Positions 1 to 64,000 of a DNA stretch of 64,000 bases are shown piece after piece (within the stretch, counting starts at the first letter, position 1; each line of letters starts with the position of its first letter). Under the pieces are notes generated by a model. It was not told the origin of the DNA and ran no database searches. It saw only the letters and a list, made by a program, of their open reading frames with translations. The DNA comes from a virus (Duplodnaviria; Caudoviricetes), in IMG/VR virus record IMGVR_UViG_3300049846_001081. One strand, written 5' to 3'. The position numbers and the translations under genes were made by a program.

Positions 1-306
1 AATACATGTCAAAAGATAGATTTTACGATTGCTGAGTTTCCACACAAACCACCGAAAGATTATAGTTATGAGTTTGAAGAGTTCAAGCGTGGTGTGGTCT
101 CTATTTGGTTGCGTTGTCATCGCAAGTTTGACTACAATAATGGTGCCACAACTCGCACCATTTGGGGATTCTACAAATCCAAAACTAGAGAATACTTTGC
201 CCCAGTCAATAGTAAGACCATCGGTGCTTGTGTAAATATCAAAGACACGAGAAACTATACAGCGATGCCATTGAAACTATCACCTCTAGATGCTTTCTTT
301 GTATGA
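1..306 (+). CDS. Hypothetical phage protein, 5'-truncated by window edge
   Basis: The frame of ORF 94..306 is open back to base 1 (..FPHKPPKDYSYEFEEFKRGVVSIWL..); stop overlaps the next ATG (ATGA at 303-306). Confidence 0.75.
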   Translation, partial: NTCQKIDFTIAEFPHKPPKDYSYEFEEFKRGVVSIWLRCHRKFDYNNGATTRTIWGFYKSKTREYFAPVNSKTIGACVNIKDTRNYTAMPLKLSPLDAFFV

Positions 307-566
307 ACTACGAACCTCAAGTCAATGACTATGTTAAATGGACAAAAGGAGTTGAGGGGTGGGTATATTTCAAAGACAAAGAATACATTACCATTGAGTA
401 TGTTGTTCGTCCTAAAGATGAAGTAAATCTTGAATGTTGTCCCATTCATAAAAACGAAAGATTACTTGTAGTTTGTTATGCCGAACAATGGAAAGAGTTA
501 GAGTACATCAAGTCACGAAAATCAATCTATGAAGAAGAACAGAACATTTTGGCGATTGCTAGCTAA
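303..566 (+). CDS. Hypothetical protein
   Basis: ATG at 303 is coupled to the previous stop (MNYEPQVNDYVKW..); the track's 228 start is likely too long. Confidence 0.7.
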   Translation: MNYEPQVNDYVKWTKGVEGWVYFKDKEYITIEYVVRPKDEVNLECCPIHKNERLLVVCYAEQWKELEYIKSRKSIYEEEQNILAIAS

Positions 567-783
567 ATCTCTTGGAGAAAAAGCAAGTAAATGTGACAAA
601 GAGGCGGATAAGGTTGCTCTTATCCGTCTTTTGATGTTTCTATCCATTTTTATCACCAACTGTTTTATTGTTGCTAATGCAATAAGACATTGGAATGATA
701 AACCAGTCATTCATCTAATTATTGATGGAAGTTATGTACCAAATGAATTGCCAAACCAAATAAATACTCAAAAAGTTCTGTAA
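529..783 (+). CDS. Hypothetical membrane protein
   Basis: 84-aa ORF with one hydrophobic segment (ALIRLLMFLSIFITNCFIVANAI). Confidence 0.65.
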   Translation: MKKNRTFWRLLAKSLGEKASKCDKEADKVALIRLLMFLSIFITNCFIVANAIRHWNDKPVIHLIIDGSYVPNELPNQINTQKVL

Positions 784-785
784 AA

Positions 786-977
786 ATGAAAACCTTTCAA
801 CAGTTTATTGAGCAAACTCCAGCGATGCAATCTAATGAGTATAATAAACAGGTTGCACGTCAATCTGCACGTTGGAAAGGTATGCAAATCCGTCAAGCAC
901 ATGGAGAAATGGAGCATGAAGCAGGTGCAGAACAATCTGCAAAGAAAGCAAGACTGAAAGCAATCATGTCTCGTTGA
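786..977 (+). CDS. Small basic protein with T4 capsid-targeting-like N-terminus
   Basis: MKTFQQFIEQ resembles the T4 internal-protein CTS MKTYQEFIAE; late-promoter-like AATAAATA at 759-766. Confidence 0.6.
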   Translation: MKTFQQFIEQTPAMQSNEYNKQVARQSARWKGMQIRQAHGEMEHEAGAEQSAKKARLKAIMSR

Positions 978-1015
978 ATTAAAGTTACTCACCTTCAAAG
1001 TGTTCTAGTAATGTA
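977..1015 (+). repeat. 39-bp element copy 1
   Basis: aattaaagttactcaccttcaaagtgttctagtaatgta. Confidence 0.95.
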
Positions 1016-1030
1016 AGCAACAATCCTATT

Positions 1031-1168
1031 ATGGACTCTTTTGACGACATTCAAATTGAAGATTTCTCCTCTTTTGATTTCGTTGAGGAGATGAATGAAG
1101 GTCTCTTTGATGAGAAAGATGATGACAAATCTTTTCAAGCATTTCTTAACTCTAACTGGGATTTCTGA
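1031..1168 (+). CDS. 45-aa very acidic protein (below ORF-track cutoff)
   Basis: Hand-translated MDSFDDIQIEDFSSFDFVEEMNEGLFDEKDDDKSFQAFLNSNWDF; starts 15 nt after repeat copy 1. Confidence 0.65.
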   Translation: MDSFDDIQIEDFSSFDFVEEMNEGLFDEKDDDKSFQAFLNSNWDF

Positions 1169-1184
1169 CAGTTTCTAAACTGTC
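1167..1184. promoter_or_regulatory. Perfect inverted repeat GACAGTTT-ct-AAACTGTC
   Basis: Read directly; followed by CAC and lies upstream of ORF 1229; related to 4830-4851. Confidence 0.6.
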
Positions 1185-1228
1185 CACTAAATCACCCACA
1201 CGGTTCTTTTATCCTTTATCATACTCAA

Positions 1229-1429
1229 ATGACTGAACAAATCCCTAACGTGCTTTCTCATATCAACGAACTGAAAGAAGCATGGCGCAAACAAGATTTT
1301 GTATTCACTAAACAACAACAAGAAGAATATGATTTACTTCTTGCCACTCGTCGTGAGCGTGTGAAGCAATTTTATGCTGAAGGACGTGTCTTTAAGGGTT
1401 CCTATAAAGCAAAGGAAGTTGAAATCTAA
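1229..1429 (+). CDS. Hypothetical protein
   Basis: 66-aa ORF in co-directional array. Confidence 0.7.
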   Translation: MTEQIPNVLSHINELKEAWRKQDFVFTKQQQEEYDLLLATRRERVKQFYAEGRVFKGSYKAKEVEI

Positions 1430-1455
1430 ATACTAAAAAGAGTGTTTAGATAACA

Positions 1456-2133
1456 ATGCGTACATTTCAGGAGTTTATGTCTCTTTGTGAAGCATCTGAT
1501 GCTGATACTGCCAGTCAACTTGGATGGGGTGGTGGTGCATCTATCACCCGCACAGGTGCTGGCGGTAGAATAGGGAAAGAACGCAAAAAGACTGCTCCTG
1601 AAGTTAGAAGAACCAAAGCAGTTGGTGGTGGTAAAACAGAACCTGTAGGACCATATAAAACACGCAAAGATGTTGGGCAACCACGTGGTTCTTCTGCACC
1701 AGCACCAGGAAGAGGTAAAGGTGCAACTGAACTAAAACCTGGCACTGCTGGAACTCAAGGTAGTGCCGCAATGTCTGCAAAAGAAAGACAACGTAAAGCA
1801 TACCTTGAGCGTAAAGCAAGAGAAGGTGGTAAAGCACAACCAAAAACTGCATCTCAAGCAATCTCTCAAGCAAAACCAACAGCAGAAAAACCAGCATCAA
1901 AACCACGCAGAAAGTGGGAACATGAAGGTGGTGGTGGTATGACCCGACAAGAAAGAGATAAAGCAAGGAATAAAGAGAAAACTGCAACAGCACAAAAGAC
2001 AAAGAAGTCTGCCACTGAGATTCTTGCACAAATGCGTAGAGAATACGAAGCAAATGGTGGAAAGTGGAGCAATGCTGTTGCTGTTCGTATGAGAGCAAAA
2101 GCAAAAGCGGTAGCACAAGCATCAGGAAGTTGA
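1456..2133 (+). CDS. K/R/A/G-rich basic protein with CTS-like N-terminus (candidate internal head protein)
   Basis: Starts MRTFQEFMSLCE; low-complexity basic body; TCTAAATA late-promoter-like site at 1425-1432. Confidence 0.65.
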   Translation: MRTFQEFMSLCEASDADTASQLGWGGGASITRTGAGGRIGKERKKTAPEVRRTKAVGGGKTEPVGPYKTRKDVGQPRGSSAPAPGRGKGATELKPGTAGTQGSAAMSAKERQRKAYLERKAREGGKAQPKTASQAISQAKPTAEKPASKPRRKWEHEGGGGMTRQERDKARNKEKTATAQKTKKSATEILAQMRREYEANGGKWSNAVAVRMRAKAKAVAQASGS

Positions 2134-2137
2134 GATC

Positions 2138-2176
2138 AATTAAAGTTACTCACCTCCAAAGTGTCCTAGTAGTATG
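2138..2176 (+). repeat. 39-bp element copy 2 (ends in ATG of ORF 2174)
   Basis: aattaaagttactcacctccaaagtgtcctagtagtatg. Confidence 0.95.
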
Positions 2177-2395
2177 ACTGATGCCTTCGCTATGGACCGA
2201 ATTGAAATCCAACGCAAACTCTATGATGCTCGCAATGAGTATCTAAAGGCAAAGAAGTCTATGGAGTTTTGGAAACGCGAAATCTCTTTCCTGAAAGAGT
2301 GTGAAGACAACCTCAAGAAAGGTCGCACTGGAGATTGGTTGTTCCGTGAAATGTTTGGCGATACTCCTATTGCTGAAGAAGTTTATGGTGGTTGA
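2174..2395 (+). CDS. Hypothetical protein
   Basis: 73-aa ORF starting at the repeat ATG. Confidence 0.7.
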   Translation: MTDAFAMDRIEIQRKLYDARNEYLKAKKSMEFWKREISFLKECEDNLKKGRTGDWLFREMFGDTPIAEEVYGG

Positions 2396-2485
2396 TTAAC
2401 TGCCACCAGCACCCCTCCACAATCGCCAGGAAGGGTGCTATAATAGTCTTTAGATACCAAACCACCCGAAACTCTGTAATTCGTA

Positions 2486-3727
2486 ATGTTCTCTGATCTG
2501 ATTAAACTTCGCCCACATCAAGAACGCGGTGTTGTTGCTATGCAACAGCATGATAAAGGTCAGGTGATTGTTCCCACTGGTGGTGGCAAGACTCTCAAGA
2601 TGATCTACGATGCTCTGCGCGAGTTACAGTCTGAAACTCCTCAGACCATTGTTGTTGTTGCTCCTCGCATCTTGCTTGCTGAGCAACTCTCTAGCGAGTT
2701 CCTTGAGTTCATCACTAACGCTAAAGTTTTCCACGTTCACAGTGGCGAAACTCATCACGAATCTTCTACTCGCCCTCGTGAAATCCGTAACTGGGTTGAT
2801 GCCAACGCTGACAATCATAAACTGATTGTAACCACCTACAACTCTCTGTCGCGTCTTCAAGTGGCAGAGATTGATGTGGATACGATCTACTTTGATGAGG
2901 CACATAACTCTGTTCAGCGTCACTTTTTCCCTGCAACTGAGTATTTCTCTGCTAACGCACGACGTTCGTATTTTTTCACGGCAACCCCGAAACATTCCCT
3001 CGCTGTTGGCAAACCTGGGATGAATGATACTGCGGTTTATGGTCAGGTAATCTGCAAAGTTCCTGCTCCTGAACTTGTTGAAGGCGGATATATTGTGCCT
3101 CCTAAAGTTATCGTCAAGCAACTGCAGATGGTGCAGGGCAAGCAAACCAACTTTGACCGAGACTCTGAGAATCTGCTAGAAACCATTGATGACAACAAGG
3201 TTGGCAAGATTTTGGTTTGTGCTAAGGCAACGAAGCAGATTGTGTCTTTGGTGACTGAAACTGATTTCTGTTTCCAGTTGGAGTGCCGTGGTTACTCTTG
3301 GATGTATATCACTGCTAAGACTGGTGCTGTCATTGATGGCAAGAAAGTGAACCGAGAAGTATTCTTTGACACGCTATCTGCCTGGGGTAAGGATAACGAT
3401 AAGAAGTTCGTAGTTCTTCACCACTCCATCCTTGCTGAAGGTATCAACGTGTCTGGTCTGGAAGCAGTGCTGTTTCTTCGCAATATGGACTTCATTGGTA
3501 TCAGTCAGACGATTGGACGTTGCATCCGTCTGCATCACGATGATGCTAAAGGTTTGCGTGATGGGCGTATCCAACCTGGCAACCTGGAGCAGTATAGCAA
3601 ATCGTTCGGTCTTGTGTGTATCCCAGTGTACTCCAAGGTTGGTATTGCTACCGCTCGCAGTGTGCAGTCGGTTGTTGATACGATCTTTGAGAAGGGAGAA
3701 CCTGCCATCTCGGTGGTGAGGCGCTGA
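2486..3727 (+). CDS. Superfamily II (DEAH) helicase, Res-III-like
   Basis: Motifs PTGGGKT (Walker A), DEAH, TATP, HSILAEGINV, QTIGRCIR; extended -10 TGCTATAAT at 2436-2444. Confidence 0.9.
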   Translation: MFSDLIKLRPHQERGVVAMQQHDKGQVIVPTGGGKTLKMIYDALRELQSETPQTIVVVAPRILLAEQLSSEFLEFITNAKVFHVHSGETHHESSTRPREIRNWVDANADNHKLIVTTYNSLSRLQVAEIDVDTIYFDEAHNSVQRHFFPATEYFSANARRSYFFTATPKHSLAVGKPGMNDTAVYGQVICKVPAPELVEGGYIVPPKVIVKQLQMVQGKQTNFDRDSENLLETIDDNKVGKILVCAKATKQIVSLVTETDFCFQLECRGYSWMYITAKTGAVIDGKKVNREVFFDTLSAWGKDNDKKFVVLHHSILAEGINVSGLEAVLFLRNMDFIGISQTIGRCIRLHHDDAKGLRDGRIQPGNLEQYSKSFGLVCIPVYSKVGIATARSVQSVVDTIFEKGEPAISVVRR

Positions 3728-3777
3728 GTCTCATAGTAGACTCAAGTATTCATCAGGGGTGAAACCCTGATTTTTTT
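3725..3777 (+). terminator. Double hairpin: TGAGTCT/AGACTCA stem, then Rho-independent terminator
   Basis: 3725-3744 stem-loop; 3752-3771 ATCAGGG-gtgaaa-CCCTGAT followed by a T run. Confidence 0.75.
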
Positions 3778-3845
3778 GTAATTCTACCTGGAGGGTGTCA
3801 TAGGTCATCCACCGCAACAAAATTAACGATTTATTGGAAAGTGTA

Positions 3846-4022
3846 ATGAAAGAAGGATTTATTGTTGGCAAAGGTAATTACTCTGCGATTCCTTATGGTA
3901 ATCAACTGATGGTAATTCACAACGGTCAGCAACTCAAAGTGTGTAGGACTGAAGCATCTGCTAGGAAGTTCATTGATGACCATAAAAAGGGTAAACCATT
4001 GGGCAAACTTCCATTGAATTAA
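3846..4022 (+). CDS. Hypothetical protein
   Basis: MKEGFIVGKGNYSAIPYG..; stop TAA lies inside repeat copy 3. Confidence 0.7.
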   Translation: MKEGFIVGKGNYSAIPYGNQLMVIHNGQQLKVCRTEASARKFIDDHKKGKPLGKLPLN

Positions 4023-4055
4023 AGTTACTCACCTCCAAAGTGTCCTAGTAGTGTA
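4017..4055 (+). repeat. 39-bp element copy 3
   Basis: aattaaagttactcacctccaaagtgtcctagtagtgta. Confidence 0.95.
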
Positions 4056-4070
4056 AGACGCATCTAATCT

Positions 4071-4316
4071 ATGCCTCGCACTCGCAAGCAAACCGCTAAT
4101 GTTGTTGCTGAAGTGAAAGTTCCTGAGGTTCTCATCACTCGCCAGCAATATATTCAAGACATTAAGGTTCGTTGGCAAATCCATCAATACGAAGTGAACA
4201 AACTTCGTGAAGATGTGAGCAAAGTTACTCAAACTGTTGCTCCCTATGTGAAAAACGCACTCGATTATGTTGTTACTCAGTTTCAACAAGTCCGTGCTAA
4301 GTATGCCACTAATTGA
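4071..4316 (+). CDS. Hypothetical protein (helical)
   Basis: 81-aa ORF starting 15 nt after the repeat. Confidence 0.7.
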   Translation: MPRTRKQTANVVAEVKVPEVLITRQQYIQDIKVRWQIHQYEVNKLREDVSKVTQTVAPYVKNALDYVVTQFQQVRAKYATN

Positions 4317-4327
4317 AGTGGAACTCT

Positions 4328-4349
4328 GGACTCTCTGAGTCCTTTTTTT
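4328..4349 (+). terminator. Rho-independent terminator
   Basis: GGACTC-tct-GAGTCC followed by T7. Confidence 0.75.
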
Positions 4350-4794
4350 ATTTGTATGAGTATCCTTCTTTTATGAACTGTTCTCTATAGTAATCTGCTA
4401 TTTTCTTAAACGATGATAAATCTGTTGATGCTCTAACATTATTAACACATTTTAGACACCAACAAAGATTATCTGGATGGTTTGCTTCATCAATCGTCAT
4501 TCCCATTATGAAACAAACTGCGAGTGGTATTTTGTGGTCTAATGATCTTTTTCTTGGGTCATTTGGATTGGGAAACTCTACTTCAGTATCCACAAATCTA
4601 ATCCCAGTATGATAGCAATAATCGTATTCTTTCAGAACTGGTTTAGCATCTTTTCTTAAATGTTTTACTTTTCCTATTCTTGTTCTGCTGTGTCTTTTTC
4701 TCACTTGATCTCCAGCAACTCTGATGTATTCTGTTAGTTCTATTTGAAACTTTGGTTGTTTGTATTCTATGCTGTTTCTTTCTATTAAGTTCAT
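4348..4794 (-). CDS. HNH endonuclease-like protein (putative free-standing homing endonuclease)
   Basis: SLDHKIP..ANHPDNLCWCLKCVNNVR fits the HNH beta-beta-alpha motif; only convincing minus-strand gene in the window; own late promoter. Confidence 0.7.
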   Translation of the reverse strand: MNLIERNSIEYKQPKFQIELTEYIRVAGDQVRKRHSRTRIGKVKHLRKDAKPVLKEYDYCYHTGIRFVDTEVEFPNPNDPRKRSLDHKIPLAVCFIMGMTIDEANHPDNLCWCLKCVNNVRASTDLSSFKKIADYYREQFIKEGYSYK

Positions 4795-4818
4795 AAGATA
4801 GATGGTTTCCGTCTACTT

Positions 4819-4826
4819 TATTTATA
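4819..4826 (-). promoter_or_regulatory. T4-type late promoter TATAAATA (minus strand)
   Basis: Plus strand reads TATTTATA, 24 nt upstream of the minus-strand ATG at 4794. Confidence 0.7.
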
Positions 4827-4829
4827 AGA

Positions 4830-4886
4830 GGACAGTTGTAAAAGTGTCCACTATCTCTTGACTTTTGCCCCTTGGAATCCTATTAT
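4830..4886 (+). promoter_or_regulatory. GGACA-N10-TGTCC dyad followed by sigma70-like promoter
   Basis: ggacagttgtaaaagtgtccac at 4830-4851; TTGACT 4858-4863, 17-bp spacer, TATTAT 4881-4886. Confidence 0.65.
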
Positions 4887-4892
4887 TTGATT

Positions 4893-5816
4893 ATGAACAA
4901 AACAACCACTAAAAACCTACACCTTGAGCACCCTGAAGATATGGTGCTGACTGGAAATCTTGAGGTTCTTGATTGGTTCTCTGAACCTGATAGTTTTATC
5001 TCTACAAAACTTGATGGAAGTCCTGCTATTGTTTGGGGCACAAATCCTCAGAATGGCAAGTTTTTTGTCTGCACCAAAGCAGCATTTAACAAGAAAAAGA
5101 TTCGTCTTTGCTATAACGAAGATGACATTTTCACTCATTTTGGTGGGCAACCGCGTGTAACGCAGATTCTCATTTTCTGCCTGGATTTCCTGCCTCGCAC
5201 TCAACAAGTGTTGCAAGGTGATTGGATTGGTTTCGGTGGTGGGTTGGATACATTTACTCCCAACACAATTACCTACAAGTTTCCTGCACCAGTTCGTCAG
5301 GATATTATCATCGCTCCGCACACAATCTACAGCGGTTCGGATGACATTCGTGAGATGACTGCTTCCCCTCTGAATAGCAAACTCATCAGCACTAAACATT
5401 GTCTTTTCGTGCAACCTGAAGTGGAACTGAATCCTTATCGCGAAGATTTGGAGGATGTGTGTAAGTTTGCCAAGCAAATGTCAACTCTGTGTGAGTTTGT
5501 GAGTGATCGTAAAGCATCACAAATCAAAAAAGAGATTAACGCTTGCATCCGTGAGCAAAAGGTCATTGATGAGGATGAAATTGCAGAAAAATGTGATTGT
5601 GACAAGAACCTGATCCGTTTGTGGAAGTTGGTAGCATCTATCAAGGATGATTTGTTCTTGTTCATTCACGAAAAGGATGATATTGATTGCTACATCAATG
5701 GCGAACAATCTTTCCACGAAGGTTATTGCATTTCTAACAAATACGGCATTTACAAAGTTGTTGATAGGGAAACTTTCTCACACGCTAACTTCACAATCGC
5801 TAAGAATTGGGGTTAA
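4893..5816 (+). CDS. Phage protein with RNA-ligase/nucleotidyltransferase-like motifs
   Basis: STKLDGS (KxDG), VLQGDWIG, HEGYCI and YKVVDRETFS resemble ligase motifs I, III, IV and V; ATG at 4893 follows the promoter. Confidence 0.55.
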   Translation: MNKTTTKNLHLEHPEDMVLTGNLEVLDWFSEPDSFISTKLDGSPAIVWGTNPQNGKFFVCTKAAFNKKKIRLCYNEDDIFTHFGGQPRVTQILIFCLDFLPRTQQVLQGDWIGFGGGLDTFTPNTITYKFPAPVRQDIIIAPHTIYSGSDDIREMTASPLNSKLISTKHCLFVQPEVELNPYREDLEDVCKFAKQMSTLCEFVSDRKASQIKKEINACIREQKVIDEDEIAEKCDCDKNLIRLWKLVASIKDDLFLFIHEKDDIDCYINGEQSFHEGYCISNKYGIYKVVDRETFSHANFTIAKNWG

Positions 5817-5853
5817 TTGAAGTTACTCACCTTCAAAGTGTTCTAGTAGTATG
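5815..5853 (+). repeat. 39-bp element copy 4 (ends in ATG of ORF 5851)
   Basis: aattgaagttactcaccttcaaagtgttctagtagtatg. Confidence 0.95.
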
Positions 5854-6285
5854 ACAACCACAACTTTCGCTGAATACGCTTCCCAGCAAGAGGCACGTCA
5901 GAACATCGCTAACGCTGTTCTAGCACATACTTACGCATTGTGTGAAGCATTGCGTCAGAATTACATTGATTATAGTATCAAATCTCATCAACTTCGCACG
6001 TCTGATGTAGAGTATCATGATGCCTGTATTGCTAAACTCAAGCAAGGCATTTGTGATTATGATTTCTATCCTGAGACTGGTAGAAAGTATCACAAAATTA
6101 TTATGAACGCTGCAGGATCTCGCTCTGTCCATGCTTTTGTGGATAAAAAGACTGGTGAAGTGTATAAGTCTGCCAGTTGGAAGTCTCCTGCCAAAGGTGT
6201 TCGTTATGACCTGCGATTGATTGAGCAACGTGAATGGTTGTTGCAACATGCTGACTGGGCAGGTGGTTATTTGTACGCAAGGTGA
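5851..6285 (+). CDS. Phage hypothetical protein
   Basis: 144 aa containing GRKYHKI..SVHAFVDKKTGEVYKSASWKSPAKGVRY, a motif I recall from many phage early proteins. Confidence 0.75.
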   Translation: MTTTTFAEYASQQEARQNIANAVLAHTYALCEALRQNYIDYSIKSHQLRTSDVEYHDACIAKLKQGICDYDFYPETGRKYHKIIMNAAGSRSVHAFVDKKTGEVYKSASWKSPAKGVRYDLRLIEQREWLLQHADWAGGYLYAR

Positions 6286-6485
6286 TGATTATGAATCAAG
6301 AGCAACTTATCCGTTCAATCAGTCAACAACTTGAAAATCTAATGTCCTTAGATGAAGAGTTGTCTGAAAAGTATGATGCGTATTGTTTCTACCCTGACAC
6401 TGATTATGAACCGATTGTAGAACGATTCACTCCCGAACTTCTCAAAGAACTTGAGAAACTTGTTTATCAACTTGAGACCGAATGA
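6285..6485 (+). CDS. Small acidic hypothetical protein
   Basis: Coupled via TGATG; E/D-rich. Confidence 0.65.
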   Translation: MIMNQEQLIRSISQQLENLMSLDEELSEKYDAYCFYPDTDYEPIVERFTPELLKELEKLVYQLETE

Positions 6486-6736
6486 CTTACTCTAACCTCT
6501 CAAAGATCCGTCCTAAACTTCGTACAACTGGGCGTGTGTCTGGTAACTTCGGACGCAACAAAGTATCAGCAGGATCATCACTCAATGACATTGGTGGTGA
6601 TGGTAACATAGGGGCAACACAAGATGAATACCTGAACCGATTGTATTATGCTTTTGATAACACTACCGAACCTAAACTTCGCCAGTTCATTTATTCGGAA
6701 ATCCGCAAAATCCACATTCAAAGAGGAACGTGGTAA
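6482..6736 (+). CDS. Hypothetical protein
   Basis: 84-aa ORF, ATGA-coupled to the previous gene. Confidence 0.7.
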   Translation: MTYSNLSKIRPKLRTTGRVSGNFGRNKVSAGSSLNDIGGDGNIGATQDEYLNRLYYAFDNTTEPKLRQFIYSEIRKIHIQRGTW

Positions 6737-6741
6737 CAAAC

Positions 6742-6780
6742 AATTAAAGTTACTCACCTCCAAAGTGTTCTAGTGGTATA
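6742..6780 (+). repeat. 39-bp element copy 5
   Basis: aattaaagttactcacctccaaagtgttctagtggtata. Confidence 0.95.
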
Positions 6781-6798
6781 ACCACTGAAATCCACCAA

Positions 6799-7338
6799 AT
6801 GTTTAATTCTATTTTTGAAGATGGATCTCTCCAAGATTACATCAATCAAAATGCACAAGATCCTTGGATTGGTACACCTTTCCAAGGTTATGTGTTTATG
6901 TCTCCCAAGCAAAAAGGTGAGTTTGGTGAGCGTTTCGTATCAAAGTTCTTTGAGAGTGTGTTGCTTTGTGATGTAAAACGTGCAAAAACTTCTACTGCTG
7001 GGCACGATCGTGTCATTGATGGTATTCTAACTGAAATTAAGTTTTCTCTTGCTACCCGTGACAAAAAGGGTGGCACAAAGAAAGATCAATTCATCATCAA
7101 TCATGTCTCAAAGGATAAGGATTGGGAGCGTCTTGTGTTCTTTGGTATCAATCAAGATGAGAAAGATTGTCGTTTGTTTTGGTTTAGCAAAGAGGATTTT
7201 CTGAGTCATCTTGAGTCTGATGATTGTCTGTTCGCATCACAGCAAGGTGGCAAATCTATCGGCAATGATGATTACATTTGCACAAAAGTTGATCGTCTGG
7301 TAGAATGTTCGTTTGTGAAGAGCATAACCGAATGGTGA
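6799..7338 (+). CDS. Putative PD-(D/E)xK restriction endonuclease
   Basis: KGEFGE helix and HDRVIDGILTEIKFS (D..E-x-K); overlaps the methyltransferase start. Confidence 0.6.
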   Translation: MFNSIFEDGSLQDYINQNAQDPWIGTPFQGYVFMSPKQKGEFGERFVSKFFESVLLCDVKRAKTSTAGHDRVIDGILTEIKFSLATRDKKGGTKKDQFIINHVSKDKDWERLVFFGINQDEKDCRLFWFSKEDFLSHLESDDCLFASQQGGKSIGNDDYICTKVDRLVECSFVKSITEW

Positions 7339-8060
7339 ATCTATTTCACGGTGATTGTTTAGACATTCTACCAACACTTGCAGATAATTCTGTTGATCTG
7401 GTGTTAGTAGATCTGCCATACGGAACAACAGCATGTAAATGGGATTCTATCATTCCTCTAGACAAATTGTGGGAGCAGTATAACAGAATCTGCAAGGAAG
7501 ATGGTGCGATGGTATTCACCGCAGCACAACCATTCACAACTATACTTGCATCATCAAATCTTGAGAACTTTCGTTATGAGTGGATTTGGGAAAAACCACA
7601 GGGAACTAATCCTATGAACGCGAAAGTGATGCCTCTCAAGTCACACGAAAACATTCTGGTTTTTTATCGCAAGAAACCCACATATAATCCTCAAATGTGG
7701 TATTCAACTCCTTACAGTGGTTTCTCATCAGATACCAGCAAGATTGGGGAGGTTTATGGTAAAGCACAATCAAAGCATCGCGATAATCCTGATGGATCAA
7801 GATATCCAAAGACAGTGTTACGATTCAAGCAAGAAAAGGGATTGCATCCTACACAGAAACCTGTAGATTTAATGGAGTATTTGATCAGAACATATAGCAA
7901 TGAAGGTGATACTGTTCTTGATAATACCATGGGATCAGGTACAACTGGTGTTGCATGTGTGAACACTAATAGAAACTTTGTTGGTATTGAAAGTGATGAT
8001 CAATACTACAAGATTGCCAGTGATCGTATCAACAATCCTCTGCTATCTGCTCTGAATTAA
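7332..8060 (+). CDS. N6-adenine/N4-cytosine DNA methyltransferase (beta class)
   Basis: Motif IV DLPY, HPTQKP and motif I DNTMGSGTT in beta order; ATG 7332 overlaps the REase stop; stop is inside repeat copy 6. Confidence 0.9.
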   Translation: MVNLFHGDCLDILPTLADNSVDLVLVDLPYGTTACKWDSIIPLDKLWEQYNRICKEDGAMVFTAAQPFTTILASSNLENFRYEWIWEKPQGTNPMNAKVMPLKSHENILVFYRKKPTYNPQMWYSTPYSGFSSDTSKIGEVYGKAQSKHRDNPDGSRYPKTVLRFKQEKGLHPTQKPVDLMEYLIRTYSNEGDTVLDNTMGSGTTGVACVNTNRNFVGIESDDQYYKIASDRINNPLLSALN

Positions 8061-8093
8061 AGTTACTCACCTCCAAAGTGTCCTAGTAGTATG
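8055..8093 (+). repeat. 39-bp element copy 6 (ends in ATG of ORF 8091)
   Basis: aattaaagttactcacctccaaagtgtcctagtagtatg. Confidence 0.95.
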
Positions 8094-8312
8094 AACGACA
8101 CTATCATGGATCAAGTCTACCACTATCACACCAACTGGAAAGAAGGTAAAGTGAATCAAATGTGGATTCAGCAAGTAGAAGACAAGTTCATTGCTATTGC
8201 ATACAATCCCGAAAAGAATGTGTCAATGCCAATGTCCAAACCCCGCACTTCCTACGATGAAACTCTACAATGGGTTCGCAAGTGGTGTGGAACTTTCTGT
8301 CCTCTTTACTGA
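8091..8312 (+). CDS. Hypothetical protein
   Basis: 73-aa ORF from the repeat ATG. Confidence 0.7.
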   Translation: MNDTIMDQVYHYHTNWKEGKVNQMWIQQVEDKFIAIAYNPEKNVSMPMSKPRTSYDETLQWVRKWCGTFCPLY

Positions 8313-8319
8313 TTGATTG

Positions 8320-8484
8320 ATGATGAAAAACTACAAAATTACGGTTGAAACATTTGATGGATTGCGTACTATTTGGTATGAAAAATCCAAAGCAAAAAAA
8401 GCAACCGATATTATCTGCAATCGTGTTTATCAACAACTTTGTGGATTGAATGTGAAGCGAATCTCTGTTGATCTTTCCGTATGA
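8320..8484 (+). CDS. 54-aa hypothetical protein
   Basis: Hand-translated MMKNYKITVETFDGLRTIWYEKSKAKKATDIICNRVYQQLCGLNVKRISVDLSV. Confidence 0.6.
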   Translation: MMKNYKITVETFDGLRTIWYEKSKAKKATDIICNRVYQQLCGLNVKRISVDLSV

Positions 8485-8618
8485 TTACACTTGCTGTTGG
8501 TGGAGTTATTCTCACCATATTCTGCACCATGTTTTATCTTGAGGACCGCGATGGTGGTGGTCTTTATGATCCCGATCCGTCTGCATCTTACCGTCACAAA
8601 CAATCAAAAAACAAATGA
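8481..8618 (+). CDS. 45-aa protein with N-terminal hydrophobic segment
   Basis: MITLAVGGVILTIFCTMFYLEDRDGGG..; ATGA coupling at both ends. Confidence 0.55.
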   Translation: MITLAVGGVILTIFCTMFYLEDRDGGGLYDPDPSASYRHKQSKNK

Positions 8619-8755
8619 AATACGAAGTCAAACTGTACGTTGGTGGCAAAGTCTTCACTGAAGAAGTATATGCTAACGATCAAAAATCTGCAAGAGAAAC
8701 AGCAGAAGCACGAAATCCTACCGCAAAAGTTATTGGTGTCAATGCAAAGTTCTAG
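8615..8755 (+). CDS. 46-aa hypothetical protein
   Basis: MKYEVKLYVGGKVFTEEVYANDQKSARETAEARNPTAKVIGVNAKF; stop 1 nt before repeat copy 7. Confidence 0.65.
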   Translation: MKYEVKLYVGGKVFTEEVYANDQKSARETAEARNPTAKVIGVNAKF

Positions 8756-8756
8756 G

Positions 8757-8795
8757 AATTAAAATTACTCACCTTGAAAGTGTTCTAGTAGTATG
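8757..8795 (+). repeat. 39-bp element copy 7 (ends in ATG of ORF 8793)
   Basis: aattaaaattactcaccttgaaagtgttctagtagtatg. Confidence 0.95.
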
Positions 8796-8963
8796 AGCAA
8801 GACTTTCACCGTTCGCTTCACCTCTGAAGCACTCAATTCTCCCGAATACATTGGACCTTTTTACTCTGAAGATGATGCCAATGATTATGCTGATGATCGC
8901 AACAGTTCTTTAGCATTATCTGGTATTCCTTCCTCTGTTGCTTGTTATTCTGTTGTTGACTGA
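8793..8963 (+). CDS. 56-aa hypothetical protein
   Basis: MSKTFTVRFTSEALNSPEYIGPFYSEDDANDYADDRNSSLALSGIPSSVACYSVVD. Confidence 0.65.
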   Translation: MSKTFTVRFTSEALNSPEYIGPFYSEDDANDYADDRNSSLALSGIPSSVACYSVVD

Positions 8964-8965
8964 TT

Positions 8966-9136
8966 ATGATACAAACTACTCTCACTTTTGAGGAGATTGA
9001 TGCACTTCTCAAGTTCATCGAGTTTCACACTGATTCATTTGTTGACGAAGAATCTGTAGAAGAATTGAATGGAATTGTGGGGTGTGATGTTGATGCACTC
9101 TACACCAAACTTTCTGAAATGCAGGATGAAGTCTGA
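8966..9136 (+). CDS. 56-aa acidic protein
   Basis: MIQTTLTFEEIDALLKFIEFHTDSFVDEESVEELNGIVGCDVDALYTKLSEMQDEV. Confidence 0.65.
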   Translation: MIQTTLTFEEIDALLKFIEFHTDSFVDEESVEELNGIVGCDVDALYTKLSEMQDEV

Positions 9137-9348
9137 TGCAATTCCAAGTTACTGAAATTGAGTTTGATTTCACTGATGATCTTGATGATGAAGCACTAGA
9201 TGTTGAAACTCAAGATGAGATTTATGATGAGGTTCTAGGTACAATCTGGGAAGCAGATGATGAAGATGATCTCATTGAAGAAATCACATGTGCAACAGGT
9301 TGGTGCATCAAATCCATTGATTATCGTCACATTCTTAACACTTTCTGA
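9136..9348 (+). CDS. 70-aa very acidic protein
   Basis: MQFQVTEIEFDFTDDLDDEALDVETQDEIYDEVLG..; TGATG-coupled. Confidence 0.75.
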   Translation: MQFQVTEIEFDFTDDLDDEALDVETQDEIYDEVLGTIWEADDEDDLIEEITCATGWCIKSIDYRHILNTF

Positions 9349-9359
9349 AACGAACTAAA

Positions 9360-9572
9360 ATGACACTTACTTCTGACCAACTTCGCAAACTGATTCAACT
9401 TTATGCTGAGCGAGTTGTTGATAGTATGGATGTGCGCGATTTGTGTGCATTTGCCATTGACACAATTTGTGATAACATGACGGACTATAATGAGTCTGAA
9501 TTGATGGAAGAATTGTCGCACTATTATGAGGACGACGAACTCAACGAATTGGTTGAATCTGTCAAGAATTAA
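9360..9572 (+). CDS. 70-aa acidic protein
   Basis: C-terminus DYNESELMEELSHYYEDDELNELVESVKN; stop inside repeat copy 8. Confidence 0.7.
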   Translation: MTLTSDQLRKLIQLYAERVVDSMDVRDLCAFAIDTICDNMTDYNESELMEELSHYYEDDELNELVESVKN

Positions 9573-9605
9573 AGTTACTCACCTCCAAAGTGTCCTAGTA
9601 GTATG
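9567..9605 (+). repeat. 39-bp element copy 8 (ends in ATG of ORF 9603)
   Basis: aattaaagttactcacctccaaagtgtcctagtagtatg. Confidence 0.95.
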
Positions 9606-9770
9606 AGCATCACACTTGACCTTGAAATGGCATCTGAACTGATCGGATTTATGAATGACTTTCCTGTCGCAGATTTGAATGATTGTGTAGACTTCATCTG
9701 TGACAAGTTTGATGTATCTGCAACCGATGAGTTGATTGATGCTGTTGCTGACTTTTTCTTTGCTAACTGA
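9603..9770 (+). CDS. 55-aa acidic protein
   Basis: MSITLDLEMASELIGFMNDFPVADLNDCVDFICDKFDVSATDELIDAVADFFFAN. Confidence 0.65.
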   Translation: MSITLDLEMASELIGFMNDFPVADLNDCVDFICDKFDVSATDELIDAVADFFFAN

Positions 9771-9776
9771 TAACAA

Positions 9777-9956
9777 ATGACACACTACAATCCTTATGTT
9801 CAAAACCTGATTGAGATGGGTTATGATGAGAAAGACTGCCAAACTGTAGCAGTTGCTGGTATGAAAAAGCAATTTCCACTTAACATTCACGGTCGCATCT
9901 TTGAGACTGAAAGTGAATACAAGGAAGCACTTGCTGACTTTATCAATGGTCTGTAG
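9777..9956 (+). CDS. 59-aa hypothetical protein
   Basis: MTHYNPYVQNLIEMGYDEKDCQTVAVAG..; TAG abuts repeat copy 9. Confidence 0.65.
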   Translation: MTHYNPYVQNLIEMGYDEKDCQTVAVAGMKKQFPLNIHGRIFETESEYKEALADFINGL

Positions 9957-9995
9957 AATTAAAGTTACTCACCTTGAAAGTGTTCTAGTAGTATG
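9957..9995 (+). repeat. 39-bp element copy 9 (ends in ATG of ORF 9993)
   Basis: aattaaagttactcaccttgaaagtgttctagtagtatg. Confidence 0.95.
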
Positions 9996-10229
9996 AATCA
10001 AACCACTTACACCTCTCCTGATACAAACAAGACTTATACGGTTATTGAATCACAATCTGAGCGTGGTGCATGGGATAAGGATGGAAACTATGCACCAGTT
10101 GTTGTGACTCAGTACAGCATTTATGATGATAACAAGATGGTGCAATTTGCTTTTGATGTAGAAGGAATTGCACGTTCTGTAAAGCATTATGAATTGCCTG
10201 GTCCTGATTTAGGTTCACGCTTTGACTAA
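9993..10229 (+). CDS. Hypothetical protein
   Basis: 78-aa ORF from the repeat ATG. Confidence 0.7.
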   Translation: MNQTTYTSPDTNKTYTVIESQSERGAWDKDGNYAPVVVTQYSIYDDNKMVQFAFDVEGIARSVKHYELPGPDLGSRFD

Positions 10230-10364
10230 AAGTTTAACATTCAAGAGTCCAAGTAAAGTGAAAACCATCGCATTGATTTTTATTGTTGCGATGATATTCT
10301 CACCACAAGTGAGATACACAACCGCACAAACATTACACACCGTTGCTGATCTAATTTCCCCACA

Positions 10365-10613
10365 ATGAGAAGCGTAAAAGTTCATTCAAGCAAGAGTGTT
10401 AATTTCACATCAAAGGCATCATTTTGGTGTGAGATGATTAATCTTTATAGGCGAATCTATCCGTCACATTCTTTTGCTCAAATCGCAAAACATTTCAATC
10501 TGTCAGAGACAAATACTCGTCGGTATTATTACGGGATTCATCACTACAACTCTTTTCCCGTTTATTATACACAGATGAGGCAGGGTGCATGTGTCTCAAT
10601 TCCACACAATTAA
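10365..10613 (+). CDS. Small helix-turn-helix DNA-binding protein
   Basis: SFAQIAKHFNLSETNTRRYY fits an HTH pattern; stop inside repeat copy 10. Confidence 0.55.
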   Translation: MRSVKVHSSKSVNFTSKASFWCEMINLYRRIYPSHSFAQIAKHFNLSETNTRRYYYGIHHYNSFPVYYTQMRQGACVSIPHN

Positions 10614-10646
10614 AGTTACTCACCTCCAAAGTGTTCTAGTAGTATA
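10608..10646 (+). repeat. 39-bp element copy 10
   Basis: aattaaagttactcacctccaaagtgttctagtagtata. Confidence 0.95.
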
Positions 10647-10667
10647 AGACCTCTGAAATCTCCAACC

Positions 10668-10979
10668 ATGCGAGTCATTGAAAAGCAAATGAATCAAGCA
10701 ATCAGCACTGAAACTGATTGGAAGAAAGATAATACTCAAGTTATCAACATTGAAGGTGTAAGTTTCGTCTATCTGTATAACAATCTGATTGCAATGGTAG
10801 GTGACACTTGGTTAGAATTGTTTGATGGTGGATGGAAGACTAATACCACCAAGTCTCGCCTCAATGCTATTCTCCAAGAGCATGGAAATGGAGAGTACAT
10901 TTTCCAGAAAAACTTCAACTGGTTTGTATCAACAATCAACGGTGATGTTCCTTTCAACAATGGCATCAAACTCGACTGA
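10668..10979 (+). CDS. Phage hypothetical protein
   Basis: 103 aa with DGGWKTNTTKSRLNAIL motif. Confidence 0.75.
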   Translation: MRVIEKQMNQAISTETDWKKDNTQVINIEGVSFVYLYNNLIAMVGDTWLELFDGGWKTNTTKSRLNAILQEHGNGEYIFQKNFNWFVSTINGDVPFNNGIKLD

Positions 10980-10992
10980 CTGATTGAATAAA

Positions 10993-11169
10993 ATGACTGA
11001 ACTTGAACTTCAATGTGTCCATCTTGCCTATCAACTTGCAGAGGAAATCAATGGTGATGTGAGTTGCGTACCTGATGAAGATATGGAGGTTATTCTTAAC
11101 AAACTGAATCGTAATAACGTTCAAGAAGTTGCACAAGAAATCGCTGATCTTGCACACTGGTTTAACTAA
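10993..11169 (+). CDS. Small acidic hypothetical protein
   Basis: MTELELQCVHLAYQLAEEINGDV.. Confidence 0.6.
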   Translation: MTELELQCVHLAYQLAEEINGDVSCVPDEDMEVILNKLNRNNVQEVAQEIADLAHWFN

Positions 11170-11339
11170 TGACTGATACCGACAAAGTATTTGCTCTAAC
11201 TGAACTTCTGGGTGATGTAATTCACACTCTTGAAATGAAACAGTATGACATTGAAGATGCTACTCTGTCTTATGAATGTGTGACTGATGCTGATAAGTTT
11301 CGCCAAAAGATGATCGACATTCTTTATCCAAACAAATGA
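11169..11339 (+). CDS. 56-aa hypothetical protein
   Basis: MTDTDKVFALTELLGDVIHTLEMKQYDIEDATLSYECVTDADKFRQKMIDILYPNK; TAATG-coupled. Confidence 0.6.
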   Translation: MTDTDKVFALTELLGDVIHTLEMKQYDIEDATLSYECVTDADKFRQKMIDILYPNK

Positions 11340-11500
11340 CAAAATCAATCAATCAAGAACTCAAAACCCAAGCAGTTGTAGAAGCACTAGAGTTCTACAT
11401 TCAGAATCTCAAAGACACCAACTGTACGCAATCTTCAATCGACTTTTATACTCAAGTATTGAAAGAAGTTGATTCTGAACTCCAACATTCTGTACTCTAA
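11336..11500 (+). CDS. 54-aa hypothetical protein
   Basis: MTKSINQELKTQAVVEALEFYIQNLK..; ATGA-coupled. Confidence 0.6.
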   Translation: MTKSINQELKTQAVVEALEFYIQNLKDTNCTQSSIDFYTQVLKEVDSELQHSVL

Positions 11501-11504
11501 ACTA

Positions 11505-11678
11505 ATGCAAAAGACATTCAAAAAGTTCATCTGGAAAGACTCAAGATCCAATCAAGTTAAAGTCATTCTAGCAAGGTCAGAATACCAAGCAAGGAAACAA
11601 AACTTTGGTAATCTTGCTGGTTATCTTTACTCTCACTCTGTTGCGCTTGCGCTTAACCCTTCGGGCACTCTAAACTGA
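11505..11678 (+). CDS. Hypothetical protein
   Basis: MQKTFKKFIWKDSRSNQVKVILARSEYQAR.. Confidence 0.55.
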   Translation: MQKTFKKFIWKDSRSNQVKVILARSEYQARKQNFGNLAGYLYSHSVALALNPSGTLN

Positions 11679-11812
11679 TGTTTCTCATTCGTTATTTCAC
11701 TCCTTATCAACAACAATGGAGGACACAATCATTCTCTACACTTGATGAGGCACAACGCATGATTGAGTTCTATCGTTCTTGTGGAAGTCCTGCTGAACTT
11801 ATCAACAACTGA
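11678..11812 (+). CDS. 44-aa hypothetical protein
   Basis: MFLIRYFTPYQQQWRTQSFSTLDEAQRMIEFYRSCGSPAELINN; TGATG-coupled. Confidence 0.6.
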   Translation: MFLIRYFTPYQQQWRTQSFSTLDEAQRMIEFYRSCGSPAELINN

Positions 11813-11819
11813 AACTCTC

Positions 11820-11951
11820 ATGATTGAAACACTGATCGCATCAATTATCGTAGGACAAGTTATCTCTGGTCCAAACACTTTACAGACTGAATACCTAACT
11901 GAAAGGGATGAAGTTATCACTATAGTGGAGACGATTCAAGAGGTTCCGTAA
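11820..11951 (+). CDS. 43-aa hypothetical protein
   Basis: MIETLIASIIVGQVISGPNTLQTEYL.. Confidence 0.55.
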   Translation: MIETLIASIIVGQVISGPNTLQTEYLTERDEVITIVETIQEVP

Positions 11952-11959
11952 TAACATAG

Positions 11960-11984
11960 AGGCACCACATCAGGTGCCTTTTTT
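11960..11984 (+). terminator. Rho-independent terminator
   Basis: GGCACC-acatca-GGTGCC followed by T6. Confidence 0.75.
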
Positions 11985-12314
11985 AATGCCTATTTGTACG
12001 ATTTATGCTAAAAAAACAATAAAAAACGATTAAAAATGTATTAAAAAATATATGTATGTTGTTTTAATCGTCTGATCATTATTGTTATCAATGTGTGATA
12101 ATGATATGAATTCGTATCATTTATGTGCTTGTAATCTCTCTGTGTGCCTATAAACCTCTCCAGATATGTGTGCTGATACCTTATAAATGTGCTGAGGTCT
12201 TGTGATCTAAGCGAGCATAACATAACGACCGCACTTTGTCAACTTCCAGGGTCACAAAATCCCCACAATCCCCCCATCAAAATCCACACCCCGCTCATAA
12301 ATACGCCCAGGGAC

Positions 12315-12343
12315 TTGACACTTATTCCCAGGCATCTTACAAT
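12315..12343 (+). promoter_or_regulatory. Sigma70-like promoter
   Basis: TTGACA, 17-bp spacer, TACAAT; GGAG RBS before ORF 12372. Confidence 0.75.
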
Positions 12344-12371
12344 ACTCTCATAACACCAAAGGAGCGTACTT

Positions 12372-12545
12372 ATGTCAGTTGCTTATAGTCAAGCGCAGAA
12401 GCAGCGTTATAGGATCACTCTGGATCTATCAGTGTTCGGTGACTTTGACCCACATCAGATTGATTGGGAGAAGTTATTCAAGTTGGAACCTGCAGAAAAG
12501 TGTGATGCTTACGTTGAGGATCTAAGTACACCTGACCGTTGGTGA
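12372..12545 (+). CDS. 57-aa hypothetical protein
   Basis: MSVAYSQAQKQRYRITLDLSVFGDFDPHQIDWEKLFKLEPAEKCDAYVEDLSTPDRW. Confidence 0.7.
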   Translation: MSVAYSQAQKQRYRITLDLSVFGDFDPHQIDWEKLFKLEPAEKCDAYVEDLSTPDRW

Positions 12546-12554
12546 TTTAGCAGT

Positions 12555-12593
12555 CATTAAAGTTGCTCACCTTTAAAGTGTCCTAGTAGTATG
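12555..12593 (+). repeat. 39-bp element copy 11 (most diverged; ends in ATG of ORF 12591)
   Basis: cattaaagttgctcacctttaaagtgtcctagtagtatg. Confidence 0.9.
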
Positions 12594-12887
12594 AGGGGCA
12601 GACAAACGACCCCCCACACAGACACTAACTCTTCACAAATGACTGTTACTTATCAGACCAACATTCAGGACCAAACCTATAACGGTTGGACGAATTATGA
12701 GACCTGGAATGTTGCACTGTGGATCAGCAATGATGAGGGTCTTTATGACATTGCACGTCGTTGTGATGATTATCAAGACTTCGTAGATGCAGTGGAAGGA
12801 CTTATCACTAAGACGCCTGACGGAGTATCATTCACCAGCGATATGTTGAACTTCCACGAACTCAACGACATGATTGAAGATCTCTGA
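12591..12887 (+). CDS. Phage hypothetical protein
   Basis: YNGWTNYETWNVALWI motif; true start could be an internal Met (MTVTY..). Confidence 0.75.
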   Translation: MRGRQTTPHTDTNSSQMTVTYQTNIQDQTYNGWTNYETWNVALWISNDEGLYDIARRCDDYQDFVDAVEGLITKTPDGVSFTSDMLNFHELNDMIEDL

Positions 12888-12970
12888 TCTAGATTATACT
12901 CAAAGGGAATAAGATGCGCCCTATAAAGACACTTACTGTTCACACACTAACTAACACACTTTTCCTGATT

Positions 12971-13111
12971 ATGTCTAAGTCCGTGATGCTTTCTCTGCTT
13001 GCTCAAGGTAACACTGGCAATGAGATTCTGTCCATTCTGGATACACTCACTGCTGATCAATCCTCTGAGCAGAGTTATAATGAACCGACCGCAGATGTGA
13101 TTGATTTCTGA
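12971..13111 (+). CDS. 46-aa hypothetical protein
   Basis: MSKSVMLSLLAQGNTGNEILSILDTL.. Confidence 0.6.
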   Translation: MSKSVMLSLLAQGNTGNEILSILDTLTADQSSEQSYNEPTADVIDF

Positions 13112-13156
13112 TACTAACTGTGTGCCCCTTGGTCGTTAGACAGAGCGTGAGCGATG

Positions 13157-13185
13157 TTGACACTGAGGGGCACTTATGTTATGCT
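13157..13185 (+). promoter_or_regulatory. Sigma70-like promoter overlapping one arm of a GTGCCCCT/AGGGGCAC stem
   Basis: TTGACA, 17-bp spacer, TATGCT; inverted repeat arms at 13122-13129 and 13166-13173. Confidence 0.55.
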
Positions 13186-13334
13186 TGGTGATGACAGTGG
13201 TTCGGCAGTTATTTGCGGTCGGTTGTTTATATCGTCGGCGGGCGTCGCGTATATAAAAATCCCAAACTACCCTAACCTACAGAGGTGACAAAACGCGAGC
13301 TCTATATCAATCTCATAAAAATTTTTCCGGAAGT

Positions 13335-13493
13335 ATGATCAGTCGTAAAAACCCCCACAGAACTCCTTACTGGAATTTTTGGAGAGTAATTTTCGCAGGA
13401 TGGATAATCAGATATCCAAAGACAATGGGTAGAATTGTATTCGTCCCCCTGGGATTTTTGATAGTAATGATATATAATGCGTTAAGTAAGTAG
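13335..13493 (+). CDS. 52-aa membrane peptide
   Basis: MISRKNPHRTPYWNFWRVIFAGWIIRYPKTMGRIVFVPLGFLIVMIYNALSK. Confidence 0.6.
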   Translation: MISRKNPHRTPYWNFWRVIFAGWIIRYPKTMGRIVFVPLGFLIVMIYNALSK

Positions 13494-13529
13494 TTTGCCC
13501 CCATAAAAATTTTTGGGAAATTTTTTTAT

Positions 13530-13721
13530 ATGGAAAAGATTTATCACATTTATGCAAAAGATAAATGTTTATTTCACTCTCTCAAGGAAGAAGAATTTAG
13601 AGTAACATGGAATACTTTGAAGAGACTCGTTGGGGTGATGAAGAGTGATTATGCTGAGGAAGATTTAAGTTTTGTAGAACTACAAGTAAATAAAGAATTA
13701 TCACGCAATTCTTCTTATTGA
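13530..13721 (+). CDS. Hypothetical protein
   Basis: 63-aa ORF. Confidence 0.7.
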   Translation: MEKIYHIYAKDKCLFHSLKEEEFRVTWNTLKRLVGVMKSDYAEEDLSFVELQVNKELSRNSSY

Positions 13722-13747
13722 CAAAAGCATATATAGACTGATAAAAT
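13718..13747 (+). promoter_or_regulatory. Sigma70-like promoter
   Basis: TTGACA, 18-bp spacer, TAAAAT. Confidence 0.5.
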
Positions 13748-13770
13748 TGATCTGAAGGTTAATTTAACTT

Positions 13771-14538
13771 ATGGCAAAAGGATTTACTGTAAAGGCATCA
13801 GCACCAAAACCAAAAACTGAAGAATGGGATATTGATGCAATTAAACAAAGAATGCGAGGAAAGAATATTGTATTCTGTCTTCCTGGACGTGGATGTTCTT
13901 TCACTTTTCTAAAAGCATTTGTACAACTATGTTTTGACATGGTACAAAATGGAATGAGTATTCAGATTTCACAAGATTACTCATCAATGGTTAATTTTGC
14001 ACGTTGCAAATGTTTAGGTGCAAATGTTCTTCGTGGACCTAAGCAAGTACCTTGGGATGGAAAACTAGAATATGATTATCAACTTTGGATTGATAGTGAT
14101 ATTGTTTTTGATTCTAACAAGTTCTGGCAACTCTGTGATCTAGCACTTTCAGAAGATGGCACAGAAAAAGAAGTAGTTGCTGGGTGGTATGCTACTGAAG
14201 ATGGTCACACAACTTCTGTCGCACACTGGTTAGAAGAAGATGATTTCCGTAAGAATGGTGGAGTGATGAATCACGAAACTGTGGAATCAATTCAGAAACG
14301 TCGTAAGCCATTCACTGTAGATTACACAGGTTTTGGGTGGGTGCTCATTAAGAAGGGTGTATTTGAGAATCTTGAATATCCTTGGTTTGCTCCAAAGATG
14401 CAAGTCTTTGAGTCAGGGAATGTTCAGGATATGTGTGGAGAAGATGTATCATTCTGTCTTGATGCAAAAGAGGCAGGCTTTGAGATCTGGTGCGATCCTC
14501 GTATCAGAGTGGGACATGAAAAAACTCGCATAATCTAA
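13771..14538 (+). CDS. GT-A fold glycosyltransferase-like protein
   Basis: LWIDSDIVF (DxD), TGFGWVLIK, GEDVSFC and RVGHEK are typical GT2-like motifs. Confidence 0.7.
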   Translation: MAKGFTVKASAPKPKTEEWDIDAIKQRMRGKNIVFCLPGRGCSFTFLKAFVQLCFDMVQNGMSIQISQDYSSMVNFARCKCLGANVLRGPKQVPWDGKLEYDYQLWIDSDIVFDSNKFWQLCDLALSEDGTEKEVVAGWYATEDGHTTSVAHWLEEDDFRKNGGVMNHETVESIQKRRKPFTVDYTGFGWVLIKKGVFENLEYPWFAPKMQVFESGNVQDMCGEDVSFCLDAKEAGFEIWCDPRIRVGHEKTRII

Positions 14539-14690
14539 TGAAATACAACGTTCTTTATAATGGGCGTAAAATTTATATGAACCTCAGTGCTGAAGAATGT
14601 ACTGAGGTTCTTCAAGACTTTTCCGAACGGTTTTTCTCGGAAGAAAATATTGATCCTAGTTTAATTGAATTGGAGGAAATTTATGGCTAA
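14538..14690 (+). CDS. 50-aa hypothetical protein
   Basis: MKYNVLYNGRKIYMNLSAEECTEVLQDFSERFFSEENIDPSLIELEEIYG; TAATG-coupled. Confidence 0.6.
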   Translation: MKYNVLYNGRKIYMNLSAEECTEVLQDFSERFFSEENIDPSLIELEEIYG

Positions 14691-14823
14691 AGGTGGAAGT
14701 AATAAAGTACTGTTTCAACCAGGAGCACCCAAGAAGACTCGTCAGGGGCGTTCTCCTCGCACATTACTTAGTGCAACCTCTCGTAATGGACGCAAAAAGA
14801 AATATCGCGGTCAAGGAAAATAA
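14683..14823 (+). CDS. 46-aa basic protein
   Basis: MAKGGSNKVLFQPGAPKKTRQGRSPRTLLSATSRNGRKKKYRGQGK; GGAGG RBS. Confidence 0.65.
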   Translation: MAKGGSNKVLFQPGAPKKTRQGRSPRTLLSATSRNGRKKKYRGQGK

Positions 14824-14828
14824 TATTC

Positions 14829-14862
14829 AGAGTGCTTAAATAGAAATAAGCACTCTTTTTTT
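14829..14862 (+). terminator. Hairpin with T run
   Basis: AGAGTGCTT/AAGCACTCT stem followed by T7. Confidence 0.55.
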
Positions 14863-15387
14863 ATGTTTTCAGATAAAGAACTTTATATCTTAAATTGGAT
14901 AAAGGAAGTATCAAAAATTCGTCCAGAGTTGAATGGATTTGCAATCTGTCCTTTTGCATCTAAATCAAAATTTAAGATCATAGAGTGCTCTGTAGAAGAT
15001 ATTTTACCAATAGAAGGATATCAAGTCATCATTTATATCATTGAAGATTACTTTGATTTAGATACGGTTCAATTATGGGTAGACTATTACAATCAAAAAC
15101 ATGAGGGTTGGAAATTTTTTGAAGATTGTGGTGCATATAAGACATATATTAAAGATATTCAAACAAATAACGGCAAATATAATTTAATATTGGGACAACC
15201 AACTGATAAATTACGTAAATTTAGAGAAAATCTTGCTAAAACTGAGTATTATAAGATGTGGGATGATGAGTACTTGAAGGAAATTCTTGAAGATGACTAT
15301 GATTTGATTGAAAAACGGGATAGCAACCCCGTAAAAAGTTCTGATTTAACAGATCAGGAGCAAAAAAATGACCAAACAAGTGGATAA
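14863..15387 (+). CDS. Hypothetical protein
   Basis: 174-aa ORF with an ICPFA motif. Confidence 0.7.
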   Translation: MFSDKELYILNWIKEVSKIRPELNGFAICPFASKSKFKIIECSVEDILPIEGYQVIIYIIEDYFDLDTVQLWVDYYNQKHEGWKFFEDCGAYKTYIKDIQTNNGKYNLILGQPTDKLRKFRENLAKTEYYKMWDDEYLKEILEDDYDLIEKRDSNPVKSSDLTDQEQKNDQTSG

Positions 15388-15625
15388 AGACGAAAATTTC
15401 ATGAAAAATGAGTGGGGAACTCAATATTTGGCATCTGAATATGGTTGGGAATCTAAAGTTGAGAGGCAAAAAATGCTTCGTGAAATTGCAAATGACGATT
15501 TAACCCCCAAAAAACACGATTTTTACCATCAAAACGAAATTCATCAAAAAATTCGTAATGACGAAGACTATGATGACTGGGAATATGGCACTGAACCCCT
15601 TTATGAATCCAAAAATCCCGAATAA
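15368..15625 (+). CDS. Hypothetical protein
   Basis: 85-aa acidic ORF. Confidence 0.65.
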   Translation: MTKQVDKDENFMKNEWGTQYLASEYGWESKVERQKMLREIANDDLTPKKHDFYHQNEIHQKIRNDEDYDDWEYGTEPLYESKNPE

Positions 15626-15648
15626 ATAAGACAGAATTATTATAATCA

Positions 15649-16050
15649 ATGCCTTTAGAAAGGGTTAGTCAAGGATTTAAAGATATCAGTATGTCATTTC
15701 AGATTAACCCTCTGAATAGTGACTTGATTGCCCTTAAAAATGAAACTGCAATTTCTCGTTCAATTCGTAATATTGTTTTTACAGTTCCGGGTGAGAAATT
15801 TTTTAATGAAAACTTCGGATCAAATATCTCTAGATCTATTTTTGAAAATGTTGATGACATTTCGGCATCAGTAATTGTTGATGAAATTAGACAATCCATT
15901 CAAAATTATGAACCAAGAGTTGAATTGATTGATGTTCAGGCATATCCTGACTACGATAACAACTCATTTGATGTTATTATCACTTACAATATTATTGGTG
16001 CAGACGTACCTGCACAACAACTACAGTTTGTATTGCAACCAACAAGGTAA
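15649..16050 (+). CDS. gp25: Baseplate wedge subunit gp25
   Basis: GEKFFNENFGS..IQNYEPRVEL gp25-family motifs; position before gp6. Confidence 0.92.
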   Translation: MPLERVSQGFKDISMSFQINPLNSDLIALKNETAISRSIRNIVFTVPGEKFFNENFGSNISRSIFENVDDISASVIVDEIRQSIQNYEPRVELIDVQAYPDYDNNSFDVIITYNIIGADVPAQQLQFVLQPTR

Positions 16051-17976
16051 ATGCCATTAGTAAATTTTACAAATCTGGACTTTGACCAGATTAAAGCAAC
16101 ACTTAGAGACTACCTAAGAGCAAACTCTAACTTCACTGATTATGATTTTGAAGGATCTAATCTTTCATCAATTCTTGATGTTTTGGCATACAATACCTAT
16201 ATTACCTCATATAATGCAAATATGGTTGCAAATGAGGTCTTTATTGATAGTGCGACTCTTAGAGAGAATGTAGTTGCTCTAGCAAGAAACATTGGATACG
16301 TACCAAGATCAAAAAAGGCATCCAGAGCAACAATATCCTTTTTTGTTGATTGTTCAAATATCACACCATCTCCAGTATCATTAACTCTTAAGAAAGGACC
16401 AGTTGCTAGCACGTCTGGAACTTTTGGAAATCAATCTTTTGTATTTTCAATTCTAGAAGATATTACAGTTCCTGTTTTTGATAATATTGCTACTTTTAGT
16501 GAGATCCCTATTTACGAAGGAACATTATTAACTTCAAACTTTACATATACTTCAAGAAATCCTAATCAACGTTTTATATTACCAAACTCAGGTATTGACA
16601 CCAATTTAATTTCCGTAATTGTCAAAAATAATCAACAATCATCACTTTCGGTAAAGTATAATCAACAAGATAGTCTTTTTGAAATTGACAAAGAATCGGA
16701 AATTTACTTTTTACAAGAAATTGAAGATGAGAGATATGAACTAATTTTTGGAGATAATATTTTCGGAAAAGCACTTCAGGAAGGAAATTATATTGAAGCA
16801 TCATACATTATCACAAATGGTGATAGTGCCAATGGAATCAATCAGTTTTTATATTCTGGTAGATTAACATACACAAGAAATTCAGTTGAATATATCGTTA
16901 CATCTGGAATTTCTCTTCTAACTACTGGACTAATTTCTTCTGGTGGAGAAAATATTGAGTCTGTAGAGTCTATTAAAAAGTATGCCCCAAGAATATATTC
17001 ATCGCAAAATAGAGCAGTTACTTCAAATGATTATGAAACCTTGATTCCATCAAAAATTTATCCAGAAACAGAATCAATATCAGTTTTTGGTGGAGAAGAG
17101 TTGGTTCCACCACAATATGGAAAGGTATTCATTAGCATTAAACCAAGAAGCGGTGATTTCTTATCAAATTTGGTAAAAGAAAATATAAAACTAAAACTTA
17201 AAAAATATGCAGTAGCAGGTATTGTTCCTGAAATTTTAGATTTAAAATATCTTTATATTGAATCTGATTCGAAAATTTATTATAATACAAATCTTGCTCC
17301 TAGTGCCTCATATGTTTCAAATATTGTTCAACTTAATGCAAATAAATACGCAGAATCAACAGAATTAAATAAGTATGGTGCTAGATTTAAATATAGTAAA
17401 TTTTTGAAAATAATAGATGATAGCCATGATTCAATAACTTCAAATATAACGAAAATTCAAATCAGAAGAGATTTGAGAGTTTCTTTGAATTCATTTGCAG
17501 AGTACTCTATTGGTTTTGGAAATGAATTTCACATCAATAGTATGGATGGATACAATATAAAATCCAGTTCGTTTAAAATAAGTGGAGTTTCTCAAGACGT
17601 TTATCTATCTGACATTCCAAATACTAACCGTACTACTGGAACCATCTTTCTTTTTACCATACCAAACGTTTCTTCAAGAACAACAACAATTTTAAGAAGA
17701 AACGTTGGATCCATAGATTATAAAAATGGTGTCATTACTCTCAATCCGATAGTTATTACATCAGCAAAACAGAAAAATGGTCAACCCATTATTGAAATAT
17801 CAACAACACCAAAATCAAATGACATTATTGGATTACAGGATTTGTATTTGCAACTAGATATTAGTAAGAGTAATTTTGAAATGGTTGTTGATGAAATCTC
17901 ATCTGGATTAGATCCTTCAGCATCAAATTACATAGTATCATCAAGTTACACCAACGGGAATTTAGTAAGATCATAA
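16051..17976 (+). CDS. gp6: Baseplate wedge subunit gp6
   Basis: LDFDQIKATLRDYL..DYDFEGS..LDVLAYNT..FIDSATLRENVV; QNRAVT. Confidence 0.95.
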   Translation: MPLVNFTNLDFDQIKATLRDYLRANSNFTDYDFEGSNLSSILDVLAYNTYITSYNANMVANEVFIDSATLRENVVALARNIGYVPRSKKASRATISFFVDCSNITPSPVSLTLKKGPVASTSGTFGNQSFVFSILEDITVPVFDNIATFSEIPIYEGTLLTSNFTYTSRNPNQRFILPNSGIDTNLISVIVKNNQQSSLSVKYNQQDSLFEIDKESEIYFLQEIEDERYELIFGDNIFGKALQEGNYIEASYIITNGDSANGINQFLYSGRLTYTRNSVEYIVTSGISLLTTGLISSGGENIESVESIKKYAPRIYSSQNRAVTSNDYETLIPSKIYPETESISVFGGEELVPPQYGKVFISIKPRSGDFLSNLVKENIKLKLKKYAVAGIVPEILDLKYLYIESDSKIYYNTNLAPSASYVSNIVQLNANKYAESTELNKYGARFKYSKFLKIIDDSHDSITSNITKIQIRRDLRVSLNSFAEYSIGFGNEFHINSMDGYNIKSSSFKISGVSQDVYLSDIPNTNRTTGTIFLFTIPNVSSRTTTILRRNVGSIDYKNGVITLNPIVITSAKQKNGQPIIEISTTPKSNDIIGLQDLYLQLDISKSNFEMVVDEISSGLDPSASNYIVSSSYTNGNLVRS

Positions 17977-17980
17977 TAAC

Positions 17981-20900
17981 ATGACAGAAAAAAGAGTTCA
18001 GTTTAGCAACATTGTTAACAATCAACTTCCTTTATACGTTAGGGAGGAGTTTCCATTAATATCTGAATTTCTTTCACAATATTACATTTCACAAGAATTT
18101 AAAAGTGCTCCCGTTGACCTTATACAGAACATAGACAAATATGTAAAAGTTGATGAAATTACAAATCGTACAGATTCTGTAATTTTAGGAGCAAACATAA
18201 GTGATATTGATACGACTATTACAGTTAATGTAGGAACTAATCCAGAAGGAACAACAAATTTTCCAGATTCTTATGGTTTAATTCAGATTGATAATGAGAT
18301 CATTACTTATACGTCCAAAACTTTCAATTCATTTCGTGGGTGCATAAGAGGATTTAGTGGAATATCCTCATATGTTAGTGAATCTACCCCAGATCAACTT
18401 ACATTTAAATCAACAGAGTCATCTAATCATAATAAGGGAGCAACTATATTAAATTTAAGTTCTTTATTCCTTAAAGAATTTTTAACAAAAATAAAGTATC
18501 AACTATCTCCAGGATTTGAGAATAGATCTTTATATTCCGGAATAAAAGAATCAATCTTCCTAAAACAGATAAAAGATTTTTATCAGAGTAAAGGAACTGA
18601 TGAATCTTTTAAAATTCTTTTTAAAGTCTTATACGGAGAAGAAGTAAAGATTGTCAAACCAAAGGAAAATCTTTTTAGACCATCTGATGCACAGTTTAGG
18701 TTAACAAATGATTTAATAGTTGAGAGTATTTCTGGAAATCCAGAAACACTATTAAATCAAACTCTGTATCAGGATCAATATGGAAGCATACAATATGCTC
18801 GCAGTCCAATAGCATATGTTGAAAAAATAATATCAGGAGTTGGAAACACTTATTATAAACTAAGTTTAGATGCTGGATATGATAGGGATGTTATCACAGA
18901 AGGGACTACAATAGGAAGATTTACTGTTCATCCCCAAACAAAAATAGTTGGACCAGTTTCAGTTGGTGTGACTGTTTTTGATGTTGATTCTACTGTAGGG
19001 TTTCCAAATAGTGGAGAACTTTTAGTTCAATATGGAGATGAGACAACAGGAATTGTTTCGTACACATCAAAATCTTTAAATCAATTTTTTGGATGTTCTG
19101 GTGTATCAAAAACAATTTTTGATACTGCACCTGTCGGAATTAACACATATGCACATGCGTACAGCAGTGTTGATGGGTCTTTAGTATCATTAAGAATTAC
19201 ATCTGTTTTAAATTCTGTAACAATACCAGATAATACAAGATATTATTATAAGAATGATACTTCAATAATCAGAACTTTAGGAGTAAATGCAAAAGATATC
19301 TCATCAAAAAATTGGTTTTTTAATGTTCCGATTTCTTATAAAGTAAAAACAATAACTCTTCGTGGAACAGGTGATACTTATGACATAACCACCGAAAAAG
19401 AAAACATATTTAAAATTGGTGATAAAGTTGAAATTATATCTAGATCTGGATCTAAGGTAACATCTTCAATTTTTGATCTTGTATCAGAAAAAACCTTTAG
19501 TATTAAAGGTCAGGGAAATATAACTTTATCTGAAATTTATATTGTTAAAAAGGTTATTTTAAAGACAAAATCAACTTTTTTCCCCAATGTCTCTACGGTC
19601 AATTCAAACGTACAAAACTCATACAAACTAGATGAAAAAACTTTAATTGCTTCTCCATCTCTTCCAAATTATCTAGACCAATCACTATCAACCACTGATA
19701 GATCAATCACTTTTGGTGGAACTTTTTCCGGAACCGTTTTCACAATAACACCCAATTTTGATCATGGATTTTATACTGGAGATTGTGTTTACTATACTCC
19801 CCAGAAATCATCAAGAGATAATGTATTAAGTTCTATATTTGATGAGGGAATCTATTTTATTAAGAGAATAGATTCTAATAGAGTTAGTTTTGCTAAGAGT
19901 AGATCAAATATTTTCAATAATATATTTGTATCAGTTTCTTCTAGTACAACTGTATTAAACAATAAAATTGATTTTTTTGATTATAAATCAAAAACTTTAA
20001 ATAGTCAGAAGTTATTGAGAGAAATATCTCCACCAGTTGATAATGGAGATATTCATAAAACAGAACCAGGGTTTACTGGAATTTTGGTCAATGGTGTAGA
20101 GATATTAAATTACAAGGCAAATGAATCAATTTACTATGGCAAAATTGAATCAATTAATGTCAATTCATCAGTAACAAATTGTGATGTAATCAATCCACCA
20201 ATTTTAAATATAACTGACACCGTTGGAACTGGTGCAACTGGATTCTGTGCTGTAAGAGGGTCACTCCAAGAAATAAGAATTATAGATCCAGGATTTGATT
20301 ATGTTGATACCCCAATAGTTAAAATAACTGGAGGTAATGGAACTGGTGCAAAAGCATATGCAAATATGAAATTAATTGAGCACGAATCAGTGTTCAATTC
20401 TGAAGTTAATTCTGCTCTAATTTCTTTAGGTGCTAGTTCGTCTACAATTGGGTTTAGTACTTATCACAAATTTAGAAATGGCGAAAGAGTCATTTATAAA
20501 ACTGATTCCCAAAAAGGAGTTGGAGGATTATCTACTGATTCGTCATATTTCGTTTCTGTTGTTAATAACTACACTGTCAAATTACATAAAACATTATCTG
20601 ATGTTGTAGCAGGTATTAACACAGTTGTATTATCTTCATATGGAACTGGAAATCACAAGTTAAAGTCATATTATCAAAAATCAGTTGTAGGATCTATTAA
20701 TATAGAAAACAGTGGATCTAATTATGAAAATAAAAAGAGAACCACAACTCATATAGGAATTAATACTGCCTTATCACAGATTGAAATCAAAAATCATGAT
20801 TATCAATCAGGCGATACTGTAATCTACACAACAGATTTTACACCTATAAGTGGTTTAACAACTAATACTGAATATTTTGTAACTAAGATTACGGATGATG

Positions 20901-23900
20901 CTTTTAGATTATCACCAGTTGGTTTGGGAAGCACAAATCGCGATTTTTATTATAAAACCAATCAATATGCCAAATTAAACTCAGTTGGTCTTGGAACTCA
21001 TGTATTCAATTATCCAGAAATAAAAGTAGAATTAATTGGTAATATTGGCATATCCTCTATTGGCACAACAACTTTCAAAGCCAATGTTCAACCTATTTTT
21101 AGAGGAGAAATAACATCCGTACACCTAACTTCTGGTGGTGTTGGATATGGATCTTCTGATATAATTAATTTTTATAGACAACCTCTATTTGAACTTAAAA
21201 CAGGAAAATCTGCTGAACTTACGCCAGTAGTTTCTTATGATGGAAAAATTACAGAAGTTTTAGTTAACAACACTGGTTCTGAATACAATTCACCCCCAAC
21301 ATTAATCATTGATGGAGATGGTATAGGCGCAGTTTTAACACCAGTTATATCTAATGGAAAAATTATTGATGTGAAAGTTATTGATGGTGGAATAGGATAT
21401 AACCCCGGGTCTACTTCAATAACGGTTATTCCATCTGGTTCAGTAGCAGAATTTAGTGCAAATATACAATCTTGGACTATCAACCTATTCAAGAAATATT
21501 TTTCAACAATAACATCAGATGATGGATTTGTTGTAAAGGGATTAAGTGATAGTTTTGGTCTTCAATATTCTCACTTGTATGCTCCAAGAAAATTAAGAGA
21601 GATATTGCAACCATCTGATCAAAATGGAAATAAAGTTTACGGAAAAACAGATTTAGTAAAAATAAACAATATTGAGTCAAATTCAACCAGCCATTCCCCA
21701 ATTATTGGGTGGGCATACGACGGAAATCCAATTTATGGTCCATATGGTTATATTACAAAAACTGGTGGAATTATTTCTCAAATAAAATCTGGTTATGTTT
21801 TAGAAGAAAAAAATAATAGACCATCAAAAAATTCATATGATCTTGGATTTTTTGTTGAAGATTATACTTATTATGAAAAAAATGACGACACAATTTTAGA
21901 TGAAAATAACGGAAGATTCTGTGTAACTCCAGAATTTCCAAATGGAACATACGCATATTTTGCGACATTTGAATCTTTTGCGGATAGTAGTGGAAAGTTT
22001 GTAAATTACAAGCAACCACAGTTTCCATATTTAATAGGAAATAATTTTAAGTCAAGACCAATTGATTTTAATTTCTTAAAAAATTCAAATCAGGATAACT
22101 TAGATTTGAATCAGACAAGTTGGTCCAGAAATACCTATTTCTATAATTTAATAAATGACGATTCTTCATATTCATATCTTACAATACCAAATGAATTAAA
22201 CCAAACACTAGATGTAAAATATGCTTCACCAGGATCAGTTGATTCAATTGGAATTGAAACTGGTGGACAAAATTATCAAATTAACGATACTGTAATATTT
22301 GATAATGCTGATACTCAAGGATATGGAATCAGTGCAAAAGTTTCTAGAATTTCCGGAAAATCAGTATCATTTGTTAGTGTTGCTACAAGTACAATTTCTT
22401 CCGTTGAAATATATCCTTCTGAAAATAAAGGAGAATATATTATTTTTGCAGAAAATCCACACAATTTCAAAAATAATGATATTGTTTCTGTATCTGGTTT
22501 AAGCACTACTTCTTCATTAATAGAAGGATCTTATAAAGTTGGTATATCTACAAATATACTTACAGTTTCTGGTGTAGGAACAACATCTGGGACTGTAACA
22601 ACAGGAATTGCATCTGTAGGTGTAACTGGAATAGTAACTTACATCAATGTTTTTGGAAATATTAGATATCCAAACATAAAAGAGAACGATATTCTAGAAA
22701 TAGGATCTGAAAATGTAAAAGTTCTCAATGTTGATAATCTAAACTCAAGAATTAGAGTTATTAGAGCATATAATGGTACATCTGGAACTGCACACACATC
22801 TTCAACTCAGATCAAAGAAAAATCAAGAAAACTTATAATAAACGCAGGATATAGAACTTCTTATGATTACAAGATCAATAAACAATTCTATTTTAATCCC
22901 ATAGATTCTGTTGGACTTGGAACTTTATCTGGAGTTGGTATAGGGACAACGATTAATTTTACAAACCCAGGCGCAGGTTTAACACAAATATTCATACCGA
23001 CCAAATCAATTTACATTCAGAAGCATGGACTAGAAACTGGAGATCTTGTTACTTATTCAAATAATGGTGGATCTTCACTTGTAGTTTCATTTACTGGAAT
23101 AGGAACAACATCTTTGAGTGATCAATCAAGTCTATATGTAGCTAAGATTTCGGATGATATTATTGGATTAGCAACTGTAAGGGTTGGTCTTGGATCCACT
23201 GGAACTTTTGTGGGAATTGCAAGTACACAAAGGTCTTCAACAACACTTTATTTTGTAGGATTGGGGTCTGGAGTTTATCACAGTCTCAAAACAAATTTTG
23301 ATGTTATTACGGGAGCAATAGAGAGAAACCTTGTTACGGTTTCTTGTTCCTCCACACATGGATTGAATTCCAATGATGTAGTTTATGTTGACGTAAATCC
23401 TTCTATTTCTACTTCATTTGCAGTAAAATATGATGATTATAATAGAAAGGTCCTCGTAAATACAAGAACCTTTATTTCTGGAAATGTTAACACGAGTGCA
23501 AATACAATCACATTAATTAATCATAATTTATCTACTGGACAAAAAGTATTACACACATCAGATTCTCCTTCTGGAGGACTACAAAATCAAAAAGAATACT
23601 TTGTAGTTAAAGTAGATAAAAACACAATTAAACTGGCAAATACTTTTTATGATGCAACATTACGCAAACCCAATATAGTCAATATTACAAGTTCTTCTTT
23701 TGGTACAATTTCGCCAATAAATCCACATATTTCCCTTTATAAAGATTCAGTTGTTACTTTTGATTTGTCCGATGCTTCATTATCTTATACTATTCAATCA
23801 CAGAAATATCCAGCCTTTATCTTAGATTTTTATACGGATAAAAACTTTACTCAAGTTTTTGATTCCACTAAAGAAAAAAATACTTTTGAAGTTCAAAAAT

Positions 23901-26900
23901 ACGGAGTAGTTGGGGTTACATCCGACGCAAGAGTTGTTTTAACTGTAAACAAAGATATTCCACAAAATCTATATTACAAGTTAACTCCAGTTTATGATTC
24001 AAATAATAACCTACCAGATATTAAAAAACAAATATCTATAGATTATGATGTTCAATCAAATAATCAGATTAGTGTATTATTGAGCAAATATAATGGAAAA
24101 CAAACTATAATTTCTTCCTCATCAACTTCCTTTACATATACATTACCAGAAACTCCAGAAGAGTCTTCTTATACAAACCCCACTTCAATCATTAATTATA
24201 CAACAGATTCAATAAATGCCTATGGTCCAATATCAGAAATAGAAATCACCAATTCTGGAAAAAATTATTATTCTTTACCTGGAATTTCTACTATTAAGAC
24301 CAAAATTGGTTATGGTGGAATATTAAATGTTTCAAGTCAGTCAATAGGCAAAATAAGAAAAACAAAAATTAATGATATTGGGTTTGATTTTCCAAGTGAT
24401 TTTACTTTAAGACCAAGTGCAATATTAACACAAATTATTAAAATAGAACCATTATCTTCCTTAAAATCTGTGGGAATTACTTCTTTTGGTAGGGGTTATT
24501 CCATTGCACCAAAACTTATAGTTATTGACGGAAAAACTAATAAATTAGTTCCAGAAATTGATTTGAATTATACCTTAGGTAAAAATCAAGTTGAAATACG
24601 TAAAAATGCATATAGTTTGTCTAATGTAACTCCCATTATTTTACCAACACAAAATTCAAATGGAGTTGGCATAGGATCAATTAAATATAATTCATCGTCA
24701 AAAGAAGTTACTGTAACTTTAGCGGTTGGATTTAGCACTGCGGATTCATTCCCATTCAAGGTGAATGACAGGGTTATGATTGAAAATATAAGTGTTGGTG
24801 TTGGATCTACTGGAATTGGATATAACTCAGAAAATTATAATTACAAATTATTCCCAATTACATCAGTAACTGAAAATAGAGGCGGTATAGGATCAGTAAC
24901 TTATAGTTTGAATGGTTTGCTTACAGGATCACAAATACCTGGAATTTATGATGCCGTCAATTCTTCTGGTAGAATAATTCCAGAAAAATATTTCCCAGTA
25001 TTTGATGTTCAATTGCAAAAAAATAATTATTTGTCTGGTGAAACTGTTAAGTCAAAATCAGCGACTGGATATGTTGATGGTTGGGATCCATTATCAAATC
25101 AGTTGAGAGTTGTATCAAAAGAAAACTTTATTAAGGGTGAAGTTGTAGAGGGAACTATTTCAAAAACCCAAGGAATAGCAAACATTTTAGATTATAATGA
25201 GATTTTCTTCAATTTAAATTCTTCATCCATAATTGATAACGGTTGGCAAGTGAATGCTGGATTTTTAAATGCAAATAGTGAAAGAATTCAAGACAGTGAT
25301 TTTTATCAAAACTTCTCATACTCAATTAAGTCATCAGTAGCATATGAGGATTGGAATGATGCGGTAAGCACTTTAAATCATACTACAGGATTTAAAAAAT
25401 TTGCGGAACTTCAGGTAGAAACTAAAAATTCAAATTCAATGTCTGTTGGTCTTTCAACAAACCAAACATATTTGGAGGTTATTGCTGATCTTACTGGATT
25501 TGCAAATTTAAATTGTGTTTCTGATTTTGATCTCGTTAAAGAGAATTTCTTATCTGGATCTGGAAGAAGTTTTTCAAACGAGATTACATTTTCTAATCGT
25601 GTTCTGACAGATTATTTTGAATCCATTGGTAATAGAGTTTTATCCATAGATGATTTAAGACCAGAATTCAATAGTAATCCAAGAGCAACAAGATTTTCTG
25701 AAGTTCATAGATTCTTATTAACTGATGCCAGAGCACAAAAGTATATTACTTATGTTGTTGATAGAAGATATGTTGGACAAAGACAATTAATGTTAGTTAC
25801 TCTAATTCAGAGTGGAGGAACTGGATACTTAAATCAATATGCAAGATTAGAATCTTCTTATGATCTAGGATCTTTTGATTTTAATGTTGATGGTGTTGAA
25901 GGTGTTCTTACCTTCAATCCAACAAATTATTCTGTTAATGACTATAATATTACAACTCTTTCATATAATTTGAAAGATTCTATGCTTGGTATTGGAACTT
26001 CTTATTTTGGAGATCTGGCAACAGTAAAAACAACTAGCAATTTTGTATCTTCTGGATCAACAACTATTGTTGGTATGGGAACAACATTTAATTCTGCTAA
26101 GGTCTTGGTTGAAATTACTGCATCCAATGGTCAATATGAATTTGATGAATTAAATATTGTCCACGATGGAACTAACATTGAACTTCTAGAATATGGACAA
26201 ATTACCAACCACTCCGCAGATGTCCTTTCAAGTTCTGGATTAGGAACATATTATCCATATATTTCTGGATCAAATGTAATGGTAGACTTTTATCCAAATA
26301 CAGGGATAGCAGTCACTGTTAATACATTCCAAACCCTTTTGGGAGGATCTTCTTCTGGAATTGGAACATATGACATGAAACATGCCAGATTACAAGGCAT
26401 TTCAACTTCAATATCATCATCAGGGTCACCAATTGCTACACCAATTATTGAATATCCAGGAGACTATGATTGCTCATACGCTTTGGTACAAATTGCTGAT
26501 ACAACAAATAACAGATATCAATTATCGGAGATTGTTGTATTAGATGATCAGACCGATTCCTCTACTGGTGAGGTTTACATTGTAGAATTTGGAACAATTG
26601 AAACTTATGCAGGTTTAGGAACTTTTGGTGCTGTGAAGAATGGCTCAACCACCCAAATAACATTTACTCCATTACCAAGTATTGATATTAGAGTTAGTGC
26701 GTTCTTTAATGCACTAAGATATCAAGATGATGCAAAAGATATAGTATCTTTTAATAATGGAAGTATAGAGACAAATGATGGAACATATTTTGGAACAGAT
26801 AGAGATGTTAGGAGAGCATTTGATTTAAGACACAAAGGAAATGAAATTTTTAGAAGAGACTTTGATGGAAGTTCTTCTACAATTATTGATATTTTAAATA

Positions 26901-29900
26901 ATACAATAACAATTCCAAATCATTTCTTTGTTACTGGTGAAAGAGTAGTTTATTCGCACGCAGGTGCGGGAACAACACAAGCGATTGGAATTGCATCTAC
27001 TGATTTTGGTGTTGGTATAGGGACCACAAATAGAGTTCCATCATCAGTATACATCGTAAAAGTAAGTGAAAACACAGTTAAATTAGCAAGAAACGCTGAA
27101 GATGCATTAAAACCATCTCCCGTTGTTTTAGATTTCACATCTGTTGGAATAGGAACATCACATACATTTACATCAATTAACCAAAATTCAAAAGTTATTA
27201 TTGCAATTGACAATATTATTCAGTCTCCGATAGTTTCCACCGCTCAATCAACAACTTTATCATCAAATGTATTCACCACAGATGATACAATATTTGTAAG
27301 TGGTATAACATCTTTCTTTGGTGGAGATTTAATCAAAATCAATAATGAGATTATGAGAGTAGATGGCGTAGGAATTGGTAGTACAAATTCAATGAGAGTT
27401 CGTAGACCTTGGATGGGAACAAACGTTTCTACACATTCTGTTGGGGACGTAGTAATAAAAGTCGTTGGTAACTACAATATCGTTGATAACACATTAAATT
27501 TTGTTGATGCCCCATATGGAAATATTCCACTTTCCACATCTACAAATCCACCAGATGAAAGAGATTGGGTAGGGATATCAACAAGCTCAACTTTCCAGGG
27601 AAGATCTTTCATGAGATCTGGAATACCAGCAAGTTCAAATGAAACATATCATAAAAATTATATTTTTGATGATATCTCAAATCAATTTACTGGAACAAAC
27701 AAAAAATTCAATTTAAAATCAAATGGCGTAAATGTAACAGGAATTTCCTCCGAAAATGCAATCATATTGATAAATGATATTTTCCAAGGTCCAGGTCTCA
27801 CTAATGATTATTATTTGACAGAATCTGTAGGAATAACCACCCTCAATTTTACGGGAACGGCAACATCTATCTCCAATGATATTAATACTGCATCTATCCC
27901 AGCTGGTGGAATAATAGTATCCGTAGGATCAACTGAGGGATTTGGATATCAACCTTTAATATCAGCAGGTGGAACTGCTATAGTTTCTGGACTTGGAACT
28001 ATTTCTTCAATTAGTATTGGAAACAGTGGATCTGGATATAGAGTTGGAGTTCAAACCGTAAAGGTTGGTGTAGCAACATCAACAACTGGTACTCCATCAA
28101 TTCATTTTGTTGGAACTGCAATTGTAAGTAATGGTAATGTTGTCAGTATTGCGATTACAAATCCAGGGACAGGTTATACTTCAACAAATCCACCATACGT
28201 AGTTATTGATGACCCACTTTCATATTCCAATCTTCCTTTAATTTATAGTTCAAGTTCTTCCTTGGGTATAGGAACTCAAGCATCAGTTGATATAGTTGTT
28301 GGCCAAGGATCTAGTGTAATTGATTTTGAAATTAGAAATCTTGGATATAGCTATAAGTCAGGTGAAATATTAACCGTTTCAATTGGTGGGACAGTAGGTA
28401 TCCCAACAGATCCAACAAAATCATTTAAAGAGTTCCAAATTTCTATTCAAAGTACAGTTACAGATGAATTTACTGGGTGGTCAATAGGTGAACTTCAGGT
28501 TTTAGATAATATTGAAGATTTATTTGATGGATCTAGATTTACTTTCCCACTAAGAGTCGGTGGATCTTTAGTATCCATTAGGTCTGCTAAAGGATCAAAT
28601 ATTAATGTTCAAGATAATCTTTTAGTATTTTTAAATGATGTTCTCCAGGTTCCAGGACTTGGATATCAATTTACTGGTGGAAGTATAATCACTTTTAGTG
28701 AACCACCAAAATCTGGTGATACTTGCAAGATTATTTTCTATAAAGGAAGCGGATCCATTGATGTTATTGAGAGAAACATTTTAGAAACTGTTAAAATTGG
28801 TGATGATTTAACAATTGGATATGACTCTTCCTTGGGACAAACAGAACTTTTGCAGGAAACTGAAAGGGTTGTTAGTTCTATTGAATCAACAGATCTAGTT
28901 GAAACATTACCATATTATGGACCAGGTTTATCCAATGATTCAAATTTATTAAGACCCGTAACATGGTGTAGACAAACAGAAGACAGAATTATCAATGAAA
29001 AAGAGGTAGGAAAGGATAGAGAGTTATATGAAGCTTCAATATATCCTTCATCATATCTCATCAATTCTATTGGTATTGGATCAACATTCGTATTTGTAGA
29101 TTCTATTAGACCATTCTTTAATCCAATAAATGAAAATGATATATCTTTAAATTTCCAAAAAGATATTGTTATAGTATCACAAGATATAAGAGTATCTGCT
29201 TCCGCAACTGCTATTGTTTCTGGATTGGGCACAGTTTCTTCTGTCGTAATTTCTGATGGAGGAGTTGGATATACTACAGCTACTGTAAGTTTTGGTTCTA
29301 CTACAGGAGTTGGTGGAACATCACAAGCTTTTGGTTCCGTGATTATTGGTGTCGGAGGAAGTGTTACTGGAATAGCAATTACGTCTCCAGGATTTGGATA
29401 TACTTCAGCAAATCCACCACAAGTATTGATTTCTCCACCATCCTTTATTTTGGAAGAAAATACGGTAAATGTTTATGAAGGTGACTTTGGTATTATAACA
29501 GGAATTTCCACAACAACAATTGGTGTGGCTTCTACTGGAATTGTGTTTGATTTCCTAATTCCTCAAGATTCTCCTTTAAGAAATTCATCAATTACTGGGT
29601 TTACATCAATCAGTGGAATCAATACTGGATATTACTTTGTTGTTCACAATTCAAATGTTGGAAATGGTGTTACTTCTTTAGACTCAAGTGGATCAGTAAT
29701 TGGAATAGGAACCACATTCTTAGATAATGTATATCAAGCGGTTTCTGTATCTATAGCACAAACCTCTACCCCAGGTCTTGGTGTTACTTATGTTGCTAAA
29801 GTAACTGTGAGCCTGTCTTCATATAATAATCTTTCTGGAATTGGATTTAGTAATTTCTATGGTGAATTTAGTTGGGGAAGAATTTCTTTGGGTCCAAGAA

Positions 29901-30007
29901 AAGAGTCTAATGCTTATACTGCATATACTACAAATGGTTATGTTGGAATATCTACAGGAACTATTTTAAGGAGAAAAACTCCATTAAAATATCTCAATTA
30001 CACTTAA
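17981..30007 (+). CDS. gp7: Giant baseplate wedge initiator (gp7-like), 4008 aa
   Basis: gp6-gp7-gp8 synteny; YQSKGTDESFKILFKVLYG motif; G/S/T-rich beta repeats. Confidence 0.8.
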   Translation: MTEKRVQFSNIVNNQLPLYVREEFPLISEFLSQYYISQEFKSAPVDLIQNIDKYVKVDEITNRTDSVILGANISDIDTTITVNVGTNPEGTTNFPDSYGLIQIDNEIITYTSKTFNSFRGCIRGFSGISSYVSESTPDQLTFKSTESSNHNKGATILNLSSLFLKEFLTKIKYQLSPGFENRSLYSGIKESIFLKQIKDFYQSKGTDESFKILFKVLYGEEVKIVKPKENLFRPSDAQFRLTNDLIVESISGNPETLLNQTLYQDQYGSIQYARSPIAYVEKIISGVGNTYYKLSLDAGYDRDVITEGTTIGRFTVHPQTKIVGPVSVGVTVFDVDSTVGFPNSGELLVQYGDETTGIVSYTSKSLNQFFGCSGVSKTIFDTAPVGINTYAHAYSSVDGSLVSLRITSVLNSVTIPDNTRYYYKNDTSIIRTLGVNAKDISSKNWFFNVPISYKVKTITLRGTGDTYDITTEKENIFKIGDKVEIISRSGSKVTSSIFDLVSEKTFSIKGQGNITLSEIYIVKKVILKTKSTFFPNVSTVNSNVQNSYKLDEKTLIASPSLPNYLDQSLSTTDRSITFGGTFSGTVFTITPNFDHGFYTGDCVYYTPQKSSRDNVLSSIFDEGIYFIKRIDSNRVSFAKSRSNIFNNIFVSVSSSTTVLNNKIDFFDYKSKTLNSQKLLREISPPVDNGDIHKTEPGFTGILVNGVEILNYKANESIYYGKIESINVNSSVTNCDVINPPILNITDTVGTGATGFCAVRGSLQEIRIIDPGFDYVDTPIVKITGGNGTGAKAYANMKLIEHESVFNSEVNSALISLGASSSTIGFSTYHKFRNGERVIYKTDSQKGVGGLSTDSSYFVSVVNNYTVKLHKTLSDVVAGINTVVLSSYGTGNHKLKSYYQKSVVGSINIENSGSNYENKKRTTTHIGINTALSQIEIKNHDYQSGDTVIYTTDFTPISGLTTNTEYFVTKITDDAFRLSPVGLGSTNRDFYYKTNQYAKLNSVGLGTHVFNYPEIKVELIGNIGISSIGTTTFKANVQPIFRGEITSVHLTSGGVGYGSSDIINFYRQPLFELKTGKSAELTPVVSYDGKITEVLVNNTGSEYNSPPTLIIDGDGIGAVLTPVISNGKIIDVKVIDGGIGYNPGSTSITVIPSGSVAEFSANIQSWTINLFKKYFSTITSDDGFVVKGLSDSFGLQYSHLYAPRKLREILQPSDQNGNKVYGKTDLVKINNIESNSTSHSPIIGWAYDGNPIYGPYGYITKTGGIISQIKSGYVLEEKNNRPSKNSYDLGFFVEDYTYYEKNDDTILDENNGRFCVTPEFPNGTYAYFATFESFADSSGKFVNYKQPQFPYLIGNNFKSRPIDFNFLKNSNQDNLDLNQTSWSRNTYFYNLINDDSSYSYLTIPNELNQTLDVKYASPGSVDSIGIETGGQNYQINDTVIFDNADTQGYGISAKVSRISGKSVSFVSVATSTISSVEIYPSENKGEYIIFAENPHNFKNNDIVSVSGLSTTSSLIEGSYKVGISTNILTVSGVGTTSGTVTTGIASVGVTGIVTYINVFGNIRYPNIKENDILEIGSENVKVLNVDNLNSRIRVIRAYNGTSGTAHTSSTQIKEKSRKLIINAGYRTSYDYKINKQFYFNPIDSVGLGTLSGVGIGTTINFTNPGAGLTQIFIPTKSIYIQKHGLETGDLVTYSNNGGSSLVVSFTGIGTTSLSDQSSLYVAKISDDIIGLATVRVGLGSTGTFVGIASTQRSSTTLYFVGLGSGVYHSLKTNFDVITGAIERNLVTVSCSSTHGLNSNDVVYVDVNPSISTSFAVKYDDYNRKVLVNTRTFISGNVNTSANTITLINHNLSTGQKVLHTSDSPSGGLQNQKEYFVVKVDKNTIKLANTFYDATLRKPNIVNITSSSFGTISPINPHISLYKDSVVTFDLSDASLSYTIQSQKYPAFILDFYTDKNFTQVFDSTKEKNTFEVQKYGVVGVTSDARVVLTVNKDIPQNLYYKLTPVYDSNNNLPDIKKQISIDYDVQSNNQISVLLSKYNGKQTIISSSSTSFTYTLPETPEESSYTNPTSIINYTTDSINAYGPISEIEITNSGKNYYSLPGISTIKTKIGYGGILNVSSQSIGKIRKTKINDIGFDFPSDFTLRPSAILTQIIKIEPLSSLKSVGITSFGRGYSIAPKLIVIDGKTNKLVPEIDLNYTLGKNQVEIRKNAYSLSNVTPIILPTQNSNGVGIGSIKYNSSSKEVTVTLAVGFSTADSFPFKVNDRVMIENISVGVGSTGIGYNSENYNYKLFPITSVTENRGGIGSVTYSLNGLLTGSQIPGIYDAVNSSGRIIPEKYFPVFDVQLQKNNYLSGETVKSKSATGYVDGWDPLSNQLRVVSKENFIKGEVVEGTISKTQGIANILDYNEIFFNLNSSSIIDNGWQVNAGFLNANSERIQDSDFYQNFSYSIKSSVAYEDWNDAVSTLNHTTGFKKFAELQVETKNSNSMSVGLSTNQTYLEVIADLTGFANLNCVSDFDLVKENFLSGSGRSFSNEITFSNRVLTDYFESIGNRVLSIDDLRPEFNSNPRATRFSEVHRFLLTDARAQKYITYVVDRRYVGQRQLMLVTLIQSGGTGYLNQYARLESSYDLGSFDFNVDGVEGVLTFNPTNYSVNDYNITTLSYNLKDSMLGIGTSYFGDLATVKTTSNFVSSGSTTIVGMGTTFNSAKVLVEITASNGQYEFDELNIVHDGTNIELLEYGQITNHSADVLSSSGLGTYYPYISGSNVMVDFYPNTGIAVTVNTFQTLLGGSSSGIGTYDMKHARLQGISTSISSSGSPIATPIIEYPGDYDCSYALVQIADTTNNRYQLSEIVVLDDQTDSSTGEVYIVEFGTIETYAGLGTFGAVKNGSTTQITFTPLPSIDIRVSAFFNALRYQDDAKDIVSFNNGSIETNDGTYFGTDRDVRRAFDLRHKGNEIFRRDFDGSSSTIIDILNNTITIPNHFFVTGERVVYSHAGAGTTQAIGIASTDFGVGIGTTNRVPSSVYIVKVSENTVKLARNAEDALKPSPVVLDFTSVGIGTSHTFTSINQNSKVIIAIDNIIQSPIVSTAQSTTLSSNVFTTDDTIFVSGITSFFGGDLIKINNEIMRVDGVGIGSTNSMRVRRPWMGTNVSTHSVGDVVIKVVGNYNIVDNTLNFVDAPYGNIPLSTSTNPPDERDWVGISTSSTFQGRSFMRSGIPASSNETYHKNYIFDDISNQFTGTNKKFNLKSNGVNVTGISSENAIILINDIFQGPGLTNDYYLTESVGITTLNFTGTATSISNDINTASIPAGGIIVSVGSTEGFGYQPLISAGGTAIVSGLGTISSISIGNSGSGYRVGVQTVKVGVATSTTGTPSIHFVGTAIVSNGNVVSIAITNPGTGYTSTNPPYVVIDDPLSYSNLPLIYSSSSSLGIGTQASVDIVVGQGSSVIDFEIRNLGYSYKSGEILTVSIGGTVGIPTDPTKSFKEFQISIQSTVTDEFTGWSIGELQVLDNIEDLFDGSRFTFPLRVGGSLVSIRSAKGSNINVQDNLLVFLNDVLQVPGLGYQFTGGSIITFSEPPKSGDTCKIIFYKGSGSIDVIERNILETVKIGDDLTIGYDSSLGQTELLQETERVVSSIESTDLVETLPYYGPGLSNDSNLLRPVTWCRQTEDRIINEKEVGKDRELYEASIYPSSYLINSIGIGSTFVFVDSIRPFFNPINENDISLNFQKDIVIVSQDIRVSASATAIVSGLGTVSSVVISDGGVGYTTATVSFGSTTGVGGTSQAFGSVIIGVGGSVTGIAITSPGFGYTSANPPQVLISPPSFILEENTVNVYEGDFGIITGISTTTIGVASTGIVFDFLIPQDSPLRNSSITGFTSISGINTGYYFVVHNSNVGNGVTSLDSSGSVIGIGTTFLDNVYQAVSVSIAQTSTPGLGVTYVAKVTVSLSSYNNLSGIGFSNFYGEFSWGRISLGPRKESNAYTAYTTNGYVGISTGTILRRKTPLKYLNYT

Positions 30008-30031
30008 TAAATAGATAAAAAACTCCATCAA

Positions 30032-31582
30032 ATGTCTGCAATTATAACTGACCAGATTAGAATATTGAATGCTAAAAATTTTGTTAATGAAGTTAGTTCT
30101 GCAACAAATTCTTATTATTCTTTTATAGGACTTCCAAATTCTAATGAAATACAAACTAATTGGGATATAAGTCCACCCTCTCCCAAAGATTCTTTTGATG
30201 AAGAGAATAGTTATTGGGATACCATGATTGCATTAAAAAAAATTAATGCATCCGATGTAAGACAGGTTGTTCAAAAAAGATTTTGGTCTTCTGGAACAAC
30301 TTATGACATGTATCGTCATGATTATAGCAGATCAAATACGGCTAAAGTTTCTGGAGCAACAAATTTATATTCAGCAACATATTATGTTATTAATAGCGAC
30401 TATAGAGTTTATATCTGTTTACAAAATGGAACAACACCAGATACTCCAAATGGAAAACCATCTTTAGATGAACCAACATTTACTGATCTGGAACCAAGAT
30501 CAGCTGGATCTAGTGGCGATGGTTATTTGTGGAAATATTTGTATACAATAAAACCATCAGAAGCAACTAAATTTGAAACTGCAGATTTTATTCCAGTTCC
30601 TCAAAATTGGAGCACTTCTTCAGATAATTCTGCAGTTAGAAATAATGCGGTGGATGGATCTATAAAAGTTGTAACTATAACTAATCGTGGTGTTGGAGTT
30701 GGAACTGCAAATAGAACATATACCCGAGTTCCAATTCGTGGAGATGGCACTGGGGCAGAATGCACAATAGTAATTAATAACGATCAAAAGGTAGAATCTG
30801 TAACTATTTCAAGTCAAGGTTCAGGTTATACTTATGGTAATGTTGATTTAGTTGAGGGAAATGTTCCAACTGGAACAACTAGACCAACTTTTGATGTCAT
30901 TATTCCACCAAAAGGTGGACATGGGGCAGACATATATCGCGAACTTGGTGCCTATAATGTTCTTTTATATTCTAGAATTGAAAATGATAACCAAAATCCA
31001 GATTTTATAACAGGAAACCAAATTGCAAGAGTAGGAATTGTTGAAAATCCAAAGGTAAGTTCTGGATCTTTGTTAACTTCCGATAAAGCAAGTGCTGTTT
31101 ATGCATTGAAATTGACAGGTGCTGGTTACAGTTCAGCAACATTTACCTCTGATTCATATTTTACACAAACAGTATCTACTGGAACTACAGCAGTTGGTAG
31201 AGTTGTTAGTTATGATCAAACTACAGGGGTTCTTAAATATTGGCAGGATCGCTCTCTTGCTGGATTCACAACGGTTGGTGTGGCAATAACAAATCCTACT
31301 TATGGATTTGATTTAGTTGAGTTTACTAGTTCTCCATCTACTGGGGGAAGTTTAACAATTATTCCATCAAGTGGTTCAAATCTAACGATAGATTCTGCCT
31401 TCACGGGTATATCCACAGTGATAAATAGTAGGACATACTATCTTGGTCAGGAATTTACATCTGGTGTTTCTTCTCCTGAAGTTAAAAAATATTCAGGAAA
31501 TATAATTTATGTGGATAATCGTCCTTCTATAACTAGATCATCAAACCAAAAAGAAGATATTAAAGTCATTTTGCAGTTCTAA
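30032..31582 (+). CDS. gp8: Baseplate wedge subunit gp8
   Basis: WSSGTTYDMY..DYRVYICLQNG..DGYLWKYLYTI; C-terminal EDIKVILQF. Confidence 0.92.
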   Translation: MSAIITDQIRILNAKNFVNEVSSATNSYYSFIGLPNSNEIQTNWDISPPSPKDSFDEENSYWDTMIALKKINASDVRQVVQKRFWSSGTTYDMYRHDYSRSNTAKVSGATNLYSATYYVINSDYRVYICLQNGTTPDTPNGKPSLDEPTFTDLEPRSAGSSGDGYLWKYLYTIKPSEATKFETADFIPVPQNWSTSSDNSAVRNNAVDGSIKVVTITNRGVGVGTANRTYTRVPIRGDGTGAECTIVINNDQKVESVTISSQGSGYTYGNVDLVEGNVPTGTTRPTFDVIIPPKGGHGADIYRELGAYNVLLYSRIENDNQNPDFITGNQIARVGIVENPKVSSGSLLTSDKASAVYALKLTGAGYSSATFTSDSYFTQTVSTGTTAVGRVVSYDQTTGVLKYWQDRSLAGFTTVGVAITNPTYGFDLVEFTSSPSTGGSLTIIPSSGSNLTIDSAFTGISTVINSRTYYLGQEFTSGVSSPEVKKYSGNIIYVDNRPSITRSSNQKEDIKVILQF

Positions 31583-31588
31583 AGAATT

Positions 31589-34500
31589 ATGTCTCAGGCA
31601 ACTAATCTCAACGTATCTCCGTATTTTGACGATTTTAACGCAGATAATGACTATTATAGAGTTCTTTTCAAACCAGGTTATCCAGTTCAAGCTAGAGAAC
31701 TGACAACTTTACAGTCAATATTACAAAATCAAATTGAAAAATTTGGTCAACATTTTTTTAAAGAAGGCGCTAAAGTTATACCAGGCAACACAGGATATAC
31801 GAGACTATATTATGCAGTAGAACTTCAAAATACTTATCTTGGAGTTCCAGTATCTGCTTACGCCGATCAATTAGTTGGCACAAAAATTACAGGACAATCT
31901 TCTGGAGTAACTGCAGTAGTTGATAAAATTTTGTTACCATCCGATTCGGAAAGAGGAAACTTAACTCTTTATATCAATTACTTAGCATCCAATACACAAA
32001 ATAATACAACACAACAATTTTCTGATGGTGAACTTTTGACTTGTAGTACACAGATTGTATCTGGACTTCTTGGTAATTCACTAATATCAGTAGGACAACC
32101 TTTTGCGTCAACCATTTCTCAAAATGCAAACTCAATAGGATCTGCATTTTCAATTACAAATGGCGTTTACTTTATAAGAGGGCAATTTGTAAACGTAAAC
32201 ACGGAAACATTAATTTTAGATCAATATACAAATAGACCCAACTATAGAGTTGGGTTGTTTATATCTGAAGAAATAGTAACTTCAGATATGGATGAAGCGT
32301 TAAATGATAACTCTCAGGGATTTAATAACTACTCTGCACCTGGAGCAGATAGATTAAAGATTACAGCCTCTTTATTTAAAAAATCATTAAATGATTTTGA
32401 CGATGGAAACTTCATTGAGTTAGCAACTATAACTGATGGCACGATAAGAACTCAACAAACATCATCAACATACAGTGCAATTGCTGATGAATTAGCCAGA
32501 AGAACTTATGCGGAATCTGGTGATTATTATGTAACTGCTTTTGATGCTACCTTAAAGGAGTCATTAAACAATAATTTGGGAAATAACGGATTATTTAATT
32601 CGGGACAATTCACATATGGTGGTTCAACACCATCGGATGATTTAGCGGTTTATCAAATTTCTCCAGGAAAAGCTTTTGTCAGGGGATATGAATGCGAAAC
32701 AATAAGTCCAACATTTTTAGATTGTCCAAAACCAAGAACGACAAAAACACTTGAAAATATATCTTTAAATTATAACACAGGACCAACTTTAAAGTTAAAT
32801 AGAGTTTATGGTTCTCCAAAAATAGGTATCGGAAATACTTATATTTTAAGTCTTCGCGATTCTAGAGTTGGTTCAAGTCAGACAATATCATCAGGGAAAG
32901 AAATAGGTGTTGCTAGAGTTTATGACTTTAGATTGGAGTCTGGATCATATGATACTTCAAATTCTAATTTAAATCAGTGGGATATTTCATTATATGATCT
33001 ACAAACCATTACAGAAATTACTTTAAACGAACCAATCACTCTTTCAGTTCCAACTTTTATTAAAGGAAAAAATAGTGGGGCAACAGCTTTCGTAAAAGAT
33101 GCAGTTGTAGCGGGAACGGCAGTTACTGTATACGAAAAAACTGGAGACTTTTTATTAAATGAATCATTTGTTATTGATGGTATAGAAAATTCTAGAGTAG
33201 CAATTGCTATTACCTCCTATGGAATTTCTGATATAAAATCTGTATATGGTATTGTCGGATCTGCATCAACTTTTTCTGCGGATGTAGTTCAATCCACTGG
33301 ATTTAACGTTGGTATTGCTACAATTAGTGTTTCTTCTGGTGGGGTTAGTACTGTAACAAGTCCAAATAATTTATTTCCAGGAAAAATTGTTAGAGTTGGT
33401 AATTTAGTTCAATATAGTGATCCAATATCTAGAGATCCAGTTATTGCAAAAGTTGTTGGGGCAGGAAATACTACAATTTCAATTACTGGAGTTACTGGGG
33501 TAAGTGGTATTGCATCCGGATTACTTCCATCTTCATCAGTATTATCAGTTACTGATTTTAAAATCCTAACGACAAATTTGGAAACATCAACTGATAATAC
33601 TTTATATACAAGACTTCCTAAAATTAATGTTTCTAATGTGGATTTGACAAACGCAAATCTTGGAATTAGAACAGTTTTTACTGTTAACATATCTGGTAAT
33701 CAAACGACAACAGTTGTTGCTGGTGCAAATGAGACATTTTTACCATTTGATGAAGAAAGATATTCACTTATAACTTCAAATGGACAGACAGAAGTTTTAA
33801 CATCAGATAAAATTCAAATTGACTCCACAGGAACTCAATTAGCAATATATAATCTTTCAACATCTTCCGACACTGGTGCAACTTTAATTGCAACAACTAA
33901 GAAAATCAAACCAAAATTCAAAGTAAAACTAAAGAACAGAGTAAATTCTATTACTGTAGATAAGTCAAAATATGATTATTCTGGTATAGGATCAACAACT
34001 TTGAATGATGGATTATCTTATGGAAATTATCCATTTGGAACTCGCGTTCAAGACGAAATCATTTCACTTAATACGTCAGATATTATAGAAATTCATGGTA
34101 TTTTTGAATCATCAAATGGAACTGATGTCTCTTCTCCAACTATTGAGCTTTCGTCCATAAATGGACCAACAGCAACTACTTCAGATTTAGCAATTGGAGA
34201 AAAAATAATAGGACAAACCAGTGGAGCCATTGCAATTATAGCAGAAAAAATTAATGATACTAAAGTTGCTTTCATCTATAAAAATCAAAAACTCTTTAAA
34301 GAGGGAGAAGTTTTAAGATCGGATGAATCTCAAATTCAAGCAATAGTACAAACTATTAATTCTCCAAGTTTTGATATCTCTCCCAATTTTACATTTACTA
34401 ATGGTCAAGAATCAACTTTCTATGATTATGGAACTATTAGAAGAAAAACAGGACTACAAGAACCAACTAAAAAGTTAAAAATATATTTTTCAAATGGTTA

Positions 34501-37500
34501 CTACGAATCAAATGATGATGGAGACATAACAACTGTAAATTCTTACAATACTTTTGATTATGTTTCAGAAATTCCAACTGTAAATGGTGTAAGAGTAACT
34601 AACATAATTGATATTCGTCCAAAAACTTCATCTTATAACGTCAGTGAAAATTCACGTTCTCCTTTAGAATTTTATGGAAGAACTTTTAATGAATCTGGCA
34701 ATTCTTCCAAGAGTATTTTAGCCTCGGATGAATCTATTTTAACTTCTTTCTCCTTCTATCTGGGAAGAATTGATAGAATTTACTTGACAAAAGATGGAAA
34801 GTTCCAGGTTAAATATGGTGTTCCTGCAGAAAGACCAGAAAAACCAGTTTCTGTTGATGATGCATTAGAGATTGCAACAATAAACTTACCAGCATACTTG
34901 TATAATACGTCTCAAGCTTCCATTCAATTCTTGGATCACAAGAGATATAGAATGGTTGATATTAAAAAACTTGAAAATAGAATTAAAAATCTTGAATATC
35001 ACACAGCACTTTCTTTATTGGAGATTAATACTGCAAATCTTTTTGTTCCAGATGGTGATGGTTTAAATAGATTTAAATCTGGATTCTTTGTTGACAACTT
35101 TACCTCTTTATTAGCACAAGAAAGTTCTATATTATATAAAAATAGTATTGATATAACCAATAAAGAATTAAGACCAAGACATTATACAAATTCTGTTGAT
35201 TTAATCTCTGGACCTGTCACTGGTGTCGATCCAACAGAAGATCTTGCATTTACTCCAATTGAAGGCGTTAATGTCAGAAAATCAAAAGATATTGTAACCC
35301 TAGATTATGCCGAAGTTGAATGGTTAAAGCAATCTTTTGCAACTAGATCCGAAAGCGTAACCCCATTTTTAATTAGTTTCTGGCAAGGAACTCTAGAGCT
35401 TACTCCAGCTACAGATACTTGGGTTGATACTGTAAGATTGGAAGCAAAAATCATACAGGCAGAGGGAAATTACGCAGAGACATTAGCAAATGCAGTTAAA
35501 ACATTAAATGTTGATCCACAAACTGGATTTGCACCTGTTGTTTGGAATGCTTGGGAAACTAATTGGACCGGACAAGAAATTATTGATACTACAAGACAAA
35601 GAACACAAACTGATAGATGGACTTCTTGGGGTGGAAGACAAATTTGGGAGACTACACAAAATACAGTTCTCTTAGAAAATCTGAGAGAAGTTAGGGATAC
35701 TGGTGTTACCTCAAGAACTGGCACAAGAACTATCGTAACAGAACAATTTGATAACACTTCTGTTGGGGATAGAGTTGTAAGTAGAAATCTTGTCCCATAT
35801 ATGAGATCTAGAAACGTTCAATTTGTTTCTAAAAAATTAAAACCATTAACTCAAATTTATGCATTTTTTGATGGTGTAGATGTAACAAGATATTGTGTTC
35901 CAAAATTATTAGAAATTTCAATGATTTCTGGTGTGTTTGAAGTTGGCGAAAAAGTTATTGGAACAATTCAATCCACTGGATTAAATCTAAACATAGGGCA
36001 AGATGTCCCTAGAATTTCATTCAGAGTATCCCAATCAAATCATAGAGAGGGACCATATAATGCAGCAACTGTAACATATCCAAATAATCCATATACAGGT
36101 CAAACCCTACAACCAACTTATTCTTCAACCTCAAATATTTTAAATGTTGATACATTCTCCTTGTCAAATCAACCTCAGGGAGAATACAGTGGATGGGTAG
36201 AATCTGGGATGATATTAATTGGTGAAACAAGTGGAGCTCAGGCTACAATCACTAATGTACGATTGGTTTCTGATTTATCAGCAACTTTAATTGGAAGTTT
36301 TTACATTCCAAATCCAAATTCAACTAATCATCCAAAATTTGAAGCTGGAACAAAAACTTTAACATTAGTTAATGATATTGCAAATGATCAGAATGCAGCT
36401 ACAACTATAGCAGAAGAAGGATTTATTTCCAGTGGAACTATAGAGACAGTTCAAGAAAATATTATTTCGGTGAGAAATGCTAGAATTCAAAACAAACAAG
36501 AGTTTGAAGAGAGGGCAGTTTCTAGAACCACTGGAACTCAAGTTGTAAGTAGCACTATTCTATCACAAAGTAGTTCTTCAACACTTATTGGATGGTATGA
36601 TCCGTTAGCACAATCCTTCTTAGTTGAAGATGAAACGGGGGTTTTCTTGACCAAGTGTGAGGTCTTCTTTAGATCTAAAGATGATATGGATATTCCTGTA
36701 ACGTTCCAATTGAGAACGATGCAGAATGGATTCCCAACTCAGAGAATATTACCATTCTCAGAAATTACTTTAGATCCAGGAGATGTGCAGACATCTGCAG
36801 ATGGATCTGTTGCAACTACTTTCAATTTTGATTCTCCTGTTTATTTGGAGGGAGGAAAAGAATATTGTATATGTCTTGCATCAAATTCAACAAAATATAG
36901 TGTTTATGTTTCAAGAATTGGTGAAAATGACCTATTAACTCAAACCTTTATTTCAAATCAACCATACCTTGGATCTCTATTCAAGTCTCAAAATGCATCA
37001 ACTTGGGAAGCAAGTCAGTGGGAAGATCTTAAATTTACTCTTTATAGAGCTGACTTCTTAACTTCGGGAACTGTTGATTTCTATAGTCCAGAACTAACTG
37101 AAGGAAACAAACAAATTCCAACACTAATGCCAAATTCAATCAATCTTATTTCTAATAAGATTAGAGTTGGATTGGGATCAACCGTTCAAGATTCAGGATT
37201 AACTTTAGGCAATACAGTAATTCAACAAGGAACAAATGCAACGGCAAATTATGTTGGAGCCGCTGGAAGTGCATCTGGCACACTGACATTAATTAATTCT
37301 GGAATAGGATATACACCTTCAAGTGGTGGATTATCAATTAATGGTATTAACTTAGTTACAATCACCGGAAGTGGAAAAAATGCAACCGCAAATATAACAG
37401 TCTCTAATGGAGTTGCTGTCGCAGCTACTATTACAAACGGTGGATATGGATATCAAATTGGAGACGTTGTTGGAATAAGTACATTTGGATCTGTTTCTGT

Positions 37501-39031
37501 TGGAAGAAACGCAAGATTCTCAATTGTTTCTATCGCAGGAACAAATCAATTAGTACTTGATAATGTTCAAGGAGAGTTTGTAGTTGGTTCTGCAAAAACA
37601 GTACAGTATGTTAATAGTTCTGGAATTACTACAACATTAAATTCATCAACCGGTGGAAATGTTCTGATTAACTCAATTGAAACGATTAGTGATGGATTAC
37701 ATATCAATGTTAATCACCAAAATCACGGAATGTATTCTAGTGAGAATTATGTCACTCTTTCAAATATACAATCTGATATTAATCCAACAAAATTAAATAT
37801 TGAGTATAACACAAATTCAACAGGAACAATCAGTGTTGATAACGCATCCGACTTTTCTACCTTTGAAAATGTTGGTGTGGGAACAACAAACCCTGGATAC
37901 TTACTGATAGGAGATGAAATAATTGAGTACACATCAGTATCAGGAAACTTAATCGGTGGAGATATATTAAGAGGAGAAAATTCTAAAAATTATCCAGTTG
38001 GAACTCCAGTTTATAAGTATGAATTAGGTGGAGTATCTCTAAGAAGAATTAATACCAAACATAACTTAGATAATGTTACTGTTTCTAATCCAATAACATT
38101 TGATTCATATCATGTAAAATTAGATATGGAAGCAAATGGAATTGATAGAACTGATGGTACATCCTATCCAAAACTCCATATTAATCAAACAAAGTCATCT
38201 GGAGGATATAACATCAAAGCAACTCAAAATATGCCTTTTGAAATAGTAACCCCAATAGTTCAAAATCTAACTGTAAGAGGAACTTCTCTGAGTGCATCTT
38301 TAAGAACAGTGACAGGATCAAGTATAAGTGGAAATGAAATTCCATTTATTGATAATGGATTTGAACCAATCAGTGTAGGAAAACCAAATTATTTGGATAG
38401 TACTAGAATTATATGCTCAAAAGTAAATGAAAATGAAAAGTTGACAAATCTTCCTGGTAATAAATCAATGAATTTAAGATTACAATTAGATACTGTTGAT
38501 TCTCGCCTAACACCAGTAATTGATACACAAAGAATTTCTACAATATTAACATCTAATCGTGTTAATAGTGTTGTCTCAAATTATGCAACTGATTCAAGAG
38601 TCAATACTCTTGACCAAGATCCATCTGCCTTCCAATACATTTCAAAAGAGATTAATTTGGAAAATGCCGCAAGTTCTATTAAGGTCTTAGTAAATGCACA
38701 TATCAATCAATATTGTGATATAAGAGCTTTATATGCAATTAGTGAGAAAACAAACTTTAACCCAATTTTTACACCATTCCCAGGTTACATGAATTTGAAT
38801 TCTAAGAATGAGGTTATAAGTTTTGAAAATAGTGATGGTAGATCGGATATATTCGTTTCACCAACCCAATCTCTTGGATTTGAAGCGGATGATATTGAAT
38901 TTAAAGAATACACATTTACTATAGATAAACTTCCATCATTTAAATCATATAGAATTAAAATAATCTTGACATCAACAAATCAAGTTTATGTTCCAAGAAT
39001 TAAAGATCTAAGAGTTATCGCTTTAGCATAA
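31589..39031 (+). CDS. Large virion structural protein (VrlC-like / DUF4815 family)
   Basis: PYFDDF..YYRVLFKPGYPVQARELTTLQSILQNQ N-terminus; NRFKSGFFVDNF; DPLAQSF. Confidence 0.8.
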   Translation: MSQATNLNVSPYFDDFNADNDYYRVLFKPGYPVQARELTTLQSILQNQIEKFGQHFFKEGAKVIPGNTGYTRLYYAVELQNTYLGVPVSAYADQLVGTKITGQSSGVTAVVDKILLPSDSERGNLTLYINYLASNTQNNTTQQFSDGELLTCSTQIVSGLLGNSLISVGQPFASTISQNANSIGSAFSITNGVYFIRGQFVNVNTETLILDQYTNRPNYRVGLFISEEIVTSDMDEALNDNSQGFNNYSAPGADRLKITASLFKKSLNDFDDGNFIELATITDGTIRTQQTSSTYSAIADELARRTYAESGDYYVTAFDATLKESLNNNLGNNGLFNSGQFTYGGSTPSDDLAVYQISPGKAFVRGYECETISPTFLDCPKPRTTKTLENISLNYNTGPTLKLNRVYGSPKIGIGNTYILSLRDSRVGSSQTISSGKEIGVARVYDFRLESGSYDTSNSNLNQWDISLYDLQTITEITLNEPITLSVPTFIKGKNSGATAFVKDAVVAGTAVTVYEKTGDFLLNESFVIDGIENSRVAIAITSYGISDIKSVYGIVGSASTFSADVVQSTGFNVGIATISVSSGGVSTVTSPNNLFPGKIVRVGNLVQYSDPISRDPVIAKVVGAGNTTISITGVTGVSGIASGLLPSSSVLSVTDFKILTTNLETSTDNTLYTRLPKINVSNVDLTNANLGIRTVFTVNISGNQTTTVVAGANETFLPFDEERYSLITSNGQTEVLTSDKIQIDSTGTQLAIYNLSTSSDTGATLIATTKKIKPKFKVKLKNRVNSITVDKSKYDYSGIGSTTLNDGLSYGNYPFGTRVQDEIISLNTSDIIEIHGIFESSNGTDVSSPTIELSSINGPTATTSDLAIGEKIIGQTSGAIAIIAEKINDTKVAFIYKNQKLFKEGEVLRSDESQIQAIVQTINSPSFDISPNFTFTNGQESTFYDYGTIRRKTGLQEPTKKLKIYFSNGYYESNDDGDITTVNSYNTFDYVSEIPTVNGVRVTNIIDIRPKTSSYNVSENSRSPLEFYGRTFNESGNSSKSILASDESILTSFSFYLGRIDRIYLTKDGKFQVKYGVPAERPEKPVSVDDALEIATINLPAYLYNTSQASIQFLDHKRYRMVDIKKLENRIKNLEYHTALSLLEINTANLFVPDGDGLNRFKSGFFVDNFTSLLAQESSILYKNSIDITNKELRPRHYTNSVDLISGPVTGVDPTEDLAFTPIEGVNVRKSKDIVTLDYAEVEWLKQSFATRSESVTPFLISFWQGTLELTPATDTWVDTVRLEAKIIQAEGNYAETLANAVKTLNVDPQTGFAPVVWNAWETNWTGQEIIDTTRQRTQTDRWTSWGGRQIWETTQNTVLLENLREVRDTGVTSRTGTRTIVTEQFDNTSVGDRVVSRNLVPYMRSRNVQFVSKKLKPLTQIYAFFDGVDVTRYCVPKLLEISMISGVFEVGEKVIGTIQSTGLNLNIGQDVPRISFRVSQSNHREGPYNAATVTYPNNPYTGQTLQPTYSSTSNILNVDTFSLSNQPQGEYSGWVESGMILIGETSGAQATITNVRLVSDLSATLIGSFYIPNPNSTNHPKFEAGTKTLTLVNDIANDQNAATTIAEEGFISSGTIETVQENIISVRNARIQNKQEFEERAVSRTTGTQVVSSTILSQSSSSTLIGWYDPLAQSFLVEDETGVFLTKCEVFFRSKDDMDIPVTFQLRTMQNGFPTQRILPFSEITLDPGDVQTSADGSVATTFNFDSPVYLEGGKEYCICLASNSTKYSVYVSRIGENDLLTQTFISNQPYLGSLFKSQNASTWEASQWEDLKFTLYRADFLTSGTVDFYSPELTEGNKQIPTLMPNSINLISNKIRVGLGSTVQDSGLTLGNTVIQQGTNATANYVGAAGSASGTLTLINSGIGYTPSSGGLSINGINLVTITGSGKNATANITVSNGVAVAATITNGGYGYQIGDVVGISTFGSVSVGRNARFSIVSIAGTNQLVLDNVQGEFVVGSAKTVQYVNSSGITTTLNSSTGGNVLINSIETISDGLHINVNHQNHGMYSSENYVTLSNIQSDINPTKLNIEYNTNSTGTISVDNASDFSTFENVGVGTTNPGYLLIGDEIIEYTSVSGNLIGGDILRGENSKNYPVGTPVYKYELGGVSLRRINTKHNLDNVTVSNPITFDSYHVKLDMEANGIDRTDGTSYPKLHINQTKSSGGYNIKATQNMPFEIVTPIVQNLTVRGTSLSASLRTVTGSSISGNEIPFIDNGFEPISVGKPNYLDSTRIICSKVNENEKLTNLPGNKSMNLRLQLDTVDSRLTPVIDTQRISTILTSNRVNSVVSNYATDSRVNTLDQDPSAFQYISKEINLENAASSIKVLVNAHINQYCDIRALYAISEKTNFNPIFTPFPGYMNLNSKNEVISFENSDGRSDIFVSPTQSLGFEADDIEFKEYTFTIDKLPSFKSYRIKIILTSTNQVYVPRIKDLRVIALA

Positions 39032-39032
39032 T

Positions 39033-39260
39033 ATGAATTATTTGAAAGTTGAGGGTCACTCTCACTTAATGAGAGACAAAGAGACAAATTCAATTGTCAA
39101 TACTAACATGACAGAATATCAAGAATACATTTCTAGAAGAAATGCAAAATCTGAAGAGAATCAAAAAATACAGAATTTGGAGGAAGATCTCACTAATATA
39201 AAGGATGATATCAATGAAATTAAAAGTTTACTTAGGAGTTTGATAAATGGATCCCGATAA
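39033..39260 (+). CDS. Hypothetical coiled-coil protein
   Basis: 75-aa ORF. Confidence 0.7.
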   Translation: MNYLKVEGHSHLMRDKETNSIVNTNMTEYQEYISRRNAKSEENQKIQNLEEDLTNIKDDINEIKSLLRSLINGSR

Positions 39261-39417
39261 GATTAAATTAGATGATTTATCTAAAAGTTTTGAATATACA
39301 AAAGCTTGTATTGAGATTGATTCTGTAGAAGATATTGAACAAATAAAAAACATTGCAAAATCATATATGAAATTATACTTAAAACAACAAGAAGTTTTAA
39401 AAGATCTTATTAATTAA
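39247..39417 (+). CDS. 56-aa hypothetical protein
   Basis: Hand-translated MDPDKIKLDDLSKSFEYTKACIEIDS.. Confidence 0.6.
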   Translation: MDPDKIKLDDLSKSFEYTKACIEIDSVEDIEQIKNIAKSYMKLYLKQQEVLKDLIN

Positions 39418-39446
39418 ACCATAAATATTTTAAAAAGTAGTAAATA

Positions 39447-40292
39447 ATGGCGCAACCATCTACTAGACAAGAATTAATAGATTATTGCAAGAGGAAACTG
39501 GGAGCGCCAGTTTTGGAAATTAATGTTGCCGATGAGCAAATTGATGATCTAGTTGATGATGCGGTTCAATTTTTCCAAGAAAGACACTTTGATGGTGTTT
39601 ATCCAACTTTTTACAAATATAAGATTACTCAAGATGATATTGATAGAGGTAGATCTAGAGGCGGAAGTGTTGCAGTAGGCATTGCAACTACTACAGCAAC
39701 CACAACAATTGTTGGCGTAACAACAACATTTACATATGAAGAAAATAGTAATTATCTTCAAGTTCCTTCAAATGTAATTGGTGTTAATAAAATATTCCAT
39801 TTTGATGGATCTAACACAATTACACATAATATGTTTAGTGTCAAATATCAGTTATTCTTGAATGATATTTACTATTGGGGAGCAACTGAATTGTTAAGTT
39901 ATGCAATGGTTAAGACATACCTTGAAGATCTTGACTTTTTATTGACCACCCAAAAACAAATTCGTTTCAATAAAAGACAAGATAGACTTTACTTAGATAT
40001 AGATTGGGCATCAGTAAATGTCGGTCAATATATTATAATTGATTGTTATACAACATTAGATCCAAATGATTATTCAAGAGTATGGAATGATTCATTCTTA
40101 AAACCATATCTAACGTCTCTTATAAAACGTCAATGGGGACAAAATATGATGAAATTTACTGGTGTTAAACTTCCTGGTGGAGTGGAGCTAAATGGAAGAC
40201 AAATGTATGATGACGCTCAAAGAGAGATTGATATTTTAATGGAGAAAATGTCTAATACTTATGAACTTCCACCACTTGATATGATAGGGTGA
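39447..40292 (+). CDS. gp13: Neck protein gp13
   Basis: LIDYCKRKLGAPVLEINV..ERHFDG; LPGGVELNG. Confidence 0.93.
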   Translation: MAQPSTRQELIDYCKRKLGAPVLEINVADEQIDDLVDDAVQFFQERHFDGVYPTFYKYKITQDDIDRGRSRGGSVAVGIATTTATTTIVGVTTTFTYEENSNYLQVPSNVIGVNKIFHFDGSNTITHNMFSVKYQLFLNDIYYWGATELLSYAMVKTYLEDLDFLLTTQKQIRFNKRQDRLYLDIDWASVNVGQYIIIDCYTTLDPNDYSRVWNDSFLKPYLTSLIKRQWGQNMMKFTGVKLPGGVELNGRQMYDDAQREIDILMEKMSNTYELPPLDMIG

Positions 40293-40296
40293 TAAG

Positions 40297-41712
40297 ATGC
40301 TCAATCCATTTTTTCTACAGGGATCTAAAGGCGAACAGGGATTAATACAAGATTTAATTAACGAACAACTCCGTATGTATGGAGTAGATGTTCATTATTT
40401 GCCAAGAAAATATTTAACAGAGAAAAAAGTTTTAAGAGAAGTTATAGAGTCTGCTTTTAATGATGCATATCCATTAGAAGCTTATATTGAGAACTATGAG
40501 GGATATGGGGATAACACAACCATTCTTTCAAAATTTGGAATACAAGCACTCAACGAACTTACAATAACAATATCAAAAGAAAGATTTGATACTTACATTG
40601 TTCCTCTCATAAAAGATAAACCAAATATTAAACTTGGAACAAGACCGAGAGAAGGTGATCTAATTTATTTTCCACTCGGTGATAGATTATTTGAGGTTAA
40701 ATTTGTAGAGCATGAGCAACCATTTTATCAATTACAAAAAACTTATGTATATACGTTGAAATGCGAACTCTTTAGATATGAAGATGAAATTATTGATACT
40801 GGAATTGATGAAGTAGATGATATTTTAGTTGGTGGTGGAACTACAACCTCCGGAATTGGTGGTGGTATTGCAGTTACACAAATTTTAAGAATGGTTGGAG
40901 TTGGTACAACAGCAACAGCAACTACTACATTAGTAAATGGTGGAATTAGATTTATTGGAGTAACAAATCGTGGTGGTGGATACTCCAGTATCCCGACTGT
41001 AGCAATATCATCCGCACCATCTGGAGGCATAACTGGCATTGCTACAGCATTAATGATTGATGGTATTGTTGTATGTAATGATAATGTAAATCCACAAAAC
41101 AAATCAGTTCAAAGTGTTTTATTGGTTAATCCTGGATCTGGATATACAGTAGCACCAGGAATAAGATTTATTGGTGGTGGTGGATCTGGAGCAGCTGCTA
41201 CAGCTGTAATTGGAAACGGTATCATAGGACCCATTACTGTTACAAATGCAGGATCAGGTTATACAACAGCTCCAACTATAACCTTTACAGGTATCGCATC
41301 TGTGTCTGCGGCTGCTACAGCGGTTGTAAGTACTGCAGGATCCATAACAGCAATTAGAATTACAAACTCTGGTCTTGGATATACTGTAGCGCCATCTATA
41401 ACAATTTCTGCCCCTTCATTTGCGGGAATTGGAACCTATCAATACAATGAGACAATAACCGGTAGTATCAGTGGCGTAACAGCAAGAGTAAGATCTTGGA
41501 ATTCTGTCACAAACACACTAGAAATTTCTAATGCGTCTGGATCTTTTGTAAAAGGAGAAAATATTGTTGGGTCTGCCTCATCAGCTTCATATACTTTATC
41601 TGTGATAGGTGATGATTTTATTGAAAATGCATATGCAGATAACTTAGATATAGAAACTGAGGCGGATAAAATAATTGATTTTACTGAGGTAAATCCATTC
41701 GGAATGCCATAA
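40297..41712 (+). CDS. gp14: Neck protein gp14 with inserted repeat domain
   Basis: EQLRMYGVDVHYLPR..REGDLIYFPL..PFYQL; C-terminal DFTEVNPFG. Confidence 0.9.
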   Translation: MLNPFFLQGSKGEQGLIQDLINEQLRMYGVDVHYLPRKYLTEKKVLREVIESAFNDAYPLEAYIENYEGYGDNTTILSKFGIQALNELTITISKERFDTYIVPLIKDKPNIKLGTRPREGDLIYFPLGDRLFEVKFVEHEQPFYQLQKTYVYTLKCELFRYEDEIIDTGIDEVDDILVGGGTTTSGIGGGIAVTQILRMVGVGTTATATTTLVNGGIRFIGVTNRGGGYSSIPTVAISSAPSGGITGIATALMIDGIVVCNDNVNPQNKSVQSVLLVNPGSGYTVAPGIRFIGGGGSGAAATAVIGNGIIGPITVTNAGSGYTTAPTITFTGIASVSAAATAVVSTAGSITAIRITNSGLGYTVAPSITISAPSFAGIGTYQYNETITGSISGVTARVRSWNSVTNTLEISNASGSFVKGENIVGSASSASYTLSVIGDDFIENAYADNLDIETEADKIIDFTEVNPFGMP

Positions 41713-41757
41713 ATATAATTTATAAGTTGATTAAATAGTATTGTAAGGAAATAAAAG

Positions 41758-42759
41758 ATGTTTGAGTATTTTTATAACGAGATTCTAAGAAAGACGGTAA
41801 TATCTTTTGGATCTCTGTTTAATAATATTAGTATTAAACATACTAATAATTCAGGAAATGTTGTTAGTGTATTAAAAGTTCCACTAGCATATGGTCCTAC
41901 TCAGAAATTTTTAGCAAGACTTGAGCAATCTCCAGATTTAAATAAACCAGTTCAAATTACATTACCAAGAATGTCATTTGAATTTACTGGAATAACTTAT
42001 GATGCATCAAGAAAAGTAACAACAACACAATCATTTACTTCAAAATCAGCAACTGATGGAACTGTAACTAAAAAAACTTATATGCCAGTTCCTTACAATA
42101 TGCAATTTGAATTATCAATTATGGCAAAGTTAAATGATGACGCATTACAAATTGTAGAGCAAATTTTACCATATTTTCAACCAGCATATAATTTAACAGT
42201 TGAACTTGTAGATGAAATTAATGAGAAAAGAGATATTCCTGTTGTTTTGGAAAACATAACATTTCAAGATGATTATGAGGGAAATTTCACAACAAGAAGA
42301 GTTCTAATTTATACTTTAAGATTTACAGCAAAAACATATCTGTTTGGACCCACCCAAACTGCTACCAAAGATATTATCAAAAAGACCACCATCAGTTATA
42401 TTACTGGAGATACAACTGCTACTCCAACAAGAGAAGTCGTTTATTCATCTGAACCAAGAGCGATCAAAAACTATACGGGAACTGTTGTCACAAATCTATC
42501 AAAAGATATAACGGCAGAAGATATTTTAGTAGAAGTAAATGACGCTTCTTCAATCTCAACTGATACATACTTGGATATTGAAGGTGAAGAAGTATATGTA
42601 AGACTTAAAAATGGAAATGTACTTACCGTTGATAGGGGTAAAGATAATACATCAATTACACCCCATTTGGCAGGCGCTCAAATCAAATCAATAACATCCA
42701 CAGACAATACATTAATACCGGACGGTGATGATTTTGGATTTAGTGGAGACACTTTATGA
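41758..42759 (+). CDS. gp15: Tail terminator / sheath stabilizer gp15
   Basis: FYNEILRKTVISFGSLFNNI; KVPLAYGP; LPRMSFE. Confidence 0.93.
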   Translation: MFEYFYNEILRKTVISFGSLFNNISIKHTNNSGNVVSVLKVPLAYGPTQKFLARLEQSPDLNKPVQITLPRMSFEFTGITYDASRKVTTTQSFTSKSATDGTVTKKTYMPVPYNMQFELSIMAKLNDDALQIVEQILPYFQPAYNLTVELVDEINEKRDIPVVLENITFQDDYEGNFTTRRVLIYTLRFTAKTYLFGPTQTATKDIIKKTTISYITGDTTATPTREVVYSSEPRAIKNYTGTVVTNLSKDITAEDILVEVNDASSISTDTYLDIEGEEVYVRLKNGNVLTVDRGKDNTSITPHLAGAQIKSITSTDNTLIPDGDDFGFSGDTL

Positions 42760-43190
42760 AAATGACAAAAAAATTTGATGAGTTAAATAACACATTCAAT
42801 GTATCCGGAGAAATAGTTTCAACAGAAGCAGAAACTTCTATTGAAAAAATAGAAAAAATTGTATCATCTGTTGATGATGTAAAAAAAGATTATGAATATA
42901 CAAGAGGAAATCTTTATTCCTTAATTGAAAAAGGACAAGAAGCAATTAATGGAATTCTTGAACTCGCTCAGGAAAGTGAAATGCCTAGAGCATACGAGGT
43001 TGCTGGTCAATTGATAAAAAATGTTGCAGATGCAACTGATAAATTAATGGACTTACAAAAGAAACTTAAAGATATTGAAGAAGAAAAAGTTTCTAAAGGA
43101 CCCACAACGGTTAATAATGCTCTTTTTGTTGGTTCAACTGCTGAATTAGCAAAACTTCTTAAGCAACAAACCGAAAATGAAAACATTTAA
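42756..43190 (+). CDS. gp16: Terminase small subunit gp16
   Basis: DYEYTRGNLY..PRAYEVAGQLIK; position after gp15. Confidence 0.9.
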   Translation: MKMTKKFDELNNTFNVSGEIVSTEAETSIEKIEKIVSSVDDVKKDYEYTRGNLYSLIEKGQEAINGILELAQESEMPRAYEVAGQLIKNVADATDKLMDLQKKLKDIEEEKVSKGPTTVNNALFVGSTAELAKLLKQQTENENI

Positions 43191-43332
43191 ACAGTTTCAA
43201 GAAGATTGGAGCAATAAATATAAAAAGAGTATTGATTGTTCTAATCCGAAAGGATTTTCCCAGCGTGCCCACTGCGCGGGGAGAAAAAAAAGAGCAAAAG
43301 GTGAGCAAACCAAATCAAAACCAGTTGAGTAA
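43177..43332 (+). CDS. 51-aa basic peptide with CTS-like N-terminus
   Basis: MKTFKQFQEDWSNKYKKSIDCSNPKGFSQRAHCAGRKKRAKGEQTKSKPVE; coupled to the next gene by TAATG. Confidence 0.65.
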   Translation: MKTFKQFQEDWSNKYKKSIDCSNPKGFSQRAHCAGRKKRAKGEQTKSKPVE

Positions 43333-45032
43333 TGCCAAAGTTAAAGACACATAAAACAGTTGAACAAATTGCTAAAAAGCATCGTCTTGACGTGTCTTTT
43401 ATTCAGAAGCAACTTGATATGGGTGAACCTATTGAACATGAACATACTAAAGATCATGAACTTGCAATGGATATTGCCCTCCAACATCTTGATGAAATTC
43501 CAGATTATTACACTCGTTTGAAAAAAATGGAGGCAGATGCCAAAAAGCATCATAAGAAATTTAAAGATGTTACTGAAGAAGGTCTTCGTGACTGGTTTGG
43601 CAAATCAAAATCAAAAGATGGAAAGTCTGGGTGGGTAAATGTTGTAACAGGTGGAACGTGTGCTAGTGATGAACCAGGAGAGGGTGTTCCTAAATGTGTT
43701 TCTTCAGCAAAAAGAGCAAGTATGACACCGGCAGAAAGACGTTCCGCAGCAAGAAGAAAAAAGCAAGCAGATCCAGGACAACAACAAAAATCTGGAGCAG
43801 CAAAACCAACATACGTTTCAACTGATAGTCCAAGAAAGAAAATGAAAAAAGAAGAAGTAGAACTTCAAGAAGTTAAAGACAAACCAAGGAAAAGTAGCGG
43901 TAAAAAGGATGCCTGTTACCATAAAGTAAAGTCACGTTACAGTGTTTGGCCAAGTGCATATGCATCTGGAGCATTGGTCAAATGTCGTAAAGTTGGTGCC
44001 GATAATTGGGGAACTAAATCGGAAGCAGTAGAAGAACAAAGATATTGCCCTTTGTGCGACAAAAGAGAAACTAGATCTGAGTGTTCTTATGGCGAAAAAG
44101 CATGGGATAAAGTTTCCGTTCAAGATCATGAATATTCTATGGCTCGTTCAGAACTAAGTACTATCCACGATGCTTTAAAAAGATTGGAACAAAAAATTGG
44201 TAAAGGTGAAGGTAATTTAGAGGCATGGGTACAATCAAAAATTACCAAAGCAGCAGATTATATTGACACTGCAGCAGACTATGTTGCAAGTGGCGAGATG
44301 AATGAAGGACAAAAGTGTTGGCCTGGATACAAGAAAAAAGGAACTCAAACACTTTTTGGTAAAAAATACAATCGCTGTGTAAAAGCAGAAGATGTAACTA
44401 TTGAAGATGCAGATGGAAATACATTTGCAGAAGTTGTTGATTTAATCAAACCAGAACCAATTAAAGGATTTAAAACACAAGTAAGTGAGGCAATGAGACT
44501 TCAAGCACAAACTGGAAACATTCTTGCAATTACTTTACTTTGGAGAGGAAAATATTATGCGGTTCGCATGTTTTTCCCCCAAACTAAACTTCCATCACGT
44601 CAAGATGTAACTGACGAAATTCAAAAAGTATATCCTGGGGCAAAAGTAGTCCATCATTCTGTTTCCGAATTTACTCCAGGACAACCTTTGATTCAAGCTT
44701 TTGGACCTCAAGGTGGAAGCACAGCGAAATTTGGACCAAATAAAAATTATGTAAAACCAATGGGAGAAGAGGTAGACATTGTAGAGGTTGCTGCATGGCA
44801 AAGAAAAGAAGGTAAAAATAAATCTGGGGGATTAAATGAAAAGGGCAGAAAGTCCTACGAACGCGATAATCCTGGTTCTGATCTAAAGGCACCATCTAAG
44901 AAAGTTGGTAATCCTCGTCGTGCATCATTCTGTGCAAGAATGAGAGGTATGAAAGAGAAACTGACTTCTCAAGAAACCGCAAGAGATCCTGATTCAAGAA
45001 TCAATAAGTCCCTTAGAGCTTGGAATTGTTAA
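43332..45032 (+). CDS. Multi-module basic hypothetical protein (possible internal-head polyprotein)
   Basis: 566 aa made of short distinct modules separated by hydrophobic-X-E linkers. Confidence 0.7.
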   Translation: MPKLKTHKTVEQIAKKHRLDVSFIQKQLDMGEPIEHEHTKDHELAMDIALQHLDEIPDYYTRLKKMEADAKKHHKKFKDVTEEGLRDWFGKSKSKDGKSGWVNVVTGGTCASDEPGEGVPKCVSSAKRASMTPAERRSAARRKKQADPGQQQKSGAAKPTYVSTDSPRKKMKKEEVELQEVKDKPRKSSGKKDACYHKVKSRYSVWPSAYASGALVKCRKVGADNWGTKSEAVEEQRYCPLCDKRETRSECSYGEKAWDKVSVQDHEYSMARSELSTIHDALKRLEQKIGKGEGNLEAWVQSKITKAADYIDTAADYVASGEMNEGQKCWPGYKKKGTQTLFGKKYNRCVKAEDVTIEDADGNTFAEVVDLIKPEPIKGFKTQVSEAMRLQAQTGNILAITLLWRGKYYAVRMFFPQTKLPSRQDVTDEIQKVYPGAKVVHHSVSEFTPGQPLIQAFGPQGGSTAKFGPNKNYVKPMGEEVDIVEVAAWQRKEGKNKSGGLNEKGRKSYERDNPGSDLKAPSKKVGNPRRASFCARMRGMKEKLTSQETARDPDSRINKSLRAWNC

Positions 45033-45051
45033 TTTATAAGTAGGTTTCATT

Positions 45052-46698
45052 ATGAGTGACGTATATCTTGGTAATCCGCTTTTAAAAAAAGCAAATACTC
45101 CCATTGAATTTACACAAGAACAAATTTTAGAATTTGTTAAGTGTAAAGATGATCCAGTTTACTTTGCCAAAAATTATGTAAAAATTGTAACTCTGGACCA
45201 CGGATTACAAACTTTTCAACCATATCATTTCCAAGAAAAGTTAATTAATAATTTCCATAAACACAGATTTAACATCTGCAAGATGCCACGACAGACTGGT
45301 AAGTCTACAACTGTGGTATCTTTCCTTTTACATTATGCAGTATTTAATGATAATGTTAACATTGGTATTCTTGCAAACAAAGCAGCAACTGCAAGAGAAT
45401 TATTGGATAGATTGCAGACTGCATATGAAAATCTACCAAAATGGATGCAACAAGGTATCATATCATGGAATAAAGGTTCCTTAGAATTAGAAAATGGATC
45501 AAAGATTCTGGCTGCTTCTACATCTGCAAGTGCTGTCCGAGGCATGTCGTTCAATATCCTCTTCTTGGACGAATTCGCTTTCGTTCCGAACCATATCGCA
45601 GATTCCTTCTTCGCATCTGTTTATCCTACGATCACCTCTGGTAAGCAAACTAAAGTTATTATAGTTTCTACTCCACACGGTATGAATCATTTCTACCGAA
45701 TGTGGCATGATGCTGAAAAAGGTAAAAATGAATATGTGTTTACAGACGTTCATTGGAGTGAAGTTCCTGGACGTGATGAAGAATGGAAAAAGCAAACAAT
45801 TGCAAATACATCGGAGCAACAATTTAAAGTTGAGTTTGAATGTGAATTTCTAGGATCTGTTGATACTCTTATTGCACCAAGCAAGCTTAGGGCTCTCGTC
45901 TACGACCATCCTAAGACCCGCAGTGGCGGTTTAGATGTATATGTGGATCCAGAGGAACAACACGATTACCTCATCACTGTAGACGTTGCTAGAGGTGTAG
46001 GAAACGATTATTCAGCTTTTACAATTATTGATATAACACAATTCCCACATAAAGTTGTTGCAAAATATAGAAATAATGAAATTAAACCAATGTTATTTCC
46101 AAGTATTATTCATGATGTAGCAAAAAGTTATAATGATGCATACATTCTCTGTGAAGTTAATGATGTGGGAGATCAGGTTGCATCCATTATTCAATATGAT
46201 CTAGAGTATAATAATCTTCTCATGTGTTCAATGAGAGGTAGAGCAGGTCAAATTGTAGGTCAAGGATTTTCTGGGAAGAAAACTCAACTTGGAGTTAAAA
46301 TGTCCAAAACTGTTAAAAAAGTTGGGTGCCTTAATCTTAAAACGATGATTGAAGAAAATAAGTTGTTTCTCAATGATTATGAAATCATTAGTGAATTGAC
46401 AACGTTTATTCAAAAACACAATTCCTTTGAGGCAGAAGAAGGGTGCAATGATGACTTAGCAATGTGTCTTGTCATTTATGCTTGGTTAGTTGCACAAGAC
46501 TACTTCAAAGAACTTACTGATCAGGATGTAAGAAAAAGATTATATGAGGAGCAAAAAAATCAAATTGAACAAGATATGTCTCCATTTGGATTTATCTCTG
46601 ATGGTCTTGATGATTCAAGTTTTGTGGATGATGATGGAGATAGATGGCACCTTGATGAATATGGAGACCGTGCATATATGTGGGAATATTTGTCATAA
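45052..46698 (+). CDS. gp17: Terminase large subunit gp17
   Basis: KMPRQTGKST Walker A, LFLDEFAF Walker B, DVARGVG and NDDLAM nuclease motifs. Confidence 0.97.
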   Translation: MSDVYLGNPLLKKANTPIEFTQEQILEFVKCKDDPVYFAKNYVKIVTLDHGLQTFQPYHFQEKLINNFHKHRFNICKMPRQTGKSTTVVSFLLHYAVFNDNVNIGILANKAATARELLDRLQTAYENLPKWMQQGIISWNKGSLELENGSKILAASTSASAVRGMSFNILFLDEFAFVPNHIADSFFASVYPTITSGKQTKVIIVSTPHGMNHFYRMWHDAEKGKNEYVFTDVHWSEVPGRDEEWKKQTIANTSEQQFKVEFECEFLGSVDTLIAPSKLRALVYDHPKTRSGGLDVYVDPEEQHDYLITVDVARGVGNDYSAFTIIDITQFPHKVVAKYRNNEIKPMLFPSIIHDVAKSYNDAYILCEVNDVGDQVASIIQYDLEYNNLLMCSMRGRAGQIVGQGFSGKKTQLGVKMSKTVKKVGCLNLKTMIEENKLFLNDYEIISELTTFIQKHNSFEAEEGCNDDLAMCLVIYAWLVAQDYFKELTDQDVRKRLYEEQKNQIEQDMSPFGFISDGLDDSSFVDDDGDRWHLDEYGDRAYMWEYLS

Positions 46699-46928
46699 TG
46701 GAATTAGATAAACAAATAAAACTAGGTCATTTATTATTAGTTGATAGAAAGTGTAGAGTTTGTGGTGAAATGAAAAATTTAATAGATGGATTTTATCAAA
46801 CTCGCAAAGACAGGGGTCCTGTACTTTCTTCATACTCATATGAATGTAAAGATTGTACCATAAAGCGCATAGTTATTAGTAGGATGAAAAGTAATGTTTT
46901 TGGTAAGTGGGAATATCCTGACTGGTAA
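46698..46928 (+). CDS. Small zinc-finger protein
   Basis: CRVC...CKDC; TAATG-coupled to gp17. Confidence 0.7.
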   Translation: MELDKQIKLGHLLLVDRKCRVCGEMKNLIDGFYQTRKDRGPVLSSYSYECKDCTIKRIVISRMKSNVFGKWEYPDW

Positions 46929-47013
46929 ATTTTGTTCACGTCACATTTCCCCCGTGAAAAGTGATTTTTTAATAAATATTTTTTAGATAAACTGAGATTT
47001 AACGGAGAAAAAC

Positions 47014-49197
47014 ATGGCGACTCCTCAATTATCTCCTGGTGTACTAGTCAGAGAGGTTGATTTAACTGTAGGGAGAGCTGATAATGTTTTAGATAACATT
47101 GGTGCAATTGCAGGACCATTCCCAATTGGACCAGTTGATTACCCAATTGACATCACTACAGAACAAGATCTTATCAATGTTTTTGGTAAGCCAATTTCAA
47201 CAGATGCTCAATATGAGTATTGGATGAGTGCATCATCTTTCCTCTCATATGGTGGTGTTTTAAAGGTTGTAAGAACTAGTGGATCAACTCTAAACAATGC
47301 TAATGCTGGAGTTGGAATCGCTTCAACCACGGTTCTAAAAATTGACAATTATGATGATTATACCAATAATCATTCAGATGGTACAAACTATACTTATAGT
47401 GCAAAGAATCCAGGCACTTGGGCAAATGGACTAAAAGTATGTTTTATTGATGATTTAGCAGATCAAACAATAGGAATTGCAACTACAAGTTTAGCAGGCG
47501 TCGGTGCTACTGTTGGTTATGGAGTAACAGTAGCACTTACTAGTCAAGTGATTGCTGGATCTGGAAGCACTTCCCTGTTTACTGGATACTTAAAGGGTAT
47601 CATTACTGGAGTAACGACAGACGCAACAAATGGAAACAGTACAATTGATGTAAAGATTGTATCAAGAGTTTCAACTGCTGGAACTGAAACTAAAATTGAT
47701 TATGCGGAAGGTTCCACCATAGCAGCTTTTGCGGCTTCTAATGCAATTAAATTTATTAATAGTTCTGGAGCACAAGCAGGATCAGCAACTGTAACAACTG
47801 TTTCTGATTGGTATAACAATCAGACTCTTGGATTAACAAATACAACTATTTACTGGAAATCAATAGCACCAAAACCAGTATCTAACAGATATTCTCTGGA
47901 CAGAAATGGTAAGAACGATGGTCTCCATATTGCCGTTGTTGATGACCTTGGAACTATAACTGGAAATCAAGGAACCATTATTGAAAAGCATTTAGGTCTT
48001 TCAAAAGCTCTTGATTCAGTTTCCGCTGTCAATTCTCCACAAAAAATCTGGTACAAGCAATATCTTGCAGATTTTTCTGGTCAAATTTATGCAGGAAGCA
48101 ATCCATCAAGTTCTGCTGATTCTTATTGGGGAACAAATCCAAGAGCAACTGGATTCTCAACAGCATTTACGCCATACAGCACAGCGCAAGGTCTTTGGGG
48201 ACAAAATGCCCAAGATACAATTTTCAGTGCAATCGGAAATGAGACCTACACTCTAGGTGGTGGCGTTAATTATTCTGCCTCTGGTGGAATGAAAGCAACA
48301 TTGGGAGATTTAATTACTTCATATGGTCTTTTCTCCAACAAAGATGAAGTTCAAGTTGATTACTTAATCATGGGACCTGGTTTAGATAATGAATCAGATT
48401 CTCAAGCAAAGGCAAACTATCTGATTTCAGTTGCTGGAGATAGAAAGGACTGTGTTGCTGTTATTGGACCACATAGAGCAAATCTAATTGGTATTACAAA
48501 TACAGCGACTCAAACATCTAATCTCATCAAATACTTCAGCCCACTTTCTTCCTCATCTTATGCAGTATTTGATAGTGGATATAAGTATACATACGATAGA
48601 TTTAACAACAAGTTTGTTTACATTCCTTGCAATGCTGATGTTGCTGGTCTAATGACTAGAACAAACATTGTAGCATATCCTTGGTTCTCTCCTGCAGGTC
48701 AACAACGCGGAATCCTGAATAATGCAATTAAACTTGCATATAATCCAAACAAGGCACAGAGAGATCAATTGTATCCTCTGAGAATTAACTCCATCGTCAC
48801 TCAACCTGGTGTTGGAACTCTGTTATTTGGAGATAAAACAGCTCTTGCTTACGCATCAGCATTTGATAGGATTAACGTTCGCCGTTTGTTCCTCACCATT
48901 GAGCAAGCACTTCAAAGAGCAGCTGAGGCACAACTTTTTGAACTGAACGATGAGCTTACAAGAGCAAACTTTAAGAATATTGTTGAACCTTACCTCCGTG
49001 ACGTTCAGGCAAAGAGAGGACTTTATGGATTCCTAGTTGTTTGTGATACATCAAATAACACCCCAGATGTAATTGATAATAATGAATTTAGAGCTGACAT
49101 TTATCTGAAGCCTACTAAGTCCATCAACTATGTAACACTGACATTTGTTGCTACGAGAACTGGTATCTCGTTTGAAGAAGTAGCAGGTACAGTTTGA
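47014..49197 (+). CDS. gp18: Tail sheath protein gp18
   Basis: SPGVLVREVDLT; PWFSPAG; FDRINVRRLF; SINYVTLTFVA. Confidence 0.97.
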   Translation: MATPQLSPGVLVREVDLTVGRADNVLDNIGAIAGPFPIGPVDYPIDITTEQDLINVFGKPISTDAQYEYWMSASSFLSYGGVLKVVRTSGSTLNNANAGVGIASTTVLKIDNYDDYTNNHSDGTNYTYSAKNPGTWANGLKVCFIDDLADQTIGIATTSLAGVGATVGYGVTVALTSQVIAGSGSTSLFTGYLKGIITGVTTDATNGNSTIDVKIVSRVSTAGTETKIDYAEGSTIAAFAASNAIKFINSSGAQAGSATVTTVSDWYNNQTLGLTNTTIYWKSIAPKPVSNRYSLDRNGKNDGLHIAVVDDLGTITGNQGTIIEKHLGLSKALDSVSAVNSPQKIWYKQYLADFSGQIYAGSNPSSSADSYWGTNPRATGFSTAFTPYSTAQGLWGQNAQDTIFSAIGNETYTLGGGVNYSASGGMKATLGDLITSYGLFSNKDEVQVDYLIMGPGLDNESDSQAKANYLISVAGDRKDCVAVIGPHRANLIGITNTATQTSNLIKYFSPLSSSSYAVFDSGYKYTYDRFNNKFVYIPCNADVAGLMTRTNIVAYPWFSPAGQQRGILNNAIKLAYNPNKAQRDQLYPLRINSIVTQPGVGTLLFGDKTALAYASAFDRINVRRLFLTIEQALQRAAEAQLFELNDELTRANFKNIVEPYLRDVQAKRGLYGFLVVCDTSNNTPDVIDNNEFRADIYLKPTKSINYVTLTFVATRTGISFEEVAGTV

Positions 49198-49233
49198 TAA
49201 TCATTATCTAAATAACAAAAGGAGGACCTAAAA

Positions 49234-49803
49234 ATGGCACACAGCATTCAGGATTTTAAAACAGCACTTAAGGGGGGCGGTGCCCGCCCCAATCTATTTG
49301 AAGTTGTTTTAACAGATTTTCCAGGTGGAGCAGAATTTGATGCTACGGAATTTTCTGTGTTATGTAAAGCAGCTAACTTACCCGCATCAAATATTGCTTC
49401 AATTGATGTTCCTTTTAGAGGAAGAATCTTCAAAGTAGCAGGTGATCGCACCTTTGATACTTGGTCAATTACTGTAATTAATGATGAAGATTTTAAAATC
49501 AGAACAGCAATGGAAGCTTGGATGCAATATGTGGGACAATATGCAGATGGAAGTGGTGCAACTAATCCAAATGATTACATGAGAGATGTTCTCGTTAAAC
49601 AATTGAAAAGACTTCCAAGTACAGTTGGTGGAAACAATGCAGTTGGTTCTGGTTTAGAAGTTGCTAAACAGTATAAATTCTATAGTATCTTCCCAACCAA
49701 CATTTCTGCAATTGATCTCTCATATGATACCGCAGATACAATTGAAGAATTCACTGTAGAATTCCAAGTTCAATATTGGACTCCATATACCGGTGAAAAC
49801 TGA
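49234..49803 (+). CDS. gp19: Tail tube protein gp19
   Basis: GGGARPNLFEV; KVAGDRTF; IEEFTVEFQVQYW. Confidence 0.96.
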   Translation: MAHSIQDFKTALKGGGARPNLFEVVLTDFPGGAEFDATEFSVLCKAANLPASNIASIDVPFRGRIFKVAGDRTFDTWSITVINDEDFKIRTAMEAWMQYVGQYADGSGATNPNDYMRDVLVKQLKRLPSTVGGNNAVGSGLEVAKQYKFYSIFPTNISAIDLSYDTADTIEEFTVEFQVQYWTPYTGEN

Positions 49804-49843
49804 TCTAATAAATATCCTTATAAGATCAAAAGAAAAATAAATT

Positions 49844-51532
49844 ATGGCAAAATTGTTTGGATTTTCTATTGAAGATAATGAACCATTATCTCCTGGAGTA
49901 ATCTCTCCCGTTCCACAAAATAGTGAGGATGGGAGTGATTTTTATCTTTCCAGTGGATTTTTTGGTTCTTATGTAGACATTGAGGGTGTTTACAGAACAG
50001 AATTTGATTTAATCAAAAGATATCGTGAAATGGCACTTCACCCAGAATGTGATAGTGCCATTGAAGATATTGTAAACGAAGCAATTGTTAGTGATACAAA
50101 TGATAGTCCTGTTTCAATTGAGTTATCAAATCTTAATGCAAGCGACGGGATAAAAAGAAAAATCAGAGAAGAGTTTAAACATATTCTAGAACTTTTAGAT
50201 TTTGATAGGAAGTCTCACGAAATATACAGAAATTGGTATGTTGATGGTAGATTATACTACCATAAAGTTATTGACATAAAAAATCCACATGAAGGAATTC
50301 AAGAACTTCGTTATATTGACGCAATGAAAATGCGTTACGTTCGCCAACAAAAACAAACTGAAAAGGATAAAAAGATTTATAGATTGGCTAATGTTAATGT
50401 TGACGATCCAATGAGTTATGAATTTCCAGAAATAGAGGAATATTTTGTTTATAATCCAAAAATGACTTATCCTACCACCAATCCATCTTCTTTAGGTGGA
50501 ACTGGTGGAATTAAATTTTCAAAAGATTCTATTACATATTGCACTTCAGGTCTTGTAGATAGAAATAAGGGATCAACTCTTTCATATCTCCACAAAGCAA
50601 TTAAGTCTCTCAATCAACTTCGTATGATTGAAGATAGTCTTGTTATCTACAGACTATCTCGCGCACCCGAACGTAGAATTTTCTACATTGATGTTGGAAA
50701 TCTCCCTAAAGTAAAGGCAGAACAATATCTTCGTGATGTAATGATGCGTTATAGAAATAAAATGGTCTATGATGCAAACACCGGAGAGATTCGCGATGAT
50801 AAAAAGTTTATGGCAATGCTTGAGGACTTTTGGCTTCCAAGAAGAGAGGGTGGTAGAGGAACAGAAATTTCCACACTTCCTGGCGGTCAAAATCTTGGAG
50901 AAATTACAGATATTGAATACTTCAAGAAAAAACTTTACCGTTCTCTAAATGTTCCACCATCAAGAATGGATGGAGAAGGTGGATTTAATCTTGGTCGTTC
51001 GTCAGAAATTCTTCGTGACGAAGTTAAGTTCAGTAAGTTTGTTGCTCGTCTAAGAAAGAGATTTTCTTATATGTTTAATGATATGTTGAAGACTCAACTT
51101 ATTCTTAAAAATATCATTACTCCCGAAGATTGGGCAATAATGGAGGAGCATATTCAATATGACTTTTTATACGATAATCATTTTGCAGAACTTAAAGATG
51201 CAGAACTTCTAAATGAAAGACTTAATATGGTTCAAATTGCAGAACCATATGTTGGAAAGTATTTCTCTCAGGATTATGTAAGACGTAAAATTCTTCGCCA
51301 AACTGATGAGGAAATTATTGAGCAGGATAAGATTATCAAAAAAGAAATTAAAGATGGAGTTATACCAGATCCAAATGCACCAGTAGATCCAGCAACTGGG
51401 TTACCTTTAGGACCAGAAACTGCAGGTATGGATTTGGGGCAACCAGTAATGGAACCAAATCTTGATGCTCAAGGTGCCGCAACAGAAGCAAGTGGAAAAA
51501 TAGCAGAAATGCCCAAGGGTGGCGAGATATAA
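49844..51532 (+). CDS. gp20: Portal protein gp20
   Basis: WYVDGRLYY; RAPERRIFYIDVGNLP; EDFWLPRREGGRGTEI. Confidence 0.98.
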   Translation: MAKLFGFSIEDNEPLSPGVISPVPQNSEDGSDFYLSSGFFGSYVDIEGVYRTEFDLIKRYREMALHPECDSAIEDIVNEAIVSDTNDSPVSIELSNLNASDGIKRKIREEFKHILELLDFDRKSHEIYRNWYVDGRLYYHKVIDIKNPHEGIQELRYIDAMKMRYVRQQKQTEKDKKIYRLANVNVDDPMSYEFPEIEEYFVYNPKMTYPTTNPSSLGGTGGIKFSKDSITYCTSGLVDRNKGSTLSYLHKAIKSLNQLRMIEDSLVIYRLSRAPERRIFYIDVGNLPKVKAEQYLRDVMMRYRNKMVYDANTGEIRDDKKFMAMLEDFWLPRREGGRGTEISTLPGGQNLGEITDIEYFKKKLYRSLNVPPSRMDGEGGFNLGRSSEILRDEVKFSKFVARLRKRFSYMFNDMLKTQLILKNIITPEDWAIMEEHIQYDFLYDNHFAELKDAELLNERLNMVQIAEPYVGKYFSQDYVRRKILRQTDEEIIEQDKIIKKEIKDGVIPDPNAPVDPATGLPLGPETAGMDLGQPVMEPNLDAQGAATEASGKIAEMPKGGEI

Positions 51533-51535
51533 ATA
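51528..51535 (+). promoter_or_regulatory. T4-type late promoter TATAAATA
   Basis: Exact consensus upstream of gp67. Variants (N)NTAAATA also precede gp25, gp8, gp13, gp15, gp18, gp19, gp20 and gp3. Confidence 0.75.
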
Positions 51536-51561
51536 AAAACGATTAACTATTGGTATTAAAA

Positions 51562-51723
51562 ATGGATGATCTTCTAGATATGATTGTTGCTGACGAATCA
51601 CCATCTCAAGTGAGCGATAAAATCAAAGAACTTTTATTTGCAAAATCTGCAGAAAAAATTGATGCTTTCCGCCCAACGGTAGCAGATAGTATGTTTGGAC
51701 AAGAAGAACAAGAAGAGGAATGA
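51562..51723 (+). CDS. gp67: Prohead core protein (gp67-like), 53 aa
   Basis: MDDLLDMIVADESPSQVSDKIKELLFAKSAEKIDAFRP..; small acidic gene directly after the portal. Confidence 0.65.
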   Translation: MDDLLDMIVADESPSQVSDKIKELLFAKSAEKIDAFRPTVADSMFGQEEQEEE

Positions 51724-51724
51724 A

Positions 51725-52045
51725 ATGAAATCTTTCAAGCAATTTATCTCAGAGTCAGTTAATATTGCTGGTGATTTCACAGGAAATCTCTACATTGGTG
51801 CTCAACCAGAACAACCACAACAAGTTGGCGAAGAATATGTTGCCGATGTTATGTGGAACGGTAGTTTATATCGTTTAGAATTAGTTACTAAAACTGGAAT
51901 TCCATCAGTAAGAGATCTTGGTGAGCAATTACAATCTGATTATCCAGGAGCAGTTGTTCATCAAATTTATCCAGTAACAGAAAAGAATTTAAATATTAAA
52001 AACGCACAAAGATACCACCCATCAAAATTAGAATGGATTGATTGA
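51725..52045 (+). CDS. Hypothetical protein with CTS-like N-terminus
   Basis: MKSFKQFISE start. Confidence 0.7.
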   Translation: MKSFKQFISESVNIAGDFTGNLYIGAQPEQPQQVGEEYVADVMWNGSLYRLELVTKTGIPSVRDLGEQLQSDYPGAVVHQIYPVTEKNLNIKNAQRYHPSKLEWID

Positions 52046-52048
52046 TAA

Positions 52049-53479
52049 ATGGCTCAGTGGAATATAACTATTCAAGATTATTTAAATCAAGAAAGATCTC
52101 TTTTTGAAGTTGTAGGTGTTGCATCAAGTGATGGGCAAATAATTAGCCCACAAAATCCATTTCCAGTTACTGGAACTGTTGGAATTTCGTCAGAAACTGT
52201 TGTAACTATAAACCCAGATACAAATGCTGTTGACGCCTTTGGTAGAGCAAGAGTTTCTGAACTTTTTACGCTTGGAGACTATAAGCATCTTTATGCTATT
52301 GACCCAAACTTTTTAGATAGTAGTTCTGGAGCAGGTTCAACAGTATCATTTTTACAAAATCAAGCAGCTGCTAGACTTCAAACTGGTATTGGATCAACTG
52401 CATCTAGTATTCATCAAACAAAGTTTTATCATCACTATCAACCAGGAAAAGGACAACTAATTTTTAGTTCTTTTAATTTTTATGCACCTCAACAAAATGC
52501 AACTAAAAGAACTGGATACTTTGATGATAGAGACGGAATTTATTTTGAACAAGTTGGACTAAGCACTTCTGATGGAATAAATGCTGGTATTGGAACAAAC
52601 AATTGGGTAATCAGAACTTTTATAAGTGGAATTGCAACAGAAACCAGAGTTCCACAATCACAATGGAACAGAGATAAATGTGATGGAACAGGAATTTCTG
52701 GATTTAATTTAGACATTACAAAAACTCAACTTGCATTTATAGATTTTCAGTGGTTAGGCGTTGGTAGAGTCCGTTGTGGTTTTGCTCACAATGGACAACT
52801 TATTACCGCACACGAATTTTACCACTCTAACAATTTAGCAACTGTTTATATTACCAACCCAAACCTACCAGTTCGTTGTGAAATTAGAAACACTGGTGTA
52901 GGTATTGGAGCATCATTTGATCAGATCTGTTCTTCTGTAATGTCAGAGGGCGGATATGTGGAAAGTGGCATTGACTTTGCCGTTACAATGACCACATCAA
53001 GAACAACTCCAACACCAGCAGGAACTGAACTTCCTCTGATTGCAATTCGTCTTAAAAATACTTTCCAAGCATATCCGAATAGAATATCAGTAAGATTAAA
53101 TAACCTCTCAATACATTGTGAAACCAATAGTATCATTTATAGAGTTATTAAACTTCCAAGTTCTGCTTATTTGAGTAACGCTGGAACTTTAACTTGGACC
53201 TCTGCTTCTTCCAACAGTGGAGTTGAATACTGTATAGATGCTACAACTTATAGTGATGGTGATGAGTTTGCATCAGGATATGTTCCTTCTGGTGCGTCTC
53301 AAAACTCACTTTCACCAGTTGCTTCCGGAACATTAAGTGCAGCAAAGAAAAATATCATTGTTCAAAACATAGATTCATCAAGTTCTGAAATTTATGTAAT
53401 TGTTGTAAGAACTATTACAACAACGGGCAATGCTGTTGCCAACGTTGCTTGTGCTCTTCAATGGAGGGAGATTTATTAA
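52049..53479 (+). CDS. Beta-rich hypothetical virion protein
   Basis: 476 aa; DAFGRARVS..YQPGKGQ..DFQWLGVGRVRCGF; sits in the head module. Confidence 0.65.
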   Translation: MAQWNITIQDYLNQERSLFEVVGVASSDGQIISPQNPFPVTGTVGISSETVVTINPDTNAVDAFGRARVSELFTLGDYKHLYAIDPNFLDSSSGAGSTVSFLQNQAAARLQTGIGSTASSIHQTKFYHHYQPGKGQLIFSSFNFYAPQQNATKRTGYFDDRDGIYFEQVGLSTSDGINAGIGTNNWVIRTFISGIATETRVPQSQWNRDKCDGTGISGFNLDITKTQLAFIDFQWLGVGRVRCGFAHNGQLITAHEFYHSNNLATVYITNPNLPVRCEIRNTGVGIGASFDQICSSVMSEGGYVESGIDFAVTMTTSRTTPTPAGTELPLIAIRLKNTFQAYPNRISVRLNNLSIHCETNSIIYRVIKLPSSAYLSNAGTLTWTSASSNSGVEYCIDATTYSDGDEFASGYVPSGASQNSLSPVASGTLSAAKKNIIVQNIDSSSSEIYVIVVRTITTTGNAVANVACALQWREIY

Positions 53480-53512
53480 ATAATAAATAACTAAAAGTGT
53501 ATTATACGAATA

Positions 53513-54070
53513 ATGGCTCATAGACCAGTTGGGGCAGGATCCTCATTTACATTCACTGCTGGAGCTGCATCAACATCTTCGGCATTTTCAGTTAGATCAA
53601 GTGTTTTGAGAGTGGTTTCTGTAGGGGGCGCTTCTCATGTTGCAATTGGAACAAATCCAGCTGCAACAACAACAGATTATTATATTCCTTTAGGAGGAAC
53701 TGCAACTCTTGCTCTCACAAAAGCATCAAATAGAGTTGTTGGTATTACAACTGGAACCACTACCATCGTTACAGTTCCAGAAGGAACTCAAGTTCCATTT
53801 GGAGCAGGTGACTATGTTTCTCTATCAGTAACTGGTCAATCATATTATGATTTCACTCATCAAGAAGTTTTATCAGTGAATACCACTGCCGATTATGATG
53901 GGTATTATTCAACAAAAATGACTGTGAATTACAACTCAAGTGGCATTGTTACAGCATTTTCTGCTACAGAAGCAACGGTTGTTAATTCTCACAAAATCTC
54001 TGCTATCGGAGCAGCTGGAGGTTCAGGAGTTATTCATTTCCAACAAGTTCAAATTTCAGGAGACGCCTAA
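53513..54070 (+). CDS. Hypothetical virion/prohead protein
   Basis: 185 aa T/G/V-rich, directly before gp21; late-promoter-like ATAAATA upstream. Confidence 0.7.
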   Translation: MAHRPVGAGSSFTFTAGAASTSSAFSVRSSVLRVVSVGGASHVAIGTNPAATTTDYYIPLGGTATLALTKASNRVVGITTGTTTIVTVPEGTQVPFGAGDYVSLSVTGQSYYDFTHQEVLSVNTTADYDGYYSTKMTVNYNSSGIVTAFSATEATVVNSHKISAIGAAGGSGVIHFQQVQISGDA

Positions 54071-54071
54071 A

Positions 54072-54722
54072 ATGAAACTTATTACTGAAGAGATTGAATC
54101 AGTAGAAGTTCTTACCGAAACGGTGAATGGTAAGAAGACTCTTTATATTCAAGGTCCTTTCCTCCAAACTGAAGTTGTAAACAGAAACGGTAGAATGTAC
54201 CGTATGCCTGTAATGGAAAGGGAGGTTAAGCGTTATACCGAGCAATATGTAAATAAAGGACGTGCTCTTGGAGAACTTGGTCACCCAGATGGACCAACGG
54301 TAAATCTTGATAGAGTATCACATAAAATTATTTCTCTAACTCAAGAAGGAAATAATTTTATTGGCAAGGCACAAATTCTTTCCACCCCAATGGGAAAAAT
54401 TGCCGAGTCTCTTCTCAGAGAAGGAGTAACTCTTGGTGTTTCTTCTCGTGGTATTGGTTCAGTAAAGCCAACAAGAGAAGGATATACGGAAGTTGGTGAA
54501 GATTTTATGCTTGCAACTGCTGCTGATATTGTTGCTGATCCTTCAGCACCCGACGCTTTTGTTCAGGGAATTATGGAAGGTAAAGAGTGGGTATGGGATG
54601 GTGGAATGCTCAGAGAGAAAGTTGCAGAGAATACAAAACAGAGAATAAATACTCTAGTTGATGAGCATATTCTTGAAGAATATAAACTATCATTATTCAA
54701 TGAGTTTTTAAACTCATTGTAA
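54072..54722 (+). CDS. gp21: Prohead protease gp21
   Basis: MKLITEE start; NRNGRMY; ALGELGHP; LGVSSRG; DIVADPSAPDA. Confidence 0.97.
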   Translation: MKLITEEIESVEVLTETVNGKKTLYIQGPFLQTEVVNRNGRMYRMPVMEREVKRYTEQYVNKGRALGELGHPDGPTVNLDRVSHKIISLTQEGNNFIGKAQILSTPMGKIAESLLREGVTLGVSSRGIGSVKPTREGYTEVGEDFMLATAADIVADPSAPDAFVQGIMEGKEWVWDGGMLREKVAENTKQRINTLVDEHILEEYKLSLFNEFLNSL

Positions 54723-54732
54723 TTTATTAATT

Positions 54733-54740
54733 TATAAATA
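54733..54740 (+). promoter_or_regulatory. T4-type late promoter TATAAATA
   Basis: Exact consensus upstream of gp22. Confidence 0.8.
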
Positions 54741-54776
54741 AATATAGATTTACTACAGGAAAATCGGAGAGTTCAA

Positions 54777-55943
54777 ATGTCTCGTGGAGATTTACAAGAA
54801 ATGGAAGTAGGCACTAAGCAATCCAAAACTGCTGTTAATGCAAACGCTAAGGCAGGGGAGGCAATGCCACATCTATCTGGTTCAACACCAGGACAAACTG
54901 GTGGATGGGAAGATTTAGGTGGTCCAGATCCTTCCAACTATCGTACAGATGATGATTCAGCAAAGTTGAAGACCCCAGGCGCAAGTCTTAAGCAAGTTAA
55001 AGATGTTGTGAATAAAGGTGCTAAACCAGCCGAAGCAATGAAGGGTGTTAAGGAAGAAGAAGAACTCGATGACGAAGATCTCATTGAAGAAGAGACTGAT
55101 GAAGATGAAGTAGTTGCTGAGGCTAAGGAAGAGGAAGAGGAAGAAGAAGGCGGTAAGAAAAAGGGTAAGAAAGAAGAAGAAGAGGAAGATGAGGATGAAG
55201 AGGAAGAAATGGAAGAGTCTTTTGATATTGAAGAGGATGTAAATGCTCTTCTATCAGGTGAGGAGCTCTCCGAAGAGTTCCAAGAAAAGGCACGTATTAT
55301 CTTTGAAGCTGCTCTTGTTTCAAGAGTTGCTCAAATCAAAGAAAACCTTGAAGAGCAATATGCGTTAGCACTTGCTGAAGAGGTTGAAGAAATCAAATCT
55401 ACTCTCAGTGAGCGTGTAGATGCATACCTTGAGTATGTTGCTGACGAGTGGATGCAAGAAAATGCACTCGTTATTGAAAATGGTCTTAAGACCGAAATGA
55501 CCGAATCATTCCTTTCTGGAATGAAGGAACTTTTTGAAGCACATTATGTATCAATCCCTGAAGATAAATATGATGTTCTTAACAGCATGGTAGAAAAACT
55601 TGATGACATGGAAACAAAACTCAACGAGCAAATTGAGAAGAATGTTTCCCTAAACAAGCGTCTCGCAGAGTCGGTTGCAGAAGGAATCTTTGAAAAAGTC
55701 TCTGAGGGCTTAGCAGCCACTCAGAAAGACAAGCTCGCTTCACTTGCCGAAAGTGTTGAGTTTGGAAGTGAAGAAGAATATCGTGAAAAACTGGAGATGC
55801 TTAGAGATTCATATTTCTCTAGCACGAAAGCTCCAAAAGCAAAATCCGAAAGTCTATCAGAACAAGTAGACAGTTCACCTGAAACTATTTCCGGTACAAT
55901 GTCTGCTTATCTACAGACTCTTAAGGCAGTTGCTAGAAACTGA
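54777..55943 (+). CDS. gp22: Prohead scaffolding protein gp22
   Basis: Glu-rich; LSEEFQEKARIIFEAA; YLEYVADEWMQEN. Confidence 0.95.
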   Translation: MSRGDLQEMEVGTKQSKTAVNANAKAGEAMPHLSGSTPGQTGGWEDLGGPDPSNYRTDDDSAKLKTPGASLKQVKDVVNKGAKPAEAMKGVKEEEELDDEDLIEEETDEDEVVAEAKEEEEEEEGGKKKGKKEEEEEDEDEEEEMEESFDIEEDVNALLSGEELSEEFQEKARIIFEAALVSRVAQIKENLEEQYALALAEEVEEIKSTLSERVDAYLEYVADEWMQENALVIENGLKTEMTESFLSGMKELFEAHYVSIPEDKYDVLNSMVEKLDDMETKLNEQIEKNVSLNKRLAESVAEGIFEKVSEGLAATQKDKLASLAESVEFGSEEEYREKLEMLRDSYFSSTKAPKAKSESLSEQVDSSPETISGTMSAYLQTLKAVARN

Positions 55944-55994
55944 ATTTAACATTAAACAAACCAAAAAACGCACTTTAGTAAAAGGTAAACGCAA

Positions 55995-57428
55995 ATGTTC
56001 CATTCCGAACAATTGCAGGAAAAGTGGGCACCTCTCCTCAACTATGAGGGTCTTGATCAAATCAAAGATTCGCACAGAAGAGCTGTAACCGCTGTCCTGC
56101 TAGAGAACCAAGAAAGATTTTTAAGAGAGCAAGCAGCATTTGACAATGGTTCAATGTCAATGCTCATGGAAGCCCCAACCAATGCAGGTAATGCTGCTGG
56201 TGCTCAGGGTGGTTTCGGTGGCTCTGCTTCAACCCCAACCGCAGGTTTTGACCCCGTTCTGATTTCATTGATCAGACGTTCAATGCCTAATCTGATCGCT
56301 TATGATGTTGCAGGCGTTCAACCAATGAGTGGTCCTACTGGACTCATCTTCGCAATGCGTTCACGCTACACCAGCCAGACTGGAACTGAGACTTTCTACA
56401 ACGAAGTTGATTCAGCATTCTCCGGTACTGACTCAGGATTTAACACCACCCTCAGCAATGACTTTGCTCAGGTAGGTTCTGGTATTGGTACAACTGCACA
56501 GTCAGGAAGCAACCCAGCTGTTCTGAACGCTTCTTCAGTAGCTGCTACCGACTACAACGTCGGTCAGGGTATGCCAACAGGTGACGCAGAAGCACTTGGC
56601 GATGCATCAGGTAACAACTTCAACCAGATGGCATTCTCAATTGAGAAAGTCACTGTTACTGCTAAGTCACGCGCTCTGAAGGCTGAGTACTCACTTGAGC
56701 TTGCTCAGGACCTTAAGGCAATTCACGGTCTGAATGCTGAAGCGGAACTCGCAAATATTCTCTCAACTGAGATTCTTGCTGAGATCAACCGCGAAGTTAT
56801 TCGTACCATCTACATGACTGCTGAAAAGGGTGCTTCACAGAACGTTGCAACCGCTGGTGTATTTGACCTTGATGTTGACTCCAACGGTCGTTGGTCAGTT
56901 GAGAAGTTCAAGGGTCTTCTGTTCCAAATTGAGCGTGATGCAAACGCTATCGCTCAGAGAACTCGTCGCGGAAAGGGCAACATCATCCTGTGCTCTGCTG
57001 ACGTTGCTTCAGCACTGACCATGGCTGGTGTTCTTGACTACACCCCTGCACTCAATGCTAACTTGACTGTTGATGATACTGGCAACACTTTTGCTGGTAC
57101 TCTCATGGGCAAATTCCGTGTTTATATTGACCCATATGCATCTAACCTGACTTCTGCTAACGCAGCACCTACAGGTGGCAACCAGTACTACGTTGTTGGT
57201 TATAAGGGTTCTTCACCTTATGATGCAGGTCTGTTCTATTGCCCATATGTTCCTCTCCAAATGGTACGTGCCGTTGGTGAGAACACCTTCCAGCCTAAGA
57301 TCGGCTTTAAGACCAGATATGGTCTTGTTGCTAACCCATTCGCTGAAGGAACCACTGTTGGCGCAGGTCGCCTCAATGTTAACACCAACCGCTACTATCG
57401 TAGAGTTGCTGTTAAAAATTTAATGTGA
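55995..57428 (+). CDS. gp23: Major capsid protein gp23
   Basis: KWAPLL; GVQPMSGPTGLIFAMR; KSRALKAEYSLELAQDLKAIHG; FQPKIGFKTRYG. Confidence 0.99.
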   Translation: MFHSEQLQEKWAPLLNYEGLDQIKDSHRRAVTAVLLENQERFLREQAAFDNGSMSMLMEAPTNAGNAAGAQGGFGGSASTPTAGFDPVLISLIRRSMPNLIAYDVAGVQPMSGPTGLIFAMRSRYTSQTGTETFYNEVDSAFSGTDSGFNTTLSNDFAQVGSGIGTTAQSGSNPAVLNASSVAATDYNVGQGMPTGDAEALGDASGNNFNQMAFSIEKVTVTAKSRALKAEYSLELAQDLKAIHGLNAEAELANILSTEILAEINREVIRTIYMTAEKGASQNVATAGVFDLDVDSNGRWSVEKFKGLLFQIERDANAIAQRTRRGKGNIILCSADVASALTMAGVLDYTPALNANLTVDDTGNTFAGTLMGKFRVYIDPYASNLTSANAAPTGGNQYYVVGYKGSSPYDAGLFYCPYVPLQMVRAVGENTFQPKIGFKTRYGLVANPFAEGTTVGAGRLNVNTNRYYRRVAVKNLM

Positions 57429-57450
57429 GTCTTATTCACATTAAATATTC

Positions 57451-57484
57451 AGAGGGTCCAAAAGACCCTCTTTTTTTATAAATA
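57451..57484 (+). terminator. gp23 terminator overlapping a late promoter
   Basis: GAGGGTC-caaaa-GACCCTC plus T7, then TATAAATA at 57477-57484. Confidence 0.8.
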
Positions 57485-57509
57485 AAAATGTAAGAATATA
57501 TTGTGAACG

Positions 57510-57848
57510 ATGCCTAGACCAGTTAAAAACACTTCTGGATATTATGGGGATGGAAAAACAAAAAGAAATGCAGAAAATCATCGCCTAAATGTAATGATTC
57601 GTAGAGATAAACACAAACAACAATTAGTAGAATATTTTAATAATAAATGTAATGATTGTGGTCTAAGTTTTCCGATTTGTTGTTATGATTTTCACCACAT
57701 TGATTCTTCAACAAAATCTTTTGAAATTGCTCCAAGACTAGATGGGAATATTAACACTATAATGGAAGAGGTAAAAAAGTGCATAATGGTTTGTTCAAAC
57801 TGTCATAGAATTAGGCATTATAAAGAAAATAGAAGCAAATCAATCTAA
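57510..57848 (+). CDS. HNH endonuclease (zinc-binding, putative homing endonuclease)
   Basis: CNDCG..YDFHHID..CIMVCSNCHRIRH. Confidence 0.8.
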   Translation: MPRPVKNTSGYYGDGKTKRNAENHRLNVMIRRDKHKQQLVEYFNNKCNDCGLSFPICCYDFHHIDSSTKSFEIAPRLDGNINTIMEEVKKCIMVCSNCHRIRHYKENRSKSI

Positions 57849-57862
57849 ATACTTAAAAAAAG

Positions 57863-58417
57863 ATGGCAAAAGCATCTCAGATAGAAAATAGAAATTTTCT
57901 ATCACCTACAGGATTTAAATTTACATTAACAAGATTTCCTAAGGTATCTTTCTTCTGCAATGAGGCAAATATACCAGATATGACTTTAGGTATTGCAAAT
58001 CAACCGTCATATCTAAAGGATATTGATATTCCTGGAGATAAAATTATTTTTGGTGATTTGAATTTAAGATTTCTTGTTGATGAAAGTTTAGAAAATTATA
58101 ATACCATTCAAAACTGGATTCGTGGTCTTGGATATCCAGAAAAGTTAAGTCAGTTTGCAGATCTGAATAATTCTGAAGCATATGGTGGAGCAAACTATGT
58201 ACAAAAAGGTCTAAACATTTATTCCGACGCAACACTGCAGGTTTTAACTAGTAGTCAGATTCCAAATTTTCAAGTGCAATTCAAAGACTTATTTCCATAT
58301 TCATTAGCAACACTTACGTTTGATGCAACCCAAACAGACATACAATACTTTACAGCAGACGTAAGTTTCAAGTATACTATCTACAATATAACTGATTTAG
58401 GTGGCAATCCTTTATGA
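57863..58417 (+). CDS. gp3: Tail completion protein gp3
   Basis: NRNFLSPTGFKF; PGDKIIFGDLNLRFLVDE. Confidence 0.9.
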   Translation: MAKASQIENRNFLSPTGFKFTLTRFPKVSFFCNEANIPDMTLGIANQPSYLKDIDIPGDKIIFGDLNLRFLVDESLENYNTIQNWIRGLGYPEKLSQFADLNNSEAYGGANYVQKGLNIYSDATLQVLTSSQIPNFQVQFKDLFPYSLATLTFDATQTDIQYFTADVSFKYTIYNITDLGGNPL

Positions 58418-58851
58418 CCATTGATCTTGATAAAATTCAAGAAATGTGGGAAAAAGATTCAAAAATAGATCCAGACAATTTACATACAGAATCTTTAAAT
58501 ATCCCAGTTCTTCATGCAAAGTATTTTGAACTATACAATACAATATTTCTTTTGAGAAAAAAAGCAGAGCAACAAAAAAGAAATATTCGTCACGAAAGAT
58601 ATGAATACTATTCTGGAAAATCTGATCCAGAAGTTTATATAGATAATCCATTTCCAAAAAAGATTCGTGACAAGGATACAATGCAGAAGTATCTTGATGC
58701 AGATGAAAAACTTTCTACTGTCTGCTTAAAGATAGATTATTATGACACTATGCTCGTTTATATTGAAAGCATCTTAAAGATGATTCAAAATAGAACTTAT
58801 CAAATTAAAAATGCAATTGAGTTTATGAGATTTAACTCTGGACTGGGGTAA
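58414..58851 (+). CDS. uvsY: Recombination mediator UvsY
   Basis: WEKDSKID..LHAKY..NRTYQIKNAIEF. Confidence 0.92.
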   Translation: MTIDLDKIQEMWEKDSKIDPDNLHTESLNIPVLHAKYFELYNTIFLLRKKAEQQKRNIRHERYEYYSGKSDPEVYIDNPFPKKIRDKDTMQKYLDADEKLSTVCLKIDYYDTMLVYIESILKMIQNRTYQIKNAIEFMRFNSGLG

Positions 58852-58865
58852 ATAAATATTCACAG

Positions 58866-60350
58866 ATGAATGGGATCATCGTGAATACAACAGACCTTGT
58901 AATATCCAAATCAAACGAAGTATTTTTAAAGATACAAACAGAACCCCATATTGAATATGAACTAAGGGACCATTTCAAGTTTGAGGTTCCTAATGTGAAG
59001 TTCATGCCTCAATATAGAAATAGAAATTGGAATGGGGAAATTCATCTATATGATATGAGGTCCAAACAGATCTATGTTGGACTGTTGGATAAGATTGTCA
59101 ATTTTTGTGAGCAGTACGGATATTCTTATAAGTTTGAAAATAATAAATTTTATGGACAACCCTTTGAAGTCAATGAAACGATTTCATATGAGGGTGTTAA
59201 AGATTATATGCAATCTATTTGTGCCCATTCTCCGCGCCAGTATCAAGTAGAGGGAGTATATGATGCTTTAAAGCATAATAGAAAACTATTGATAAGCCCC
59301 ACTGCCAGTGGCAAATCGTTGATGATTTATTCTCTCGTAAGATATTATGTGGATAAAGGAGAAAAAATTCTTTTAGTTGTTCCAACGACATCTCTCGTAG
59401 AGCAGATGTACAAGGATTTCCTTGATTATGGTTGGGATGCTGATTCATATTGCCACAGAATTTATTCTGGTAGGGAGAAAACAAATGAATATCCAGTTAC
59501 AATTACAACTTGGCAATCAGTTTATAAACTAGAGCGTTCATTCTTTGAAGATTATGGTTGTATTATAGGTGATGAAGCTCATTTATTCAAGAGCAAATCT
59601 CTAATTGAGATTATGACTAAACTCCATCATGCAAAATATCGTTTTGGATTTACGGGAACTCTTGATGGAACACAAACTCATAAATGGGTTCTAGAAGGAT
59701 TATTTGGTCCATCATATAAAGTTACAAGAACTGATGAGTTGATGAGACAAGGACACTTATCTCAACTTGATATTCAATGTATTGTTCTTAAACATCCACC
59801 ACAAAAGTTTGAAACATATGAAGATGAGATACAATATCTAATCTCTCATGAACAGAGAAATAACTTTATTAAAAACCTTACTCTAGATCTAAAAGGCAAC
59901 ACACTTGTTCTTTTTTCTAGAGTAGAAGCACATGGAGCAATACTCTACGAAAAGATAAATAGTTCAAAGCGAGATGAACGTAAAGTATTCTTTGTTCATG
60001 GTGGCGTAGATGCAGAAGAAAGAGAACTAGTAAGGGAGATAACGGAGAGGGAAAACAACGCAGTTATCGTTGCTTCTTATGGAACTTTTTCTACTGGTAT
60101 CAACATTAAAAACCTCCATAATGTTATCTTTGCCTCTCCAAGTAAATCAAGAATCCGTAATCTTCAAAGTATTGGACGAGTTCTTAGAAAAGGAAAAGAC
60201 AAAGTAAAAGCAACACTTTATGATATTGCTGATGACTGTACTTATAACTCAAGAAAGAATTATACTTTAAATCACCTCATTGAAAGAATTAAAATCTATA
60301 ATGAAGAGAACTTCAACTATGAGATAATTACCATTCAATTAAAAAAATGA
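58866..60350 (+). CDS. uvsW: UvsW helicase
   Basis: SPTASGKS; GDEAH; GFTGT; STGINIKNLHN; QSIGRVLR. True start may be the GTG at 58881. Confidence 0.96.
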   Translation: MNGIIVNTTDLVISKSNEVFLKIQTEPHIEYELRDHFKFEVPNVKFMPQYRNRNWNGEIHLYDMRSKQIYVGLLDKIVNFCEQYGYSYKFENNKFYGQPFEVNETISYEGVKDYMQSICAHSPRQYQVEGVYDALKHNRKLLISPTASGKSLMIYSLVRYYVDKGEKILLVVPTTSLVEQMYKDFLDYGWDADSYCHRIYSGREKTNEYPVTITTWQSVYKLERSFFEDYGCIIGDEAHLFKSKSLIEIMTKLHHAKYRFGFTGTLDGTQTHKWVLEGLFGPSYKVTRTDELMRQGHLSQLDIQCIVLKHPPQKFETYEDEIQYLISHEQRNNFIKNLTLDLKGNTLVLFSRVEAHGAILYEKINSSKRDERKVFFVHGGVDAEERELVREITERENNAVIVASYGTFSTGINIKNLHNVIFASPSKSRIRNLQSIGRVLRKGKDKVKATLYDIADDCTYNSRKNYTLNHLIERIKIYNEENFNYEIITIQLKK

Positions 60351-60739
60351 TAGAAGAAGACTTTTATGCAACAGTTAAATTAAAAACCGGAGAGGAAATC
60401 TTCGCAAAAGTAGCAGCTTCAGAAGAAGAAGATAGAACAATATTGATTATTTCCAGTCCTATCATTGTCTCTGAAATTAAAGGAAGAACAGGTGTTGTTG
60501 GTTATAAAATAGAACCTTGGTTAAAAACAACAACAGAAGATATGTTTATTATCAATCTTGAAGATGTACTAACTCTTTCCGAATCTTCAGATATTGAAAT
60601 GATTATGATGTATCAAAACTATACCAGACAATCTAATAAAAGTAAAAATAATCAATCAAAAATTAATCGTAGGATGGGTTATATTTCAAATGTTAATGAT
60701 GCTAAAGAGATCTTAGAGAAACTCTTTAAAAATAGCTAA
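60347..60739 (+). CDS. Hypothetical protein (between uvsW and gp55)
   Basis: ATVKLKTGEEIFAKV, Sm-like-looking N-terminus. Confidence 0.75.
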   Translation: MIEEDFYATVKLKTGEEIFAKVAASEEEDRTILIISSPIIVSEIKGRTGVVGYKIEPWLKTTTEDMFIINLEDVLTLSESSDIEMIMMYQNYTRQSNKSKNNQSKINRRMGYISNVNDAKEILEKLFKNS

Positions 60740-60790
60740 AGCTAATCTTTTCAACCCTGACAAAGGTTATTGTACACACTTTTAAGTACC

Positions 60791-60819
60791 TTGTCAAGCA
60801 TTTATTAAAGTGCTATAAT
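60791..60819 (+). promoter_or_regulatory. Sigma70-like promoter for gp55
   Basis: TTGTCA, 17-bp spacer, TATAAT with extended TG. Confidence 0.75.
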
Positions 60820-60843
60820 TCATACATATTATGAGTTAAACTA

Positions 60844-61380
60844 ATGATAACCACAGCAATTATGACCAAAAGAAAAAGGTCAGAGCATTACGTTAACAAT
60901 AAAGAATTTCTTGCTGCCCTTATCAAATATCGTGAAGACGTTGAAATCACCTTCATTCAAAAGTATGGTAGAGAACCAACGAAAGAAGACAGAGGAAAGT
61001 CTTGGGATACAAAACCACCTATTCCACGCTACATCGGTGAGTGTTTCCTAAAGATTGCAAATCATTTATCTTTCAAACCAAACTTCGTGAACTATATGTT
61101 CAAGGAAGATATGATTTCGGATGGTATTGAAAATTGCGTTCAGTATATTCATAACTTCAATCCTGAGAAGTCACAGAATCCATTTGCCTACTTTACTCAA
61201 ATCATTCACTATGCCTTTGTCCGTAGGATTGGTAAAGAAAAGCGTCAGTTAGAAATCAAGAACAAAATTCTTGAACGTTCTGGGTACTCTGAAGTTTTTG
61301 AAGATAACTCACTTGACGGTAGCAACTATAGCGACTATAATAGCATTAAGGATAACGTACACTCTAAACTCCGCTATTGA
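60844..61380 (+). CDS. gp55: Late-transcription sigma factor gp55
   Basis: HYVNNKEF; NFVNYMFKEDMISDGIENC; NPFAYFTQI. Confidence 0.97.
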   Translation: MITTAIMTKRKRSEHYVNNKEFLAALIKYREDVEITFIQKYGREPTKEDRGKSWDTKPPIPRYIGECFLKIANHLSFKPNFVNYMFKEDMISDGIENCVQYIHNFNPEKSQNPFAYFTQIIHYAFVRRIGKEKRQLEIKNKILERSGYSEVFEDNSLDGSNYSDYNSIKDNVHSKLRY

Positions 61381-62421
61381 ATGAAAGTCGCAATTATTAC
61401 CGACCAGCACTTCGGAGCAAGAAAGAATTCTAAACTCTTTCATGATTACTTTCTGAAGTTTTATAATGATGTATTTTTCCCAACTTTAGTGGAACAGGGA
61501 ATTACTACAGTTGTAGATATGGGAGATACCTTTGATAGCCGTAAAGGTATTGATTTTTCTGCACTTTCGTGGGCAAAGAATAATTATTATGACCGTCTTC
61601 AGGAGATGGGAGTAAAAGTTCATACAATTGTCGGTAATCATACTGCATACTATAAGAACACTAACCAAGTAAATGCTGTTGATTTGCTTCTACGTGAGTA
61701 TGACAATGTAACTGTATATTCAGAACCAACTGAAGTGATGTTGGGTAAACTGCCCGTACTCTTTATACCCTGGATAAATCAAGAAAACGAAGAAAATACT
61801 TTAAAACTGATTCAAAAGACATCTTGCAAATGTGCAATGGGACACCTTGAACTTCAAGGTTTTAGGGTGAATAAACAAATCGTCATGGAGCACGGTTTGG
61901 AAAGTAAACTCTTTGGTAAGTTTACCCGCGTTTATTCTGGACATTATCACACTCGATCTGATAATGGAACAGTCTTCTATCTAGGAAATCCATATGAGAT
62001 GTTCTGGAATGATGTAAACGATACTCGCGGATTTCATATCTTTGATACTGAAACGGTAACTCACGAACCTATTAATAATCCTTTCCGTCTATTTTATAAT
62101 ATTTACTATGAGGATACAAATTATCAAACCTTTGATACTCGTGAATATGAAAATAAAATTGTAAAGGTAATTGTTCGTAAGAAGTCAGATACTAAGAAGT
62201 TTGAAAAGTTTATTGATAAGTTATACTCTTCCAATATTGCAGAACTTAAAGTTGTTGAAAATTTTGTTATTCAAGAATCTGAAGAGTTTGAAGCATTTGA
62301 ATCAGAAGATACTTTATCTATTTTGAATAGATATATTGAGGAGGCAGAAATTAGTCTTGATAAATCAATGATTCAAAAAATGATACAAGAGATCTATCAG
62401 GAAGCGTGTGAATTAGTTTAA
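61381..62421 (+). CDS. gp47: Recombination endonuclease subunit gp47 (Mre11/SbcD-like)
   Basis: ITDQHFG; GDTFD; VGNH; SGHYH. Confidence 0.97.
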   Translation: MKVAIITDQHFGARKNSKLFHDYFLKFYNDVFFPTLVEQGITTVVDMGDTFDSRKGIDFSALSWAKNNYYDRLQEMGVKVHTIVGNHTAYYKNTNQVNAVDLLLREYDNVTVYSEPTEVMLGKLPVLFIPWINQENEENTLKLIQKTSCKCAMGHLELQGFRVNKQIVMEHGLESKLFGKFTRVYSGHYHTRSDNGTVFYLGNPYEMFWNDVNDTRGFHIFDTETVTHEPINNPFRLFYNIYYEDTNYQTFDTREYENKIVKVIVRKKSDTKKFEKFIDKLYSSNIAELKVVENFVIQESEEFEAFESEDTLSILNRYIEEAEISLDKSMIQKMIQEIYQEACELV

Positions 62422-62693
62422 TGTTTATCATCACGATTAATGGTAAAGAAAAAGAAGGAGCATATTCCGTAACAGATGATGAAGGAGATCAGATATTGTA
62501 TCTCTTCCAAGAAGAAGATGATGCGGTAAGGTATGCTATGATGTTAGAAGAAGATGGATATCCAGAAATGCACGTCATTGAAATTGAAGACGATGTAATG
62601 CTCAAAACCTGTGAACTTCACGGGTATCAATATGCACTTATTACTCCCGATGATATCGTAATTCCTCCCGATACTGATTATGATTTTATTTAA
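62421..62693 (+). CDS. Hypothetical acidic protein
   Basis: 90-aa ORF between gp47 and gp46. Confidence 0.75.
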   Translation: MFIITINGKEKEGAYSVTDDEGDQILYLFQEEDDAVRYAMMLEEDGYPEMHVIEIEDDVMLKTCELHGYQYALITPDDIVIPPDTDYDFI

Positions 62694-64000
62694 AACTATA
62701 AAGTGGAAAAATTTCTTAAGTACAGGAAATCACTATACTGAAGTTGATTTTACACAAAACAAAACTAATTTGATTATTGGTACGAATGGTGCAGGTAAGA
62801 GCACAGTATTGGATGCTCTTACTTTTTCTTTGTTTGGAAAACCATTTCGTAAGATTAATAAACCACAACTTATTAATTCAACTAATGATAAAGATTGTAA
62901 GGTTGAGGTGGAGTTTTCTATAGGTTCTACGGAATGGAAAGTAATTCGTGGAATCAAACCTGCTGTATTTGAAATTTGGAGAAATGATTCTGTATTGGAT
63001 CAGTCTGCTGCCGCTTTGGATCAGCAAAAATGGTTAGAACAAAATGTTCTTAAAATGAACTATAAGTCTTTTACTCAGATTGTAATTCTGGGTTCAAGCA
63101 CTTTTGTTCCCTTTATGCAACTTCCTGCATCTCATCGTCGTGAGGTCATTGAAGACTTGCTTGATATTAAAATCTTTTCTTCTATGAATACTGTAATTAA
63201 GGAAAAGATTCGTCAGGCAAAAGAGGAGGTTAAAACTTTAGAACTGAAAAAGGAAAACTTGAAAGATAAAGTTGAAATGCAAAAGAACTTTATTGAAGAG
63301 TTGGAGAATCGTGGTAATGCCAATATTAATGCCAACAAGGAAAAGATTACCAATTTAGATGAAGAAATTGATAATTATATAAAAGAAAATGAATCTACAG
63401 AAGAACCCCTTCAGCAACTTATTCGTGAACAAGATGTAATCACAGGATATGCTGAAAAACTTCGTAAGTTGGGAAATCTTAAAGGTAAGATATCTCAGAA
63501 AGTATCTACTCTTACTAAAGAGCATAAGTTCTTCACGGAAAATACGGTATGCCCTACTTGCACTCAATCTATTGAAGAGACCTTCAGAATAAATAGAATC
63601 AAGGACGCTCAAGATAAAGTAAAGGAGTTGCAATCTGGTTATAAAGAACTGGAAGAGGCAATTAAAGAGGAAGAGAAGCGAGAGCGTCAATTTAATACTC
63701 TGTCTAAGGAGATTACAAAACTAACTAATGGCATTTCTCAAAACAATATCAAGATTTCTGGATGTCAGAGACAAATCAGAGATCTTGAACATGAAATTCA
63801 AGTTCTTACCGAGAACCTTGCAAACCGAAATTCTGAACATGAGAAGTTAGAATCCTTTAAAGACAACTTAAAAACTACATACGACGAACTCGCTTCTAAA
63901 AAAGACTCAATTAACTATTACGATTTTACGTATAGTTTGCTTAAGGACGGTGGAGTAAAATCCAAAATCATTAAGAAGTATCTACCGCTGATAAATCAGC
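62680..64000 (+). CDS. gp46: Recombination endonuclease subunit gp46 (Rad50/SbcC-like), 3'-truncated
   Basis: Hand-translated from ATG 62680: MILFKTIKWKNFLSTGN..GTNGAGKS Walker A; CPTC hook at about 63551; absent from the ORF track, presumably because no stop occurs in the window. Confidence 0.95.
   Translation, partial: MILFKTIKWKNFLSTGNHYTEVDFTQNKTNLIIGTNGAGKSTVLDALTFSLFGKPFRKINKPQLINSTNDKDCKVEVEFSIGSTEWKVIRGIKPAVFEIWRNDSVLDQSAAALDQQKWLEQNVLKMNYKSFTQIVILGSSTFVPFMQLPASHRREVIEDLLDIKIFSSMNTVIKEKIRQAKEEVKTLELKKENLKDKVEMQKNFIEELENRGNANINANKEKITNLDEEIDNYIKENESTEEPLQQLIREQDVITGYAEKLRKLGNLKGKISQKVSTLTKEHKFFTENTVCPTCTQSIEETFRINRIKDAQDKVKELQSGYKELEEAIKEEEKRERQFNTLSKEITKLTNGISQNNIKISGCQRQIRDLEHEIQVLTENLANRNSEHEKLESFKDNLKTTYDELASKKDSINYYDFTYSLLKDGGVKSKIIKKYLPLINQ

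Follow-up and report, generated by a model that had tools for sequence, protein, structure and literature searches.

A repeated element in the small-gene block of a T4-like cyanomyovirus is most likely an early-gene promoter with a built-in start codon

T4 middle promoters combine a MotA box at about −30 with a sigma-70 −10 element, an arrangement that works by sigma appropriation. For T4-like cyanophages, Doron et al. 2016 reportedly found a novel element that drives the early genes of Syn9 and P-TIM40 and is conserved among these phages. That element reportedly shares several properties with the repeat described here: it is repeated, does not follow the sigma-70 consensus, lies before small early genes upstream of the baseplate genes, and, as a class, is kept throughout cyanomyoviruses and metagenomes. 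The genes motA and asiA are missing from cyanophages (PMC5780444). In T4-type phages, promoter-early stem-loops (PeSLs) are multicopy early promoters found in the hyperplastic region (PMC2839356, PMC4122927).

We analyzed a window of 64,000 nt (IMG/VR record IMGVR_UViG_3300049846_001081), which belongs to a T4-like cyanomyovirus (Kyanoviridae) of freshwater or estuarine metagenomes. A first-pass annotation had described 11 same-orientation copies of a 39-bp repeat in this window and had suggested that they delimit exchangeable gene cassettes. We recovered exactly 11 matches, all on the + strand (≤3 mismatches, Table 1), whereas 100 dinucleotide-preserving shuffles yielded none. Realignment of the copies confirmed that copies 2, 6, and 8 are the same over all 39 bp and that position 40 is A in 11/11 copies, and the spacings of 390 to 1947 bp agree with the intervals of 0.39 to 1.95 kb given previously. 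A looser scan of the whole window (≤6 mismatches over 31 nt, both strands) returned the same 11 copies only, leaving the structural block without a copy, as had been stated. The repeat itself stands, but its length does not, as the conserved unit exceeds 39 bp: across 314 unique instances, conservation extends to C42-A43, and a G-poor C/A tract continues to approximately position 53.

Each copy constitutes an entire intergenic gap. The upstream gene has its stop codon within the left end or shortly before it (positions −13 to +6, inside the repeat or ≤13 nt from it), and the last three bases (37-39) are the ATG of the next gene in 7/11 copies. In 61% of copies, the start codon is part of the element at 37-39; otherwise, it is located at 51-61. 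The A/T-rich left end is followed by a 10-bp box at positions 8-17, placed where a −35 element would sit. In the window, this box is GTTACTCACC, an imperfect palindrome (GTTACTCAC); in a sister type, the palindrome is perfect (GTTAGTAAC). On the 3′ side of the box are a conserved AAAGTGTCC, a −10-like TAGTRT (positions 33-38), A40/C42-A43, and a short G-poor C/A leader. T33, A34, and T38 each reach at least 96% conservation, which corresponds to the TAnnnT −10 pattern, and the purine-rich A40/C42-A43 region comes next.

The element has a two-part build. The −10-like half, AAAGYGT-N5-TAGTRT, is common to three genomes, including the cultured phages S-SM2 and SynMITS9220M01, and to >100 uncultured contigs. 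The box at the −35 position varies between lineages, with at least 10 types that include GTTACTCACC and GGGGGGTCG. Within a contig, the box is usually uniform (14/14, 12/12, and 9/9 copies at best), and one box type is present at ≥75% of copies in 66/98 contigs. A scan for the sigma-70 consensus (≥9/12 matches) flagged 0/11 copies, because the repeats have no −35-like hexamer. A Shine-Dalgarno sequence is also absent from the element. The earlier observation that the repeat has no obvious stem-loop, attC, or dif dyad held up: the repeat and its flanks form no RNA or DNA hairpin and fold more weakly than shuffles (z +0.9 to +1.6), the sole dyad in the repeat is a 3-bp CAC/GTG, and none of the 11 copies examined is adjoined by a terminator-like hairpin.

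Table 1. Coordinates of the repeat copies and other features of the window
Feature	Coordinates	Strand	Description
Early or hyperplastic small-gene array	977..12593	+	~40 ORFs, all but one on + strand
Repeat copy 1	977..1015	+	Non-ATG type, GTA at 37-39; upstream ORF stop 975-977; next ORF from 1031
Repeat copy 2	2138..2176	+	ATG type; ATG at 2174 opens 73-aa ORF; second in-frame ATG at motif position 55
Repeat copy 3	4017..4055	+	Non-ATG type; next ORF from 4071
Repeat copy 4	5815..5853	+	ATG type; ATG at 5851 starts DUF7717 protein
Repeat copy 5	6742..6780	+	Non-ATG type; next ORF from 6799, then N6/N4 DNA methylase
Repeat copy 6	8055..8093	+	ATG type; ATG at 8091; second in-frame ATG at position 52
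Repeat copy 7	8757..8795	+	ATG type; ATG at 8793 is sole in-frame ATG of conserved 56-aa protein
Repeat copy 8	9567..9605	+	ATG type; ATG at 9603
Repeat copy 9	9957..9995	+	ATG type; ATG at 9993, no further in-frame ATG nearby
Repeat copy 10	10608..10646	+	Non-ATG type; upstream of Kyano_Gp96/gp90-family gene (10668-10979)
Repeat copy 11	12555..12593	+	ATG type, most divergent copy; ATG at 12591 opens DUF7249 protein
Second element type, first copy	1167..1231	+	Perfect dyad GACAGTTTCTAAACTGTC 1167-1184, then TATCAT 1217-1222
Second element type, second copy	4831..4895	+	Dyad 4831-4848, then TTGACT-17-TATTAT 4858-4886
148-aa ORF	4348..4794	−	Weak endonuclease VII match
gp25-like baseplate wedge gene	15649..16050	+	Start of late structural block; 0 repeat copies

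The array occupies the small-gene block immediately upstream of the baseplate genes gp25/gp6/gp7. Among the gene labels assigned to this block previously, the helicase was supported (phrog_16). The putative R-M pair was supported in part: the N6/N4 DNA methylase (PF01555) is present, but the neighboring protein, its supposed partner, is without known function. We found no support for the ligase-like label, which had been given to a 314-aa DUF6267 protein, and the sole basis for the HTH label is a sub-threshold sigma-70 region-4 match (E 0.2). An 82-aa ORF (10365-10613) with a sub-threshold sigma-70 region-4 match (E 0.2) was considered as the factor that might read the box and was rejected; it cannot be a general factor, because it has no homologue in 60 related contigs.

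The block also contains two copies of a second element type. In the first, 6 nt separate the end of TATCAT from an ATG at 1229, a geometry that predicts a leaderless transcript; in the second, 6 nt likewise separate the end of TATTAT from the ATG of the DUF6267 gene at 4893. Relatives have a copy of the repeat at the site of this second dyad element, and the dyad family of GACAGTTTCTAAACTGTC is also present in the early block of P-HM2. The 148-aa reverse-strand ORF is flanked by a terminator-like hairpin (4328-4342) and has TATAAATA on the − strand at 4819-4826, approximately 25 nt upstream of its ATG; its locus is g9-motif-g10 in relatives. As a class marker, the T4-type late promoter TATAAATA was rejected, with 4 matches only and no enrichment.

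The embedded ATG at 37-39 is clearly used. The frame that begins there is open in 189/193 copies and is shared by 104/107 downstream ATGs, and the conserved g20 family has no other start than this ATG. In the S-SM2 and SynMITS9220M01 orthologues of the DUF7717 protein, the start is the second ATG, at position 52-55. Because the embedded ATG overlaps the proposed −10 hexamer, a transcript beginning 6-8 nt downstream would lack it. Its use despite this overlap requires either read-through from upstream copies or an unconventional transcript start at or before position 37. Regarding read-through, terminators between modules are absent. The phage is present in only one metatranscriptome, in the form of assembled contigs whose ends are uninformative on the transcription start, and one of these contigs spans copy 11 from 53 nt upstream. 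A g11 homologue that does not have the element carries an ordinary GGAGG ribosome-binding site in its stead, which marks the element as an exchangeable expression signal.

We compared the block with those of related phages. It is syntenic with the P-HM2 early block and with repeat-bearing blocks of Syn9, S-SM2, and SynMITS9220M01. P-HM2 genes PHM2_056-074, just upstream of gp25/gp6/gp7, are experimentally early (PMC5082946 S2 Table). The element is directly upstream of early family T4-GC 66 in S-SM2 and SynMITS9220M01, and an element is upstream of the gp90/Kyano_Gp96 family in 4/4 genomes (the window, SynMITS9220M01, S-SM2, and Syn9). Two relatives have one upstream of g10 and g11, and neither of these has one at module-internal genes. 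Overall, element positions are kept at orthologous genes over approximately 45-60% protein identity. In genome-wide counts taken from relatives, the complete SynMITS9220M01 genome carries the homologous element 12-13 times, at 36.3-50.0 kb only and on the + strand only. Copies on both strands were observed at 0/75 loci (74 uncultured contigs and SynMITS9220M01).

Syn9 and P-HM2 have their own repeated elements at the syntenic place, which in Syn9 is upstream of the gp90 family too. These elements consist of a −10-like hexamer with a TGGCACA/GACAGTT-type dyad further upstream; they differ in sequence from the repeat in the window, where the 10-bp box abuts AAAGTGTCC and TAGTRT and the start codon can be fused. 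The exact motif core is absent from Syn9, whose own repeat has only a core of GTGT-N2-4-(C)TATA in common with that of the window, and the shared 3′ half is absent from P-HM2. By position, the window repeat may be akin to the element reported for Syn9.

The likeness to repeated early promoters of T4-type hyperplastic regions, proposed in the first-pass annotation, is evident. Both PeSLs and the window repeats are concentrated in the hyperplastic region, where they flank small genes without known function, and in both cases relatives differ by insertion, deletion, and replacement of bounded units with no dedicated recombinase. Unlike PeSLs, the window repeats have a −10-like TAGTRT but no sigma-70 consensus and no −35-like hexamer, and no terminator stem-loop is adjacent to them. 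Many breakpoints between relatives fall at the element, but without a significant excess over gene junctions generally. As in T4 middle promoters, a host-type −10 is paired with a phage-specific box that replaces the −35; in contrast to those promoters, the class in the window would be early rather than middle, and its factor is only proposed here.

We consider it probable that the repeat is a multicopy early-class promoter and expression cassette of this T4-like cyanomyovirus, with all eleven repeats most likely being versions of a single early-gene promoter that carries its own start codon and is placed before small early gene groups. Promoter activity is suggested by the TAnnnT −10 pattern, the shared 3′ half, and the lineage-specific box at the −35 position, by the conservation of element positions at orthologous genes, by the presence of separate repeated elements at the same place in Syn9 and P-HM2, and by the lack of an RNA or DNA hairpin in the element. 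The early class is suggested by all 11 copies pointing the same way as the genes and occurring only in the small-gene block before the baseplate genes, and by the synteny with the experimentally early P-HM2 genes. Host RNA polymerase would use the −10-like half, and an additional factor, supplied by the phage or the host and differing between phage lineages, would read the box. In this way, approximately a dozen small host-takeover or accessory gene groups would be switched on together straight after infection. Given the 40-45 bp of near-identity among them, the copies may also be incidental substrates for phage homologous recombination, as a by-product rather than a purpose.

A more specific version of this model is tentative, and we regard it as possible rather than likely. 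It holds that the elements form a two-part promoter family in which a shared −10 half is joined to an exchangeable 10-bp specificity box, usually kept uniform by each lineage across its 9-14 copies, with a co-evolving phage-supplied factor and with fused start codons giving leaderless or near-leaderless early mRNAs. If this is true, the factor would be delivered in the virion or made first, and the lineages would hold natural sets of orthogonal promoter-factor pairs.

The best-surviving alternative, although an unlikely one, is a cassette-recombination system in which the repeat is primarily a crossover site for ready-to-express modules, similar to PeSLs or integrons. A comparison of 60 non-redundant related contigs shows insertion, deletion, and replacement of motif-bounded modules and, at times, their relocation: methylase gene homologues occupy approximately four backbone positions, mostly between two motif copies, and some contigs show a swap of the g20 and g25 modules. 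In 79 cases, a different gene follows a retained motif, and 15 distinct novel adjacencies pass through a motif. The stop and start codons in the repeat ends would keep crossovers inside the repeat functional, and polymorphisms at motif positions 19, 20, and 28 have no association with the gene on either side, a pattern consistent with conversion between copies. Many joints in contigs from other samples are at motif edges; we disregarded these, as a 39-bp repeat can cause false joins, and hence chimeras, in 31-mer assemblies.

The proposed gain, loss, and reordering of modules is thus seen as variation among relatives, but the repeat did not emerge as the crossover site when rearrangement breakpoints were compared, as the first-pass annotation had suggested doing. 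With comparators only 70-90% identical, adjacency was broken at 67% of motif junctions versus 56% of non-motif junctions, and the motif was present in 28/67 novel versus 51/165 conserved adjacencies (odds ratio 1.6, p=0.13, not significant). In 25 distinct rearrangements, the joint is without a motif. Orthologues keep their element positions across deep divergence, and the repeat has no stem-loop or dyad. A scan of three (near-)complete related genomes (SynMITS9220M01, S-SM2, and a 184-kb IMG/VR relative) for tyrosine and serine recombinases (PF00589, PF00239) found none. The array does resemble integron attC/attI arrays in being a one-directional series of short gene units split by a repeated element. 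Unlike integrons, however, it has no integrase match in these three genomes and no imperfect-palindrome attC structure, its repeat resembles a promoter and marks the 5′ end of every unit, and the units appear to have a promoter each instead of the single Pc of an integron. By the annotation's own rule for refuting the cassette idea, the results lean towards its fallback, that the repeat is only a multicopy promoter or operator. For gene shuffling, the repeated promoters offer modest help at most; they do not form a dedicated system.

It is very unlikely that the element is instead an intercistronic signal at the RNA level, such as a re-initiation/stand-by or processing site in a polycistronic early mRNA. 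The stop codon of the preceding gene and the start codon of the next, both built into the unit, with the embedded ATG in frame and in use, are compatible with such a signal, as are the unstructured RNA followed by a C/A-rich, G-poor tract without a Shine-Dalgarno sequence and the RNA contig that runs through copy 11. However, a translation signal would not usually have approximately 40 nt of near-invariant, unstructured primary sequence, the variable box is exactly at the −35 position beside a TAnnnT hexamer, and promoter-type elements (a dyad and a −10-like hexamer) are found at the syntenic place in Syn9 and P-HM2. A pure operator, which would only bind a repressor or another DNA-binding protein (e.g., for early shut-off) with transcription from elsewhere, is highly improbable: the palindromic character of the box and the high information content over approximately 40 bp would suit it, but no other promoter is available in most gaps, as the repeat is the whole intergenic region, and the −10-like hexamer belongs to the conserved unit. 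The promoter reading leaves room for an operator function and probably includes one.

Reading the repeat as an early promoter fused to translation signals turns an apparent phage integron into a compact early expression cassette, with stop codon, promoter, and start codon in approximately 40-55 bp, in a cyanophage lineage widespread in freshwater and marine settings. Its two-part build, in which the box at the −35 position differs by lineage, offers a handle on how T4-like cyanophages, which are without MotA, AsiA, and Alt-type functions, target host RNA polymerase to early genes. The element could serve as a portable promoter in cyanobacterial and cyanophage genetics. It probably also marks which of the small genes without known function are host-takeover or anti-defense genes.

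A pattern search of the window returned exactly 11 copies of the 39-bp repeat, all on the + strand and spaced 390 to 1947 bp apart; 100 shuffles gave 0 matches, and relaxing the match criteria across both strands of the full 64 kb added no copies to these 11. The count of same-orientation copies in the first-pass annotation, and its statement that the structural block contains none, are therefore confirmed, as are the mutual identity of copies 2, 6, and 8 and the A at position 40 in 11 of 11 copies. Baseplate proteins resembling gp25, gp6, and gp8 are encoded from 15.6 kb onward, and the same late region contains a 4008-aa gp7-like protein, the tail sheath, and other T4-type virion genes. The nearest published genomes are those of the Synechococcus phages S-SM2 and SynMITS9220M01 (Kyanoviridae; core genes at ~77% nucleotide identity), and the sequence is present in public runs, mostly freshwater and estuarine metagenomes. 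Given these virion genes, closest genomes, and metagenome sources, the window belongs to a T4-like cyanomyovirus, and the array is located in the block of small genes immediately before its baseplate module. The array has 38 to 45% G+C versus 30 to 35% for most of the structural block (one bin reaches 42%), a marked compositional step between 1-16000 and 16000-64000 inside one phage genome. The gp7-like protein carries a YHYH domain (PF14240), and a second giant ORF encodes a 2480-aa protein with DUF4815.

Coordinates of the repeat copies and other features in the window
Feature	Position	Strand	Remarks
Repeat copies 1 to 11 (starts)	977, 2138, 4017, 5815, 6742, 8055, 8757, 9567, 9957, 10608, 12555	+	pattern search
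Dyad GACAGTT-N4-AACTGTC	1167-1231		perfect dyad, then -10 hexamer; ATG 1229
Dyad GACAGTT-N4-AACTGTC	4831-4895		one mismatch in the dyad, then -10 hexamer; ATG 4893
Terminator-like hairpin	4328-4342		
148-aa ORF	4348-4794	-	weak endonuclease VII match, phrog_1035, E 2e-6
Late-promoter octamer	4819-4826	-	TATAAATA
82-aa ORF	10365-10613		
Giant ORF, gp7-like	17981-30007		
Giant ORF, DUF4815	31589-39031		

Each copy constitutes the entire intergenic region. The stop of the upstream ORF lies anywhere from 13 nt before the repeat to a TAA at positions 4 to 6, and an ATG at positions 37 to 39 opens the next ORF in 7 of the 11 copies; the remaining four read GTA or ATA there, and the next ORF begins 16 to 22 nt further on. 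A search of the window and related contigs, with positions 1 to 7 left unconstrained, yielded 314 unique instances. Positions 1 to 7 are 94 to 99% conserved (position 1 less so), conservation continues past the 39-mer (A40 90%, C42 64%, A43 78%), and a G-poor C/A tract extends to about position 53. Conservation is at least 96% at each of T33, A34, and T38, matching a TAnnnT -10 hexamer. The element contains no -35-like hexamer, and a sigma-70 consensus scan flags 0 of 11 copies. As the first-pass annotation had said, there is no obvious stem-loop: on both strands, folding of the repeat with its flanks is no stronger than that of shuffled controls (z +0.4 to +1.6), and none of the 11 copies has a terminator-like hairpin next to it.

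Homologous elements occur at the syntenic place in both close relatives, with at least 12 copies in S-SM2 and 12 in SynMITS9220M01, where the core is present 12 to 13 times genome-wide, only at 36.3 to 50.0 kb and only on the + strand. Among uncultured viral contigs, 74 stretches contain the window-type core; a contig carries at most 10 copies, and no contig has them on both strands. The 3' half in S-SM2 (AAAGYGT-N5-TAGTRT, followed by RA and often GCA) shares its register with that of the window, whereas the box at positions 8 to 17 is GGGGGGTCG in S-SM2 versus GTTACTCACC in the window. A scan of the viral collection for this common 3' half by itself returned at least 120 stretches. Among the matches listed, there are at least 10 well-populated box types, the type is mostly uniform per contig (14/14, 12/12, and 9/9 in the best cases), and one type accounts for at least 75% of copies in 66 of the 98 contigs with at least three. 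Because the 3' half is common to relatives while the box differs by lineage, the element has two parts, one a shared half that resembles a -10 and the other a lineage-specific box in the place of a -35. The window box is an imperfect palindrome, its sister type GTTAGTAAC is a perfect one, and GGGAC, found in several G-rich boxes, is complementary to the GTCCC conserved at positions 26 to 30. At two S-SM2 copies (7252-7302 and 17112-17162), GAGACCCGAC and GCGACCCGC just downstream of the element complement that phage's own G-rich box, making a hairpin that encloses the -10 region possible; no such complement was seen at the other S-SM2 copies.

RNA-seq clustering assigned the P-HM2 genes PHM2_056-074 to the early class (PMC5082946, S2 Table). 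The genome record places these small hypothetical genes 2.7 kb upstream of gp25/gp6/gp7, the same position that the window array occupies. For one of them, T4-GC 66, the S-SM2 and SynMITS9220M01 orthologues directly follow an element copy. P-HM2 and Syn9 have their own, different repeated element at the syntenic place, with a TGTGCCA/GACAGTT-type dyad, and the Syn9 copies end in a TATAAG hexamer. The Syn9 block holds orthologues of the window's helicase (gp75), DUF7717 (gp69), and methylase (gp62) genes; gp80 and gp90 are further orthologues of window genes. An element lies upstream of the gp90/Kyano_Gp96 family in all four genomes and upstream of g10, g11 (the DUF7717 gene), g6, and g25 in one or both close relatives; the module-internal genes g4, g5, g19, g22, g37, g42, and g43 have none in either SynMITS9220M01 or S-SM2. 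Element positions are thus conserved at orthologues. In Syn9 and P-TIM40, a novel element conserved across T4-like cyanophages reportedly drives the early genes. In one IMG/VR contig (L036), the DUF7717 homologue starts without a repeat and is translationally coupled to the upstream gene, with a canonical GGAGG ribosome-binding site, which shows that the same gene can exchange one kind of expression signal for the other.

The P-HM2 early block has repeats of the same family as the two dyads in the window. Downstream of each window dyad, a sigma-70-like -10 hexamer stops exactly 6 nt short of the ATG, a geometry that predicts leaderless mRNAs. A T4-type late-promoter octamer lies ~25 nt before the ATG of the reverse-strand 148-aa ORF, and a terminator-like hairpin lies beside the ORF. 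Relatives have g9-motif-g10 at this site (4328-4826), which suggests that the putative nuclease gene took the place of one repeat copy. The 82-aa ORF just upstream of copy 10 has a sub-threshold sigma-70 region-4 helix-turn-helix hit (E 0.2) and no homologue among 60 related contigs; it appears to encode a window-specific small putative DNA-binding protein.

ATG is present at positions 37 to 39 in 193 of the 314 instances, and its frame is open over the next 13 codons in 189 of these 193, versus 46 to 70% for other frames or non-ATG copies. Of 107 downstream ATGs at positions 44 to 66, 104 share its frame (55 in frame and 2 out after merging into downstream families); the same frames in non-ATG copies are spread 50/19/34. 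A second in-frame ATG follows at 52 to 61 in roughly half of the ATG copies, typically as ATG, twelve C/A-rich bases, ATG, and non-ATG copies have a start codon at 51 to 58. In the family of g20, the 56-aa protein after copy 7, the embedded ATG is the sole start in 13 of 14 contigs, other box types included, and the codons that follow (TFTVRF) are conserved with synonymous changes. The open frame, the in-frame downstream ATGs, and the g20 family show that the embedded ATG is used. This conflicts with a transcript starting 6 to 8 nt after TAGTRT. Either read-through transcription from upstream copies supplies the mRNA of the embedded-ATG genes (no terminators lie between modules), or initiation is unconventional. 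A leaderless design is plausible in this region because both dyad-type promoters put the -10 hexamer so close to the ATG.

The first-pass annotation proposed that the repeats act as integron-style or PeSL-like (promoter-early stem-loop) sites at which genes are gained, lost, and reordered. The array fails the integron features tested, and the recombinase that might be encoded elsewhere did not emerge: SynMITS9220M01, S-SM2, and a 184-kb uncultured relative have no Phage_integrase or Resolvase domains. In a comparison of the 48 ORFs of the window against 60 non-redundant related contigs, 115 of 171 observations at motif junctions (67%) showed a broken adjacency, versus 191 of 341 (56%) at the remaining junctions. 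A motif that follows a gene in the window recurs in the relative in 128 of 171 observations; at junctions that lack a motif in the window, the relative carries one in 16 of 341. For breakpoints at the elements, another defining feature of PeSLs, the signal is a non-significant excess: among tightly adjacent gene pairs in relatives, the motif is present in 28 of 67 novel adjacencies versus 51 of 165 conserved ones (odds ratio 1.6, p=0.13). In the gene-order strings, the backbone is conserved, the modules are variable and often bounded by motifs, and a few permutations occur. Of the distinct novel adjacencies, 25 lack the motif and 15 have it. Polymorphic positions 19, 20, and 28 of the motif track neither flank. 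Contigs from other samples have joints at motif edges; we left these out of the conclusion because the assemblies are built from 31-mers. The phage's own recombination may use the copies as incidental homology, but a privileged or dedicated role for them as recombination sites is improbable.

The analogy to PeSLs survives at the level of function, where the array resembles the repeated early promoters of T4-type hyperplastic regions, but not at the level of sequence, since the repeat lacks both the sigma-70 consensus and the adjacent stem-loop. By position and build, the array fits the early-promoter class of cyanomyoviruses, of which it would be a lineage-specific sequence member.

Follow-up and report, generated by a model that had tools for sequence, protein, structure and literature searches.

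A ~39-nt repeat that occurs eleven times in the window, the 64,000-nucleotide stretch of virus DNA analyzed here (IMG/VR record IMGVR_UViG_3300049846_001081), is best explained as the dedicated promoter with which one clade of T4-like cyanomyoviruses drives its early-type block of highly variable small genes, an explanation in which we place moderate confidence. Under it, transcription would start at position 37 of the repeat and produce leaderless or short-leader mRNAs, the stop codons crowding the left edge would be a product of compaction, and the same repeat would supply the homology for cassette shuffling. The window virus is itself a freshwater T4-like cyanomyovirus.

The anatomy, statistics and conservation of the repeat, and the clustering of homology breakpoints at its copies, are demonstrated features of a family of about 420 distinct copies, spread over 92 viral contigs and one isolate, Synechococcus phage SynMITS9220M01. 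Shuffled sequence yields 0 to 0.4 matches, as compared to the eleven found in the window:

977..1015, + strand, repeat copy 1: GTA at positions 37-39; the upstream TGA overlaps position 1; gene start at 1031 (position 55)
2138..2176, + strand, repeat copy 2: in-frame ATG at 2174 and a second in-frame ATG at 2192; upstream stop 4 nt before the repeat
4017..4055, + strand, repeat copy 3: GTA at positions 37-39; upstream gene ends AAT-TAA at 4022; gene start at 4071
5815..5853, + strand, repeat copy 4: heads a DUF7717 gene that can start only at ATG 5851; positions 1-2 belong to the upstream TAA
6742..6780, + strand, repeat copy 5: ATA at positions 37-39; upstream stop 5 nt before; gene start at 6799 (position 58)
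8055..8093, + strand, repeat copy 6: a Dam methylase gene ends AAT-TAA at 8060; in-frame ATG at 8091, second ATG at 8106
8757..8795, + strand, repeat copy 7: ATG at 8793 is the sole possible start; upstream TAG 1 nt before
9567..9605, + strand, repeat copy 8: upstream AAT-TAA at 9572; in-frame ATG at 9603, second ATG 24 nt on
9957..9995, + strand, repeat copy 9: gene can start only at ATG 9993; upstream TAG immediately before the repeat
10608..10646, + strand, repeat copy 10: ATA at positions 37-39; upstream AAT-TAA at 10613; Kyano_Gp96 gene start at 10668 (position 61)
12555..12593, + strand, repeat copy 11, diverged: ATG at 12591, then a leader with a G/C hairpin (12595-12615); DUF7249 start probably at 12639

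The conserved core spans ~39 nt, with a weak AAnTT signal 10 nt upstream and a conserved A/C-rich stretch that continues to about position 48. It contains stop codons in all three frames (TAA at 4-6, TAG-TAG at 30-35 and TRA at 38-40), the TAA being in frame with the ATG at 37-39. All copies point in the same direction as the genes, and each heads a group of 1-5 tightly coupled genes; in the window only the heads of gene clusters carry the repeat, not each gene. Each of two complete relatives confines its repeats to one block (15 copies within 15.5 kb in one, 10 within 9.6 kb in the other), and in three genomes all copies lie in a single 10-15 kb block that adjoins the baseplate module, among small genes of unknown function. 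The core is kept between freshwater contigs and the marine isolate although backbone protein identity is only 33-69%, and several copies occupy orthologous positions across distant genomes. Folding of the repeat revealed no inverted repeat or hairpin (z-scores of -0.5 to +1.6 against shuffled sequence), and Rfam gave no match.

The ATG at the right edge is a real start codon. Of the 234 copies that have it, 220 (94%) use it to open a reading frame of 40 codons or more, whereas the same frame is open in 76 of the 187 copies with another triplet at these positions (41%; odds ratio 23, p = 9e-35), and it is the sole possible start in 102 copies from 31 sequence groups, about a quarter of all copies. 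Within gene families the homologous methionine lies either at position 37 or at positions 52-61, with starts at positions 40-51 almost absent. A T stands at position 36 in 98% of copies and a purine at position 37 in 100%; both lie outside the repeat search pattern. An earlier note on this DNA had taken the terminal ATG as the in-frame start in seven copies (2174, 5851, 8091, 8793, 9603, 9993 and 12591). The frame is indeed open in all seven, but the start at 12591 probably does not hold: the DUF7249 match begins at 12639, probably the real start, and relatives that share the hairpin leader of copy 11 have their starts at positions 81-87 and in different frames. The note was right that 5851, 8793 and 9993 have no nearby alternative methionine, as no other in-frame start was found, and that the four copies without the ATG start 15-21 nt later, at positions 55, 55, 58 and 61. 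What it missed, judging from the sequence patterns, is that the right-edge ATG probably reflects an mRNA start and not recombination.

These patterns lead us to infer promoter activity, a start at position 37 and leaderless translation. Transcription would begin at the invariant purine 37, just after T36; with ATG at 37-39 the mRNA would be leaderless and the ATG its start codon, and with GTA, ATA or ATC there it would carry a 15-24 nt leader lacking a Shine-Dalgarno sequence, with the gene starting at 52-61. Two RNA contig ends weakly favor a start at or before position 37: one contig (run X9) begins at 1021, just behind repeat copy 1, which is position 45 and 8 nt past position 37, and another begins at 8104, just behind repeat copy 6, 13 nt past it. 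Several observations count against a start at 37. It would place TGTYCT at -12 to -7 (positions 25-30) and ATTAAA in the -35 region, neither of which resembles host sigma-70 signals; in some leaders the hairpin reaches back to pair with positions 33-34, which lie 5' of the proposed start; and in each of the three complete arrays the leading copy is without ATG37, as would be expected if this codon were served only by read-through transcripts. The other sigma-70 register and the gene content of the complete relatives, both described below, also count against it. A more specific version, which we put forward only tentatively, holds that a clade of freshwater and marine T4-like cyanophages uses a phage-specific ~40-nt promoter outside host sigma-70 rules that fires on the A of the start codon, that a large share of its early messages lack leaders, the host itself relying little on Shine-Dalgarno pairing, that a helper protein would come from the virion, an early phage gene or the host, and that the same unit serves as a crossover patch.

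A host-type promoter in the window serves as a ruler for this geometry; it is listed here with two terminators of the window:

3752..3778, + strand, intrinsic terminator after the helicase gene, upstream of the repeat at 4017
4328-4349, terminator after the gene at 4071
4858..4895, + strand, host-type promoter TTGACT-17 nt-TATTAT, its -10 box ending 6 nt before the ATG at 4893 of a DUF6267 gene

The repeat at 4017 and the gene at 4071, bracketed by the terminators at 3752 and 4328, make a self-contained unit. In relatives, 11 of 424 distinct copies lie directly behind hairpin-plus-T-run terminators; among these are four DUF6267 copies (three distinct sequences, all from one gene family) in which ATG37 is the sole start and which sit immediately 3' of strong terminators. 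The host-type promoter at 4858 is itself predicted from its sequence to yield a leaderless DUF6267 mRNA, and host-type promoters of this gene family keep the -10 box at exactly 6 nt from the ATG in the window, in three contigs, in phage Bellamy and in S-SSM7, six cases in total. In DUF6267 relatives with a leader the distance from -10 box to ATG is 21-24 nt. The predicted start-to-ATG distance is therefore 0 or 15-18 nt, two peaks as at repeat positions 37 and 52-61.

An unlikely alternative, and the one that survives best, is that the repeat is a strong host sigma-70-type early promoter as in T4, starting at ~43-46, so that ATG37 would be translated only on read-through transcripts from upstream. 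In that register the A/T tracts would form an UP element, with GTTACT or TTACTC as the -35 and TAGTAT (33-38) or TATAGT (31-36) as the -10 sequence; with TAnnnT as the -10, the spacer is 17-19 nt. A TAnnnT at 33-38 is found in about 90% of copies (T33 99%, A34 90%, T38 96%), and AAnTT and AATTAAAG sit at the expected distal and proximal UP subsites. The marine variant GTTACT-17 nt-TATAGT is close to the T4/PST early promoter consensus, TTTACW-N17-TAYWAT (PMC4122927). The A-rich positions 40, 43 and 46, the RNA contig starting exactly at position 45, and the array-first copies lacking ATG37 also fit such a start. So does the gene content of the complete relatives, which encode no T7-type or other phage RNA polymerase and, as a sigma factor, only a gp55-type late one.

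A start at ~43-46 would, however, leave the 102 ATG37-only copies (31 groups) heading genes that cannot be translated from their own transcript, including the four that sit directly 3' of terminators, and it leaves unexplained why starts fall at exactly 37 and nearly never at 40-51. It also implies leaders of 7-16 nt, as compared to at least 13 nt for the late genes here; among late and host-type promoters in these phages the shortest leader measures 13-15 nt. About 10% of copies, including every copy in some contigs, read TTGTAT and so lack the key A, the spacer is much more conserved than those of sigma-70 promoters, and genuine TTGACA/TATAAT promoters co-occur in the repeat's own block.

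It is considerably less probable that the repeat acts in a long polycistronic RNA, either as a processing site cut before position 37 or as a sequence-specific translation initiation region, and is not a promoter at all. Such a role would suit the co-directional gene that precedes nearly all copies, the RNA contig that spans the copy at 12555 uninterrupted, the efficient use of ATG37 as a start codon and the GU/AU at positions 35-38, which we take to be loosely RNase E-site-like. A conserved block upstream of the inferred 5' end is, however, the layout of a promoter; the repeat has no RNA structure and stands only at gene-cluster heads, with eleven copies immediately after intrinsic terminators, and a 40-nt recognition sequence would be unusual for an RNase.

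Returning to the promoter reading, its left edge is crowded by upstream stop codons, and here the ORF table bore out the earlier note: the stop overlaps the repeat in six of 11 copies, four as in-frame AAT-TAA (4022, 8060, 9572 and 10613) and two partially (977, TGA plus A1; 5816, T plus AA), and the remaining five stops lie 0, 1, 4, 5 and 9 nt before it. Family-wide, roughly 65% of the stops upstream share bases with the repeat. Among 400 distinct copies on 92 viral contigs, the stop is the TAA at 4-6 in 130, begins at position 0 in 56 and at -1 in 41. Upstream genes terminate in all three frames relative to the repeat, at variable offsets. The note had named equally tight spacing at ordinary promoters as something that would refute its reading, and for the left edge the window shows just this: its late-promoter boxes (NATAAATA) are packed as closely, with the upstream stop inside four of 11 and within 3 nt in three more (7/11 in total):

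30006..30013, + strand, late-promoter box AATAAATA, which shares bases with the TAA that ends the 4008-aa baseplate gene; used as a left-edge control
15621, 41708 and 51528, similar late-promoter boxes

Compaction, which the note had allowed as a contributor, thus emerges as the main cause at the left edge, and the stops touch it only because the genome leaves no spare DNA; no frame would read through the core, and the A/T-rich edge would supply the TAA. The left "end" is also not a junction, since the AAnTT signal (weak, frame-independent, at -10 to -6) extends the functional element into upstream coding sequence. Anyone reading raw sequence should take stop codons lodged within the edge of a promoter as a consequence of compaction and not as evidence for recombination.

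Recombination at the repeats, which the earlier note had proposed in the form of precise, integron-like junctions, is plausible in another sense. Homology breakpoints number 2.0-2.3 per repeat as compared to 0.65-0.85 per ordinary gene junction, and three arrays share one gene order in which cassettes have appeared, disappeared or changed place at the repeats. The same ~40 bp, present 10-15 times per block, would thus act as homology patches at which relatives gain, lose and swap cassettes, as do the promoter-early stem-loops (PeSLs) discussed below. A further PeSL trait is the excision of mini-circles through recombination between tandem motifs; contig joints at repeats were seen in related populations, where they are indistinguishable from assembly paths through a 39-nt repeat. 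That the repeat is instead a site-specific recombination site like integron attC, its fused stops and starts the scars of precise junctions, is highly improbable: breakpoints do cluster at both repeat ends, cassettes of relatives differ at repeat copies and spacers are near zero on both sides, but there is no inverted repeat or hairpin, the tyrosine recombinase PF00589 is absent from both complete relatives (one of 222.6 kb, and MT408532) and found in 14 of 14 control genomes, stops use all three frames at variable offsets, the two repeat ends vary independently (odds ratio 0.97), the conserved signal runs on into the upstream gene, late-promoter boxes overlap stops likewise, and several copies are orthologously placed in distant genomes.

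How early genes are switched on in the abundant cyanomyoviruses of oceans and lakes is poorly understood; these viruses lack the T4 proteins Alt, ModA/B, AsiA and MotA (PMC2984593). If the promoter reading is true, a rigid, clade-wide promoter with a defined start in the cultured phage SynMITS9220M01 would offer a handle on its reader and a test of leaderless translation as a regular early strategy in picocyanobacteria. For annotation, start codons in dozens of families of small, functionally uncharacterized genes could be placed at repeat position 37 or 52-61.

Several known systems invite comparison. Integron attC sites are imperfect inverted repeats that fold single-stranded and need the IntI recombinase, and integron cassettes are mostly promoterless. 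Like them, the repeats bound small gene cassettes whose ends may overlap the repeat; unlike them, they have no fold, no integrase is encoded by either complete relative, and each is promoter-like. The host element CGRE1, bound by PMM1637, has a GTTA/GTTG...inverted-repeat layout (PMC6191309) that the repeat lacks. Units of a palindrome, TGnTATAAT and a short leader (15-18 nt) lie upstream of DUF6267 in S-RIM2, Syn33, ACG-2014f, ACG-2014d and P-SSM7, and they too head groups of small early genes in cyanomyoviruses, but the repeat has neither the palindrome nor a TATAAT at the matching distance.

Leaderless mRNAs are common in actinobacteria and haloarchaea, and lambda cI transcribed from PRM is the classic phage case of one arising from a -10 box 6-7 nt before the AUG. 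The literature searched contained no description of leaderless early genes in T4-like cyanophages. The repeat resembles such promoters in that the start codon would fall on the inferred transcription start, in that start-to-AUG distances are either 0 or about 14 nt and more, and in that the exact geometry is found in the host-type DUF6267 promoters of the six phages or contigs. It differs in having no -10-like hexamer 6-7 nt before the ATG; such a hexamer is seen only in the host-type promoter at 4858-4886 and its counterparts. A related case is halovirus HF2, whose intergenic repeats carry promoters (PMC8707807).

The closest parallel is with PeSLs, the mobile regulatory cassettes of the T4-type phages RB49/phi1, T4/PST and KVP40/nt-1 (Arbiol et al. 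2010, PMC2839356; Comeau et al. 2014, PMC4122927); dense PeSL arrays were not seen in cyanophage S-PM2, according to a 2015 paper (PMC4503421). Unlike a PeSL, the repeat lacks a Shine-Dalgarno sequence, holds its start codon inside the conserved block and not after a leader, has a core far more conserved than a -35/-10 pair, and, with position 37 as the transcription start, would depart from sigma-70 geometry. An adjoining stem-loop is found at 0 of 11 window copies because the upstream stop overlaps the motif, whereas in some relatives a terminator stem-loop directly precedes it. In common with PeSLs, the repeat is a well-conserved, repeated motif of putative early-promoter type, clustered in the hyperplastic regions of T4-like phages amid small genes whose function is unknown, with the downstream start codon at its 3' edge and with insertions, deletions and replacements between relatives concentrated at its copies.

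The window derives from a freshwater T4-like cyanomyovirus. Large ORFs match the T4 baseplate proteins gp6 and gp8, with giant wedge proteins of 4008 and 2480 aa on the flanks, and the first 14 kb carry small plus-strand genes together with a helicase, a DUF6267 protein and an N6/N4 DNA methylase. DNA near-identical to the window was found in freshwater metagenomes; Prochlorococcus and Synechococcus myoviruses match it at the nucleotide level in short patches only. A late-type box, AATAAATA, lies at 759-766, 19 nt upstream of the ATG at 786 (gene 786-977). Further features of the window are:

1456-2133, gene in the repeat block
17981-30007, giant baseplate-region protein of 4008 aa, with a YHYH domain at about residues 1233-1330
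31589-39031, giant baseplate-region protein of 2480 aa, with DUF4815

Eleven plus-strand copies of a 39-nt repeat are spread across 977-12593. Scanning viral contigs for the exact pattern gave 92 loci with about 405-424 distinct copies, and the isolate Synechococcus phage SynMITS9220M01 (MT408532) carries at least ten copies of a variant, at 40.4-50.0 kb of its genome. The copies all lie on one strand and adjoin the baseplate genes, within 15.5 kb in a complete 222.6-kb relative and within 9.6 kb in MT408532. The arrays of these two genomes and the window are collinear, their backbone proteins are 33-91% identical, and several repeat copies hold orthologous positions. Conservation of the repeat's core (positions 9-18, 21-27, 33 and 36-38) far exceeds that of the encoded proteins, so the element is evidently under direct selection. 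Stops occur in all three frames within it (TAA at 4-6, TAG-TAG at 30-35, TRA at 38-40), and the TAA at 4-6 shares its frame with the ATG found at positions 37-39 of many copies (ATG37).

Variation among copies takes several forms. In some lineages the repeat ends in GTTGTATG and the TAnnnT hexamer is lost; this applies to every copy in the contig loci L010 and L013, to three of four in L015 and to some in L006, L038 and L048, all with ATG at position 37. A second version, in L034 (about 6140-6235) and L061 (about 1700-1785), keeps the right half (GAAAGTG...CCTATAGTATG) with the TTACTCACCTCC core swapped for a GC-rich AACTGGGCCCCT-type segment, which suggests that the element may be of two-part design. 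Half-degraded copies also occur, such as TAATTAAAGTTAGGA after a gene in L021.

The earlier note had placed stop codons at the left end of the repeat and start codons at its right end, and all of its coordinates check out against the sequence and ORFs of the window. One start, although correct as a position, was probably misassigned: the gene behind copy 12555 probably starts at 12639 rather than 12591, because its DUF7249 match begins there and relatives sharing its G/C-hairpin leader have their starts at positions 81-87, in frames other than that of ATG37. That the right-end ATG serves as an in-frame start is otherwise upheld. Of the 234 distinct copies with ATG37, 220 (94%) have an ORF of 40 codons or more running from it, as compared to 76 of 187 copies (41%) in which the same frame is open behind another triplet (p = 9e-35). 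An additional in-frame ATG follows at about positions 49-64 in 118 ATG37 copies, against a background of 1.6% Met per codon, and for the other 102 copies, which fall into 31 sequence groups, there is no alternative start at all. Copies lacking ATG37 have gene starts at positions 52-61, and in family alignments the homologous Met falls at position 37 or at 52-61, depending on the member; DUF6267 proteins, for example, begin MKNTHLEH from position 37 or MQNKHLEH from position 52, the latter behind an in-frame ATG37. The ORF statistics, the sole-start copies and the alignments thus mark ATG37 as a genuine start codon. GenBank likewise annotates MT408532 CDSs from the ATG at repeat position 37. 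At late-promoter boxes the ATGs lie 18-42 nt downstream, one doubtful site excepted, and none coincide with the box as ATG37 does with the repeat.

A subclass of copies has long leaders of 40-50 nt (12594-12638 in the window, and L047, L088, L090, L049, L020 and L032), with a G/C hairpin immediately behind the repeat and the word CACTAAC recurring among them. Relatives have stems of different sequence, yet the stems are maintained.

The left end behaves differently. In the 400 copies that have an ORF ahead of them, the upstream stop overlaps the repeat in about 65% and most remaining stops lie no more than 7 nt away; its first base falls most often at position 4 (130 copies), 0 (56) or -1 (41). 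These stops occupy all three frames relative to the repeat. Conservation of 56-68% is seen for AA at -10/-9 and for TT at -7/-6, whichever frame the upstream gene uses; since this signal extends beyond position 1 in every frame, the element reaches into the final codons of unrelated genes. The terminal Asn that the earlier note proposed to compare with repeat-less homologues, or Asp in its place, proved within gene families to be of two kinds: either one residue is added that such homologues lack, or the gene's own last codon has slid under positions 1-3. The proposal that the fused stops are junction scars does not survive comparison with other promoters. Late genes of the window are preceded by 11 late-promoter boxes (NATAAATA); the upstream stop lies inside four of these (15621, 30006, 41708 and 51528) and 2-3 nt from three more, and ordinary gene junctions are just as tight (gap of 10 nt or less in 33 of 70). 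The left-end pattern therefore reflects genome compaction, which had been offered as a contributor. Stop overlap and ATG37 also vary independently (odds ratio 0.97, p = 0.91), which rules out translational coupling across the repeat.

The layout of the repeat is that of a promoter. It shares the direction of the genes, sits at the head of translationally coupled gene clusters, is confined to the early-type gene block, and is directly preceded by an intrinsic terminator in 11 copies. In a lake metatranscriptome, two RNA contigs begin 8 and 13 nt past position 37 of copies 977 and 8055, which is weak evidence since contigs do not show transcript ends; these data comprise contigs from one run covering part of the region, and gaps and joints at repeats prove nothing.

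Transcription most plausibly starts at position 37, so that ATG37 messages would be leaderless. Start codons are bimodal, lying at position 37 or 52-61 and hardly ever in between, and T36 (98%) and a purine at 37 (100%) are conserved although both lie outside the search pattern. Strong terminators stand directly ahead of four DUF6267 copies in which ATG37 is the sole start. The same gene family provides a ruler: in the window (4858-4895), three contigs, phage Bellamy and S-SSM7, the DUF6267 ATG follows the -10 box of a host-type -35/-10 promoter at a distance of exactly 6 nt, and in five other isolates this distance is 21-24 nt. The predicted start thus lies 0 or 15-18 nt before the ATG, matching the 0 or 15-24 nt measured from position 37. 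The main competitor is a sigma-70 promoter starting at positions 43-46, in which A/T tracts would act like an UP element, GTTACT would serve as -35 box and TAnnnT (33-38) as -10 box. GTTACT does resemble the T4/PST -35 consensus TTTACW, but about 10% of copies, including every copy in some contigs, read TTGTAT and so lack the key A of the -10 box. Against a start at position 37, no -10-like hexamer lies ahead of it, complete relatives have no phage RNA polymerase and only a gp55-type late sigma factor, ATG37 is missing from the copies that open each array, and some leader hairpins pair back past position 37. Hairpins at the 5' terminus were not used as proof of this start: stems begin at 37-41 when folded from position 37 on, but several reach 28-36 once upstream context is included.

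Other identities fared worse. A -10 box at NAAAGT (positions 20-25) is not favoured, its -12 position being variable and its 11-nt distance to the ATG rare at host-type promoters, and one at TAAAGT (positions 4-9) is rejected because the marine variant does not retain this hexamer. A T7-like promoter, hinted at by a T3-promoter likeness (AATTAA...CTCAC...AAAG), would call for a single-subunit RNA polymerase, which complete relatives lack, though this is weak evidence because control genomes gave no match either. A structured RNA or terminator is ruled out by the lack of any RNA fold or Rfam match, and the host CGRE1/PMM1637 palindrome differs in arrangement.

Good host-type promoters also occur within the repeat block, and therefore two promoter classes coexist there:

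2416-2444, host-type promoter TCCACA-17-TATAAT with upstream TG; -10 box 41 nt before the ATG at 2486, preceded by a hairpin at 2412-2437
12315-12343, host-type promoter TTGACA-17-TACAAT; -10 box 28 nt before the ATG at 12372
13718-13747, host-type promoter TTGACA-18-TAAAAT with upstream TG; -10 box 23 nt before the ATG at 13771

The last of these, a strong promoter, precedes gene 13771-14538, whose 255-aa product has no Pfam match and, at 88.6% identity to its MT408532 counterpart, surpasses every other protein of the repeat-bearing block in conservation by a wide margin; it is, as pure speculation, a candidate regulator.

The DUF6267 gene has a repeat copy directly ahead of it in several relatives, and instead a host-type promoter with leaderless geometry in the window. 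Between it and gene 4071-4316 lie:

4328-4349, strong terminator
4348-4794, minus strand, AT-rich ORF of 148 aa with no Pfam match
4831-4848, stem-loop

Positions 4399-4809 have zero depth in two related populations, so a gene appears to have been inserted here. A stem-loop that recurs in the window, GACAGTT-loop-AACTGTCC with ACTA behind it, is found at 1167-1189, after gene 1031-1168, and at 4831-4853, ahead of the promoter at 4858. Similar hairpins, of the ACTGGCACA type, precede DUF6267 promoters in S-RIM2, Syn33, ACG-2014f and P-SSM7.

Relatives differ in gene content at the repeat. In an all-against-all comparison of loci (514 copies), internal homology breakpoints concentrate at both repeat ends, with some 1200 alignments starting within -10 to +9 and some 1030 ending within +30 to +49, or 2.0-2.3 per repeat copy as compared to 0.65-0.85 per ordinary gene junction. 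Gene adjacency, a noisy measure based on crude gene calls, breaks at 77% of repeat junctions versus 64% of others. Comparison of the three arrays shows cassettes that have been inserted, lost or relocated at repeat copies; the homologue of window gene 2174, for example, stands behind a different copy in MT408532. Contigs of related populations link different flanks via a repeat, which assembly paths could also explain. The integron-cassette analogy drawn in the earlier note fails as a claim of family membership, since the repeat has no hairpin and the two complete relatives have no tyrosine recombinase. Homologous exchange within the repeated 40 bp would suffice, and because stop and start signals occupy the outer parts of the unit, a crossover inside it would leave both neighbouring genes intact.

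In the literature surveyed, which excludes Doron et al. 2016, we found no paper on this repeat or on leaderless early genes in cyanophages. The closest known kind is PeSL, the promoter-early stem-loop cassette of T4-type phages, where gene turnover likewise clusters at the motif. Unlike PeSL, the repeat has neither a stem-loop in the window nor a Shine-Dalgarno sequence, and carries the start codon inside its conserved block; sigma-70 rules also fail to account for its core. The GACAGTT hairpin ahead of the promoter at 4858, like the hairpins before the DUF6267 promoters of S-RIM2 and the others, does resemble PeSL in pairing a stem-loop with a promoter.
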